From: Laetmonice hystrix | Lineage: Eukaryota | Assembly (NCBI GenBank): GCA_965235115.1 | Contig: OZ249436.1 | Coordinates: forward strand, 31,312,001-31,376,000 | Direction: 5' to 3' | DNA: 64,000 nt | Shown: piece by piece, positions 1 through 64,000 of the stretch | Layout: each line of letters starts with the position of its first letter | Position numbering within the stretch: position 1 is the first letter of the stretch | Notes under the pieces: generated by a model | Told to the model about the DNA's origin: nothing | Seen by the model: only the letters and a program-made list of their open reading frames with translations | Databases searched by the model: none | Made by a program: the position numbers and the translations under genes

Positions 1-409
1 TGTACATGTATGTTGTAGAGGTCCCCCATACCACACAAACGTGATATAATTAAATGTCAATATCAAATTGATAATCAAGTGATCTCCTTAAACCAGAAAC
101 ACTTATCCATTTTTTCAGTGAATGGTGATTACGTAATCATTGACCTCATTATCTTAATAATATGTCGAGATCTAACAAATGTATGCTACCAGTGAATATA
201 GACCCCCTCCCCTTGCCCCGCCGCTCCGAAACCATATGTTCCTGATACCTCAGCTGGCTAACAATAACAGGTAACCCGGGTCCAATTATCTCTCGTTCTG
301 TACACGTTTATTCCTCGCTAATCAATTAAGTTTAACCTTTAAGAAGGCGTGCATGGTGGATCAGAAAAAAATGAGGGTTGCTTAAACCTTCCCGTTCGGG
401 CAAAACCGG

Positions 410-2795
410 GTCCCCACCCTCTAGCAGTTCCTCGAGCCCGCAGCATAAGGCCCCCTATTTGTGAGTCCCCCACCCGCTATAGTAGGTCATAGAGCCCGCA
501 GCATAAGGCCCCTTATTTGTGAGTCCCCCACCCGCTAGTAGGTCCTAGAGCCCGCAGCATAAGGCCCCTTTTTGTGAGTCCCCCACCCGCTAGTAGGTCC
601 TAGAGCCCGCAGCATAGGGCCCCCTATTTGTGAGTCCCCCATCCGCTAGTAGGTCCTAGAGCCCGCAGCATAAGGCCCCATATTTGTGAGTCCCCCACCC
701 GCTAGTAGGTCCTAGAGCCCGCAGCATAAGGTCCCCTATTTGTGAGTCTCCCACCCGCTAGTAGGTCATAGAGCCCGCAGCATAAGGCCCCCTATTTGTG
801 AGTCCCCCACCCGCTAGTAGGTCCTAGAGCCCGAGGAATAAGGCCCCCTATTTGTGAGTCCCCCACCCGCTAGTAGGTCCTAGAGCCCGAGGCATAAGGC
901 CCCCTATTTGTGAGTCCCCCACCCGCTAGTAATTCCGGGAGCCCGCTGTATAAAGCCCGCTGTTTGTGAGTCCCCCACCCGCTAGTAGTTCCGCGAGCCC
1001 GCTGTATAAAGCCGCTATTTGTGAGTCCCCCACCCGCTAGTAGTTCCGGGAGCCCGCTGTATAAAGCCGCTATTTGTGAGTCTCCCACCCGCTAGTAGTT
1101 CCGGGAGCCCGCTGTATAAAGCCGCTATTTGTGAGTCCCCCACCCGCTAGTAGTTCCGGGAGCCCGCTGTATAAAGCCGCTATTTGTGAGTCCCCCCACC
1201 CGCTAGTAGTTCCGGGAGCCCGCTGTATAAAGCCGCTATTTGTGAGTCTCCCACCCGCTAGTAGTTCCGGGAGCCCGCTGTATAAAGCCCGCTATTTGTG
1301 AGTCCCCCACCCGCTAGTATAGTTCCGGGAGCCCGCTGTATAAAGCCGCTATTTGTGAGTCCCCCACCCGCTAGTATAGTTCCGGGAGCCCGCTGTATAA
1401 AGCCGCTATTTGTGAGTCCCCCACCCGCTAGTAGTTCCGGGAGCCCGCTGTATAAAGCCCGCTATTTGTGAGTCCCCCACCCGCTAGTAGTTCCGGGAGC
1501 CCGCTGTATAAAGCCCCTATTTGTGAGTCCCCCACCCGCTAGTAGTTCCGGGAGCCCGCTGTATAAAGCCGCTATTTGTGAGTCCCCCCACCCGCTAGTA
1601 GTTCCGGGAGCCCGCTGTATAAAGCCGCTATTTGTGAGTCCCCCACCCGCTAGTAGTTCCGGGAGCCCGCTGTATAAAGCCCCTATTTGTGAGTCCCCCA
1701 CCCGCTAGTAGTTCCGGGAGCCCGCTGTATAAAGCCGCTATGTGTGAGTCCCCCCACCCGCTAGTAGTTCCGGGAGCCCGCTGTATAAAGCCCCTATTTG
1801 TGAGTCCCCCACCCGCTAGTAGTTCCGGGAGCCCGCTGTATAAAGCCGCTATTTGTGAGTCCCCCACCCGCTAGTAGGTCCTAGCGCCCGCAGCATAAGG
1901 CCCCTATTTGTGAGTCCCCCACCCGCTAGTAGGTCCTAGAGCCCGCAGCATAAGGCCCCCTATTTGTGAGTCTCCCACCCGCTAGTAGTTCCGGGAGCCC
2001 GCTGTATAAAGCCGCTATTTGTGAGTCCCCCACCCGCTAGTAGTTCCGGGAGCCCGCTGTATAAAGCCGCTATTTGTGAGTCCCCCCACCCGCTAGTAGT
2101 TCCGGGAGCCCGCTGTATAAAGCCGCTATTTGTGAGTCTCCCACCCGCTAGTAGTTCCGGGAGCCCGCTGTATAAAGCCCGCTATTTGTGAGTCCCCCAC
2201 CCGCTAGTATAGTTCCGGGAGCCCGCTGTATAAAGCCGCTATTTGTGAGTCCCCCACCCGCTAGTATAGTTCCGGGAGCCCGCTGTATAAAGCCGCTATT
2301 TGTGAGTCCCCCACCCGCTAGTAGTTCCGGGAGCCCGCTGTATAAAGCCCCTATGTGTGAGTCCCCCACCCGCTAGTAGTTCCGGGAGCCCGCTGTATAA
2401 AGCCGCTATTTGTGAGTCCCCCACCCGCTAGTAGGTCCTAGCGCCCGCAGCATAAGGCCCCTATTTGTGAGTCCCCCACCCGCTAGTAGGTCCTAGAGCC
2501 CGCAGCATAAGGCCCCTATTTGTGAGTCCCCCACCCGCTAGTAGGTCCTAGAGCCCGCAGCATAAGGCCCCCTATTTGTGAGTCCCCCACCCGCTAGTAG
2601 GTCCTAGAGCCCGCAGCATAAGGCCCCTATTTGTGAGTCCCCCACCCGCTAGTATAGTTCCGCGAGCCCGCTGTATAAAGCCGCTATTTGTGAGTCCCCC
2701 CACCCGCTAGTAGTTCCGGGAGCCCGCTGTATAAAGCCCGCTATTTGTGAGTCCCCCCACCCGCTAGTAGTTCCGGGAGCCCGCTGTATAAAGCC
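410..2795. repeat. Minisatellite, 55-57 bp unit, two subtypes, roughly 40 copies
   Basis: Subtype A TAGTAGGTCCTAGAGCCCGCAGCATAAGGCCCCCTATTTGTGAGTCCCCCACCCGC and subtype B TAGTAGTTCCGGGAGCCCGCTGTATAAAGCCGCTATTTGTGAGTCCCCCACCCGC, head to tail. Confidence 0.98.
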
Positions 2796-4299
2796 ACTGA
2801 TGCTGCCATGATGCAGTCTAGGCAGATGAAAGGTCAACCGTATCAGTGACAGTTGACTCATTAGTGACAATGATCACTAATGCTGGAATGATAAATCACT
2901 AATTTTAACTGATTCTCCATGACATGAATGATAGGCTATAATATCGCACACGTCTGCCCCGAGATTTTTGTGAAGAGAGTAGTGAGTAATTTAATACTGG
3001 TATAGGCCTACTTCATTTATTGTGCAGTAAGAAATGTAATATCAGTAACGTATTAGATAAGTAGGATTTTGCATGGTAGAATGAGAAGCGCTCTAGCACG
3101 TGAAAATCTAGCTTGAGGTGTTTTTGCAGCAAAATTGCACGTCAGTATATCCGAAAATGACGCGAAGCCTTGAGTGGGGGAGAGGGGTCTGAAAAAAATG
3201 AAAATTAAAGGGCCAAATAGGCGTTTCCCTGGCATCTGGGAACGAAATGCAAGGTGTTATCTTAATCAGGCCGAGGGCCTTTTTTAAATGAACAGGGGCG
3301 CCGGCTGCCACCCCTTCCCCCTAAATCTGCCTGTTGCAGTGCGCCAGGTAAAAATCTGTTGAAGACGTTTTTGCACGTAATGGAACATGCAAGCAGCATT
3401 TATCCTATGTATTTATATGGGAATCAGTGGCCGATCCAGTGGGTGGATCCACCTCCCATTTGGCGCCAACCTAGATCCGTTCCTGCATGGGAATACTATA
3501 CAAATGGACAATAATGGACAAGATATGGGGGGCTGATCCAGACATTTGCGAAAGGGGGCTGCAGAGATAAAGCTAAGGTAAAATTCTTGCGGCTTGGGAT
3601 CCGGGGGCCCTCCCTTGGGAAAAAAATTAATATGGAAGGCCAAAAAAAGCTATTTCCTAGCATCTGAAGACCACTTTTCTGATAGAAATATAAAGCCTGC
3701 TGGGCCACTTTTGATGATACCACAGACAATCCCAGCCAGTTTACAGTCAAATTAGGCCTAATATGGGGGGGGGTGTTACAGGGGGCAACTGAGCCCCCCC
3801 CCCCCTCCGCTATAGCTACGGCCTTGGCTGTCAACATTTAGAACAGGAATGCAGGAGACCCCCACCCAACCCTCGACCAACACACCCACAGTCCCCCAGC
3901 GCCCATAGCTATAGGCGCGAAGCGCACAAGCCCCACGTGATGCGAAGTAGGCCTTCTAGTACACGAGGCCAAAGGTGCGAAGTCCGCGAGTGCTGAGAGC
4001 GCGAAGCCTAGTTAGGCGGGTCCAGGGTCATGGCCCCCCACACATTTTTTGAATTTAAGGTGTATTTTGGTGATATCTGGTGCATTTTGGAGCACAAAAT
4101 AACTGAAGTTGGGGAGATCTTGGACTGTAGGGTGGGCCAGAAATTCACGTGTGACGTAACATTATGTAGTAGCGAGTGCGCGGCCAGATCTTTATTGCTA
4201 ACAATGCATCAGTCAGACTACGAGTGCGCGGCCAGAATACTGGAACAAACATAGTAAATCAGTATGATAGCCCATGAGTGCCATATCAAATCAGGGTAG

Positions 4300-4466
4300 C
4301 AGGCGCGGATCGAGGGGAGGGGGCGTGGAGGCGCAACCCCCCCCCCCCCCTTCACCAGCACAATACAAAATTACAGACAAAATAGGTAGTCACCAATCGG
4401 AACCCCCCTTCAAGATTCTGAGCCCCACGCCTCCTCCCGTTTGGGGAAACACTGGATCCGCCCCTG
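4300..4466. mobile_element. Short non-autonomous TIR element (CAG...CTG ends), 5-bp TSD GGTAG
   Basis: CAGGCGCGGATC at the left end and GGATCCGCCCCTG at the right; GGTAG at 4295-4299 and 4467-4471. Confidence 0.75.
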
Positions 4467-5494
4467 GGTAGCAGTATAGGTGAAATGAATTAACACCCAT
4501 GACCCCTTTCAAGGCACTAGCCAAGATTATTCTGGTCATTTCCGGTTTCGAAGGCCGCCATATTGGATTTCGTGGCCATCTTGAAATTTGAAAGTTAGAA
4601 ATGGATGCAGCCCTCGGATAACCCGCGGAATTGACTCAAATATCCTCAAAATTGGTCCACTGAGAGCTGAAATAGGCCCCCATAGCTACTTCCAGTTAAA
4701 TGGCAGCCAGCTTGGAATTGGCGGCCATCTTGATTTCGAATATGTCACATATGCAATCAGCGTTCATAACAATCCCTAAAACTATTCAGAGATTATAGAA
4801 ATGTCGAAAAAAGAAAACATACCCAAAGGCGAATAGACCAACTTGCACACACATTGAATTTCTCAAAGGGGCGAATCAGGGCGAATCCGACTACGGAACG
4901 AAATTTCGATTTTCTCAAAAGGGCGAATTTGTGCTTTGCATTTCCGGTGGTTGTATCCACAACTTCCGGTTGGACGAGTCCGAGGTTCTTAATGTTTTAA
5001 AAGGGGCTGAATGTTTATTTGCATAAAGCATACTTTACTTTGCAGTTTCATGTAATATTTGAGACAAAGAACACGTCCAAACTTTAGCCACATTTTTTAT
5101 GCGATTTTCTCAAAACGTCAAAATTCGGGATTCGCCCCTTCGAGAAAATCATAACGATATTGCTTCTGACAACAACCAAAAATAATGGAAGTGCATTTTT
5201 TGTTGTTTTATGTGTTGCATCTAAAAAATACTTGGAATACCCGTATGAACAATATTATTTAGGAAGTGATGAGAAAATCACATTTATTTCTACAGCGCCT
5301 TTCACGGGGAGCACTTGTTAGGTGCTGTCATCTCATGAATACGTCCAAATTAGTGATTATCATTCCAGCACTAGTGATAATTCTTTGCCAGTTTAGACCT
5401 GGGTCTAAACTGACAACTGTTGTCAGTTTAAACCAGTTGTCAATTTAGACCTGCAAAGATGGTCACCAACTAACCAGTGTAATGCCCACGCAAA

Positions 5495-5958
5495 GGGCAG
5501 GTAGGCAGGCAAGCAGGCAGGTAGGCAGGGAGGCAGGCAGGCAGGGAGGCAGGCAGGCAAGCAGGCACGCAGGTACACGGGGAGGCAGGCAGGCAAGCAA
5601 GTAGGTAGGCAGGCAGGTAGGTATAGGCAGGCAGGCAGGTAGGCAGGGAGGGCGCCAGGCAGGCAGTCAGGCACGCGGGGAGGCAGGCAGGCAGGCAAGC
5701 AGGCAGGTAGGCAGGCAGGTAGGTATAGGCAGGCAGGCAGGCAGGTAGGCAGGTAGGCGGGCGGGTAGGCTGGTAGGCAGGCAGGCAGGTAGGTAGACAG
5801 GCAGCAGGCAGGTAGGCAGGCAGGCAGGTATGTAGGCAGGCAGGCAGGCAGGTAGGCAGGCAGGCAGGCAGATATGTAGGCAGGCAGGCAGGCAGGCAGG
5901 CAGGCAGACAGACAGGCAGGCAGGTATATAGGCAAGCAGGCAGGCAGGCAGGCAGACA

Positions 5959-6016
<58 letters not shown>

Positions 6017-6385
6017 TATGTAGGCAGGCAGGCAGGTATGTAGGCAGGCAGGCAGGCAGGTAGGCAGGCAGGCAGACAGGCAGGTAGGAAGACAGGCAGC
6101 AGGCAGGTAGGCAGGCAGGTATGTAGGCAGGCAGGTAGGCAGGCAGGCAGGCAGGTAGGTAGACAGGCAGCAGGCAGGTAGGCAGGCAGGTATGTAGGCA
6201 GGTATGTAGGCAGGCAGGTAGGCAGGCAGGCAGGTATGTAGGCAGGCAGACAGGCAGACAGACAGGCAGGCAGGTATATAGGCAGGCAGGCAGGCAGGCA
6301 GCCAGGCAGACAGACAGGCAGGCAGGCAGGCAGACAGGCAGACAGGCACCCAGGCACCCAGGCAGGCCGTCAGGCAGACAGAGAA
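5495..6385. repeat. Degenerate (GGCA)n microsatellite with GGTA/GACA variants
   Basis: About 890 bp of GGCA-type tetramers; the source of the spurious (LPAC)n ORFs. Confidence 0.98.
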
Positions 6386-7910
6386 CATTTATATTTATGC
6401 AACGAAAAAAATATACTCACTGCTTTTGGAAGGATGAAAATAATACAGCGAGAAATGAGGACTCACGGAATGCGACTAACCGCATGCGGAGCGTGGGTGG
6501 AAGACGAGGATAATCTTCGACTGTATACATGTATGACCTTATATGAGAGGTATGCCCTACGGCATCACGAAATTAACAAAATGAGCTCTCTCGAAATATA
6601 TATTACTAACTACAGCAGATTCTATCCGCCGTCCCTTCATATTCGCTTCATAATGTTTGTAGAAATGAGAAAAAACGATTCTAGATTGTAGGTCGGGCTT
6701 TATGAGCAACTCAGTAGTAAAAATTATGTGGGTGCAGGAGAGGTAATAATACTCGCCGTGATGGTAACACGGTAGTGTTGATTCTACTGCCCATGTTTAA
6801 AGAACAACACAAAAACAAGGAAACTAAAAGAACTGAGATACTACCAATGCTCGTTACTTGGGTTTACAATGTGCGATCATGCAATTCACACCTCGAACGA
6901 CACAGACACCTCGAACGGCTCCCCCGATGCGGTGTTGTTTAACAATTATTGATGTATTATTTGCCACTCCACTCGAATAACCATTATGTGGTTATGTGTA
7001 AGCCAACAGAAATGTGGCCGATCCACAGATGTCAACACAGCGGTGATTACGTAAGAATTGCAGTAATTACCCTTCATTAACACTACATTGCCTATTAAAC
7101 GCAGCAGTGTTTCCGAAGTTCCGTTAACATTGACAACAGTACAGGGGGAGGGGGTAATTGAGTCAATGTGATGAGGGGAAGCAAATGGACTGGTCCTGTC
7201 AGCCTGTCGATCCTGGATGATGAAATATAACTCCCACCACTTCGGATACAATAATTAGTGAAAAGGGGTCCGTTTTCTGGCGGGTTTAGCACACCTAGAT
7301 AAACGATCTCTTTACCAAGCGGAAACCCCTGAGTATCCAAAAATAGACAAATATTTTGGGAGATTAGATACCTCAAAATGAGAACGGCGTGATGTGATGT
7401 TTCGTTCTATGTAGGAGGTTTCAATCTCTTTAGACTGTTAATGGATAACGTCTCGATAACGTTGTGGATGCATTAATGTTGAGACATCAATTAGTTCCTT
7501 TTCGCTTAGTCAGCAGTTTATAAGGACTTAATTGTTCACTAAATGCAGTTATCAGTTACGGGTCCCTTTGTTCGGATAGATACGAACAGGGCCGTGCGTT
7601 GGGGGGGGGGGCGGGGGGGGCGGGGGTGTCTGTAACCTCCCCCCCCCCTCCAAAATGTAGATTTTAGGGACCTGACACCCCACAAAAAATCTTGAAAATC
7701 CACATTTGTCATATCATTTTTAGAGCTTATTTTGTGCTCTGAGGCTGCGTTTCCATAGAGGTGACATGTCACGTGTCACGCCTCACGCTCACTTCCTTGA
7801 CGGTTTCCACCAAGTTCACGTTGACGTTTCACGTCAGAGAAAACAAGCCAGCTCGTTCATTGGTTCATTGACTCATGACGAGTGTGAAGAGTGACACGTG
7901 AACGCCTATG

Positions 7911-8558
7911 CACTGCAAAAAGGACCGTCTGCCTGCGAGACGTTTTGAGAGACGCTGTTTACAAAATGTACGCCGTCTCATGAAATGTCCACCGTCTACA
8001 ATAATGTTGGGAAAAAAAGTTTGCCAGTGTGGGATTCGAACCCAAGACCCTTGGCATGAAATTCCTACGCTCTACCACTTAGCCAACCTTTCACGTGAGT
8101 AAGTTTTAGAGTGTTGCTGTAAATGAATGACCACAGTGGTAAAGAACTATGCATTACGTCATACCACGGTTACGTCACGGCAGGCTTATAAAGGATAATA
8201 ATCAGTTGCAGAGTTGGCCCAGTTTCGACTGAACCAACTGAACCGTGTCATTTCATACCCGAGTGCGGTGACAGTTGACACAATTTCTTATTAACCTTAA
8301 GACACTGAACAATTAGGAGACGATCCTGTACCATGAGACAGTTGACAATTGGAGGACACTTTAGTTTAGAAATTTGTCTCTGAATCGTTTTTTGTGTTAT
8401 TTAGTGGTATTTGGTGTACTCAAAACGTGTGTACCCATAGAATAGAGTCTCAGAAAACGTTCAAAAAAGGTTACCGTCTATATCTGGACGTTCAGTAAAC
8501 ATTAACGTTTTTTTCGGCGTCTAAATTTCGACGTTCTGTAGACACCCTTTTTGCAGTG
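7911..8558. mobile_element. Non-autonomous CACTG (EnSpm/CACTA-like) element, 2-bp TSD TG
   Basis: CACTGCAAAAAGG..GTCT ... AGACACCCTTTTTGCAGTG inverted termini, flanked by TG (7909-10) and TG (8559-60). Confidence 0.75.
8023..8092 (-). pseudogene. tRNA-derived relic (SINE head or tRNA pseudogene)
   Basis: Minus strand reads GGTTGGCTAAGTGGTAGAGCG (A box/D arm) ... GGGTTCGAATCCC (B box/T arm). The anticodon arm does not pair. Confidence 0.75.
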
Positions 8559-11500
8559 TGGAAGCTGCACTTTGAAACTGACTTGTACATTCTTCTATTC
8601 ACGCGTGAACCGTGACACGTGGGTCGTGACACGTGAAGCGTGAACTCCTATGGAAACCCAGTCTAACATGCACTAAATGGAATTGCCACCAAAATTACGC
8701 CTTATATTTTTAAATTTTCCCCCGGACCCCCCCCCCCCCCTCCCAGCATGGCTCATCCCAGCACAAGTATGAACCGCTCCCCTAAAAAAACCTCGGATTT
8801 TCGGAATCAGTGACTGAACAGAGCCGTTAACCTGTACGTAATATGTATGTACGTACATAACTTACGTACTGTAAGTTATCTTAGCTTGATAAGGAGTTGA
8901 TATAATTAAAAGATAAATAAGATAATTAAGATAAATAAGATAAATACTAAAAATTAAAATATTAAATGGACGTAAAGAATATACCATTATCCGCTAACTT
9001 GTACCCTACCTTGAAATAAAGAATAGAAGATAAATAAAAGGTAATAAATAATAGAAATAATTAAATAAATAAATGTATAAAAAATAAATAAATAAATACA
9101 TAAAATACATAAAGTCATGGACAACATGGCGAAAAAGTTGTCTTTTGTCAATACATCAGATTCTGGGGGAAAGGGACTAAATATGGACCCAAGGCTTTGT
9201 GATAAAGAGAAACTTTATGGTAATTTCCCATTCTCTTGGCAACATGTTTCAATTTGAGAGCATTTTAACCTCTGATTTCGTAAGGACACGTTCACCTTCC
9301 CACTTGTTATGCCTTGACGTCAGAGCAATATATAATGTAAAGTCACATTCATCTAACGCTGTAGACTGAAATAGAAATCTAGGAGGCATGCTTTAACGTC
9401 ATTTCCTATCATTTTCATTGCCAGTGGTCAAGAAAGGAATTGACAGCAATAGTTGCAATTGTAAGCAGTCGATCTCCGCCCAGGATGATATAATATTTAA
9501 TGTGGTGGGCATTCAATGTAGGTTATGAAGGTGTATCCCATCCAACCACATCGCACACATTCTACTACACGATAAAGAACAATTCGACTGATGGTTAAAT
9601 ACCTACGAACAACAAACATGCGTGTGAGAACGACGTTTAACAAAAACCAATTGACGGGCGTTTGACAATAGCTGTGGGCTACGGCCTCAAACACAAGCTC
9701 GCGCCAATGTACATTCACCACCGATGTTTAACTGTGTTTATGGAAGAGATCAAAATTGTTTAGTAAATTCATCACGTCAAAAATAACAAAATCCTAATGA
9801 ATACAATCATCAGCTTTAATTTTAAGACGCTCCACACGTGGATTCTTCCCTTGATGCGTGGGAGGAGTAGGAAAATGGTTCATAATCAAAGCTGATGAAT
9901 ATTTGAGTGGTTAAATCTGAGTTCGCGGCTGGTGTGGCGCGGTGTAGAGGGAGCACCAACCAGTCGAACCGCTCGAATTGGTAGGAGCATGTCATGATGT
10001 CGTCAGAACGCCAGACCATCGGTGTGGATTTAATATCTAATATTTATGTTGGCGGCGATTGCAATTTTCCTCCGCTGCCGAGAAAGCTTAAATCAAAAGG
10101 ACTTGCTGACGTGCGACTAGAGATGAGCCAATAGATCGTGAGGACGGGTCTGACGCAAGTAGTCGACATATCGGCAAAACTGTGACGAGCAGTTGAATCA
10201 TTTATATACATAGAACATCACTTTTATACACGGATGGGAATGTTGAACAGCTCATTTTCTGTAACTCAACTTCCATACAAAACGATTTCGACTCTACATA
10301 ATGTAGAGAGCAATATTGAAAGAAAAGTACATTGATTTTTTTTCTTTTTTTCATATGCACCAAACCACAATAGGCTTATACTTGTGATGTGTGTATACAC
10401 TATGTCTATACAATGGATATGATATGACTATTCTTTGCCTGAAATTCCCTGTATCTTTTCATGTTAAATTTAATCTGACACCCAGCATCTTGCTCTGGTT
10501 ATTTACTTACATTGCACAGGTCCCTTGCTTAACCTGTTGGACCTTTAAGATTTGTTATCCTTGTATATAACCCAGTAATTGAGAGTGTAAATGTGAAAGT
10601 GTGCTCATCTCGAAACCAGCCGGTCAAGGTGAATAGTCAGGTTGTCTCATCCCAATGTACGCACAATGTGTTGTTTAGAAACCTAAAAAACGACACTCTT
10701 TCCATTTACGCAATCGCGTAGGTGGCGTTCTTAAAAATACAAAATTGACCTCAAGAACGCGTAGGGCAGCTGATGATAGCGCATTAGTTCTTTTATGTAC
10801 GTAATTTAGAAATTTCAGGGAAAGAATTCTTGACAAACCGATTTTTTCTCCTCTGAAATACCATAGCATCCTCTCTACGCTAACGACACTCGTCAAACGT
10901 TGTAAATTTCGAACGGTGACTAATTGTCAGACGACATTTTGCTGAGATGACCTTATATTCATCAATACCACGAAGGAAATAATTTAGAAGAAAACAACGC
11001 TGACTATTATAATTCAAAGGTCAGGCCAAATTAGATAAAATATATGGTTTAATTAGCATATCATTGATGAAAAACCAAGACAATCATTGGATTTCAGTGA
11101 CGTACTGATGTCGGCGTATAGAAACGACGAAGGATGAGTACCTCCATACACAGCCACCGTGGTGATGATTGACAAATTGGCCCTCCAAGTAATGTTAGAG
11201 CGAATGCAACAGCTGCAGTTTCTACTTTTTCTATTATGAACGTTTAAAGTTCAACGAGGGATATGATATTAGCTTATTAATTTTAATTGGGATTGCCATA
11301 TTTTGGGGTGGGGGCGCAAAGGAGAAGGGTGATGCCTTTTTGGAGCGGCCGATTTTGTGCGTTACAGGTATTTTGTTTGGTCTTGAGTTGACGGTGCTTA
11401 TTGCAGCCAAGGAAAAAGTTGAGGTTGATTGCGAGGTAGGTAAACTTGACGTGTCCCCAGCGCGTGTTTACAGGTGCACCGTGCCGCAGAAGTATCCCAA

Positions 11501-12379
11501 AGTACCCGTGGATACATGTGGTGAGACCCCGTCAATTTCCTCCGGACCGATTGCCTGAAATCAGCCTCATTGATTGTTAGTCTTAACAGGCCCCTCGACC
11601 GGAAATGGCTCTAGGTTAACGTTTTGGGATGAATCCAGTGAGTCGGTCTTTCGTTCTACACGCAAGTCGGCCTGTCGGCCAACAAGTGCTATTGATGGGG
11701 GCGGATTGCCTTTAAACCAACGGAAAGGTGGTGAAAGTGCAATTTGTTCCTATAAATAAGAAGCGATGCACGTGCACGGCGGCTAATGAGAGGAGGGGTG
11801 TACTCGGCAGGTCTGCTAATGGGGGCGGGCACTTGCGGGCTTGAGTCTGGTATAGTTCGGCTTTAAAGGCTTAGCACCGCTCTCTGGCCGGAGCTGTTGG
11901 TGTTTGGTGAAGGGCGCCCTCCGAGCGCTGGGTATACTGCCCACAGAACTACCCACTGCCGAACGCTAACTACTTGCTCCACCTTTCTTCCATATTCTGT
12001 TAGGTAGAGTAGGGCATCGGCATCAACGTGGATCTTTACCGTCAGGGCATTTAAACGTTATTTGTCATGATTTCGCGTTGTTCTGCCCCCCTGCACCCCT
12101 GCACCCTCCACTAAATATAGTAAGGGGGTGCCTTGTGTTTTTCTTCGTTTTTCTTATTCCATCAGCCTTACCTTTTATTTGTCTGAAAGCATAAAGAAGA
12201 TAGAGGAGGGACCTATAATATTGTTCATTGATATACAATGTACTGTCTCAATCGCCTTGTTAGTACCCTCTTCTCATGATGATATGTACTATACTAAAAA
12301 ACAAGACATGCCAGAGGCCTGATAAAAAAAAACCACCATCGAGTGCGAGGAAGTGTAGTTGAGCGTAATGGGAGTCTTT

Positions 12380-12960
12380 AGGACATGACAGTTGTCTTTG
12401 GCCTGCGATAAACATGCAGGTTTATCCACACACCTGCTCGTCCAGCTTCACATAGCATGGATGTCTACAACACACCGAGGCAGGAAGATGAATGGATCGT
12501 ATAGCATCAATGAAATCACGTGAATTCTGTCCTGCCTTACCAAGCTAACACCTTTTTATTGATTGCGGGTTTATTTCAGGACAGCGTTTCTAATGCGGTG
12601 TGGAGTATGTCGATACAAAATGGATATGACTATATTGAGGTAAACCAGGATGGCGATCTGAAACCGACTGGTTTTAACATTGGGATGATTGCTATGCAGG
12701 ATACACCTGTTGTTGGCGAGCATACAAGAACATCCCCTATATACTCGAACCCCCTCCTTCCACACCGCTCGCTACGATACATTAGCAATGATCAATTGAT
12801 TTTTTCATTGCTGAATCAAATGTGGCTCGCTATTTTACACTATAGAGAAGAGGGGCGTCTGCATGTGTTTGCCTCAAATGATTCGAATCACGATTCTTTT
12901 CATAGACTGGCAGAATTCTGTAAGTGTGATTTAAGAACGCCAGGTTCATTGGCCTCTGTT
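12380..12960 (+). pseudogene. Decayed GT-A glycosyltransferase-like sequence (PF03407/GT77-like)
   Basis: Reads SLACDK.. / VLPYQANTFLLIAGLFQD..YDYIEVNQDGDLKPTGFNIGMIAM..NDQLIFSLL. The motif order resembles nucleotide-diphospho-sugar transferases; there are upstream in-frame stops and the DxD motif is missing. Confidence 0.45.
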
Positions 12961-13080
12961 TAAAGACAGACTATATAAGTGTGATTTAAGAGCGTTAAGT
13001 TCATTGACCTCTGTTCAAAGACAGACTATATAAGTGTGATTTAAGAGCGTTAAGTTCATTGACCTCTGTTCAAAGACAGA
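12921..13080. repeat. Tandem repeat, 55 bp, about 3 copies
   Basis: TAAGTGTGATTTAAGAGCGTTAAGTTCATTGACCTCTGTTCAAAGACAGACTATA. Confidence 0.95.
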
Positions 13081-13705
13081 GAAACATACTACATAATGTT
13101 CAAAACTACCGCATATTTAAAATGATGTTAAAACAACGTAACTCAATACGGTAACAGCAAAAGTCATCAGACCAATGAGACAGGCCCTTTATGCCATCGG
13201 TAGGGTCAAACATCTGTTAACCTCAATGTATGTATCTCGACCTGCATAACCAGACCAACCAAACTCTCTTTTCACTCCGTATTTGGAACCTGTGGACAGG
13301 CTTGCAAATTAAACGGGTGTTTAAGCTGACTAGACGGTTTTCTTTATTATGTTCGGAAAATAAGAAAAGCTATTGGGTATAATAAAAGGCTGAGCCGTTC
13401 CAATTTGCTGAACCTTGACTTTAAACAAAAAGGAGAAACCACCATCTCCAAGTTTGCCATTGCCTGTTTTTTTGGGTGAATTTTCATCAATTTCTGCAGC
13501 GTCGTCATGACATCACCATTTGGTAGGAGCATAACCCCGACGGATGCCAGTGCGCGACCCGCCCCCATCAAGTGGAAAAAGTCCCTGCTTTTATTGCAGA
13601 TTTCAAACATTTATTTTAACTTAATTGTTTATTTAATGGCAGTTCCATTTTGCAAGGTACGTGTTATGCGAAAGCGTTCTCTTTGCCTGTCTGTCTATCT
13701 CTCTC

Positions 13706-13740
<35 letters not shown>

Positions 13741-16700
13741 GCTCTCTCGCTCTCTCGCTCTCCAAAGCAATCCACATGCATACGACACTATACAACGTCA
13801 ATGGCATTATACATGTATTATCAAATGTGAGATCGATACGGCTCGATTTTACCAAAAGGTGTAAATTTAAAAGTAACTTAAGAGAACCCCCTCCCCCAGC
13901 CCCTATCTGTCATAAACCTCTTTGATGAAGATAGTGATTTTCCTGGTCATTAAGTATCCTTAGTAGGCCTGTACGTGACACGCGATGGCCCTTTCCTGCT
14001 GTACGTGCTACCAGTAGTATACGGCGGAAGCGACCCGACCCGCGTGACCCCCTAAAATGAGAGCTATTTCACAGTCATCCTAGCCTTTGCCATTTTGCAA
14101 TCGCGGTGCCTCGACAACTTATAGAGACATACATGTAGCCATCTTACGTCTCCAGTACCGCCCGTGGTGATCAGTGGTATTTCGAGGGCCGCAGATCTCC
14201 GGAAGACTGGCGTCGGTTAGTTCCCCGCTACCATCCGGCGGGCGTCGCGCTCTAGTATAATCGCAACCGTCGTGATCAGTACGTGATCGACGTGACATTT
14301 CCGAGAAAGCCGGTGATGTCGGCCGGGAATCGCAATGATTGTCCCCGGCGCGATATCTATACATGCCCCAAACTACTGCCGACGTATGGCACTGATACCT
14401 GGCCGCTGTCCGCGTGTGTTTGTGGTGGCTTTGATGATACGAGGAAAGGGTTCAGACGGACCATGGGGGCAGTTCCGTGTTGGAGGAGAGAGACGAGGGA
14501 CAGGGCGCTCGCATGCGGAAAACAAAACTTTTTAATATGCTCACCTAAGTAAGGCCAGCGAATTCAAAAAGATCGACTCTGTATAATCTTGGATTTAAAA
14601 GCCGTGTTGCTTGGTGCATGGGGTCGATATTCTCAGGCCAAAAGGCTCATGTTCCATATATGATTCTGGGCTGGTCGAATGGAACATAAACCCACCGCCC
14701 CAGGAAAATACCTCGCAGCAAGCGAGTGACGTTAGCTCGCCCCCGCCTCAACCTTCGCCTCCTCCGGGCGCCAGTGCATGGAAGAAAATGTTGAAGACAT
14801 CGATGGGCCTGAGCTCACAAGGCCCGTCCCTTATATTTTGCCTCGCTTTTTCCCCCGAAGTCCTTCAAATGGTTAAAAATCGGTAGCCTCTGGGAATTGG
14901 CCGGTCCCTTGATGGTCTGGCCCAGCATGACGCACGAAGAAAACGGTTGACAACGATATCAAATTTACGTGGAGATAAGCCGAGTTTCTCATAAACGAAG
15001 TTCTTTCAGCTGCCTTGTGAAGTTCTTTACTGCATGTGGAATAATACTTGGGATTTGAAACGTAATGTGGCCGGCAGCTAGGTTGTCTTCACGCCAGGCA
15101 CTCATCTGCTTATCTGCTTCGTGATGACGACACAAACATGGATGGGTGGCGCTATACTGGAAAGTTTAATCTCAATGTCATCCTCGCTGTCTTGGATTCA
15201 CAATAAACCCACATCTACCTTTCTCTCAATAGAGTCTTTCCTGTAGAGAAGGTTTGATGTACGTTTGTTAGAACTCAGAGCGTGAGATCTGGTTTGGTTG
15301 CGGGCAGGGCTGCCGGGCGAGGATTATAGAGGGGTATACATTATTTCTTCCCGTGTTTGTCTTTATTAGTAGTTGACTGGTTGCTATCCGTCCCGTACAT
15401 GGCAAGTGACGAGATGCATCAAATAGCGCAGTCAGTATGGTGGCTGCTGTCGAGCAGGAGTAGGGGTGCGGGGCTCAGCCTTCGTATGTCGTATACGCAA
15501 TGTGCTGCTGCCCGTGCCAATGCTGCTTTCGACGCATCTTCCACGCCATCACACTGATGCTGATCGACTGGCCCGTCGCATCCGCCCCCGCACGAGCCCA
15601 GCGGGGCACTTCCCCCCCCGCCCGCCACACGCCCGCCCCCACCCTCGCCCGCCCACCCACCTGGCTGCCCGCATCGCCACATTCGTAACGGTGTAGCATG
15701 GCTATAGGCGCAACTTTGACATGATTACTTATGTCTGTCCAAATTGTGTGCATGTCCCGTGCTTTGCAAATCGCTATACTGGTAACCCGCTGTCTTGGTT
15801 TTAATTGTCTACTCTGAATTAGCCGGTTTCAAAGCGTGCTGTCGCTTTATTATGAAGCAGACAAAACAGGCAAAGAAAACGAATCAAAACTCTTTCCCAT
15901 CAATTTGCTTCCAAAGGCAGACGTTTAGACACACCTTATGCATGTATCCTATACATGTATGCATCCTTTGGGTCTGTCTTTAACTTGGAATAGCAGGGCG
16001 AGGGCGGAGGAGGAGGAGGATGGGAGTTCTTTGTTGCTGCAGTCCTGCACACAGGGGTGCTTCCTAAGCTACCAAACATGGGTGGGGCAAAATGATGCGA
16101 GTTTATCGTAGCGCGCGACCATAGGTGAACATATAATGCGTACGTGCGTGGCACGTGCTTCGTGCGTCACACGGCCGACGGTAGTAGGTCGTAAAGCGGC
16201 CGTACATGCGCGTTAATATTATGGGATGCTAGTGGTGGTGGTGGTGGCGTTGGCGGTCGTGGATACCGTTTGCTCGGGGCCAGCTCCGACCCGTGTTGTG
16301 AGGCCTCCACTCGTTGTGCGCCTCCTCCCTCGCACTTGCACTTAAGTGACAGCTGCAGCGCGGGGGTGCTGCAATATCTATACTGCGGCCTGCCTGGGCC
16401 ACGACCGGCCTTTCTCCCCTTCTTTGTACGGCGCAGTGTCGACACGCACTGCTGAGGCTATACGGACGGCGAAGACGATGATAATGCCATGATTTCGTTG
16501 ACAAGTTATCCTCAGTTTGGGCATTTATAATGCTCCGCTCCGGATCGGCAACATTTACACGTTGGGTCATCCAGCGCAAGGAGTACATTTACTTGAAATT
16601 CTTCAACTGTGGTGGAGCAAATGCCACGCTTTAAAACGTCCGAGAATATAACCCATACACACTGGTTCGTGATTGCAGGGCCGACTTGGAGGCAGAAATT

Positions 16701-16878
16701 ACCAGTCATCTGAAATGTACACATATAGGCTACACACCGAATCATTACTGTGACAAATCACTATTATATCTACTTTTTCTCTGTGTCACTCTGAAAATCA
16801 GATAAAAAGGGAATTTTTAAGATTGTCTGTCCCTTCTCCGATCACTCAGTGGTACTGTGAGTAAATATTTTCGAGAAA

Positions 16879-17294
16879 ATGTGCCGGCCGATTGGAGGTG
16901 GTGTAGGAGTTTTGAACAGCAGGGCGCACCCACGGCGACCGACAGTCACGGACACCGACGGGAAAACGCGGCCATACTCAGCGGGGGCTTCTGTTGCTCC
17001 GGTCGCTCCCAGTGACAAAGACGTATATGGACATAGCTCTACTGGCTCCAGGAACAACAACCACAACAACAACTTCAACAACAATAAAACGAGCCTAACG
17101 TCTTCAAGTAGGCCGGCGCGGGCCTCCTGTTGTTTACTCTGGAGGGGCCTGCTCATGCCGCGAACGCTCCTCATGTGGCCTGTGTCTTTGCAGGTGTTGC
17201 TCGTGACGTTATGCTGCTGTAAACATGCGTCGTCGGATGGTAAACTCAACTTGATTCACGCTCGCCTCCTCAACATGCTGAAGACAAAACAAAG
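16879..17294 (+). CDS. First coding exon of a secreted cystine-knot growth factor precursor (signal peptide/anchor and pro-region)
   Basis: Open frame from ATG 16879, with an alternative in-frame ATG at 17155 that begins a signal-peptide-like stretch (MPRTLLMWPVSLQVLLVTLCCCKHASS). It ends at a consensus donor AG|GTAAGT (GT 17295-6) in phase 2, which matches the phase of the acceptor at 31195. Confidence 0.75.
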
Positions 17295-18237
17295 GTAAGT
17301 TTGTCCCTTTCAACTTCAAGAAATCTTTCATGGTGCAAGTTTCCCTTTAAGAAGCCGGCGTTCTACGTCAGCAAAATATTTATAAGAAAGGACAGAACGA
17401 TCAAATTCTTAACGCAGATTTACTGATGATCGGTAAACAACGCGGAAAAAAGTTGCAGTCGCTGCCGTTTGAAACAGTGTGGTTGTTTACCAAAATGATC
17501 TCTGTCTTAGATCTTTTGAAAGAGAAAGCGGGGGTTATAAATAGGCAGGAGGTAAAAAAACGCTTGGTTCTATGCATTTGTCACGATTATATCCTGGATG
17601 GTCTACAGAAAAACATTGAAATTGATGGATTTGGAATCGATTTAAGGCAGTCAATGTCAAGCGATAGACCCCATCACCCGTAGCTGAGACTCGGACGTTG
17701 GTTCTCAGGGGACCATATACGGGGAAATGTCCGGAATCGTCAACATTTATTGGCCATGATAGGTGTGAACGGTGGTTCTGTATCATTGCAGGTCATTAAT
17801 TTTCTCCACCGAAACAAGGATTGTTCCCGTAGACACCAAATCCTACATTTTAACCAACATTTTCAAATATTCATAAAATTGCGTCTTTTCGATAACATTT
17901 ACCTTCAACCAGTTGAAAATCCGTGAATGCAAACAAATTGGCGGAGGTGGGGACTGCAATTGGCTGCTTACCGGTGTGCCGTTAGGAATAAATTATAATA
18001 ATGAAGTATTAACGTCACAGTCTTTCGACGGGATCCGATTGTTCCAGAGTATGCAAAATCGTCATTGTGCAATTCAATGTCTAAACGGTCCAATATAGTG
18101 TGCTTCCTAAACATGCGTGACAACTTTATGGGAACATTCGGTGCGGAAACATTACATTCGGACCCTCTCCTTTCTTCATCTCTCTCTCGCTCCTATTAAG
18201 TTTCACTCATCGTGCATGTCGGATCTTTCTTGGCATA

Positions 18238-18240
<3 letters not shown>

Positions 18241-18314
<74 letters not shown>

Positions 18315-18319
18315 CTCTC

Positions 18320-18350
<31 letters not shown>

Positions 18351-18360
18351 CTCTCTCTGC
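18241..18360. repeat. (CT)n microsatellite; similar CT/GA tracts at 13690-13762, 19098-19363, 22545-22618, 43714-43774, 56540-56791 and 58254-58480
   Basis: Directly visible dinucleotide runs. Confidence 0.97.
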
Positions 18361-20946
18361 TGTTTCTCTTTGATCCGTCCTTCCATCCTTCCAACTCCGA
18401 AGCGGCGGTGCTATATTGTGCTAGAATGTAGAAAAATGGTATTGTCTGAGATATATAATATTGACATCACCAAATATCGATACCGTTTTATGGCAAACGT
18501 ACACGCCATGTCTATATTTAGCAACAACATGAATGATGGTATATTGCTCTAGCAAAGATGCGCGATGGGACGGGGAATGGTACAAGATATGGGAAGATCC
18601 CTTGTGCATGGTGTCGGCAACGGGCCAGCTGTTTGGGAGCGAACCGATTTGGGAAGATGAGGATTGTTACGCGCAGTATGTGCGGTGTGTGTATATGCGG
18701 TGCGTGTGTATGGTGGCGGGGGAGGGGGAGGAATGGGAGGAGGGGGAGAGGGCGGACGGTGGTGGGCGGGCCGCCGTGCTCTCTACAGTTACGTACGTCC
18801 TTCTAGCAAGGCGGTCGGTATACCAGCAGGGGAGGGCATGGTGTATTCAAAGATCGGGATATATGGAGACCTCTGACTGTATGGTACGTAGGCCCTATGT
18901 ACACGGTAAAGTTGACATAAGCATGCCCGTCATGTCTCTGTGGACACGTGGAGGCAAATCCAATAAGGCAGAGAGCGGTGTGTCTCCCGTTCTATATTTA
19001 GCCTCTTTAGCGACGGAAGAGCCGAGTTTTGCCCCTTTTTACTTACAGCTCACGTGACGCTGCAGTGTAAACTGCGGTAAGAATTGATGCAGAATGTATC
19101 TCTCTCTTTCTCTCTCTCTCGCTCTCTCGCTCTCCCTCGTTCTCTCTCTCTCGTTCTCTCTCTATCTCGCTCTCTCGGTCTCTCTCCCGCTCTCTCGCTC
19201 TCTCTCTCTTTCGCTCTTTCTCTCGCTCTCTTTCTCCCGCTCTCTCTCTCGCTATCTCTCTCGCTATCTCTCTCTCGCTCTCGCTCTCTTTCTCTCGTCT
19301 CTCTCTCTCTTTCTCTCGCTCTCTTTCGCTCTCTTTCTCTCGCTCTCTCTGGCTCTCTCTATCTGAGTTCAGTCAGGTACATGAGGTGCTCATCTTTACG
19401 TTGTATTATATCTCTCCCACCCTCAGGATGAGTTTGTCATTGGTTGTCTTACGTCATTGTTACAGCAATCATTGGCCATCTAAACTTTTCACTCTTTTTA
19501 TTCTGACGACACGGGGCACATTGCGTCCACGTTCGTTAGACTGTAAGAGTTTTATTGCCTAGCAAATATCTTACTTGATAAACCTCGGCTAGACTAAATG
19601 GACATGTGCGCTCCTCTTGGGAAATACCATGACGGCATTAAGCTTGGTTTTGCGGCCCAGTCGTCGCTGCCAGGTCCCTGGGAGTAAAGCCGGGGGCGGA
19701 GTGCAGCAGTTTCCTGTGCGATGTCGCCACAAGTCCGGGCCCACGGTGGGGACCGACAGCTAAAGGTAACACCACGGGTTCAAGTTACTAACTCCGTCAC
19801 CTGACACAGTACCACAGCCTGACGGTCCGCGCCGTCCGCGGTTACTACAACCCGAGCCTTTGTCTTGGTCCCTTGGCTTGGGGTCTTACCTCCCCCGCTC
19901 ACCCAAATCATGCGCTGATTTCGACTACTTGACTTCCCAGATACACCTGTGCACACTTGTAACGCGTGCAGGAAACAGACGGAATCGTCTTTCATCTTTG
20001 CATCGACCGACCGATAAGCTGTGTTTACTGTTTCGAGTTTGTCGTCGTTGCCTCATGAAATACTAATCCCGGCTGCAGATATCTCTTACGTTTATTGTCA
20101 TGGTTGTTAGTGTCAGAGGGAAGGTCAACAAATATCCACATCCACATTCTGCCATTTTAACCGTATATGATGGTGGCTCACACAGATCCTAAATAATATA
20201 AACTTCCCATTAGTCGCATAATACTAGACGTGTCTGTAATTAGTGACGGATATTATAAGCTGTCAAAATGCGCGTTGTGTCGTTCACCATTGCTCCCCGT
20301 GGAGATATAGGTCTATGAATAAACGTCTAATCGTTATTACATGAAGCAGAAAGAAAACCGTTGGAATTGGAAGTGATTTGTGTGCCATTAGCCTGTCGCT
20401 CAACAGATCAGAGTAGCTCTGCAAACGCTGTAAGCATGGCCGTGCGCGGGCTCTAAATCCAATGGGGGTCGGCTGAAGGGGTTGGCGGGGGCGAGATCCT
20501 ATTAAGTCACCGAAGCAAACCATGTTCACACGAGCTTAAACTAATCGGTATGGATATAACACAACAACGGTCGATATGAGCTACATACACCACTGGCCCC
20601 CGTTGGGGTTCCTTTACCGGGGGTGGGGTGGGGACGGGGGGAGGAAGGTAGAGAGACGCCACCTAAGAAAGTACTCGATCGGCCAAGTGGGTTGAGGTGC
20701 TACTGCCCAACTCCCACGCTTTCCGTCACTTGCTGCATCTAATGGCGACTGTTTTTCGCCCGATTACCTTTCGCTTTTACCGGCATTAAACGGTGGTGTT
20801 GGCGGGGGAGCAGTGCGCCCGCCAGTGTGGTCACCTTCAGGGGTGATCCGCCCCCCCCCCTCCACCGCCTCCCCAAACAAGTCTATTGCTTGGCCGGCGA
20901 CGGGCTGGTGTAAATAACACTTTCGGACAGGATAACATTCCAAGTG

Positions 20947-20977
<31 letters not shown>

Positions 20978-22541
20978 GGGATGGTTTTATTGATGGAGTG
21001 TAGAGTTCATTGGTAGCTCTCTATCTCAAAGCCTAGGAGACTAAAGCAGTTTAGTAATGCTTTTCTGAAGTTTATTTACCTTTTTAATATTTCACTTGTT
21101 AGGGGAAGCGATACGAGTCAGCAGGGTCTATGGAACATTTAACCCCCCTAAAAAAACTATTACTGAAAACTAATCATTGTACCCGTATTCAACAAGGCAG
21201 GAAACTCCAACATTATACAGGACTATTTACGTCATGCGTTTATCGTAAATAATCAAAATGTTCAATATTAATGGCAAACGTGCGATTGTTGGCACACGAG
21301 AACTGACACGCTACACAGTGTTGTGCATGGGCCCCCGCTTCTATCCAGGACATATTGGTTATACATACACACCTGCCTTGAAGCACGTACACACTTCTAT
21401 TATTTGGATGCTATCAGAACATTGGCTAAATGGGCTATGTTGTACCACACCAACCATGCAATAACAGCTTATAAATATCTAAGAATAGGCACCTAATTTC
21501 TTTTTTTAATTTTAACCGATGACTATCGCTTCTGGTTCTAATTGTCTGTGGCTCGGGCTCCTCATCATATAGACATCAGACTAATGCATAAATTCATGTT
21601 TCTCTGGTATAGATCGCCATGCTAAAATCATTGGTCAGGGTCCGCCGTAACATGAGGTCGGCCTGGTGACTAATGATACGTTATGTGAGTCAGTTAGTAC
21701 CGTATCGGGGATACGCTTGAGTCGCAGGCTGGGTAATTACGTGTTCCAACCTGGAAAATATAATATACCTGGACAAGTCGGAGCTTTGTGTCAAGGCAAC
21801 GCTTGAGGTGCTAAGATATAGAGTTCGGACGTCGAGAGTTCATATACACAGCCGCATTAACCAAATTAACCAAATTAACCAAATTATAACGCTGCTTATT
21901 AGGTCTTTTGTTACACTTATTTGCTTTTCTCGGATAAAAGGCACATCGATGTCCACTGCTGAATTTATTGTCATTCTTAAATCAAATTTACATATGTACC
22001 AGGCGTCTAAAAAAGAGACTGGTTGCAAGACAAATTGTATTGATTTTAGGGTGTTTTTTTTACCCGTAACATCAAAATTTCAGATTACACTTTTTTCCAT
22101 CACAACTCGGGCTGACTGGCAGACTGGCCAATGGAACTGATGATTAAAGCACTGAAAGCCTGATCTTTTATCAGTTTAGGGGACATCCCACGTACAACGA
22201 TCCACCTTGCTCCATCTCTCTCTGGCCTATTGCTGATAGCCTGTAACTACGGGTCATTTTTACCTACTACTTACATGACCGCGACCGCGACTAGTAAGTA
22301 GTATATGAAAAGGGATATTAGTTGCGGGATCAATCTTCAAGCAGTACTTAACCTCGCGATTTCAAGTTTGAAGTGAGCTAGACTCGGAAATAGACGAAGA
22401 CCATGTTTCTTACCGAATCAGTAGAGGGTAGAATGGCACAGCAGGCGTGGGCCATTTATTTTAAAGCTTAAGGTTTGCATCTTTTTTACATTACTGACGT
22501 AAGTAATGCAAGGAAATCGTTTAGCATTGTTTATAATGCAG

Positions 22542-22595
<54 letters not shown>

Positions 22596-23214
22596 GATAG
22601 AAGAGAAAGAGAGAGAGACCATTGCTTGCCACCGCATGCGGATGGCGATATTTGACGTGTGACGCATTCTATTCTATACTTGGTACCCTAGATTCTAGCT
22701 AGATTTTTTTTTATCCAATGTCTAATGGAAATCGTAATAGAAATATAACTTTTAGGGCCAGTTTACCGATTCGAAATGGCACGTATGACGAATGGGCTCA
22801 ATGTCTCTTAGCCGAGATATTTCTTTATTTGAGATGAAATAAACTACTTCAGATCCACGGGTCAGATATTTCCGACAAAACACACTAATTGCAGTGCAGA
22901 TAGACTACTCGTGGCCGATTGGAACACGGCACGTTTCGTTAATCGAGGACGATCTCTCTTCTCGATTGGTTTGTATTAGTGGCTACAACGACCGCCTTGC
23001 AAACAGCCCCCTGAGGAGCATTGGCCGGTCGCCGCCCGCTGCCCCCCCCCCCCTCCACCACCCCTGCCGCCACCGCCGCCACCGCCGCCACCACTGCCAC
23101 CGCCACCGCACGAGTTCCTTCAGTCACAGCGATTTTTATCTTCGCCTTGATCCAACCGACTCGGAAGTGGGGGCCACCTTCCTTCTTACAACGGACGTCA
23201 GTGGCGGAAATTGA

Positions 23215-23752
23215 GGGGTGGGCTGGGAAGGGGGTGGTCAGGGTGGGGAGTGGACCAGAGGTGTGGGGGTGTGTGGTCAGGGTGGGGAGTGGACCAGGGG
23301 TGTGGGGGGGGGGGGTGATCAGGGTGGGGTGTGGACCAGGGGTGTGGGGGTGGTCAGGGTGGGGAGTGGACCAGGGGTGTGTGTGTGTGGGGGGGGGGGG
23401 GTGATCAGGGTGGGGAGTGGACCAGGGGTGTGGGGGGTGGTCAGGGTGGGGAGTGGACCAGGGTCCGGTTTTTAGTTTGGAAACTGAGTCTTAAGATTCA
23501 AATCTTAAGATTGAATTCTTGTTTCAGAGCTTCTGATTGGTCCTTCAAATGAAGTCAGCCAATGAGAGACCACAACACAAGTCAGTCTTAAAATTCCAGT
23601 CTTAAGATTGGTAAAATGACGAACTAAAAACCAGGGCCAGGGGTGTGTGTGTGAGGGGGGGGGGAGTGGTCAGGGTGGGGAGTGGACCAGGGGTGTGTGT
23701 GTGGGGGGTGGGGTGGGGGGTGATCAGGGTGGGGACCAGGGGTGTGGGGAGG
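23215..23752. repeat. G-rich minisatellite (GGTCAGGGTGGGGAGTGGACCAGGGGTGTG core) split by a MITE
   Basis: Units at 23230-23461 and 23638-23750. Confidence 0.9.
23461..23638. mobile_element. MITE inserted into the G-rich array
   Basis: GGGTCCGGTTTTTAGTT ... GAACTAAAAACCAGGGCC inverted ends, with internal TCTTAAGA palindromes. Confidence 0.75.
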
Positions 23753-26700
23753 GAATATGAGAGGGAGACGGCAGACACTAGACGGAGAACAAACGGGGCT
23801 GTTAAATTGAGAGCAGTTATCGCAGTTATCGCAGTTATCGCAGTTATCGCAGTTATGACACAACATCTTTCTGACGTGTAGGCCTACGTGCGTCAGTTTG
23901 AAGCTTGGCGCCATTTTCATGGGGTAGTCTATATATATTGTCAAATAGGACAATAAATGGCTGCATATTTTAAAATGAAGGTACCATTATAACTTATTAA
24001 TTTTAGCCTTGTTCTGTAGTTGCTTTTTAAAACTGATTCCTGCAATATGATACAGCAATACCTACAGGTGTTAGCATGAAATTATTGTCGGAAAAATACA
24101 GTCACGCACCTTCTAACCCGTAACAGTACATAATCTAATAGATAAAATGCAATTATACACACTGTAAACTGGGTTCTAATATTTCATAATTGTTACTGAA
24201 TCGCGTGCCTAATGACATATCTGTCTGTCTGATTTTAGCCAGTATTTTATGCCAGCCGTCATTGCCATCAAACGATAATTTGTCTGAAATTCCTGCAGAA
24301 ACGAGGCAAAATGTAATTAGAGTCTATTCCACCAACCATGCCGACCGAAATGAGAGGTCCTGGCATGGCGGATAAATCGCCTGTTAGACTAGAGAAAGCT
24401 AGAGCCGCAGTTAGTTCGCTACCGCCGCCCACGCATCCTCCGGTATAATCGTTTGGGGAAACACACTAACCACATTTAGGCTCCACCGTATCAATATCTC
24501 CGTTGCTTTCAGCAAGCTAATACGTTTCATTTGGGCGACAGTGGCCCAGCCGAGACCTGGGGCTGTCGGAGGAGTTGAAGCGGCAAGAAGAAAAGGCGGG
24601 AAGAAAGCCTGACTAGAGTAATACAGACAGACGTGGCTGCGTGGCGTCGCGCGAACGGGCGCGCCAGGCTGGGATAAAGCCAATAGAACAGCCCCTCGAG
24701 CCATGCCCCCAACTGTCCCATGTCAGGCCACAAAAATGTAACAGACACCATGTTCCCCGCAGGCAGACAGCCACCCCCGCCAAGCCGCCAGCAACTGCTG
24801 CGGCTGCGCGCTTTCACTTGCCGCGACACCTAGTGGCAATGCACGGAACATAACTGGTTCGGTCATGTTATCGGTCACGTTCGGCGTTACCTGACAGGTG
24901 AAAGTCTTTTATTGTCGGGACTGCTCGGATGCTCCTGAAACTCTGTGTATCGCATTTCACATGTGTGAAAAGAATCGAACACAAAACCCCAATCTCAAAA
25001 TAGAAGTGCATGGGGTTGAGTGTGGCGTATGTTTACGACGTGTTGACCTACATGTGCCAACATTTTATAACAATCAAGAAATACCTGTCACTATTGGCAA
25101 CATAATTCAGCAGCTACAAGTCCATTTACTGCTTCGATCAATTCCTGCCGCCATGGCGTAATTTTGTGTTTCGTGCAGATGAGCCTTGATCATTTTTTAT
25201 TCCTAATGTAGTAGATGAGTTTCTAGCATTATATGATCCTATGATAGCTAGCTCCAGGACAATACCTACATGGACAACCAGCCTCTTAGAAAACCATGAT
25301 TTACCGCATCACAACCCTAGGACGATAACTATTTAGAGAAATTATCCCGAAGACAATAATTATCCCTATTGTCAACCGTAACCTTGGCTGAAGTAGAGAT
25401 AATTTCGAGAATTATTTAAAGCTTCGCCATCTTTTTGCCTACGGTATCCTTCAGTGTTGAGTGTCGGTTCAGTGTCGACCGATACGCAGAGAGTAGGCCT
25501 ATAGGCCTAAGTATATTATTATACTTCATGGAGGGGTTTTGTACTGGGTTAGCTATCTCTTTTGTCCTATAAAAATTAACTTGTGTAGAAAATGAATAGC
25601 CTGGACGTGGTTTGTTCCTGTAATTGTCTTTGTTTAGCTATCTTTGCCCTGTCGCTCAGAACTGCATTATAGGCCTAATACTTCGGTGGAGTTGTCGAGG
25701 GAAATGTCACTTTCCGTATCCCAGCTATCCGTAGCTGATGTGTAGTAATGTACATTGGAAAGCGATGCTGTGAAGTGCTCCCCCCTCTTCCCCCTATATA
25801 TTTACCACAAAATCAACTCACATAGTTGCTGTTTATTAGGGTTGATTTACCTTACATCAATGAATAATTAATGCTGTATGAAAACAAGAGGATGAGTATC
25901 CCCCTGCACCAACCCATCCCGTTAACTTGTGTTCAGCTATCCAGGGATACGGGGCCGTCTCTCTGCCTCGTCTGAGCGACCCTATAAGCGACGGTAATGC
26001 AGGCCGATGTCTACAGCCCGTTCGGGAATTTCTAAATGAGATTTCCATAAATATGTGATTTCCCGCGGAGATTAGGAGAAAAGCAGGGTCTGACTAAGGA
26101 ACTGACCTTGGTAATCGGCGATACTGATCTCCCAGTGACACACCTGACACTGTTCTCAGACAGAATGCGGCATGCCAAGGAAACGCTTGGAATCAAATTA
26201 TAGTTCTATCTGTATACGATCGGGTCGGCGGCATGTTGCATTGATATTTACAAATAATGTCATCCATGTAAGACAAGTGTCTTAAATATGGTCAACCTAG
26301 AATACTATACAAACTTTAAGTACATTTAAAATTTGTTGTTTTGTAAAATTCCCTGATCATCCGACTAATCAGGTTACAACTCTAACAGTGGCCAAATTAT
26401 ACTTTTAAAACACGTTATCAGTAGGCTGGGAATATACCATGTTTCAAGGGAGAATGTGGTCAACAGCTGGGAAGTGGCGAGTTTAAAAATATAGCTCCAG
26501 CTTGCCAGTGAAATGCTGTATACAAAACGAATACAATAAAAGGTCAATGAAAAACCTTGACCTGGAATCAGGACAGCCGGAAGAATCGATCAGAGAACCG
26601 GTAAATAGATAAAGGTACAACACAGGGTCGTCGAATGGACAGAAAGCACGGAAATAAACCCATCCTATACATGCACCTGCTTTGGCCTCCGTCGTTCCCT

Positions 26701-27136
26701 TTACCGTACACTGTTCAGTGCCTGATATCATGAAGCACGCGAATATTTTTGCTTCATGTGAATCCACACGTATGCCGCTGCTTTCCGTCTCTGGGGATAC
26801 AGAAATAGAACGGCAATGGTTCCGATTCCACGATTTATTAGCTAGAAAAACCACGTGCTTTCGTCACAAACCCACACGGATGGCGAAGTATACTGTCATG
26901 GAGAATTAATATTTTACAGTCGGCTGACTACTTCCAAAGTTTCACACTTTGATGTATGGGAATGAATGGCTCCCCCTAAAATTAAACAATCCAACCAATA
27001 TGTCATTTTTATAGAGGGCCTGCAACCAGTGTATTCTTGTTTTCAGTATCTCCTTAAGTGAAAGAATTGAGACGAACATTCATAACATTATTTTGAGGTC
27101 CCGAAGCAAAAAGACATAGATAAACTCATATCATGA

Positions 27137-27361
27137 CAGTGGGGGATCCAGGATTTTGATAAAATTTAGCCGAGTGTAGCGAGGCATGATTTTGTTGCGA
27201 TTGTGGCCATTTTGGCCCCCTTTTCACGTATAATAATATAGGAGGCTTTTTTAAAAAAAATTTGGTATCCTGGTTCCAGGGTCCGAATAATGGAATAAAA
27301 AAGGGGGAAAGGAACATTTAACGGGGGCCCGGGCCCCCTGGCCCCCCTGGATCCCACAGTG
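27137..27361. mobile_element. Short non-autonomous TIR element, 5-bp TSD CATGA
   Basis: CAGTGGGGGATCCAGG ... CCTGGATCCCACAGTG; CATGA at 27132-27136 and 27362-27366. Confidence 0.75.
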
Positions 27362-30300
27362 CATGAACGTCTGCTTCTTACAAGTAAACAACCAGCAATC
27401 CAGCTCCACATGAAGCTCCATGTTCACAGTGACAAGGCAGCATGCACACACCCAGGAGATTGCCGGGATTGGTGAACCAATTTACCCAGGCCGTCCCACA
27501 CTTGAAGCATCTCCTCTGTGGTAGAACGATTATCTCCGAAGTCGACCGACGCACCAGTCGTCCGGCTTTGTCTTAAGGTATAATTCATTTGGACTACTAT
27601 TTTTAGCCTCAAATATCTGGAGATCATGGCGAAATTGTTGCAGTCTATTTCTGGCGTCCCGTGAGGGGAGTTGGTTTAGATTAGGGGTACGCTTGGAACC
27701 TCGCTGCCGGGAGGTGTGTGCAAGCGGCAGTCGCTGGCTTCGAGTCTGCAGGCTTATACCAATGACGAGTGTCGGCCGTAGCTCTCTGAACTGATAAATA
27801 AAAAAAAAGCACAGTGAATGGCGCCTTCTTACGTCATTCGAAAGACTATTAGATCAGAGATAGGCTCTGCACGGAAAGGCTCTTTGGACGGAGCGATACA
27901 CGGTTCTTGCCTTTCACTGTAATGGCCGTTTTGCAGTGTGGCTGTTTCATCAGGAAGCAGCAGCAGCCAAGTCGAGAGGACATGAGTTGAGTCCATTATG
28001 ATTCTGACTCCTTGTGGTAGCGGGTCTGACCGAACACTTGTGTAGAACGTGGTAATCGTTTACACTTACAAAACGGCCTTTGGTAACAATGAACGGGAAT
28101 GTCGCTATCAGTTACAGGGAAAGGAAACGCTGCTGTTTTCTTTAAATGTAACGGTGAACGCTGGTTGTACCATATCGATGTGTAGTTGTTCGAGCAGTGT
28201 TCGCTGGATTCATACCGAACGTCTTTATTCCCAGCCCGTGCCGCGCGTTACTTATACAAACGGAGCTGCCATACTTGCCGCCTCCCTGACGCCACGCAAA
28301 ATAATATTTATAGATTCGAGTTGGCCCCCTGAACCGTCCACAAGCAGGTCGTGATTTTATCGCAGGAGGAGGATGCGATGCTGTACAGGGGTTTAGACCA
28401 ATCCGATGTGCACCCGTTAGTCAACCCTGAAAGCGCGGCGACTCTTCCACTGATCGTTTCACTAATTTCATTAGCTCTAGCGGATTTTCTGGTCGGCATC
28501 TTGGAGTAGAATGGAGAGTGCGACGCCTGGACCTCTGAAATCAGGACCTCGTGTGCCAGGACTGATAGCGCCAGACCTCTTGACATTTTCCACCGGCCTG
28601 TTCCGCCACCCCGATGTTGACTTAACTCGTGGTGAATTTGCCATGGCAAAGAGAACCGTTAGAATGCCGACAAGACTGTGAATTCGGATTACAGTATAGT
28701 AACTGAAGCATCTATTCATACACTTTTCCTTAGGCAGCCTGGCATTATGTTTTGTTCAACTTTTTAAAGTTTTACAGTAACAAGGTTGGCTGGTAAGCGG
28801 ATTTTGATTACCGCCTGCACTGCAGGTTGTAATGTTCGTTTGATGTAATGGTCGTTTCTTTGGTTGTTCATCATGGTAGCCAGGGTAGCGCGTGCAGAGA
28901 GAGTGTATAGTAGCCGTCCGGCCAAGTCGAGACTACAGTGTGGGCGTGCAGTCTCAACTCAGCTGGTCGACCTTCGCAGCGACATCACAAAACGAACACT
29001 CTTACTGCATGGTAGCAGAAAATCAAACGACTATTTTATTTAATATTTTCACGATTGATAACAATACAAATCTGTTATTTTCCCCGCCTCCATATTGTAG
29101 AACGCATTTGCAGGAATCGTGAGATAATTTCTAATTGGTTAGATTAATTAGAATGAGTGGATGGTGTGATGGGGTGGGAATCTGGTGACGAGCTCGAATT
29201 AAAAATTCGCCTTCACTCATCACCCCTGACTATCCTGTATGAAGAAAATAAGAAGGGCACTTAATCAGTTAATAAACCTTCATGTTTAAGATGACTTTAT
29301 ACCTCAAAAGGTGCTACACTGTAGGCAATGAGGAGAGAAAAGTTGAAACCTGCAGCTACTGCAACTTCAGCTTTTCCTTCATCCACTACAAGCTTCCCAC
29401 TTACAACAATGCCTCAGGAGGACCATTACCGCAAATTGAAATCAGAATGTATATTTTTCTGGTCCTGACAACGACCATTAACAAGAATGAAGGCATCTCT
29501 CAATTAGTCAATAACACGTGTTGCCTATGACACCTTTCTCATCTTTCATGGTTACTCCGTGTCATCTTCGTACTTAACGGGTTCTAGTATATCTACAATC
29601 CGCCAGCCGTTATGATTTTGAAAAAAAAGCTTTTCAAATTAGAAGTATGCAACAAGTGACAGGCACACCACATAATTTCCGAAGTTTAATGGATGACATA
29701 AAGAAAACACGTCCGCACAGGAAGAAAAAAAGGGAGGGATAAAAAATACTCTCCTGAATTGCATCGCTTTCGTTGACCTTAGAGCGAAGGCTGAAACTGT
29801 ATGCATTTTATTGCATTTCCTCCAATGACTGCCGCTGATTGGATACCAAATCGACAGTTTTCTCGCGCTTAAGGAACGCTAAGTCGTCTGAGTCGGGCAT
29901 TGAGATAGGATTACTCCCACACACTTCCCACAAGCATACCAATGGGTCCGAGATGAAAACGAAGGAAGAGATTTATCACTATCCACTACTCAGACAAGGT
30001 CCCGGGAGCACTGAAGTTGTAGTCAGTGAACCAGTAGTAGGTTTAGGCGTCGACCTCACAAACTGCCTGCTATCATGGGAGCCCAGACTGACCACCCTGT
30101 CCCGAGAGGCCCGATATCTGTGTTTTAAGGGGTTCCTGGACGGCGTCAACCAACAGCCATTTTGCTGCCTCTCGTGGTATATAGAAACGACATTTTATAC
30201 CACAACACCTGGCTGAGCTTCACCCCTGCTTTCCACACCGTATCTGTTATGCACTTAGAAAGAGTGCTGACTCGGCACGTTTCGGACACCTACCTATTAA

Positions 30301-31195
30301 GGAACACGATACAATTTGCATGAGCTGGGAAGATTTGTGATAGGCCGACGTAGGGGACTGACACCCTGTTGGCCCTCAGCTATACAAAGGTCTTTTTTCT
30401 CCAGTTTCTCAATGCTAGAGATGTTTTTACAAAGGTTGCTGGATGGTAATTAATCGACCCCACGGGTCAACTTATTCAAGCCAATTACTTCTTCCCCTGA
30501 ACACAAAAACTGTAAAAACCAATCCATATTGGTTGTAGAGGGCGGGAAATGGAGGAACCATACCTTCAACTCACAGAAGTGATCTACACGACGCCCATTT
30601 ACGGACATTTATTTCGCGCTAATTTCTTAGAGATCACTCGGGGTGGAGAGAGTTCTCCTCCCTCTCCTGGTATCAGTACATTGGTATATTTCATGGATCT
30701 CGGTAACATTCTTTTCTAATGTAGGTAGATTGAATGACATGGGGGAAACGATGGTCTCGGTGGTGTTGACCGTCAGAGAGAACTTACCGTCCCTGCCGGT
30801 TTGCTCCTGACTTGTCGGATACGAACATTCAACTTCATATGCACGCTAGCGCTATTCGTTACTTACACTTTTATTGGGCCGACGTAATCAGATTCGCTGG
30901 TGTGTTGGACCTTGCCGCACATTTATATATTTGCAAAGAGTAGGGTAGTTATGGTACTTGGCTTGCTACTTTCTGATTATATTACATTTTTATCTGATTC
31001 AGTTACATTATTTTATGCTCTTGTACTGAAGATGGTGACAAAGGGTCGATAGGATGTATTTACCTCGATGACTTCCTTAATCGCTCTTTTTGAAGGAATG
31101 AGTAGGCCTACTCTTTTTGACCGTGTTTTTTTGTTCCTTTTTCCTGATGAAAGAAGTTCGTTCCTCTTTCTTATCTTTCGTCTATCTCTTTGCAG

Positions 31196-31607
31196 TTTGT
31201 TCTACCGGCGTCAGTTGCGTTCGGGACTAGATTTGCGAGAACACCGGCTTTTCCACTCGGATCCCAAGCTTGACTGCTGCCCGACACTCACGGAATTAGA
31301 TCCCCGCAGAACTGGTATCAACCCGAGTGGCATGGTGCTTGAGCTGTTCACCAACCCCAACTTTACCCAGACTTTCTACGAAACTGTCTGCCACCCGGCA
31401 TACCGAAACAAGGCTTGTCAGTATGTGGATCAGCGTATCGCGTTCGCCACCCGCTGTGTCCAGGTATATTCCTATGTGTACGCCATTGGAAGAACGTACG
31501 GGACCCGCGAACAGTTTCGTATTGACTACATCCGGATACCGGCGGGCTGTAAATGCCAGGTAAAGAAAGAGTACCTCCGGCGTCGCAAGAAAAGCGTCAC
31601 CCAGTGA
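31196..31607 (+). CDS. Terminal coding exon: neurotrophin/spätzle-like cystine-knot domain
   Basis: Long polypyrimidine tract and TGCAG acceptor at 31191-31195. Encodes RRQLR (furin-type RxxR), then DCCP..NPSG.VLEL..QTFYETVC..ACQYVD..RCVQVYSYVYA..YIRIPAGCKC, the NGF/spätzle cysteine pattern. Stop TGA ends at 31607; AATAAA at 31777. Confidence 0.9.
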
Positions 31608-34204
31608 ACACAAACCGAACTAAGACCTAACGGCTTAAACTATAATATGATAAAAGTAACGACCGCTCTCCACTGACTCCTGTGTATGTCTGTACATGTA
31701 CGTTACAAAATGGCTTCGGCATCAGACTGATCGATCATCGGTGGACTTGAGCAAGACCTCCAAGCAAGAGCACGCAAATAAATCTTTAATATAGACGGAC
31801 ATTTTCATGATTAATATTGCTGTGTACACTTCTGGTATGTTATACATTTTGATTAAGTAGTTTGTCACCGACGACAGTCAGTCACTCGAAGGTAGTTTGG
31901 CATTTTGCACCGGGCTTTGTTTATGCGGTTAACGGAAACTGGTTTAATGTGTTTCAGTTCTGTGTCGCTCAAAGAGCTGCTCAGGTAGAAGCAGTAGTAT
32001 AGTTGATAATGAATGTGCCATCCCGCAGGTAATGAATGTGCCATCCCGCATATTTGCGAGTGAATACGGTTTTATTGTAATTGGTCGTCTCTCTTAATAT
32101 ACATCTGGTGGCTGAAAATTCCTGCAGGTTTTAGAGCTCTTCCGAATTCCTTTCAGTCCGTGTAACGCGTAGATTCTTTCGCACCCACAGCTAGACTTCT
32201 ATCGTGAAAAATTTTAAATGTTTTAAAGCTGTGCCTTTGTGGCTGTGTATAAGGTGAACGTGCAATATTAACTCCGTATCGTGTTGTCACCAGGCGTTTT
32301 GCTTGTTTCGTTCTGCACCGAGTGATGCACGCTGTTAGGTTAATTCTAAGATAAGGATGGTATTGAAGTCGGGAGGCCCGGAGCCTATGGCTCCAACGTT
32401 GCCAAACTAATAGACATAAGGAGGCTGGAACATGCCGTGTGTTCCGAGGTCGCAAGGACTGTCGGTGGGAAGAACGTCACCAGGTGGCGTGGCGTGCCCC
32501 CTCAGAGCGAGGCTGCGCGGAAGTGGGCGCGCGAAGAGAGCGAGGGCACACCGCGGTCCAATCATTATCGACGACTAGTGGTGGTGACGTCAGTATCAAT
32601 AGAGCTGACGTCACGTGTGGTGGAATCAAACATAATCTGATGTCGAGTGGCTGTGATGTCGGTTATATTGAAGGTATTAACTGGTACTGTGTACATCGAG
32701 TGCAGAAAGATTGGTGAAGTTGAAATGACTCTAATGTACGTTTCTACAATTTTTAGAAGAAGCGTGGTCATAACGTAGAAGAGGTCGGTCCCATTCACGG
32801 ACCAAGCGTTTGGTGAGAAGACAAATGTCTTGATGAGCTAGAGAATCTTGACCAGATTAATGAGGTTCCAGGGGAACTTTTTCTTTATTTTGCAACAGGA
32901 AACGCAAAACATCCTGGTGTCAAGTCCTCTCAGATAATGTGTCTTTTACAGACAGTCTCAAGAGACGACCCTTTTCCTTGAGCAGTTCATGGTTAAAATG
33001 CTATCGTTGAACTAGTATAAAGTACAAAGAGTCAAGCTATGCTTTATATCCAAGTTGGGTTCGTTATATTGAGAAAAACAGTATATAGACATAATATTTA
33101 TGTATGAAATCGTTACACAGAACTTAGAATAAGCGCTTAAATACATGGTTCACTTTGTAAATCGAGGGGGATAAATGTGCCAACTGCCTTGAAACATAAT
33201 AACGAAAGTCAATCAGTGTTTGATATCAACATTAAGGCTAACGCTAGAGCAAATTAGGCGGTTTCATCGCTGGTAGTTTGTGCAATCCCCTCAAATCTCG
33301 CAGGTTTTATAATGGATAACTGTTTCAAATTTCAAGTTTCAATTTAATTGTTTAGTTTTCATGATACCTGATGCTGAAACCGGGCCACCACTTTCAATGG
33401 ACATGAATGTGGCTGACACTTTAAGGCTATAATATAGACCGGTCCTTGCGCCTTTTGTAATTAGAAGAGCGACGTGAGTTGCTTAAAATAAAGTTTGTGA
33501 CATAGGAGCAAATCCTACGGAAATATTTTGCGAGATGGTAGTTGTAATGTTTAGATAATGTTAGAGGCCCTACATCGCAATGGAGCTATGTTATTCAATG
33601 TAAAGTTTAGCAGCTGAGGTCCTAACTCCATTATGGTATACTGAACGCTTTATAGTTCTAACCCATTGTGTTCTTTCTTCTTTCTTTTTTAACTTATTAT
33701 TTGCCTTGTTTTGAAGAGACTCTAGACAATAATATTATTACCATAATTATTAACAAAATACATAAGATTCAGGGAAAACTAACTTGACAAAGCAACTTTG
33801 CAAGTTTTCGGGGTGTTTGTCCTTTAAGGAGACATGACTGTGTATCACATGTACGATATATTATCATATTTATATATTACACCGATACCCTTGAATTGAA
33901 TACGGTTATCGTTGTACGAGTCGCATCGGTCGAAATTAAATCGAACGCATTGTGATATGTTGTTTGGCGTGTAAGTTATATATAGATTATATATTTGTGA
34001 TCGAGGTAAGGATATAATAAAAGGGAGGAAAGGCATGGTTGGACGACTGCTCCGCTCGTCCCCAAAGCTCTTGATGGGTGTGAGAGGGCGTCGTCATTAT
34101 AACCGTCTGCCACTAGCAAAGACCGTTAATTTAACTCGGGCGATCACTCTTTAATAATCATAGCCAGTTCACACGGAGAAAAGTGTTGCATCACAACTCC
34201 CTAT

Positions 34205-34297
34205 CCCCAACCTCAACCCAAGCCAAACCAACCCAACCCGCCTAACCCAACCCAACCCATGCCAACCCCACCCAAGCCAACCCAAGCCAACCCAACC
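34205..34297. repeat. Degenerate (CCCAA)n pentamer repeat
   Basis: Directly visible run. Confidence 0.9.
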
Positions 34298-35283
34298 TCC
34301 TGCAGATTTAATTTTGTTGGACGTGGCTGCATTTTTTTTAAAACTACAACAGCATAACCCAATCCCAACTCCATTATCAAATAAAGATATAGCGCAGATT
34401 ACTGTTTACATATTTGCTATAGAAGGTGAACGTTGACCGGAGGCACTAGTACAAAAAATCCTATTCACCCTACCTTATATTATAGCATAACGCTCGTACA
34501 AGGATTTAGTTAAACTTATTATATCTAACAATGTCCTAGTATCCCATATCGTTTCGCCATATAGACCGTAATATATAGATATATATAGTTATATATGAAT
34601 ATAATGTATCAATACGAATGTGTGACCGGTTTCTTTCTTTCAATTACTTATACATGGAATATTTAAGTATCCGTATATGGAGAAGCGTGTGTTGTTTTAA
34701 TTACGGTGCTCCTTTGCAACCATTCTAAACATGATATTCCTATTTATTCTTGTGGCATTGTATTTTACCAAATATAACAGATTATACACTAATTGACATG
34801 ATCGTATACTATATATTATATCGATTCCACTAGTCAGTCAATATGATGATTTGGTGTCACCTACTTCTTGAAGCCAAGGTCAATCATGAGGAGTAGGCTC
34901 GGCCAATGATCGCCTAGACTGAGACGTGAGATGGCGGTGTACTACAAAAATAAGGCATTTTTAGTTAACTAGTGAATGATCTCAGTGAAGGCCATGGGGG
35001 CCTGTGATCTACGTGCAGCTGTGATCCATGCGACCCCAATTACGTCTAGATTATCCGCATAAAAAGGACCACAGAAAGTTAGCCCTTCTAATGTTTGCTC
35101 TCGGCGCAACCTCGTGCGGAGAAATCCTATTTCTTAACAAGTAGACTGTTAATCTCTGTTTCCATTTTTTTCATTCCCGTTTATTCTATAGGGTTCGTAT
35201 TAATCTGAATAAATTTACAAAATGAACTGCACTCTCTTCCGTCCGATTGTCAAACGGCTACGGTGTTTGCCACGGAAGGTAAT

Positions 35284-36462
35284 AGGCCTGACTGACCTCA
35301 GCTACAGATTCCTTGGCTATACGATGGGGACCCCCAGTCGTCTGTCTCAGGCCTGACTGACCTCAGCTACAGATTCCTTGGCTATACGATGGGGACCCCC
35401 AGTCGTCTGTCTCAGGCCTGACTGACCTCAGCTACAGATTCCGTGGCTATACGATGGGGACCCCCAGTCGTCTGTCTCAGGCCTGACTGACCTCAGCTAC
35501 AGATTCCGTGGCTATACGATGGGGACCCCCAGTCGTCTGTCTCAGGCCTGACTGACCTCAGCTACAGATTCCTTGGCTATACGATGGGACCCCCAGTCGT
35601 CTGTCTCAGGCCTGACTGACCTCAGCTACAGATTCCTTGGCTATACGATGGGAACCCCCAGTCGTCTGTCTCAGGCCTGAGCTACAGCTGACCTCAGCTA
35701 CAGATTCCTTGGCTATACGATGGGGACCCCCAGTCGTCTGTCTCAGGCCTGACTGACCTCAGCTACAGATTCCGCGGCTATACGATGGGGACCCCCAGTC
35801 GTCTGTCTCAGGCCTGACTGACCTCAGCTACAGATTCCGTGGCTATACGATGGGGACCCCCAGTCGTCTGTCTCAGGCCTGAGCTACAGCTGACCTCAGC
35901 TACAGATTCCGTGGCTATACGATGGGACCCCCAGTCGTCTGTCTCAGGCCTGACTGACCTCAGCTACAGATTCCGTGGCTATACGATGGGGACCCCCAGT
36001 CGTCTGTCTCAGGCCTGACTGACCTCAGCTACAGATTCCGTGGCTATACGATGGGGACCCCCAGTCGTCTGTCTCAGGCCTGACTGACCTCAGCTACAGA
36101 TTCCGTGGCTATACGATGGGGACCCCCAGTCGTCTGTCTCAGGCCTGACTGACCTCAGCTACAGATTCCGTGGCTATACGATGGGGACCCCCAGTCGTCT
36201 GTCTCAGGCCTGACTGACCTCAGCTACAGATTCCGTGGCTATACGATGGGGACCCCCAGTCGTCTGTCTCAGGCCTGACTGACCTCAGCTACAGATTCCG
36301 TGGCTATACGATGGGGACCCCCAGTCGTCTGTCTCAGGCCTGATTGACCTCAGCTACAGATTCCGTGGCTATACGATGGGGACCCCCAGTCGTCTGTCTC
36401 AGGCCTGACTGACCTCAGCTACAGATTCCTTGGCTATACGATGGGGACCCCCAGTCGTCTGT
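35284..36462. repeat. Minisatellite, 65 bp, about 18 copies
   Basis: AGGCCTGACTGACCTCAGCTACAGATTCC(G/T)TGGCTATACGATGGGGACCCCCAGTCGTCTGTCTC. Confidence 0.98.
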
Positions 36463-38242
36463 TTCACGATAGAATACAGAAAGCTGCAAGCACTCCGCTT
36501 ACATGCAAGGTTATAATTCTTTTCCCGCTGAAAGGTCCACAAAAATGCCGATCGACAGTTTTGATTGTTGAGCCTCCCACGCTAAATAGAAGAATCATGC
36601 GCACGTACCAAATCATTTTAACCGAACCATAATGTTAACTTACACGCCATTTAGACATGCCATACCCACGCAATAGACTACAATAGAGCAGAACGAGTTC
36701 ACAGGCGTTCGACAATAACCAGTAATTCATACATCGGCAGAGGCACTTAAGTCATTTTCATCATAATTTCCATCTAATATTAGTGAATTATTCCGATCCC
36801 TGGGCGCAATGTTCATCATAAAGAAGAGGTCGAACTCGGTTGGAAGAAAGCTGGTGTTGGTTTGGTGCTGCTCTGGCGCCAAGTACACGCAGTTTGGTAG
36901 GTTGTCTGTACCAAGCGCCCAGTGAACAAAGATAGACGAGAGAAGTGCTGTCAAATAATGCGATGGACACAGACGTTTTATGGAGAAAACATACATAACT
37001 TAACAGTTGACACGTGCATTTGGCAGAAATCAATGCGCGCCGAGAGCAGATGTTATTGTTCCTTGTATATAGAGTACATATATGCAGTATAAAGTACATA
37101 TATGTAGTCCCTCGACGTGTAAGTCTCTGCTGTTTTTTCAAAGGGCATTAGTGCGACTTTGAACACGGTCACCCACAAACTGACGAGCGTTCAATGTGCA
37201 GACGCTCCTTGTAGAGTGCCAGTTTTCTCAAACGAATGATTCAATAAGTACTTTTACGTGTTCCTATATGCTTGAGGTCAGTTACAGCAATCACTCTATA
37301 GAAGGAATGTCAGGATTAGTTCAAGCTATAACCACTCATGGTGGCGGGGAATGCTTGAATCGTACCTGTATTATTGCCGAAGCAAACACATGTGCCGTGC
37401 TGGAATCCTGACCGAATGCTGGTGTACATTTTGGGGTGGACGTCAATCGACGAACTGAGGTATTATGATAAAAAATAATAATGATAAAGAGACTCGGTAA
37501 GTTTATGTGCGGCCAACACGGTGAAGGCCGCGAACCTGGGGTGACGACCACATATTTAAACTTGTACATCGATTGCATATTGTCCATTGCAACTGTGTTA
37601 ACGCTGTGGAATATATTATATTGTAAATGGCGAAGAACTTTATTTTTTCATGTTACTTAGGAGTAGGTAGTGTTCATATGCGTCTTGGTGCCACGTGCCA
37701 GAAAGAAAGGACGCTATTGGACCCCAGCTGGTATAAACAATAGACGGTTAAAAATCTCTGCACTCATGTTGACAAAATAATGTTTACATCTTGTTGGTTA
37801 CATGGATGCATTCTCGAAAAGCGAGGCGCGCGATGGAGGCTTATCAAGAGTGGTGATGTAAATGGCATACTGGCCATGTGACGGCTGGTTCAAAAACAGA
37901 GGCTCCGGCGATCACGTGACCAAATGATACCAAATATAGCAATGTTTCTCGAACCAAACCAGGAATGCGACCGAACGGGTGTGCCACCCTATACGGGTGT
38001 TCATTGCGCTGTTAATAATCAAAATGTGATCAGAATTGTACTGAACGTTCTTATCATTCCATTGTTAATTATATTTAAATAAAGGCCGTTTTACACGGTA
38101 TGCTGGTCCTTGAATTTGTTCCAACAAGCCCCCCCCCCCCCCACCAACCGACTACCACCCCCTTTTCAGCCCCCCCCCCCCCTTAGAGTACGCTTGTAGG
38201 CAATAACAGAACATAGATTAACTATTCCGTAAGTTGTAGACT

Positions 38243-38465
38243 AATATTGGTTATTCCCCCGTGGTAACTTCCCCACAAATTGTTTTGGCAGGGGTTCGGG
38301 TTAAGGTCAGGGATAGGGATAGGGATAGGATAGTGATATGTTTTGGGAGGTGTAGGGACCGGGGTTAGGGGTTAGGGATTAGTGATAAGGTCAGGGTTAG
38401 GAATCTTTACTTCAGACTAAATTTCGTGTGGTTTAAATTACCACGGGGGATGTACCCTAATATTT
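38243..38465. mobile_element. Short element with inverted ends and internal (GGTTAG/GGATAG)n, resembling Helentron-associated non-autonomous elements
   Basis: AATATT..TTCCCCCGTGGTAA is inverted relative to TTACCACGGGGGA..AATATT; telomere-like hexamers lie between them. Confidence 0.55.
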
Positions 38466-40308
38466 TTTGTTACATCCCTCATGCCTGTGGAAATATTCAT
38501 CTAGACCTCCGCCCCCGTGGAAATACAGATCGGCCCCTTGCCCCAAAAATAAGTCAGACACGAATGTGAAAGAAAGAAAAAGATATGGGGGAAACCCCCC
38601 CCAAGAAGACGGCGTATTTTAAGGGATAAGCACATGCATATAGATTGGTCTCAGTTCGTCTCGGTGAGTAAGTAGTATATAGAAATGAAAACAAGAAGCA
38701 GGCAGAAAAGAAAGCAAAAAGGAAAAGAAAAAAAAGAAAAAAGAAAAACAAGAAGAAAAAATGAAAAAAAAAAAAAAAAAGGCGAACGCGTTTTTAAGGG
38801 CAAGCGTATGCCTCTGAATTGGTTTCAGTCAGTATGTGTAAGAAGTATGTAGAAATGAAAGCAGGGAGCAGGTATTTAAGTGAGGTAGAACACAAATCTC
38901 CATCATTATAACCATGAACAAGCAGTTGCCCTATGATCAAGGTACCTGGTTTATTGTCACGTCAGAATGGCTAGCTGTAGACTGTCATCACAACAACTGA
39001 AGCCAACGTAGAGAGTTGATGAAGATTTTGTGTGCACCGGCGGCTGGCCTGCAGGGCCGTCCCTATAATAACGAGTTTATTGGCAACTCTTATGTTAGCA
39101 TAAGCAGTGGATGTATTGTGGAGGAACGAGTCAGCCAATAGGATGCCAGCGGTAGCTGTTTTTGAGCCAAACCGTGGTTGTTATTACACATACTAGCCTA
39201 TAAATCTAGATGTCAATGGGAGACCAAGTAATTACAGACTCCTAATCGTGTGAAACAATGCCGCTCCATTCTTAGTTAGGTGATTAACTATTTCGTCAAT
39301 ATAGGGATTCTAAGGGTGGGGTTATTTTGGATCAGTCCTAAACTGAAAAACTGAAAAAAAGGAATACCCCCAAATTAACAAAATTAGCGAAAGGTGGCTA
39401 AGCCGAAAGTATTGAAGTTGAGGGATGGTAATATATAGGAGAGAAAATTATTTTTATATACTATAAAAAAGGGGTAAAATTATTTTGAAAATGTGTTGCT
39501 TTATCGTTACCGGAAGTAATTGATGTTTAGGTGACCTAAGTAAAATAGCAGTGAAATTGTTTTGAGACTTGCTGCAAATCGGCTCATTGTGTGACGGGGA
39601 CTTGAATTACAAGCACAAACATTTCTCCTCGAGCAGAATTTTACGACTGGAAAACTTCAAATGTCGAACAGACGGAGAGTTGTTGCGAGTTGGCTGTCTT
39701 CCCCGTAAAGATAAGGTCAGACTGGCTCTTGCCTCTACTTAATTCTCTTGTCACGGAACGTCGATTTCCTCTTTTAGAAGCCTTGTTTGTGGCGCTGCCA
39801 TTCTAGGGTCACGTCATTCTATTTCTAGTGGGCAAAGGCAGCCCATCAAGGCAGAGCGGGCGCCCGGAGCTAAAAGTAGAAACCGGAAATGCGTAACGTT
39901 TTAAAACATTCAAGACGGTATGGTCTGGATATTGTGATCGGGGTTCGAGGATGAATGGACGTCCTAATGCTGTCAGTAATGGTCACGCTAATGTCAAAGT
40001 GATCCCGCACCATCAGTGTCGGAGTGCTTCGCAGAATGTCAGCCTTGGCCCAACGCATCACTCCAATCGGCTGAAAGGCTAGGTTGTGGCCCAACATAGA
40101 AAATGACAATTGCTCGCACGGGCAGTCAGACTCCACAACTCGTGGGAACCTTGACTTAGCATCGGTGGCGGGGGGGGGGGCACATTACTGCCTATATATG
40201 CTCTAAGGTTCCCGCTACCCCTCTTTTTCTCACTGACTATGATTAAAAATCGTGAGCTATGCTTTGTGCCCCTAATTCTATAATAACCTTCATACGAACT
40301 CCTGGGTC

Positions 40309-41030
40309 AAACTATACGTACCTGTCCCCTTTCTTGTCACTGGTAGATTAAACTATACGTACCGGTCCCCTACCTTGTCACTGGTAGATTAAACTATACG
40401 TACCTGTCCCCTACCTTGTCACTGGTATAGATTAAACTATACGTACCTGTCCCCTACCTTGTCACTGGTAGATTAAACTATACGTACCTGTCCCCTACCT
40501 TGTCACTGGTAGATTAAACTATACGTAGGTACCTGTCCCCTACCTTATCACTGGTAGATTAAACTATACGTACCTGTCCCCTACCTTGTCACTGGTAGAT
40601 TAAACTATACGTACCTGTCCCCTACCTTGTCACTGGTAGATTAAACTATACGTACCTGTCCCCTACCTTATCACTGGTAGATTAAACTATACGTACCTGT
40701 CCCCTACCTTGTCACTGGTAGATTAAACTATACGTACCTGTCCCCTACCTTGTCACTGGGAGATTAAACTACACGTACCTGTCCCCTACCTTGTCACTGG
40801 TAGATTAAACTATACGTAGGTACCTGTCCCCTACCTTGTCACTGGGAGATTAAACTATACGTACCTGTCCCCTACCTTGTCACTGGTAGATTAAACTATA
40901 CGTACCTGTCCCCTACCTTGTCACTGGTAGATTAAACTACACGTACCTGTCCCCTACCTTGTCACTGGTAGATTAAACTATATAGGCTACGTATAGCCTA
41001 CCTGTCCCCTGCCTTATCACTTGTAGATTA
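40309..41030. repeat. Minisatellite, 41 bp, about 17 copies
   Basis: AAACTATACGTACCTGTCCCCTACCTTGTCACTGGTAGATT. Confidence 0.98.
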
Positions 41031-41397
41031 ATTAGATTTTTAATAGATGTCTAGTCTGAAGCTACCCGGAGTTTTGGCTAAAAGTGCCGCTTGGAACTGA
41101 TTATCTGCGGTACAAATGAGGGATGAGGTCAGGGCAAACACATATTACCAAGTGGTAGTAATTTCCACTAATGGTTGTACAGTGATCTTCTAGTCTATAC
41201 CACATTATACGATCGATAGTACAGGGACAGATAGTGACTACGGTGTGATAAGCTAGATAGACCTGCCAGGCATAACAGATGCAGCTCCTCGTTCAGTCAT
41301 TTCCAAGAGATTTTAAACTGTTGCCCTCCTTATCAAAGGATATAGATTCATCACGAACGTTTGTGTCTCACTATCAACATATGCCAGGACTGTGCTT

Positions 41398-41534
41398 AAA
41401 GGCCCATAATTATACACAGACCGATTTACGTCCGACTTTTAGATACGGCCGATTTTTCTCCATAGTGTTTCTATGGAGAAAAATCGGCCGTATCTAAAAA
41501 TCGGCCGTAAATCGGTCTGTGTATATGGGCCTTT
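41398..41534. mobile_element. Near-perfect hairpin MITE
   Basis: AAAGGCCCATA..ACACAGACCGATTTACG..AGATACGGCCGATTTTTCTCCATAG, a short loop, then its reverse complement ending TATGGGCCTTT. Confidence 0.85.
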
Positions 41535-41592
41535 AGGCCGGTTTTCCGGCCTATAACATCCTAATTTCAGATGTGGTTATCCTATAAGCCTA

Positions 41593-41806
41593 AGGGCCTG
41601 GGCACACTAAGCCGATTTACATCCGATCGGCCATCCGATTTTCTTAACTTCTGAAATTATTGGTAATTTGTGTCATCAAATCATTAAAGGACATTTAATT
41701 TGTAAAGATTAGATATATATTTTTCGTCGGACGCAAATATCAGATACATTTTATCATCAATCGGATGGCCGATCGGATGTAAATCGGCTTAGTGTGCGAG
41801 GGTCTA
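41593..41806. mobile_element. MITE with roughly 45-bp TIRs
   Basis: GCACACTAAGCCGATTTACATCCGATCGGCCATCCGATT and its exact reverse complement at about 41759-41797. Confidence 0.85.
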
Positions 41807-42389
41807 AGGCGGTTAAATAGGGATTTATCTGCTTGTGGAAAAACAGTTGACCTCTAGAATATTTTGGATAAAAAGATTCTAACGTCTTGTATTTTAACCG
41901 TTGGCGAAGCATGCATGCTATAGGCTTACGGTACACCAAAAGATGGCCTTCAATAACTTCACAAGATTGATGACGACGCACTGTGAGTATGATGACGCAA
42001 TCGAAACCAGACTTGAATTGAGTTGCCTGATGAGTGTGCGGGCCAAATTATCTGCCGCATTATCTCTGAATGACGTACACCCCTATTTCATCATTTAGCA
42101 AATGTAGGTCTCCTATAATTTTGCTCGCGCTTCCAAATGTATTTCACTTCCAATCTACGAGAGATCAGACCTGTGCTTAGTCAACCTGCCAGTGCTCGCA
42201 TTTATCTAAATGCATGTTTTTAAATTAGCTGGCAAAAATTCGCTTTTGGTATTACGTCCACTTGCCGCTGCTGTGTTTAGACACGTTGAAATCATTTACC
42301 ATCAAAGATCACGATGTTGAAAGCTTTTCAAGCTCTCGAGAGAATATGCCTACGCTCGGTGCGTTCTATGGCCATTGCCCACTAAACTA

Positions 42390-43632
42390 CGGTGGCTCAG
42401 AAGGTCAAACTTCCGAACATCTCGTAAGGCTCTAATGGGATGCCAACCACAGGTATGAAACGCAATCCGATCACAATAAATCCCGTTGATGCAGCAATCA
42501 ACAAAAGGCTTTATTCAGAAAGATTTGTTTGCATATTGAAGGTGGCATCTTAGTAAATAAACTAAAACTACCAGGCTATGAATGATGCGACACATATGGA
42601 CCATGTCGCATTATATGGGCCTAAATGATAGTTTTCTCTAGGAACACATTCCTTTCTGCCATAGGCATAGCCTTTTGTGGTCGGAATATTTCAAAAGAAA
42701 TTATATGCCAAATTACTTCTACCATAGTGTCTGTGGTGCACGCGGCATTTGGATTTAGCCATGTTCTGTTGAAGTGTTGAAGAGTTAAATTCAAATTCAA
42801 TGTGCAATGAAGAGTTGTATACTATATAGAATCGAATAAAATTAAGTATAGAATTATTCACCTTTTTTAGCCTATAACGAATGGCTTTACATAATCCGAA
42901 AGAAAGACTCTCCAGTTTTCAATTACTGTAAAGGAATATACAAGTCAGCATTTTTTTTTATTAAACTCTTTTGGAATAACGTATGAGTCTGGTTTCATTA
43001 ATCTCAATGAAGAAGAACCGTTATTTGGTATAGGCCTACTAAAGAAGAAGATGATTCAGATAATGCGCCAATATTCAAGGTATTAAATTATGTTATTCTA
43101 AACGCTAATTTTTTTATCTATGGAATGAAACTGAATTGCAGTGTAAGGTGTTTTTAGATATGTAGTTTCTTACTTCATTAAAGAATAAACTTACAATTGA
43201 AAATGTTATTCTACAAAAGAACGGTAATCACATCTTTTCTATAAATTTGAGTTATAATTATGTTAAGCTTTGAACTGTGATGTATTACTGGGCACTGGGG
43301 GCGTACACTGATATTAGATGTATTTGGCTGCAGTCCTGATCTGCTATCTCTTTTGTTGAAAATAAACGTGATTTTAAAAAAAAGTTGTAGATATGATTTC
43401 AATTCCTTGGTGACTGGACAATTAAAAAACGCTTGTGGGAGAAACACATTGAAATATGCATCCTGCAATATGTGTAACCTAGAAGATAAACATCCTGAGA
43501 ATACAATACTATTATTATCAGAAAAACGTCCATTTACATAGTTCAAAGTAGCATTATTCTAGTAGGCCTACATTTTTACAGAGCTTGGAACAGGTGTTTT
43601 CTCCAACCCGTAATTGTACTTTTGAGCCACCG
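42390..43632. mobile_element. 1.24 kb non-autonomous TIR element flanked by TA
   Basis: TA|CGGTGGCTCAGAAG ... CTTTTGAGCCACCG|TA with an AT-rich interior. Confidence 0.65.
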
Positions 43633-43703
43633 TATGTTTTGCCACCCACGCATGTAGACGTAGTCACCTCCGACGGCGGTCGCTCAATACACTACTGTCT
43701 CTC

Positions 43704-43778
<75 letters not shown>

Positions 43779-44144
43779 GACGATTCAATGCTGGCCACTT
43801 TCTCAAATGCGCAGATGATAAGACCGCGTTTGTGATATATGCCGCCATTTACACTTGTACGATACTGTATGCCTATTATGCATGCATGCACTGGAACTAC
43901 GTTTATGTTGATGCATTGCATTATGTATGTGCTTAGCACAATGCAGTGGCGAGAGAAATTATAAAGGGGGTGAGGCGGTTACTGGCCGGTCTAGGCTATA
44001 CAGTAACGAACTAGCGTGCGACTAAAATCCAGTCTAGTGACGGTTTTCTTGATCTCTGAAATGCCACACCTTGTCGAACGCTGCAAAAGGCTGGAGCGTT
44101 TATCAGTGATATCACATCTTCGTACATGTATACGGCTTCGTATA

Positions 44145-44512
44145 CGGTTCCTGACACAGCTGATGCGTGCCCCCCCTAACCAACATCAACATAGGCTGCT
44201 GTTCCCTCACACGGCTCATGCGTGCCCCCCCTAACCAACATCAAAATAGGCTGCTGTTCCCTCACACGGCTCATGCGTGCCCCCCCTAACCAACATCAAA
44301 ATAGGCTGCTGTTCCCTCACACGGCTCATGCGTGCCCCCCCTAACCAACATCAAAATAGGCTGCTGTTCCCTCACACGGCTCATGCGTGTCACCCCAACC
44401 AACATCAAAATAGGCTGCTGTTTCCTCACACGGCTCATGCGTGCCCCCCCCCCCCCAACCAACCAACCAACCAACATCAAAATAGGCTGCTGTTTCCTCA
44501 CACGGCTCATGC
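44145..44512. repeat. Minisatellite, about 55 bp, 6 copies; a partial copy lies at 45169-45202
   Basis: CCCCCCTAACCAACATCAAAATAGGCTGCTGTTCCCTCACACGGCTCATGCGTG. Confidence 0.95.
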
Positions 44513-45333
44513 CATTCGGCCCACCTCGGGACTGTCCGGGCCAGATCCTCTCGGCCCTCGCACAGTCGTCACCATGTTGGATCACGTGACACAACGTGGT
44601 CAAAACGGCGACGGCCGACACACCGACAAAGACACCGAGGTGAAAGACAAGCAGTGTATGGCTTGTTTAAAAACAGATCTCCGCTTGATACCTTTGACAA
44701 GTGGATTAGACGTCAGAGAAAATCTATTTAGGTCTCTATAGATACTTTTTTTAGATGTTGACATTACTATTGGCATTGTTTATCGTCAGACGGAGGTCAA
44801 CGTTTGTCCCACGGACGAGCTGTCTCACTTGGGATTCCCTCGGGATTCCCTTGGGCGTATGACGTCATTTCTTATGTTGATACAAGCTAGTAAAGTCGTA
44901 TGATTTCATAAATACTGCAAAACTGAATGTGTCGCGGCTGTTAAGAACGATCGAGACTGCAAATCTTCGGAAATTATCCATCTTTGCTGATGAACAATCC
45001 CGCGTTAGGCCGAACACCGACATTCTATGAACTACTTTGCGCCGTTCCGCACTACGCGAGTTGTGATGTACCCAAACCCGTGGAATTACTGTCATATCTC
45101 TACGGCTTGCGACGTCCGAGTCCACAACTAGCGAAGCGACCGGAAGTTGGGCCGAGGTTTTCCGAATGGGCTCATGCGTGCCCCCCCGACCAACATCAAA
45201 ACACGATGGGTGAAAGACGCAAGCGACAAGAAAAAGTCACGGACGCTCCCTTATAACTTTTTTCTTTTCCCTTTTTTTCCCATCGGGCTGCCATTGTCGA
45301 ATCGTTGGTTTCTATACGCTGTGTCACCCCTTC

Positions 45334-45376
45334 GAAAGAAAGAAAGAAAGAAAAAAAGAAAGAAAAAAAGAAAAAG

Positions 45377-45445
<69 letters not shown>
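45334..45445. repeat. (GAAA)n microsatellite
   Basis: Directly visible run. Confidence 0.97.
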
Positions 45446-45446
<1 letters not shown>

Positions 45447-45832
45447 CGGTGTTTCCATTAACGCGGCTGCGGTCCAGGCACGGGTATACTGCTGATATGG
45501 CATGTCGTTGTTTTTAGAGGTGCGGCCCGGATGCGTCTCAATGTTGTTGGTATAGAGTCATAGGACAGACACCTGCCGAATCGATAAGTTTTTCGTTAAG
45601 TTTTTCGACATCTTGCTTGCTGACCACGTGAGGCATGGTGTCATCCATTTTTTGAGTGAAGAACATACACGTGACCACCTAGGATCAAGGGGATCCCTCA
45701 TGCGGCTCATCTGCAGCTGAGCTCGAATCGCTACATGATACGATCGGGAAGAGCCGCATGCGACGTCCGGACGGGCGCCGTACGGAGATCGCATTATTGG
45801 AAACCCTTACATTAAAAACAACCACGTCAGTG

Positions 45833-46510
45833 GGTTCCCACTGTACAATTTTTTCATAGTCGGCCGTATATTTGACTCGGCTGAATATTTTCGTACGATC
45901 TCGTCATATTCGGCCGATTACCGCTAATGAATTCTCACCCGATTGGGGCGCTCCCACTCTACGATTGGGGCAGAAATTCTGTTCATTATGATTAGATATG
46001 GCGGGGATCATGGAATGTGGACGGCAGGCTTTATACAGTGACAGAGATTTTAGGCATGTTCTCGAGGAGAGAAGAAGGAATAAGCGACTGGCCATTGTTG
46101 TTACAATGTTTGGGATTTTGATGATGAAGAAGACTTAATTAGCTATCTCGTTATTACGACTTAGAAGAAGAAGAAGAAGAAGAAGAAGAAGAAGAAGAAG
46201 AAGAAGACCATAATGAGGGATGATACACAAGAACAGAACGCGTCAGCTGTGATTGCGCCATCCCATGACAGGCCTGGTGACCTGACTTGTACTCGCTGTT
46301 TGACTGGTAAGCATATTGAATTTCATCGGCCGACTCATGAATCGGCCGAAAAAAGTTTGACATGTCAAGCTTTTCTGTTCGGCCGACTTTTCCCAGCAAT
46401 TGAGAAAAATCGGCCGACTGGTGTGCCCCCATTGTGGGAAATTCGGGAGTCTAGCAGTCGGCCGACTCAAATATTCGGCCGACTCTGAAATAATCGCACA
46501 GTGGGAGCGC
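45833..46510. mobile_element. MITE with TCGGCCGA-rich subterminal repeats; contains (AGA)n at 46162-46206
   Basis: CCCACTGTACAATTTTTTCATAGTCGGCCGTATATTTGA matches the reverse complement of TCAAATATTCGGCCGACTCTGAAATAATCGCACAGTGGG. Confidence 0.75.
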
Positions 46511-48886
46511 GGCTGTGGGTATATCGTGGGTAAGTTGGCCACTTCTCTTAAATGACTCAATTTATCATCTTATATCATGAATAGTTCTGGGGAGTGGGTG
46601 GGTGTCTGTATCAGACTGAAGTTCTACCATATTTCTGTTTCTTCTAGAATGCGTACCGGAGGACAGGACGTTTGGTGGTTAGGAAACTCACGTTTTTCTC
46701 TTCATATTTCCCGAGGTAGATAATTGTAGATCACGTTCGTGTTCATCATCAACGATCGGACATTTTCATCTCGAGCCTTGACGTCATCTGTGCCCTTCAC
46801 CACAAAGGCATCCTGCCGGCAATATCGACGTTGGTCTTCTTGTGTTTTACCGGGTAAACAGGCCGGGGTTGGCATAGGTTGAAACTCGACTTGCAGGGTC
46901 ATGCACTGCGTTAGGTGGTCTATGAATAGCCACAGCTTGGAGAATACAAATGTATACCATTCAGATATGTTATTTCCCATAGCGTCCTGCCGTTCCCAGC
47001 TGGACAAAAGATGTTGGATGTATGATGGGCGGCTATCGGCCGCCTGGGTTCACGGCATTGGATGGTCATGCAATTGGAGGTAACAGGTGCACCAAGAACG
47101 TGCGTGTGCGTCATCGTTAATCTCGCAGGATCTCGAAGGAACTCTCGGCTGAGCGAGAGTAACACGGGCAAGGGACCAAGGGTGGTGGGCAGCTTACGTA
47201 CTGTCCCGGGTCCATCCTCCCCCGCTTTCTTGGTACCTTTACGGTGAATTAACTTATCGCGACACCGGGCCCAATGATTGGACCCGATATGGTACCGCCA
47301 GTGCTTGCTTTAATGAAGTAGTCCTACCTTGGCGTCCGCGGGAGACCACGGCTCCCAAACGTGATCAGGCCAACACTAATGGGGCCCGCCATCTTCCAAG
47401 GCGCCAAGCACTGGCTCTGTAACACGTACGTATAGGAGCAAAAACTCGAGTGTAAAATAATAACCTTCCCAGAAACATGGCTGCTTTCCGAATATTGCGA
47501 CGAGTTCGTCCAGAAGAAGCTGTTTTCAAGACGGTAATCAGGCTCTGGTTGTTTTGAGACCGGCGACGGGTGCGCATGCATGGTGTATTCCACACACAGG
47601 CATACGGCCGATACCTTAGTATGAATCGGATGCTAAGTGTAGTTTCATGGCATACTGATGAAACCAATCACAGTGCCGGCCGAGTTGGCTAATTCTTCCC
47701 GCCTCTGATAGAAAAATTATGTTTACTTGCCTCCACACTCGCACCATCCTCACAACTTGGACTGTCGTCAGACCGACCCCCTATACCCCCCCTCCTATAA
47801 CTCCCCCTCCTACCCCCCTCCCAACCTTTACACCATTCCGACTCCATATCGATGTACATGTACATTCTCAGGTATCCTTACCTTTACAAGTCGTGGCATA
47901 GGCTCCAACCAAGTTAAAATCGACATACGTGTCTGCAAACTATCAGTAATGAAAATAAAATACCTCACAAAATACGTACATATTCTAAAAATAATGCTTT
48001 CAACGTACAGCGGTCTGATCAGTGGTCCTACATATTCTAGAACCGCTATCACAATCGTGAGTTTGCAGTCGGGAGGACGCGAGATTCGGGCATGACAGAC
48101 CAAGTATCCGAGCCCACACGTATTGAGTTACACTTCATACATTCTATTTTTTCCGCTCACAATGCCATCATCCGCCCCCACAAACAACCTCTGTCACGAT
48201 TTTAATCAGACTGACTGTACGTGCTCATACGTTCATACCAAATTAGTTGTGCTATATGCAAAACAAAGGTCGTTTAATGCGATTATGATAACGGCTCCGA
48301 TGCCAAGACAGAATTGACGGTGTTACAACATTCCGAGAAGAGGCGCCCTCTCTCGGGCATTTCTCTACACAACATTTCCTTGTGCTACATCTCGAAGAGC
48401 GATTTCGAAGCACTCATGCCTCAGCGAGTTGAACTAATAACGACACAACTCTGATGGAAATTTAAATAGGATGTTATGAATGTAAGACAAGCTAACTTCG
48501 ATGTAGGCATTTCACAGTGGCATAATGTTTGACGGTCGAGCTATCAGTTGCCGGTCAAAATACAAGGCTCACTCCGAATGAATTAATATATTACAGGAAA
48601 AACAGAGAGTGAATTCTTACTTTATAGTTCTAGGAGTTATCAACCATCTCTCCATTATCTCCTTGGCTTACTCGTGCAGAAAACAAAATTAATGCCTTCA
48701 GATGGGTATTAGAAGACGTGTTGATCTCTTTTCGTGTTTGTTACGTTGTTAATCATATTGATACTTTCTATAAATAGCCCGCCGTGTCGGGTTTTCCCTC
48801 CAAGTTACCGTTTAATACAAGATGAATCCATTGCCTTGTTGTTTACATGTGGGCATGCGCATTGAGAACGTTTAGTTTCATTCACG

Positions 48887-49071
48887 TCATTCGGCGTTTG
48901 GCGCCAATAGTGGAACGCTGTGACTGGCGGCAGCCTCGTCCTCGTCACCTGAGTCATACTTGTCGGCGGCCGCCATGTTGGTTGTGACGTCAGAAACATC
49001 TTCACGTGTCACTTCCGGGGTTTTGGCACTCGGTGGAGTGTGAAAGATCGTGATACTACAGCATCCAACTC
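48887..49071 (-). CDS. Kelch-like protein terminal exon (last beta strand and acidic tail)
   Basis: TTCTACAG acceptor in phase 1 gives GVGCCSITIFHTPP..DKYDSGDEDEAAAS..PNAE followed by TGA at 48889-48887. Confidence 0.8.
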
Positions 49072-49657
49072 CTGTAGAATAAAATCAATAAATACTAAAA
49101 TTATGTTGATCATTCCCTTTAATATAGGCCCTGGACATCATTCTTACAAGTATTAGGCCTACTGCACTGACTTTTCAAATGAGGTCTTTTGTGGGAAATA
49201 GTCTTTTGCCGTTTTTTAAAGCATAAATTTCCCTTTAATAAGTATATATGTAATAGAGGGTCCATGACCTCAGTTATTTCACTGGTGTTATAACACTTGA
49301 AAATGGACCAAAAAAAGTCGGGAAATATTCATAATAAAGACAAGATATTCATTTGAATGTTGCAGTGTGTTATTAGTGCTTAGTGTCTCGTCAACATTAT
49401 ATCGGCTATTCCAAAAACAAAAAGAGATATAAAAGTAGTGCAAGAGGTTTTATTAAACCAATTTGCTAATAACCACGCTAAAAATAGACACCTGCACGAT
49501 CTGTTTCCAATTAGGGCATCGTTCCGGTTATTGAGAAAAACACGCCGAGTGCTACTGATTTAGAATCGCTAATTAACTAGATCAGCTCGCCGAGTGCTAG
49601 CAGTGGTTTCCGGGGCCCATTTTGGTATACAGATTAGGCCCGCGGCTTGTGGCTTAC

Positions 49658-49871
49658 CCGTTAATGGAGTGCTGATTGGAATGCCTTCCTTCCATGTGTC
49701 TACGATCGGATCGTAGCATTCTGTTGAAGTAAGTCGTTTATTGGAGTCCCAGCTGTAGCCCCCCACCACGTGAATGGCGTTGTCAAGCACAGCGAATCCA
49801 GCCTCGGCCCGAGGGGTCCCGATACACTTGACGGCCACCCACGTGTCAGTGAGGGGCATGTAACACTCGAC
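49658..49871 (-). CDS. Kelch-like protein exon
   Basis: CGCAG acceptor; VECYMPLTDTW..PRAEAGFAVLDNAIHVVGGYSW..TECYDPIVDTW; donor G|GTAAG; phase 0/1. Confidence 0.93.
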
Positions 49872-50338
49872 CTGCGTTTGGTGACCGAGGAGAAAGATGA
49901 GCTCTCTATTACTGAAGTTTGACAGAGGCTGTCAGCGGCACGCCTTTAGTCAACCTGCGTGCAGCTCCACCATCATTATCACAAGCGTCATTCGACTGCA
50001 GTCAATAATTGGTTGGAACACTTTTTTTGGTGATGCCCTCTACCCCTTCCATCCCCTCCCCTCCCCTCCCCTCCCCCATTGTATAGGAATACCGTGCATG
50101 AAGAATGTGCAGCAGACAACTGCATTGTCCTGACCTCTACACGCAGGGTATTATAACTTTATGACATCGTGCAAACACAGACAATTTACAGAAGAACGTA
50201 GAAATCACATTATATCGCGCATAATTCTGAATTACAAAAAGGACTTTAAACGGATTATAGGTGAATAATTAAATCTAAACAGCATGTTACTGTACTAATG
50301 TATCCGACTCGGACTCCCTCTTTCGAGACTGGGATATG

Positions 50339-50635
50339 TACTGGAGTTTAGGCTTATATCACTTACTGGAGTTTAGGTTTACATCACTTACTGTAGTTTA
50401 GGCTTACATCACTTACTGGAGTTTAGGCTTACATCCCTTACTGGAGTTTAGGATTACATCACTTACTGGAGTTTAGGCTTACATCACTTACTGGAGTTCA
50501 GGCTGACATCACTTACTGGAGTTTTGGCTTACATCACTTACTGGAGTTTAGGCTTACATCACTTACTGGAGTCTAGGCTTACATCACTTACTGGAGTTTA
50601 GGCTTACATCACTTACTGGAGTTTAGGCTTACATC
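50339..50635. repeat. Intronic minisatellite, 25 bp, about 12 copies
   Basis: TACTGGAGTTTAGGCTTACATCACT. Confidence 0.97.
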
Positions 50636-50648
50636 AATAACCCCTCAC

Positions 50649-50827
50649 CTTTCTCACGCAGACAACATTGCCGTTTTTGTCGACGGTGGCGCCCCCAAAC
50701 AGGATCAGTTTATTGCTGACTGACGCCAACATGGCAAAGAAACGCGGAGAAGTCAATGCCCTTCTAGTTTCCCATTGGTCCACCAGAGGGTTGTATCGCT
50801 CCACACGACTCGATATCCGTTTGTGAC
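50649..50827 (-). CDS. Kelch-like protein exon
   Basis: CATTCAG acceptor; GHKRISSRVERYNPLVDQWE..PRFFAMLASVSNKLILFGG..VRK; donor AAG|GTGAG; phase 1/0. Confidence 0.93.
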
Positions 50828-50986
50828 CTGAATGGGGTGATATAGAACATAATGAGGGGTACTTTTGTATCCAGTATACAGGTTGGTGGGCACCTATATA
50901 TAGGCCTAAAGTCCTACTGAAAATCCAGTGGGCCACCGTCGACTGGCCGATTGATATATGAATCAACGTTGGTGACTGGTGTATGA

Positions 50987-51240
50987 TGCCCCATTCACAC
51001 AGCGACCGATACCGACACTTTTCCTGCCAGATATCGGCCGCCGACGTTTTTGAAGACCGGGTCGTTTCCGTGGACCTTGACGTAACAGGTCCAGCCGACG
51101 CCGAGCACGGTTCTCGGTCTCAGCGACGAGCGCTTTGCATCGGTTTGCCGTTTAGCGTCGGTGTCGGCATCGTTTCTGCATTCCCACGTCGGCATCGGCA
51201 TTGGTATCTGTGCCGGTATCGGCCACGGTTGAATGAGGTT
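50987..51240. mobile_element. Degenerate MITE
   Basis: CCCATTCACACAGCGACCGATACCG is inverted relative to CGGTATCGGCCACGGTTGAATGAGG; internal CCGAC/GTCGG motifs. Confidence 0.55.
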
Positions 51241-51634
51241 TCTCTGTCTGAAAACGTGCTATATATAGGACACACATTTTCTACTACTATGGGTCAGAAA
51301 CGACATGAGCGAGGAAACTTTCCTACACTGTATACCATTCTCGGGTCGTCACTACTGTTTGGTATGGTCTAACATATGTGCTAGAACGATTTATTCACTC
51401 GGCACCTCCAGACTGGAATTAATAGCACCACTCAGGAACTACGCAAGATATTTGCTGGCATTCGATTTCGGTAGAGAAATATTTCAAATACTACCATGGG
51501 CAGACCTGGCGGATTATCCGATGCAAGGCATAATTGTTCAAAAGATAATCACGAAAATAGACTTTTAGAAAATATGTGGCACTGGACTAAGATTATTGTT
51601 TCATTGCGTCGAAAACACTGATTTGAGAATAATA

Positions 51635-51873
51635 CATAAGGCACTGATATCAAGGCGTATAGGTCTGTAGCTCTCATGCACATAAGGCCCTGATATCAAG
51701 GCGTATAGGTCTGCAGCTCTCTCAGTGCACATAAGGCCCTGAGATAAGGCGTATCTAATCTGTAGCTCTCTCAGTGCACATAAGGCACTGATATCAAGGC
51801 GTATAGGTCTGTAGCTCTCATGCACATAAGGCACTGATATCAAGGCGTATAGGTCTGCAGCTCTCTCAGTGCT
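51635..51873. repeat. Intronic minisatellite, 46-49 bp, 5 copies
   Basis: CATAAGGCACTGATATCAAGGCGTATAGGTCTGTAGCTCTCATGCA. Confidence 0.95.
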
Positions 51874-52701
51874 ATATTATATAGACGATCTGGAGAGCCG
51901 CCGATAAGCTATTACGACAGAGTACAACGTGTAGAAAGTCTGAATATTAGTTTACCCACGAGAATAATACTACCCCGTGTTCAGGCGCGAATGTACATCT
52001 GACTCTAAGTCAGTCCGGGAGGAGTTGAGATCTTAAAGATATCCGGCAAGTAACATCCAAACATCTTCCCAGTATAGATCCGTCATTTTGTCATTCCGAC
52101 TGGGTATAGGAGACCTTATCTATTGATCCATGTATTCTTTACACATCTGAAAATCGTGCCGACTGACTCGCCTTGTGACTTGGTTCCCCAAGGGTTTCTT
52201 GCTTTCACTGCTGGAACACTAAGTCTTGTGGTATAGAGACACCAGGCGAATCAGTTTCGCTTTGTATAGGTGGAGGCAGGCGTAACATACAAAAAGATTG
52301 GCTCGAAAGCTAAGAAATAAACGGTGTCGTGGGAGTGTTATGTGATGTCAATAGTGAGATCGTCTTCCCATTTAACATGTCCTCCTCAGATGATGTCTAA
52401 TGGTATAAATATTAAACTAAGGGGACGTGCATATTAAAGTTTCATTACTGGGTATATTTGAAAGGTTTCATCAGATGAATGTAGCCTATCCATAATTCAT
52501 CCATGAATAGGCATGTATGCGTACATGACATACCCATGTACGCATACATGCGTCTTCTTACATATAGACAGATTGAGTTTGATATAATTTGAAATGCCCA
52601 TTTGATTTGAAAAACCGAGATTAACACAAATTATTACATCAGGGGTTGAATAGTGAAACCCACATATTACATGGAGACGTTTTGTTTCTGTTTGAGCCTA
52701 C

Positions 52702-52854
52702 CCGATCCACCCATTGCGTACAGACGACCGTTATGGGCGGCGACAGCTACACTTCTCCTGGCTGACGTTAGGGGCGCCACCAGCTCCCATTCGTCCACGG
52801 CTGCGTTGTAGCGTTCCACTTCAGCCAATGATATGTCCTGATCCACACGCCCAC
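52702..52854 (-). CDS. Kelch-like protein exon (not in the ORF track)
   Basis: TCACAG acceptor; GGRVDQDISLAEVERYNAAVDEWELVAPLTSARRSVAVAAHNGRLYAMGGS; donor G|GTAGG; 153 nt, phase 1/1. Confidence 0.93.
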
Positions 52855-54294
52855 CTGTGAAAATGGTGGACGCTCAAGATTGACTGACTTTACCATGAAT
52901 TATAGTGATGTTAAGATTGGAGGAAATATATATACTTATTTTAATTTTATGTTCAAATAATATCACGATATATTATCGATTAAAGACAGTACAATAAGAG
53001 CTCCAGATATATACATAGCTAATAATTCAGCTAGAGATAAATTAATAATCAGATATAAAGGGGTGTATTTATGTCAGAAGAACACCCCCCCCCCCCCCCA
53101 ATGCAAGATAATAATACTGACGTCTTTTCATAAAAGCGAAGGATTTAAAGGGAAACAGTCTATGTCCGGTTCATCGTTAATATAACATAAGAGGACGAGA
53201 TGCGGCATTTTATCCACACCCCTACCCTCCACACCCACACCCCCGTACCCCCTCCCCCACACCACACCCCACCCCCACCCCCGTGTAGGCGTTAATTGTC
53301 TGTGTTAATTCGCCTCAACCCATGCCGCCTCTCCACACAATAGTATTATACTCCGACTGGATTATCAATGGCTGCGGGGTGTGAAACAAGTAATAAGTAC
53401 GGCTTCGTCCCGATGTACGGGTTTCTTTCTGCAATATCTCATCATCCACCTGGACTATAAATAAATGAAAAGTCTCATTCTCACCTATAAAGATGGCCAA
53501 GAGACATGCAGGGCGTACAAAGCAACCCGCCCACTACCACCAACATCAAAGCTGGGAGAACTTCAAAGCCTCCGATGTGCGAGTAGACCTATTTCATACA
53601 CTAGTATATACCAAGAACGTCAGCAAGGTGGTTTATCATGTAGATTATGTTAACCCAATTCCCAACACGACGTCACAGGAACCCGTAAATTGTTGCATTA
53701 CAAAAGAATGAATGCGATATCAGCAATGCGGCGATCGATGATTGGGCCCAGTTCCAAGTGTACTGATTGTGTCAGTTCTAAACATAGCGTGAACTTCCCT
53801 CCCTCCAGTCACAGTGTACGCATGTTCACATTTGACCTCTGTGACAACTCCATGAACAGATGCAACATCATATCTTATTCATCAGAGCGTACCACTAATA
53901 GAACCCATACCATAACAGACTCTTTGCTGTAATGAACTCTGAAAATACCCTCTATCCTCATCGTGTCGCTGCTATATGCTTTTGAGTGTCTTCATATGCT
54001 GCTGCATAGAACTGGGATCTGAAATCAGTAAATACCGGAGGCAATGCATGGACACAGTATGGTTCTGGTTGCCATGAGTGTTAGTACACATTAAAATGGA
54101 AACGCACCCTCTTCCATTGATCGCCTCTTTAACCAACTCAATGCCTCTACCATTTTCATCATGTCATCATGATGAAAACAAATCCTTACTTGAGGACGTA
54201 AAAAGTATATGTTTGTTGACTGTAAGGTTTTTGATTTATGATTAGTTGGAGAGGGCCAAGTTTGAAGCCAATCTGAAGCCATCTCAAGGGGCAG

Positions 54295-54875
54295 AAATCT
54301 TGGAGCAAACTGCAGGGTATAATGTTTTCTTCAACCACTGAATACATACGTGAATCTTAGAGCAAACTCCAGGGTATAATGTTTTCTTCAACCACTGAAT
54401 GCATACGTGGAAGCTTGGAGCAAACTTCACCGACACCCTGTAGCATGTACTTCACACTACAAGATATCAAGGACTCATTCTATTGCCACTTACAGGGTAT
54501 AATGTTTTCTTCAACCACTGAATTCATACGTGCAATCTTGGAGCAAACTCCAGGGTATAATGTTTTCTTCAACCACTGAATGCATACGTGCAATCTTGGA
54601 GCAAACTCCAGGGTATAATGTTTTCTTCAACCACTGAATGCATACGTGCAATCTTGGAGCAAACTCCAGGGTATAATGTTTTCTTCAACCACTGAATTCA
54701 TACGTGCAATCTTAGGGCAAACTCAAGGGTATAATGTTTTCTTCAAACATTGAATGCATACGTGCAATCTTGGAGCAAACTGCAGGGTATAATGTTTTCT
54801 ACAACCATGCAATGAATGCATACGTGCAATCTTGGAACAAAGTTCACCGGCACCCTGTAGCATGTACTTCACACA
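54295..54875. repeat. Intronic minisatellite, 58 bp, about 8 copies with a duplicated flank
   Basis: CAGGGTATAATGTTTTCTTCAACCACTGAATGCATACGTGCAATCTTGGAGCAAACTC. Confidence 0.95.
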
Positions 54876-56607
54876 ACAATATATACAAAATACATCAGTC
54901 ATACCTTATTGGACAAGTAATTACGGTAGAGCTTCTAATGGTTGACGATTAAAGCGATTAGCATCCGCTACTTTAACCAAAGCTTTCATAGCCCTGACCA
55001 TCAACATTATCATTAGCGTTATGACTTTTCTTTAGTTTTTTTCCCCTGAGATAACATCACCGATGACGGTTCTCGGGACAAAGGTTTTCCCAACAACAAC
55101 AACGTTTACTGGCAGCCGAGAGGCGGCACACTCGTGGCACGGAAGATATATCCCCAAAGAAAGGGCGACAGGGCACGCCGCAGCTCTATCTCCTACGTGT
55201 GCGACGGTGACCTCTTTGTAGTATTTCCGCTGACTCAGCAAGTCTAGTAATGAATGGCATGTGCTGGTTATCGACGGGAAGACTTTGCAATGCTGACCAT
55301 AGAGACTCCGCCATACAGCCACGTGTACGTGAAACTAAAAACATGACAACCTGGCAATTCATCAAGGCACAGTGATTTCTCACAATTGTGTACCGAATTC
55401 ATCTCACGCTGTCAGCTTTCAGTCCCTGCGGAGTCCACGAATCTGGCGGGATATGTAAAATGTCGAGGCGCATAAAAGAAAATGTGCGTGAAGTTGTACT
55501 GATCCATACATACATGCGAGCACATAAATCTATAGGCATGCATGTAATCGTGGTAATGTAAAACATGGACGCTTGAAATAAAATGGGAGGTCACATAAAG
55601 ATTCTCCTATTGAAAACCGGGTTATTTTATTTTTTGTAAGCCTATACTCATGGCTTTAAGTCTGTTGAGATTAAAAACACCCTTGGAAACGGAAAACACA
55701 TACAACTGCATCTCCCCGGTGCTTTCCGTCGACAGCGAGGAACAATAAATCAAGAGTGAGCTTCTAGTATTTATGGACACAGTATAGCAACAATGCTTAA
55801 TGAATGCTGTAAAGTTCCATGCAACTCCCTAGTCGGTCGATGTTGTTATAAAACATAACATATGCCTCCTGTATAACATCCAGGCGTGTCGGCCACGCCC
55901 CCATCTCCGTTATTCATGCCTTCAATTTGAGTAAACCTGACCTAGGTGACCCATGGGATTGCTGAGTATATTTATGGTTAATCACTGGGTACCTGGTTTT
56001 GTGCTGCACTCCATAGCACACAAATACCTTACATAATTTAGGTAAATCGGTTTCTACAAGCCACTCGACAACGTGCCGACATTATTATGGCGTATGCATA
56101 CACTACGCATTTTAGCTGACCAAAGCAAGCGCAAAGCCGAGCGAGAATTGTCAGGTATGGATGCACACTTGTGCAGGGTGGATTACAATTTACAATCCCT
56201 CGCTAGATCTGGCCCATCTGCATACAAATGGACCCGGATGACTCCTCCACAGACAGGTGACCCATCTGTAGATGTCATTATCTTAATGCGGCAGAAAGTA
56301 GTGATGACCAATCAGCAGTACACAGCCACTACAAATATACACGCGAATTGTAAATGAAGAAAGTCATTTCTGATCATCATGAACATCCACCGGGATGAAT
56401 TACTAATTACCATACTGAGACTGATTTCAGATGATTAAAATTATGAAACCTTGGATTAAATGACGGTATAGCTACACCAAGAACTGTCCTAGTATCAACA
56501 AATCAACAACCAAGATACAGAACTCATCTCATAATCACTTCTCTCTCACACCCACCCACTCTATCTCTCTCACTATCTCTCCATGTCTCTCACTGCCTCT
56601 CTCTGTC

Positions 56608-56658
<51 letters not shown>

Positions 56659-56707
56659 GTCTCTCTCTGTCTCTCTCTGTCTCTCTCTCTCTCTGTCTCT
56701 CTCTGTC

Positions 56708-56782
<75 letters not shown>

Positions 56783-57317
56783 TCCTCTCTCTGATTACTT
56801 GCGTGGAACTGATTTCTTTTTCTTTGACTGAGAAAAAAGACAGCAGAAATGAGATGGTTTACGGATATAGCTGTAGATTTGAAATTGGGGAATCTTCTTG
56901 ATCGGAAATTAATTCCCGTTTTAAATTATGCCCAGACCGTTATTTGTAGTCAGTCTAATGTCGAACCAAGTCATCCATGCAGTCAGGGGTACACATTGCA
57001 TTAGTTGCTATTACTTTTATTCCTTCATGAACAAACAATAATCAAGCGATTAATTAACCATTGGCCGTAATTGAATTCCTGTATAAAAGTAAGCAAGATC
57101 TGTGTGATAAATAGAGTAGGTGAAAGATATGCCAGTATACGCACTCCTCTAACAAATTCTTGTGCTATAAATACCAGGTTGTGGTTGCCATTGTCCAGGT
57201 TTGTTTATCACACCTCACGCCGATGACTGTACGTCAGTCAATCAGGTGGTGGTGTCCAGGTTTGTTTATCACACCTCACGCCGGTGACTGTACGTCAGTC
57301 AATCAGTTACAGTCAAC

Positions 57318-57790
57318 AGTTTTACCTGTAGACAGTGTGACACCACCAGACATGCTTGGTAGCACCTTGAGTTTATTTGGACAGACAGGACGGTGGAAAT
57401 GGTGTCTTGATAATATGAAATACTGTTCTAGATGGAAAACCTTCTTATGTTTAAGTCGGTGTTCACTTATAATGCTTTGTGATAAAGAACCCACTAAAAT
57501 ACAGCCATGTAGGCAATTGGTTTTGGAGGCGAGACCCTAATTTGTATATAAATGACTGTAACTATGTGGACTTGACGCTGGGTGACGACTGTCGTATGCA
57601 GAACGTCGGTGTCACGTGCCTCATTGTCCATGTTACCCTGATTTTAACATTTTTATTAATATATTGTAATGACATCGACTTGCGGGAAGAAACTATGGAT
57701 GGTCGCCCCATTTGTAGTCCTCCAGACAGGATCTACACCTCCAAGGCTTTGGTTGTCGCCTGTAAAATGTTTTTATCTTACTAAAACAAT
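57318..57790 (+). pseudogene. Second decayed PF03407/GT77-like sequence, antisense within a Kelch-gene intron
   Basis: VLPVDS.. / LLMFKSVFTYNAL [frameshift near 57480] KNPLKYSHVGNWFWRRDPNLYI..VDLTLGDDCRMQNVGVTCL..FL. Confidence 0.4.
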
Positions 57791-58262
57791 GTGGTTGTGT
57801 TGGACACCACTCTGGAGGTCCAGCTTGGTCTCCCCATTATATAAAGCCACGGAACCACCTGTCAAATGTACAGTGAACGGTCACGTCTGAAAGTATCGCT
57901 TAGATAGACTCGGGTCTGTCTCCCATGAACTGGCTGATGGGTCGGAAGGAGCTTGCATGGGTCCACGTTCGGTCGTAGTCTGGCAACACGTGCTGATGGT
58001 TCAAAAACTGACAGTATGATGAGTCCCAAAGTGTCCACTTGGAGCCGGGAGGGTGCAAGGCTGAGAAAAGTGCGATACGACTCTTCTAAAGGGATGTAGC
58101 AATACAACCCGTTCCCCGTCAGTGGGTCGATCTGTGGCATAGATCCGTATGGCGGCTATCATTGGGTTATCACGTGTTGTCTCAGACGCCAGATCTTCGA
58201 ACGGTAGGATGAACGTATCTAGTCGACTAAGACCAAGTTCACTTTTTCCTTTTTTCTCTGTC

Positions 58263-58341
<79 letters not shown>

Positions 58342-59519
58342 TTCTCACTATCTGTCTCTACATCTGTCTCTGTCTCTTTATTTCTCCCTCTCTCTCTTTC
58401 TCTCTCTCACTGTCTCTCTCTATCTCTCACTCTATCTCTCTCTATCTCTTTCACTCTCTTTTTCTCTGTCTCTCCCTCTCTATTGTGCCTCATGTGGGAT
58501 GGCGCCGTGCTCAGTAACTGCCTGGTCTTATAGACAAATCTCTACAACGAATCACCAGTGCCGCATGCCCACTCGACCAACATTCAAAATGGCAACCACT
58601 CTCAGTGTAAAGAGCAGGATAAAATGTTGACTGTGATAAAACACTTCCCAGTCAACTTCACCGGCGTAAAATGAGTAAGTTATTCTAGGCAGTTGCAGGG
58701 CGAGAAAGGAGGACCCCCCCCCCCTCCTCCTCCCCACGTGGCACCTCCCGCACCTAAGTACTGCCCCGAATATTTGGAGCAGACGTGTTTTGTGATGGTG
58801 GCATCTTGAGGTCTCATAGTTAATGGCTGTCACGTGGGGCATAGTCCCTACGCAAAACCTGATATGAACGTTCCTCAACCAATATGGCATTCCGAGAAAA
58901 CCAGGTCAAAGTTCACGATGACCTCCTATTAGCTTCGTATCATGTTGCATCAACAAGATGTCCTGACATAACATAACATAAACTGTCCGTAGCTCTGTAT
59001 AGGTCCGACATGACGTTTCCTGGAAAGTGCTCTTTGTTATCTAGTCAATCTGCTATCAACCTATGCCCTATACGTGATACTGCGTGACGCACGCCTACCC
59101 GACAGCTTCAGTTCTCATTGTTATAATCTCGGAACAAATAAACTAGACAGATGACTTTGGTCGTCTGCAATTACGTACTTTCCGGGGACTTTTCTTATAA
59201 GCAAGCCAACACGTATAGAGTCCAAGTATAGTACCTTTAACAACACATTCACGCCATGTATTGCCATTTATATTTCGTGTATACGCCTCCTGAATTATTC
59301 ACGAATCAAGTTGAAGGTTGGGCCCTTTGTTATGTTTGGCGTTTGAAACGTTGTACCATGGTTTTTGCTTCAAAAACGACCGGAAGATTACAGAATATAC
59401 ACGGATTAGTATTGTAAATCATCAGATGGTTCTTGGCTGGGGAGAGGGGGGGTCAATAGATATTATTTTCAGAGGTGGGGGCACAGAGAAGCTCAATGAT
59501 ACTCCTAAAGAAAACGTAC

Positions 59520-59702
59520 CGACTGCGTAGAGCATGCCGTTGAGAACTCCAAGTTGGAAACTTTCCCTGCGGTGTTTCATTGAAGCGATCTGCAGCCAGC
59601 TGTTAGTTCTCGGGTCAAACCTGAAGGCTGTGTTCAGTGGCGATCTCTGGTCGTTCGTCACCTCGCCCCCGGCAACGTACAGAAAGCCGCCAAGAACGGC
59701 AA
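59520..59702 (-). CDS. Kelch-like protein exon (Kelch repeats)
   Basis: TTCCCTAG acceptor; VAVLGGFLYVAGGE..FRFDPRTNSWLQIASM..GVLNGMLYAV; donor G|GTACG; phase 1/1. Confidence 0.93.
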
Positions 59703-60501
59703 CTAGGGAAAGCAAGCAAAAAAAAGCTCAAGTACACAGGAACGTAACCAGATGGGGGCCTGGAGGTCTGGCCGCCCCCCTGGGTTCAAAGGTCCAGATT
59801 TTTACGAAAAGGGTACCTATTTTGGAGAAGAAATGGGAAAACCAGAATTTTTTTTGTATAATCGCAAGCTTTTCACGGAGGGTTTCTCCTCGAAGTATAC
59901 TAGATTCCATCATGGCGTTCTTTTTATCTTTATTTTTTTTCTTATCAGCTGCGGAAAAAAGTCCATATTTTCCAAGATCTCCACCCCCTCTCGGTGAAGC
60001 ACTTGTTATTACTTTGGCAACAATATAAAAACATATGCACGCGAATGGTTGTTGTTATTAAATTTAAATTTAAAAAAATGAAATCATATTTCATTTATCA
60101 TGCTTTATTTGATCTTATTTATTTATTTTTTTCACCAAGTAGTTTTCCGCAAAGCCTCTTCAGGAGGAAAAAGGGGGAAAGAGATAACAATAAGTGCATG
60201 CCCTTTAGTCTGCACTTTTTATGGCTTTAATAAAACATTTCCAGGCCTATAGAACTACAAGCAACAGAACGGTGAGGTGGATGTCAGGTGGGGGGTTAAC
60301 CATAACCAGAAATTACGGGATATCCCCGCCCCCACTACCACTCCCCCCCCCCCATCCCGACAGTGGCACCCCTGTAACCCAAATACCTCCGTGGTTGAGC
60401 TAAATTTTCAGAGCAATGCCGTTTAGGCGTAGATCCCGGAGCATCATATAATCACATCATAAATCAACAGTTATCATTGGCAGTGTACGAGCCGTCCTTA
60501 C

Positions 60502-60673
60502 CGGCATGGTGGTGGCGTGGTTCATGCATTTCCGTTATTGTTTTCCATTCACTAACATCCGCATCAAGGTAGGATACATCAGCAGAAACGGGATCGCTCT
60601 TCAGTCTTGGAGCTCCGCCGATGGCCAGAAGCACTGTTTTCTTCGCCAGAGTCCTCGGACAGGTCCGCTTTGA
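60502..60673 (-). CDS. Kelch-like protein exon (linker and Kelch repeat 1)
   Basis: TTTACAG acceptor, SKRTCPR..LLAIGG..EWKTITEMHEPRHHHA, donor G|GTAAG; phases 0 and 1 fit the neighbouring exons. Confidence 0.92.
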
Positions 60674-60735
60674 CTGTAAATTAAGCGGCACTTTATTGTG
60701 GTCTGAGCCAAGTGGGCTAAAGGTGATGTTGATAA

Positions 60736-62232
60736 AAGGTAGGACATAAACCTACATTAACAATGTATGGTAGATGATGTCATTATAAGGTAGGACATAA
60801 ACCTACATTAACAATGTATGGTAGATAATGTCATTATAAGGTAGGACATAAACCTACATTAACAATGTATGGTAGATGATGTCATTAGGACATAAACCTA
60901 CATTAACAATGTATGGTAGATGATGTCATTATAAGGTAGGACATAAACCTACATTAACAATGTATGGTAGATAATGTCATTATAAGGTAGGACATAAACC
61001 TACATTAACAATGTATGGTAGATAATGTCATTATAAGGTAGGACATAAACCTACATTAACAATGTATGGTAGATAATGTCATTAGGACATAAACCTACAT
61101 TAACAATGTATGGTAGATGATGTCATTAGGACATAAACCTACATTAACAATGTATGGTAGATGATGTCATTAGGACATAAACCTACATTAACAATGTATG
61201 GTAGATAATGTCATTATAAGGTAGGACATAAACCTACATTAACAATGTATGGTAGATAATGTCATTATAAGGTAGGACATAAACCTACATTAACAATGTA
61301 TGGTAGATGATGTCATTAGGACATAAACCTACATTAACAATGTATGGTAGATAATGTCATTATAAGGTAGGACATAAACCTACATTAACAATGTATGGTA
61401 GATGATGTCATTATAAGGTAGGACATAAACCTACATTAACAATGTATGGTAGATGATGTCATTAGGACATAAACCTACATTAACAATGTATGGTAGATAA
61501 TGTCATTATAAGGTAGGACATAAACCTACATTAACAATGTATGGTAGATGATGTCATTAGGACATAAACCTACATTAACAATGTATGGTAGATGATGTCA
61601 TTATAAGGTAGGACATAAACCTACATTAACAATGTATGGTAGATAATGTCATTATAAGGTAGGACATAAACCTACATTAACAATGTATGGTAGATGATGT
61701 CATTAGGACATAAACCTACATTAACAATGTATGGTAGATAATGTCATTATAAGGTAGGACATAAACCTACATTAACAATGTATGGTAGATGATGTCATTA
61801 GGACATAAACCTACATTAACAATGTATGGTAGATGATGTCATTAGGACATAAACCTACATTAACAATGTATGGTAGATAATGTCATTATAAGGTAGGACA
61901 TAAACCTACATTAACAATGTATGGTAGATGATGTCATTATAAGGTAGGACATAAACCTACATTAACAATGTATGGTAGATGATGTCATTAGGACATAAAC
62001 CTACATTAACAATGTATGGTAGATGATGTCATTATAAGGTAGGACATAAACCTACATTAACAATGTATGGTAGATGATGTCATTATAAGGTAGGACATAA
62101 ACCTACATTAACAATGTATGGTAGATGATGTCATTAGGACATAAACCTACATTAACAATGTATGGTAGATGATGTCATTATAAGGTAGGACATAAACCTA
62201 CATTAACAATGTATGGTAGATGATGTCATTAT
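60736..62232. repeat. Intronic minisatellite with 51-bp and 44-bp unit variants, about 30 copies
   Basis: AGGACATAAACCTACATTAACAATGTATGGTAGAT(G/A)ATGTCATT, with or without ATAAGGT. Confidence 0.98.
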
Positions 62233-63059
62233 TTTCTCGGCGGAGATCAATATAATTTAATGGATTGCTTTTCACTCAGTAATGTGATAGAACGCCCAAG
62301 CAAAGCTTTGCATTAAAAACTGCTTAATCCACAGTTTTGCTTCTCTTAAGATAATGTATCAAAGTGCCAAGCTTTCTCCCTTTTCCTACTAGAGCGGACA
62401 GCTGTGGGGGTCATCTCATAAGCCTAAGGCTCTATTTTATGGCTATACGCAGATCGTGTGGCTTTATTATGAAGGCCAGTGCTTTGCTCGACTGTTTGCA
62501 ATGATTATAGAGAATCATATTCCAGCCCGAAACTGGCTCTATCTGATCCTGACTGCACAGAAATATTATATTCTCACAACGGTGTACTCTAACATACGTC
62601 GTCGATTGATTCGTATATAGCATGCTCTGACTCAATGGTCGGGCGGTCGAAGACGCGGCTCACGTTAAGTAAATTATTGTTTACATTGGTAGTTTCCGCC
62701 TGTCTATATGCAACATGTTTGTGTATATTTGATCTGTTTGACAAGTGTTCGTACACACACTTGGGAACGGGCAGCGAGTAATATCAAAAAGCCGCGCAAA
62801 TTATCTGTATCAGAGGCCGTTTGCTTTAAGAACTACAGTTGCTTCGGTTGTAATGTATTATAATGATGGAAGCCAGGTTTCTTCAACTATCAAGAATTCA
62901 ATTAAACTCACCAGAAAAAAATTCTTTAAAATCTCAAATTCTCAAAAAATGTGCATAAGGACAAAATGTAGCAAGAAGAACCGAGGTCGTCGCCCTGTTG
63001 TGATGGGTCACAGAAAGCCTGAATCCACCGAATCGATTCAAACTTTAGTTTCCACTTAC

Positions 63060-63299
63060 CTGTAGGAGACTTTGTCTTGAAGGTAAGCAGTGGTAATGCA
63101 GTGCCTCTTTGATGAACTGCTGACACTCGGGCACGTCCATCAGGTAGTCGACCGTCTCGACATGGTCGACTATATCGGACGGAGTCAGTAACGGAAGACG
63201 TATGCTTCTCATCAACTTGGCAGCATACTGCAATCGACCCTTCTTGTCGAACTCTATCCACGATATGGCCCTCCGAAATATGTCGAGTTCGCTCGGGGC
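63060..63299 (-). CDS. Kelch-like protein exon (BACK domain); resembles the KLHL9/13/26 group
   Basis: APSELDIFRRAISWIEFD..IRLPLLTPSDIVDHVE..EALHYHCLPSRQSLLQ is a typical BACK-domain segment. Donor CAG|GTAAGT at 63059. The 5' acceptor (AAG at 63300-2) is tentative. Confidence 0.9.
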
Positions 63300-64000
63300 C
63301 TTCATGTAAAATTATCAGATACCAGTATCACACTTTGCGAACGTGTCGTATCTGTCTATCAAGCTATAAATTTCAAGGTGCAGTGCAGTATCAGCAGGCA
63401 AGCAACTATCTGGCTTGCGATAAGAAAACACATTTTTATGCCTTCTTTAATATCTCGTAAACATTTATAAATGAGGCTGTGATATAATTTATAAACAAAA
63501 GGAGCGATGCTATCGGCTATCGTAAGTGTCGCTAGATAGATCGGAGGGGGATAAAAGAAGAGAAAAAAAGAACCTTGTTGCTGGGCATCTTTCAAAATGC
63601 AATGGCAGGCCTGGGAGGGAAAGTCTTCTTCGTTTAACGTCAACTGTGCCTTTGTCAGCATTTCAACACTCAAATTTTCTCAAAGGGAGATCGATCCAAG
63701 AAATCCCTTCAGGGCATTGAGTGAACCTAATTTCGCAAGCACATTTATAACACAGACCAGGGAGGGCCCATGGGGGGTGTAATATACATAGCTTAACAAT
63801 TTCGGCCTGGAGCAATTCATGGGAATCTTCGAGTCGTGTCTCGAAATCTTCGCCCTGCTCCGCCCCCGTTCCAACCCCACTACTCCCACACCCCCGCCTG
63901 GATTACATACTGCCAGGCTGAATGTTATTTACCAGGTATGAGGTTGAGGAGCCTACTATTAAACTACTATCCCCGCCCCTGCAGCAGGAGCAACAGCCGG

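What the first reader, a model, noticed from the sequence alone, without database searches (positions are those of the whole stretch)
31196..31607. Invertebrate cystine-knot ligand combining neurotrophin and spätzle features, with an odd seventh cysteine
Seen: the predicted mature domain has 7 Cys (CC, C, C, C, CxC). Known: QxFYETxC, CxxvD, yVxA and IRI.xxCxC are NGF/BDNF-type motifs; the CxQxY and PxxCxC elements are spätzle-like; spätzle dimerises through an extra Cys whereas neurotrophins dimerise non-covalently. Inference: this may belong to a poorly characterised ligand clade between the two families, of unknown receptor (Trk/p75 or Toll), possibly forming a disulfide-linked dimer.
Basis: partly seen in the sequence, partly recalled or inferred. 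Interest (0 to 1): 0.7.

Follow-up and report, generated by a model that had tools for sequence, protein, structure and literature searches.

The report
Overlooked third neurotrophin-like ligand family
This gene, probably from a segmented worm, makes a secreted growth-factor-like protein of a little-studied family that lies between nerve growth factors and insect spätzle, occurs in worms, molluscs and most arthropods but apparently not in flies, and has no known receptor.

Summary
31196-31607 is the last coding exon of a two-exon gene. The first coding exon ends at 17294, 13.9 kb upstream. The product is a signal segment, a short pro-region, RRQLR, and a 7-Cys cystine knot. It passes both Pfam NGF and Spaetzle cut-offs, and its confident model fits neurotrophins best.

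The seventh Cys is conserved (134 of 138 relatives, with search bias). It sits directly before knot Cys I (motif CCP), not beside Cys V as in spätzle. In a predicted homodimer it lies in the interface; its disulfide partner is unresolved.

Relatives occur in annelids, gastropods, a nemertean, a tick, crustaceans, a springtail and insects. The insect members are very probably the uncharacterised, non-dipteran 'Spz7' cluster of Lima et al. 2021. The family differs from the published Aplysia, Eisenia and Daphnia neurotrophins, so it looks like a third, protostome-wide branch.

Best guess: a furin-released, probably covalent dimer acting on a Trk-clade receptor. Its distribution matches that of the protostome receptor Trkl. 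Receptor, expression and a tree with outgroups are untested.

The parts
16879..17154 (+). Possible N-terminal extension from an in-frame upstream ATG (92 codons, hydrophilic). It would turn the hydrophobic segment into an internal signal or anchor. Uncertain.
   Evidence: In frame, with A at -3, while the two downstream ATGs have C at -3. The Capitella homologue P0027 also has about 40 residues before its hydrophobic segment and no nearer Met. A contig of organism B aligns here with net length changes of -6 and -6 (record 25). No RNA evidence.
17155..17294 (+). First coding exon core: hydrophobic segment (17164-17220) ending in CCC, then a short conserved pro-segment; donor AG|GTAAGT, phase 2
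   Evidence: 21 of 33 residues identical to the N-terminus of homologue P0002, E 2e-12; weaker match to Capitella P0027, E 1e-4; splice sites and frame fit, CDS of 183, 177 or 275 aa by start codon; 17173-17301 matches an organism B contig with 9 differences and no gap.
17295..31195 (+). 13.9 kb phase-2 intron (GT...AG), inferred
   Evidence: P0002 runs straight across this junction, while its cluster-mates P0015 and P0016 read pyrimidine-tract-like residues up to the same point. No spliced read seen.
31196..31607 (+). Last coding exon: end of pro-region, cleavage site, whole cystine knot without intron, basic tail, TGA
31206..31220 (+). RRQLR, predicted furin-type cleavage site, leaving a 128-residue mature chain
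   Evidence: Sequence. An RxxR lies within 16 residues before the conserved arm in 11 of the 21 rows where the arm was found (24 examined); several others have KR or RR. Cleavage is inferred.
31230..31265 (+). Conserved N-terminal arm (DLREHRLFHSDP) ahead of the knot; candidate receptor-specificity segment
   Evidence: Pattern found in 21 of 24 annelid-side rows examined. Loosely like the HPIFH arm of human NGF as printed; the role of that arm in TrkA binding is recalled.
31275..31277 (+). Seventh cysteine, one residue before knot Cys I (motif CCP)
   Evidence: Aligns to BDNF Val12; Cys in 134 of 138; in the predicted dimer interface, touching the partner's Cys III and the residue before Cys VI.
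31278..31556 (+). Cystine-knot domain, Cys I-VI (codons at 31278, 31389, 31416, 31455, 31548, 31554), with an N-glycosylation sequon NFT
31563..31604 (+). Basic C-terminal tail
   Evidence: from the CC onward 18 K/R against 8 D/E. Role (matrix binding or trimming) is a guess.
31777..31782 (+). First AATAAA after the stop, candidate polyadenylation signal
   Evidence: use not shown.

Best explanation
The gene encodes a secreted cystine-knot ligand of the neurotrophin/spätzle superfamily. It is a probably annelid member of a protostome-wide 'CCP' family whose insect members are very probably Lima's 'Spz7'. Shown here: gene anatomy by homology, the fold, the family and the conserved seventh Cys (about 0.9). 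Inferred steps: (1) it enters the secretory path by the exon-1 hydrophobic segment; (2) a furin-type convertase cuts at RRQLR; (3) two knots pair side by side as neurotrophins do (about 0.85); (4) the Cys before knot Cys I replaces a hydrophobic interface residue and locks the dimer by an interchain disulfide (about 0.65), either to its symmetry mate or crosswise to the partner's Cys III/VI; (5) the dimer activates a receptor tyrosine kinase of the Trk clade, Trk or its protostome paralogue Trkl, perhaps with p75 (about 0.45), in a neural or neuroendocrine role.
For: Fold: model pLDDT 94.2 from a 150-sequence alignment. Neurotrophins fill Foldseek ranks 1-36 as listed, with the first spätzle at 38. 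VIA Z is 10.1-11.4 for the first 23 rows, all neurotrophins (e.g. 1b98_M Z 11.4, rmsd 2.8, 101 aligned), against 9.1 (7b1c_P, rmsd 3.0, 90 aligned), 6.5, 6.4 and 6.2 for spätzle. Family profile against PDB: BDNF E 7e-11, spätzle 2e-5 to 2e-4. Dimer: score 0.71, best of 3 controls 0.06; runs agree in at least 98% of contacts; partner pLDDT at least 84. The mark was reached by 21 of 30 solved homodimers and 0 of 23 monomers (microbes), and on eukaryotes by 17 of 29 (animals 7 of 16; 1 of 7 with no older solved relative) and 0 of 30 monomers, so the pass may only show likeness to solved neurotrophin dimers. Cys conservation 134 of 138. Receptor: Wilson found Trkl in Aplysia, Lottia, Daphnia, Apis, Nasonia, Acyrthosiphon and as a fragment in Capitella, not in flies or deuterostomes. 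CCP members occur in Lottia, Elysia, Capitella, Daphnia, Apis, Nasonia and Acyrthosiphon, and in none of the dipteran entries seen. C. elegans ZK856.6 and B0416.2, which also lack Trp130, bind an LRR-Ig-Ig Trk-type receptor, so such divergence is compatible with Trk binding.
Against: More family members pass Pfam Spaetzle (140 of 150) than NGF (120 of 150) at E<=0.01, and the best Spaetzle E-value is lower. Trp130, Asp30 and the CxG(I/L)D motif of canonical neurotrophins are missing. Solved spätzle chains are short (66-92 residues), which lowers their Z. The seventh Cys does not pair with its own mate among the 25 best-ranked contacts of about 105. Three or four relatives have lost it, and four have lost Cys III instead. 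Trkl has only a small EGF ectodomain and no signal peptide, a poor match to known neurotrophin-binding modules. The shared distribution rests on a 2009 survey of few genomes. The nematode ligands have six Cys and no CC, so they are not CCP members.
Confidence: 0.5

Rival explanations
1. It is a true spätzle: a Toll ligand, kept in lophotrochozoans and most arthropods and lost in flies, acting in immunity or development as a disulfide-linked dimer.
For: Passes the Pfam Spaetzle cut-off; 140 of 150 members match Spaetzle; lacks Trp130; has Asn or Ser at the Asp30 site in 113 of 148; has Pro nine residues after Cys I in 88 of 147 (mapping this to Wilson's Spz-diagnostic Pro13 is my inference from a recalled spätzle sequence). 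Lima et al. filed the insect members under Spätzle.
Against: No Cys beside Cys V; Ile/Val/Met, never aromatic, at Wilson's site 133 (138 of 138); profile and fold closer to neurotrophins. Lima's assignment came from a Pfam search and a similarity network without a tree.
Confidence: 0.22
2. Same family and dimer, but the receptor is neither Trk-clade nor Toll: p75/TNFR alone, a Kek-type LRR-Ig protein, or a double-FN3 receptor (Torso, IL-17R).
For: Cystine-knot ligands switch receptor classes: PTTH and CFSH bind IL-17R or Torso (PMC11087794), and Keks act as kinase-less Trk-like receptors (PMC5591008). Weak IL17 Pfam hit, E 0.009.
Against: IL-17 folds score only Z 6.0-6.4. IL-17Rs are reported missing in Lepidoptera, which keep CCP members (Bombyx and the HMEL entry).
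Confidence: 0.2
3. It is only a divergent copy of an already described invertebrate neurotrophin (Capitella NT1, Lottia NT, Dappu-NT, ApNT or the Sp-NT2 group).
For: Best Pfam and PDB hits are neurotrophins. It shares Asn at the Asp30 site with the Sp-NT2 group. I could not see Wilson's alignment figure or supplements.
Against: ApNT and Eisenia NGF as printed have a single Cys I, Asp30 and Trp before the last strand. The Daphnia CCP protein lacks the signal and cleavage motifs quoted for Dappu-NT. Wilson states that all his neurotrophins but amphioxus have Trp130, which the Capitella and Lottia CCP proteins lack. The extra Cys of Sp-NT2 lies beside Cys V.
Confidence: 0.08

Closest known systems
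'Spz7' cluster of Lima et al. 2021 (PMC8296651); not Wilson's crustacean Spz7
   Same: Their spätzle FASTA holds CCP proteins that match my hits: EDAN009915-PA equals P0102 over the stretch shown, Apis LOC100577936 is near-identical to P0142, and the Daphnia pulex entry is near-identical to P0065 (by eye). The 31 distinct CCP entries seen come from 20 species, one of them D. pulex, none dipteran or orthopteran, which is the taxon pattern given for Spz7.
   Different: It was described as an arthropod similarity cluster with no tree and no function; the passages seen do not mention the CC motif, neurotrophin likeness or lophotrochozoan members. The window protein is 35-38% identical to the insect members over the knot and has a different N-terminal arm.
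Canonical neurotrophins (NGF, BDNF, NT-3, NT-4; Platynereis NT, ApNT, Eisenia NGF, Dappu-NT)
   Same: Six-Cys knot spacing, conserved Gln, QxFYExxC, Ile at site 133, signal + pro + RxxR layout, intronless knot, closest fold, same predicted dimer arrangement.
   Different: Extra Cys before Cys I; Pro after Cys I; Asn for Asp30; Tyr/Phe for the Gly of CxG(I/L)D; no Trp130; very short pro-region.
Spätzle 1-6 (Drosophila Spz, DNT1, DNT2; Aedes Spz1C)
   Same: Pfam Spaetzle match, CxQxY, no Trp130, an odd Cys count that suggests a covalent dimer.
   Different: The extra Cys is at Cys I-1 instead of Cys V-1; no aromatic at site 133; present in annelids, molluscs and a nemertean, where Wilson recovered no Spz genes.
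Sp-NT2 / Saccoglossus NTa,b group (Wilson 2009)
   Same: Also a mosaic of neurotrophin and spätzle traits, with Asn at site 18 and a proposed covalent dimer.
   Different: Its extra Cys is beside Cys V, it keeps Trp130 by Wilson's statement, and it is deuterostome.
C. elegans ZK856.6 and B0416.2 (PMC13174244)
   Same: Divergent NGF-type knots without Trp130 that bind a Trk-type receptor.
   Different: Six Cys, no CC, keep CxGVD; not CCP members by motif.

Membership tests
Canonical neurotrophins | Six knot cysteines with neurotrophin spacing and the conserved Gln | tested here: met
Canonical neurotrophins | NGF-type fold | tested here: met
   pLDDT 94.2; Z 10.1-11.4 to the first 23 rows, all neurotrophins.
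Canonical neurotrophins | Trp130 (Wilson numbering) | tested here: not met
   Ile in the window protein; Trp in 1 of 143. A Trp lies two residues earlier in 69 relatives, Phe in the window protein.
Canonical neurotrophins | Asp at site 18 (NGF Asp30) | tested here: not met
   Asn here; Asp in 13 of 148.
Canonical neurotrophins | C-x-G-[LIVT]-[DE]-x3-[YW]-x-S-x-C consensus | tested here: not met
   Tyr for Gly and no Trp; the Gly site is Phe or Tyr in 143 of 155.
Canonical neurotrophins | Ile/Val at site 133 | tested here: met
   Ile here; Ile or Val in 134 of 138.
Canonical neurotrophins | Signal peptide, pro-region and basic cleavage site | tested here: met
   By homology and hydropathy; no transcript seen.
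Canonical neurotrophins | Groups with neurotrophins in a tree | not testable with these tools
   No neurotrophin or spätzle reference was held as a session protein; the trees contain CCP members only.
Canonical neurotrophins | Non-covalent dimer that binds Trk and p75 | not testable with these tools
   No genome held, so no cognate receptor.
Spätzle 1-6 | Pfam PF16077 above cut-off | tested here: met
   31 bits against 27.
Spätzle 1-6 | Dimerisation Cys beside knot Cys V | tested here: not met
   Gly in 134 and Ala in 4 of 138.
Spätzle 1-6 | Aromatic residue at site 133 | tested here: not met
   0 of 138.
Spätzle 1-6 | Pro13 and Pro136 | tested here: inconclusive
   Cys I+9 is Arg here and Pro in 88 of 147 (mapping to Pro13 recalled); site 136 is Pro here but in only 11 of 138.
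Spätzle 1-6 | Activates Toll | not testable with these tools
   No assay.
Lima 2021 'Spz7' cluster | Similarity to uncharacterised non-dipteran PF16077 proteins of that data set | tested here: met
   P0065 E 9e-17, P0102 E 1e-12, P0142 E 5e-9; these match entries of their FASTA.
Lima 2021 'Spz7' cluster | Listed among the Spz7 nodes of their network | tested here: inconclusive
   The node figure (Additional file 5) is not among the files held; identity is inferred from the taxon pattern of 36 of 62 CCP occurrences read.
Sp-NT2 group | Extra Cys beside Cys V | tested here: not met

The most novel reading that the evidence does not exclude
Protostomes carry a third ancient branch of the neurotrophin/spätzle superfamily, as old as the split of arthropods from annelids and molluscs. 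It is cross-linked through a cysteine position seen in neither known branch, possibly with a rearranged knot (I-1 to the partner's III, and VI to VI). It is the missing ligand of the protostome-only receptor Trkl, and both were lost in flies, which is why Drosophila-centred work missed the pair. Non-dipteran insects, molluscs and worms would then run a second, unstudied neurotrophin-type pathway.
Probability: 0.2. Interest if true: 0.85.

Novelty: new variant of a known kind. Interest (0 to 1): 0.58.

Why it matters
The papers read describe one conserved neurotrophin line in lophotrochozoans: a single hit in Platynereis, no Spz genes in three lophotrochozoan genomes, and no further unidentified neurotrophins in bilaterians. 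A second, well-conserved ligand family shared by annelids, molluscs, nemerteans and most arthropods changes the ancestral protostome inventory. It offers a candidate ligand for Trkl, for which the passages read name none. It can be tested directly in Tribolium, bees, silkworm, Daphnia, Capitella or Aplysia. This one gene is ordinary as a family member; the interest lies in the family and its unknown receptor.

Tried and rejected
No whole genome is held, so paralogues, a canonical neurotrophin, Trk, Trkl, p75 and Toll of this species could not be sought.

No RNA holder was listed among 7 runs; this says nothing about expression. Laid contigs were not RNA on record and showed no splice joint across the intron. 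No organism B piece on exon 2 was among those listed at 85% likeness.

Searches among longer proteins found nothing (239-2000 aa, 77 candidates; 651-2000 aa, 6709 candidates). A first model from 14 sequences was poor (pLDDT 47) and was dropped. Single-sequence PDB searches with P0065 and P0072 gave no spätzle alignment. ESM Atlas hits were mixed NGF/Spaetzle clusters, leads only; a nematode cluster at 0.89-0.90 and a mostly chordate top cluster were not resolved.

No second copy lies in the window. Rfam found nothing. This scan's earlier findings had nothing by sequence or words.

My first idea, that this is Capitella NT1, ApNT or Dappu-NT, was rejected. The idea that the nematode TRK-1 ligands are members was rejected by motif. 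A search for six accessions of family members found 0 papers.

Full report
Observation. The stretch 31197-31607 is an open frame of 136 codons and a stop, with seven cysteines arranged CC, C, C, C, CxC. It follows a pyrimidine tract and AG at 31194-31195. It scores above the curated cut-off for both Pfam NGF (36.1 bits) and Spaetzle (31 bits), with a weak IL17 hit. Its best solved relative by sequence is BDNF, E 7.7e-6.

Gene. A frame 13.9 kb upstream ends in AG|GTAAGT at 17294 and joins the exon in phase 2. Its last 33 residues are 64% identical to the N-terminus of homologue P0002, which continues directly into the exon-2 sequence. It also matches the Capitella protein weakly. It holds a 19-residue hydrophobic segment ending in CCC. 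Three in-frame ATGs give 275, 183 or 177 residues. The farthest has the best context, Capitella also has an extension before its hydrophobic segment, and a contig of a related organism aligns over this region with net length changes divisible by three. A signal-anchored precursor is therefore possible, but a plain signal peptide is the rule in the other named members examined. RRQLR precedes a conserved arm and would release 128 residues. The splice and cleavage are inferred.

Family. A word-based search gave 13 relatives of 15 candidates, all with the seven cysteines. An exhaustive search gave 177 representatives at E<=0.001, of which 150 were listed. Pooling both gave 159 proteins: 3 had no domain match, 18 were fragments lacking Cys I, and 134 of the remaining 138 keep the Cys before Cys I. 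The query itself carries CC, so this count is biased upward. Of 124 full domains picked by a pattern, 117 have all seven Cys, 3 lack the extra one and 4 lack Cys III (35 rows failed the pattern, and one more plus 16 near-duplicates were set aside). Of 30 clusters looked up, 12 carried a species name: Paralvinella, Capitella, Elysia, Lottia, Haliotis, Lineus, Daphnia, Artemia, Rhipicephalus, Procambarus, Orchesella and Phymastichus. None was a deuterostome, but most hits are unnamed. Over the knot the window protein is 59-62% identical to the two annelids and 34-42% to the rest. It sits with both annelids in a branch of 28 rows, support 98, after 7 long-branch rows were removed; with them the branch has 31 rows and support 86. 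The host is therefore probably an annelid. The trees have 100 columns and no outgroup.

The seventh cysteine. It aligns to BDNF Val12, one residue before Cys I. In Spz1 and Sp-NT2 the extra Cys lies beside Cys V (Wilson 2009, PMC2772990; I read parts 2 and 4-8 of 11 and search passages; figures and supplements not seen). That site is Gly or Ala in all 138 here. A model from 150 sequences has pLDDT 94.2. A homodimer scored 0.71 against 0.06 for the best of three controls; the runs agreed in at least 98% of contacts and partner pLDDT was at least 84. That mark was reached by 21 of 30 solved homodimers and 0 of 23 monomers in microbes, and in eukaryotes by 17 of 29 and 0 of 30, but by only 1 of 7 without an older solved relative, so it may reflect memory of neurotrophin dimers. 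The extra Cys is in the interface and touches the partner's Cys III and the residue before Cys VI. A contact with its own mate is not among the 25 pairs listed. A strictly kept, odd cysteine buried in the interface of a secreted protein most likely forms an interchain bond (inference, about 0.65), but its partner is open.

Neurotrophin or spätzle. The fold and the family profile favour neurotrophins, while Pfam counts per member favour spätzle slightly, 140 against 120 of 150. On Wilson's diagnostic sites the family is mixed: neurotrophin-like at site 133, spätzle-like in lacking Trp130 and Asp30, and unlike both in the CC. It is not the characterised invertebrate neurotrophin. The Aplysia and Eisenia sequences printed in a supplement of PMC6160089 (passages and S2 Fig seen) have one Cys at position I, Asp30 and the Trp. 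The Daphnia CCP protein lacks the motifs quoted for Dappu-NT. Lauri 2016 (PMC4812194, parts 1-3 of 6) describes the Platynereis and second Capitella ligands as chordate-like.

Prior notice. Lima et al. [quoted passage not shown] Their spätzle FASTA has 62 CCP occurrences. I read 36: 31 distinct entries from 20 species with exactly that pattern, then repeats. Three match my own hits. The node list itself was not available, so the identification is inferred. Heger 2020 (PMC7535936, passages and one supplement part) reports no further neurotrophins but lists a small third orthogroup, OG113491, whose members are not shown; it could be this family or the Sp-NT2 group. Ten full-text searches found no paper describing lophotrochozoan members or the CC motif. 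The library lacks most subscription papers, including Kassabov 2013, and unseen supplements of Wilson and Lima bear on this claim.

How it most likely works. It is secreted, cut at RRQLR, and acts as a neurotrophin-shaped dimer that is probably covalent. For the receptor I put a Trk-clade kinase first (about 0.45). The reasons are the fold, an N-terminal arm that recalls the NGF specificity arm (role recalled), the precedent of divergent nematode ligands binding TRK-1 (PMC13174244, passages, outline and table rows seen), and a distribution that matches Trkl in Wilson's survey. Against this, Trkl has only a small EGF ectodomain, the survey is old and sparse, and the nematode ligands are not CCP members. 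Toll (about 0.22) and other receptors (about 0.2) remain open; for the latter I saw part 1 and passages of PMC11087794 and passages of PMC5591008. Passages of PMC2586362 and PMC11650548 added nothing specific.

Verdict. This is a real gene and a real family. It fails membership tests for canonical neurotrophins and for Spz1-6 while probably working like them, and it very probably belongs with the barely described 'Spz7', here extended to annelids, molluscs and a nemertean. Novelty: new variant of a known kind. Interest 0.58.

Noticed in passing
window 49569-49931 and 50634-51119, minus strand: Exons of a kelch-repeat gene (Kelch_1 E 1.6e-11 and 0.004).
   Followed up: partly
window about 23460-23642, inside the intron: A 180-base element with imperfect inverted ends, set in G-rich tandem repeats; laid contig depth about 235,000 in this bin against about 40 nearby, with many loose ends at both borders. 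Looks like a very high-copy miniature transposon.
   Followed up: partly
window about 27134-27361: A second repeated element in the intron, bin depth 2,000-5,900.
   Followed up: no
window 16585-16659, 20311-20427, 24400-24513, 27818-27862: Short non-coding blocks shared with contigs of organism B; candidate conserved regulatory elements of this gene, or repeats.
   Followed up: no
P0115, P0126, P0163, P0168: A long-branched subgroup that lost knot Cys III but kept the extra Cys and Cys VI, hinting that these two can pair across the dimer.
   Followed up: partly
P0101, P0113, P0125, P0133, P0137, P0139, P0141, P0146, P0148, P0150, P0157, P0162, P0167, P0169: A distinct branch of 14 rows (one named, Procambarus) with long, highly basic pro-regions.
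   Followed up: no
P0123: The visible family member with Trp at the neurotrophin Trp130 site together with CCP; useful for rooting, source unnamed.
   Followed up: no
window 5423-6416: About 1 kb of degenerate short-unit repeat giving long spurious frames.
   Followed up: no
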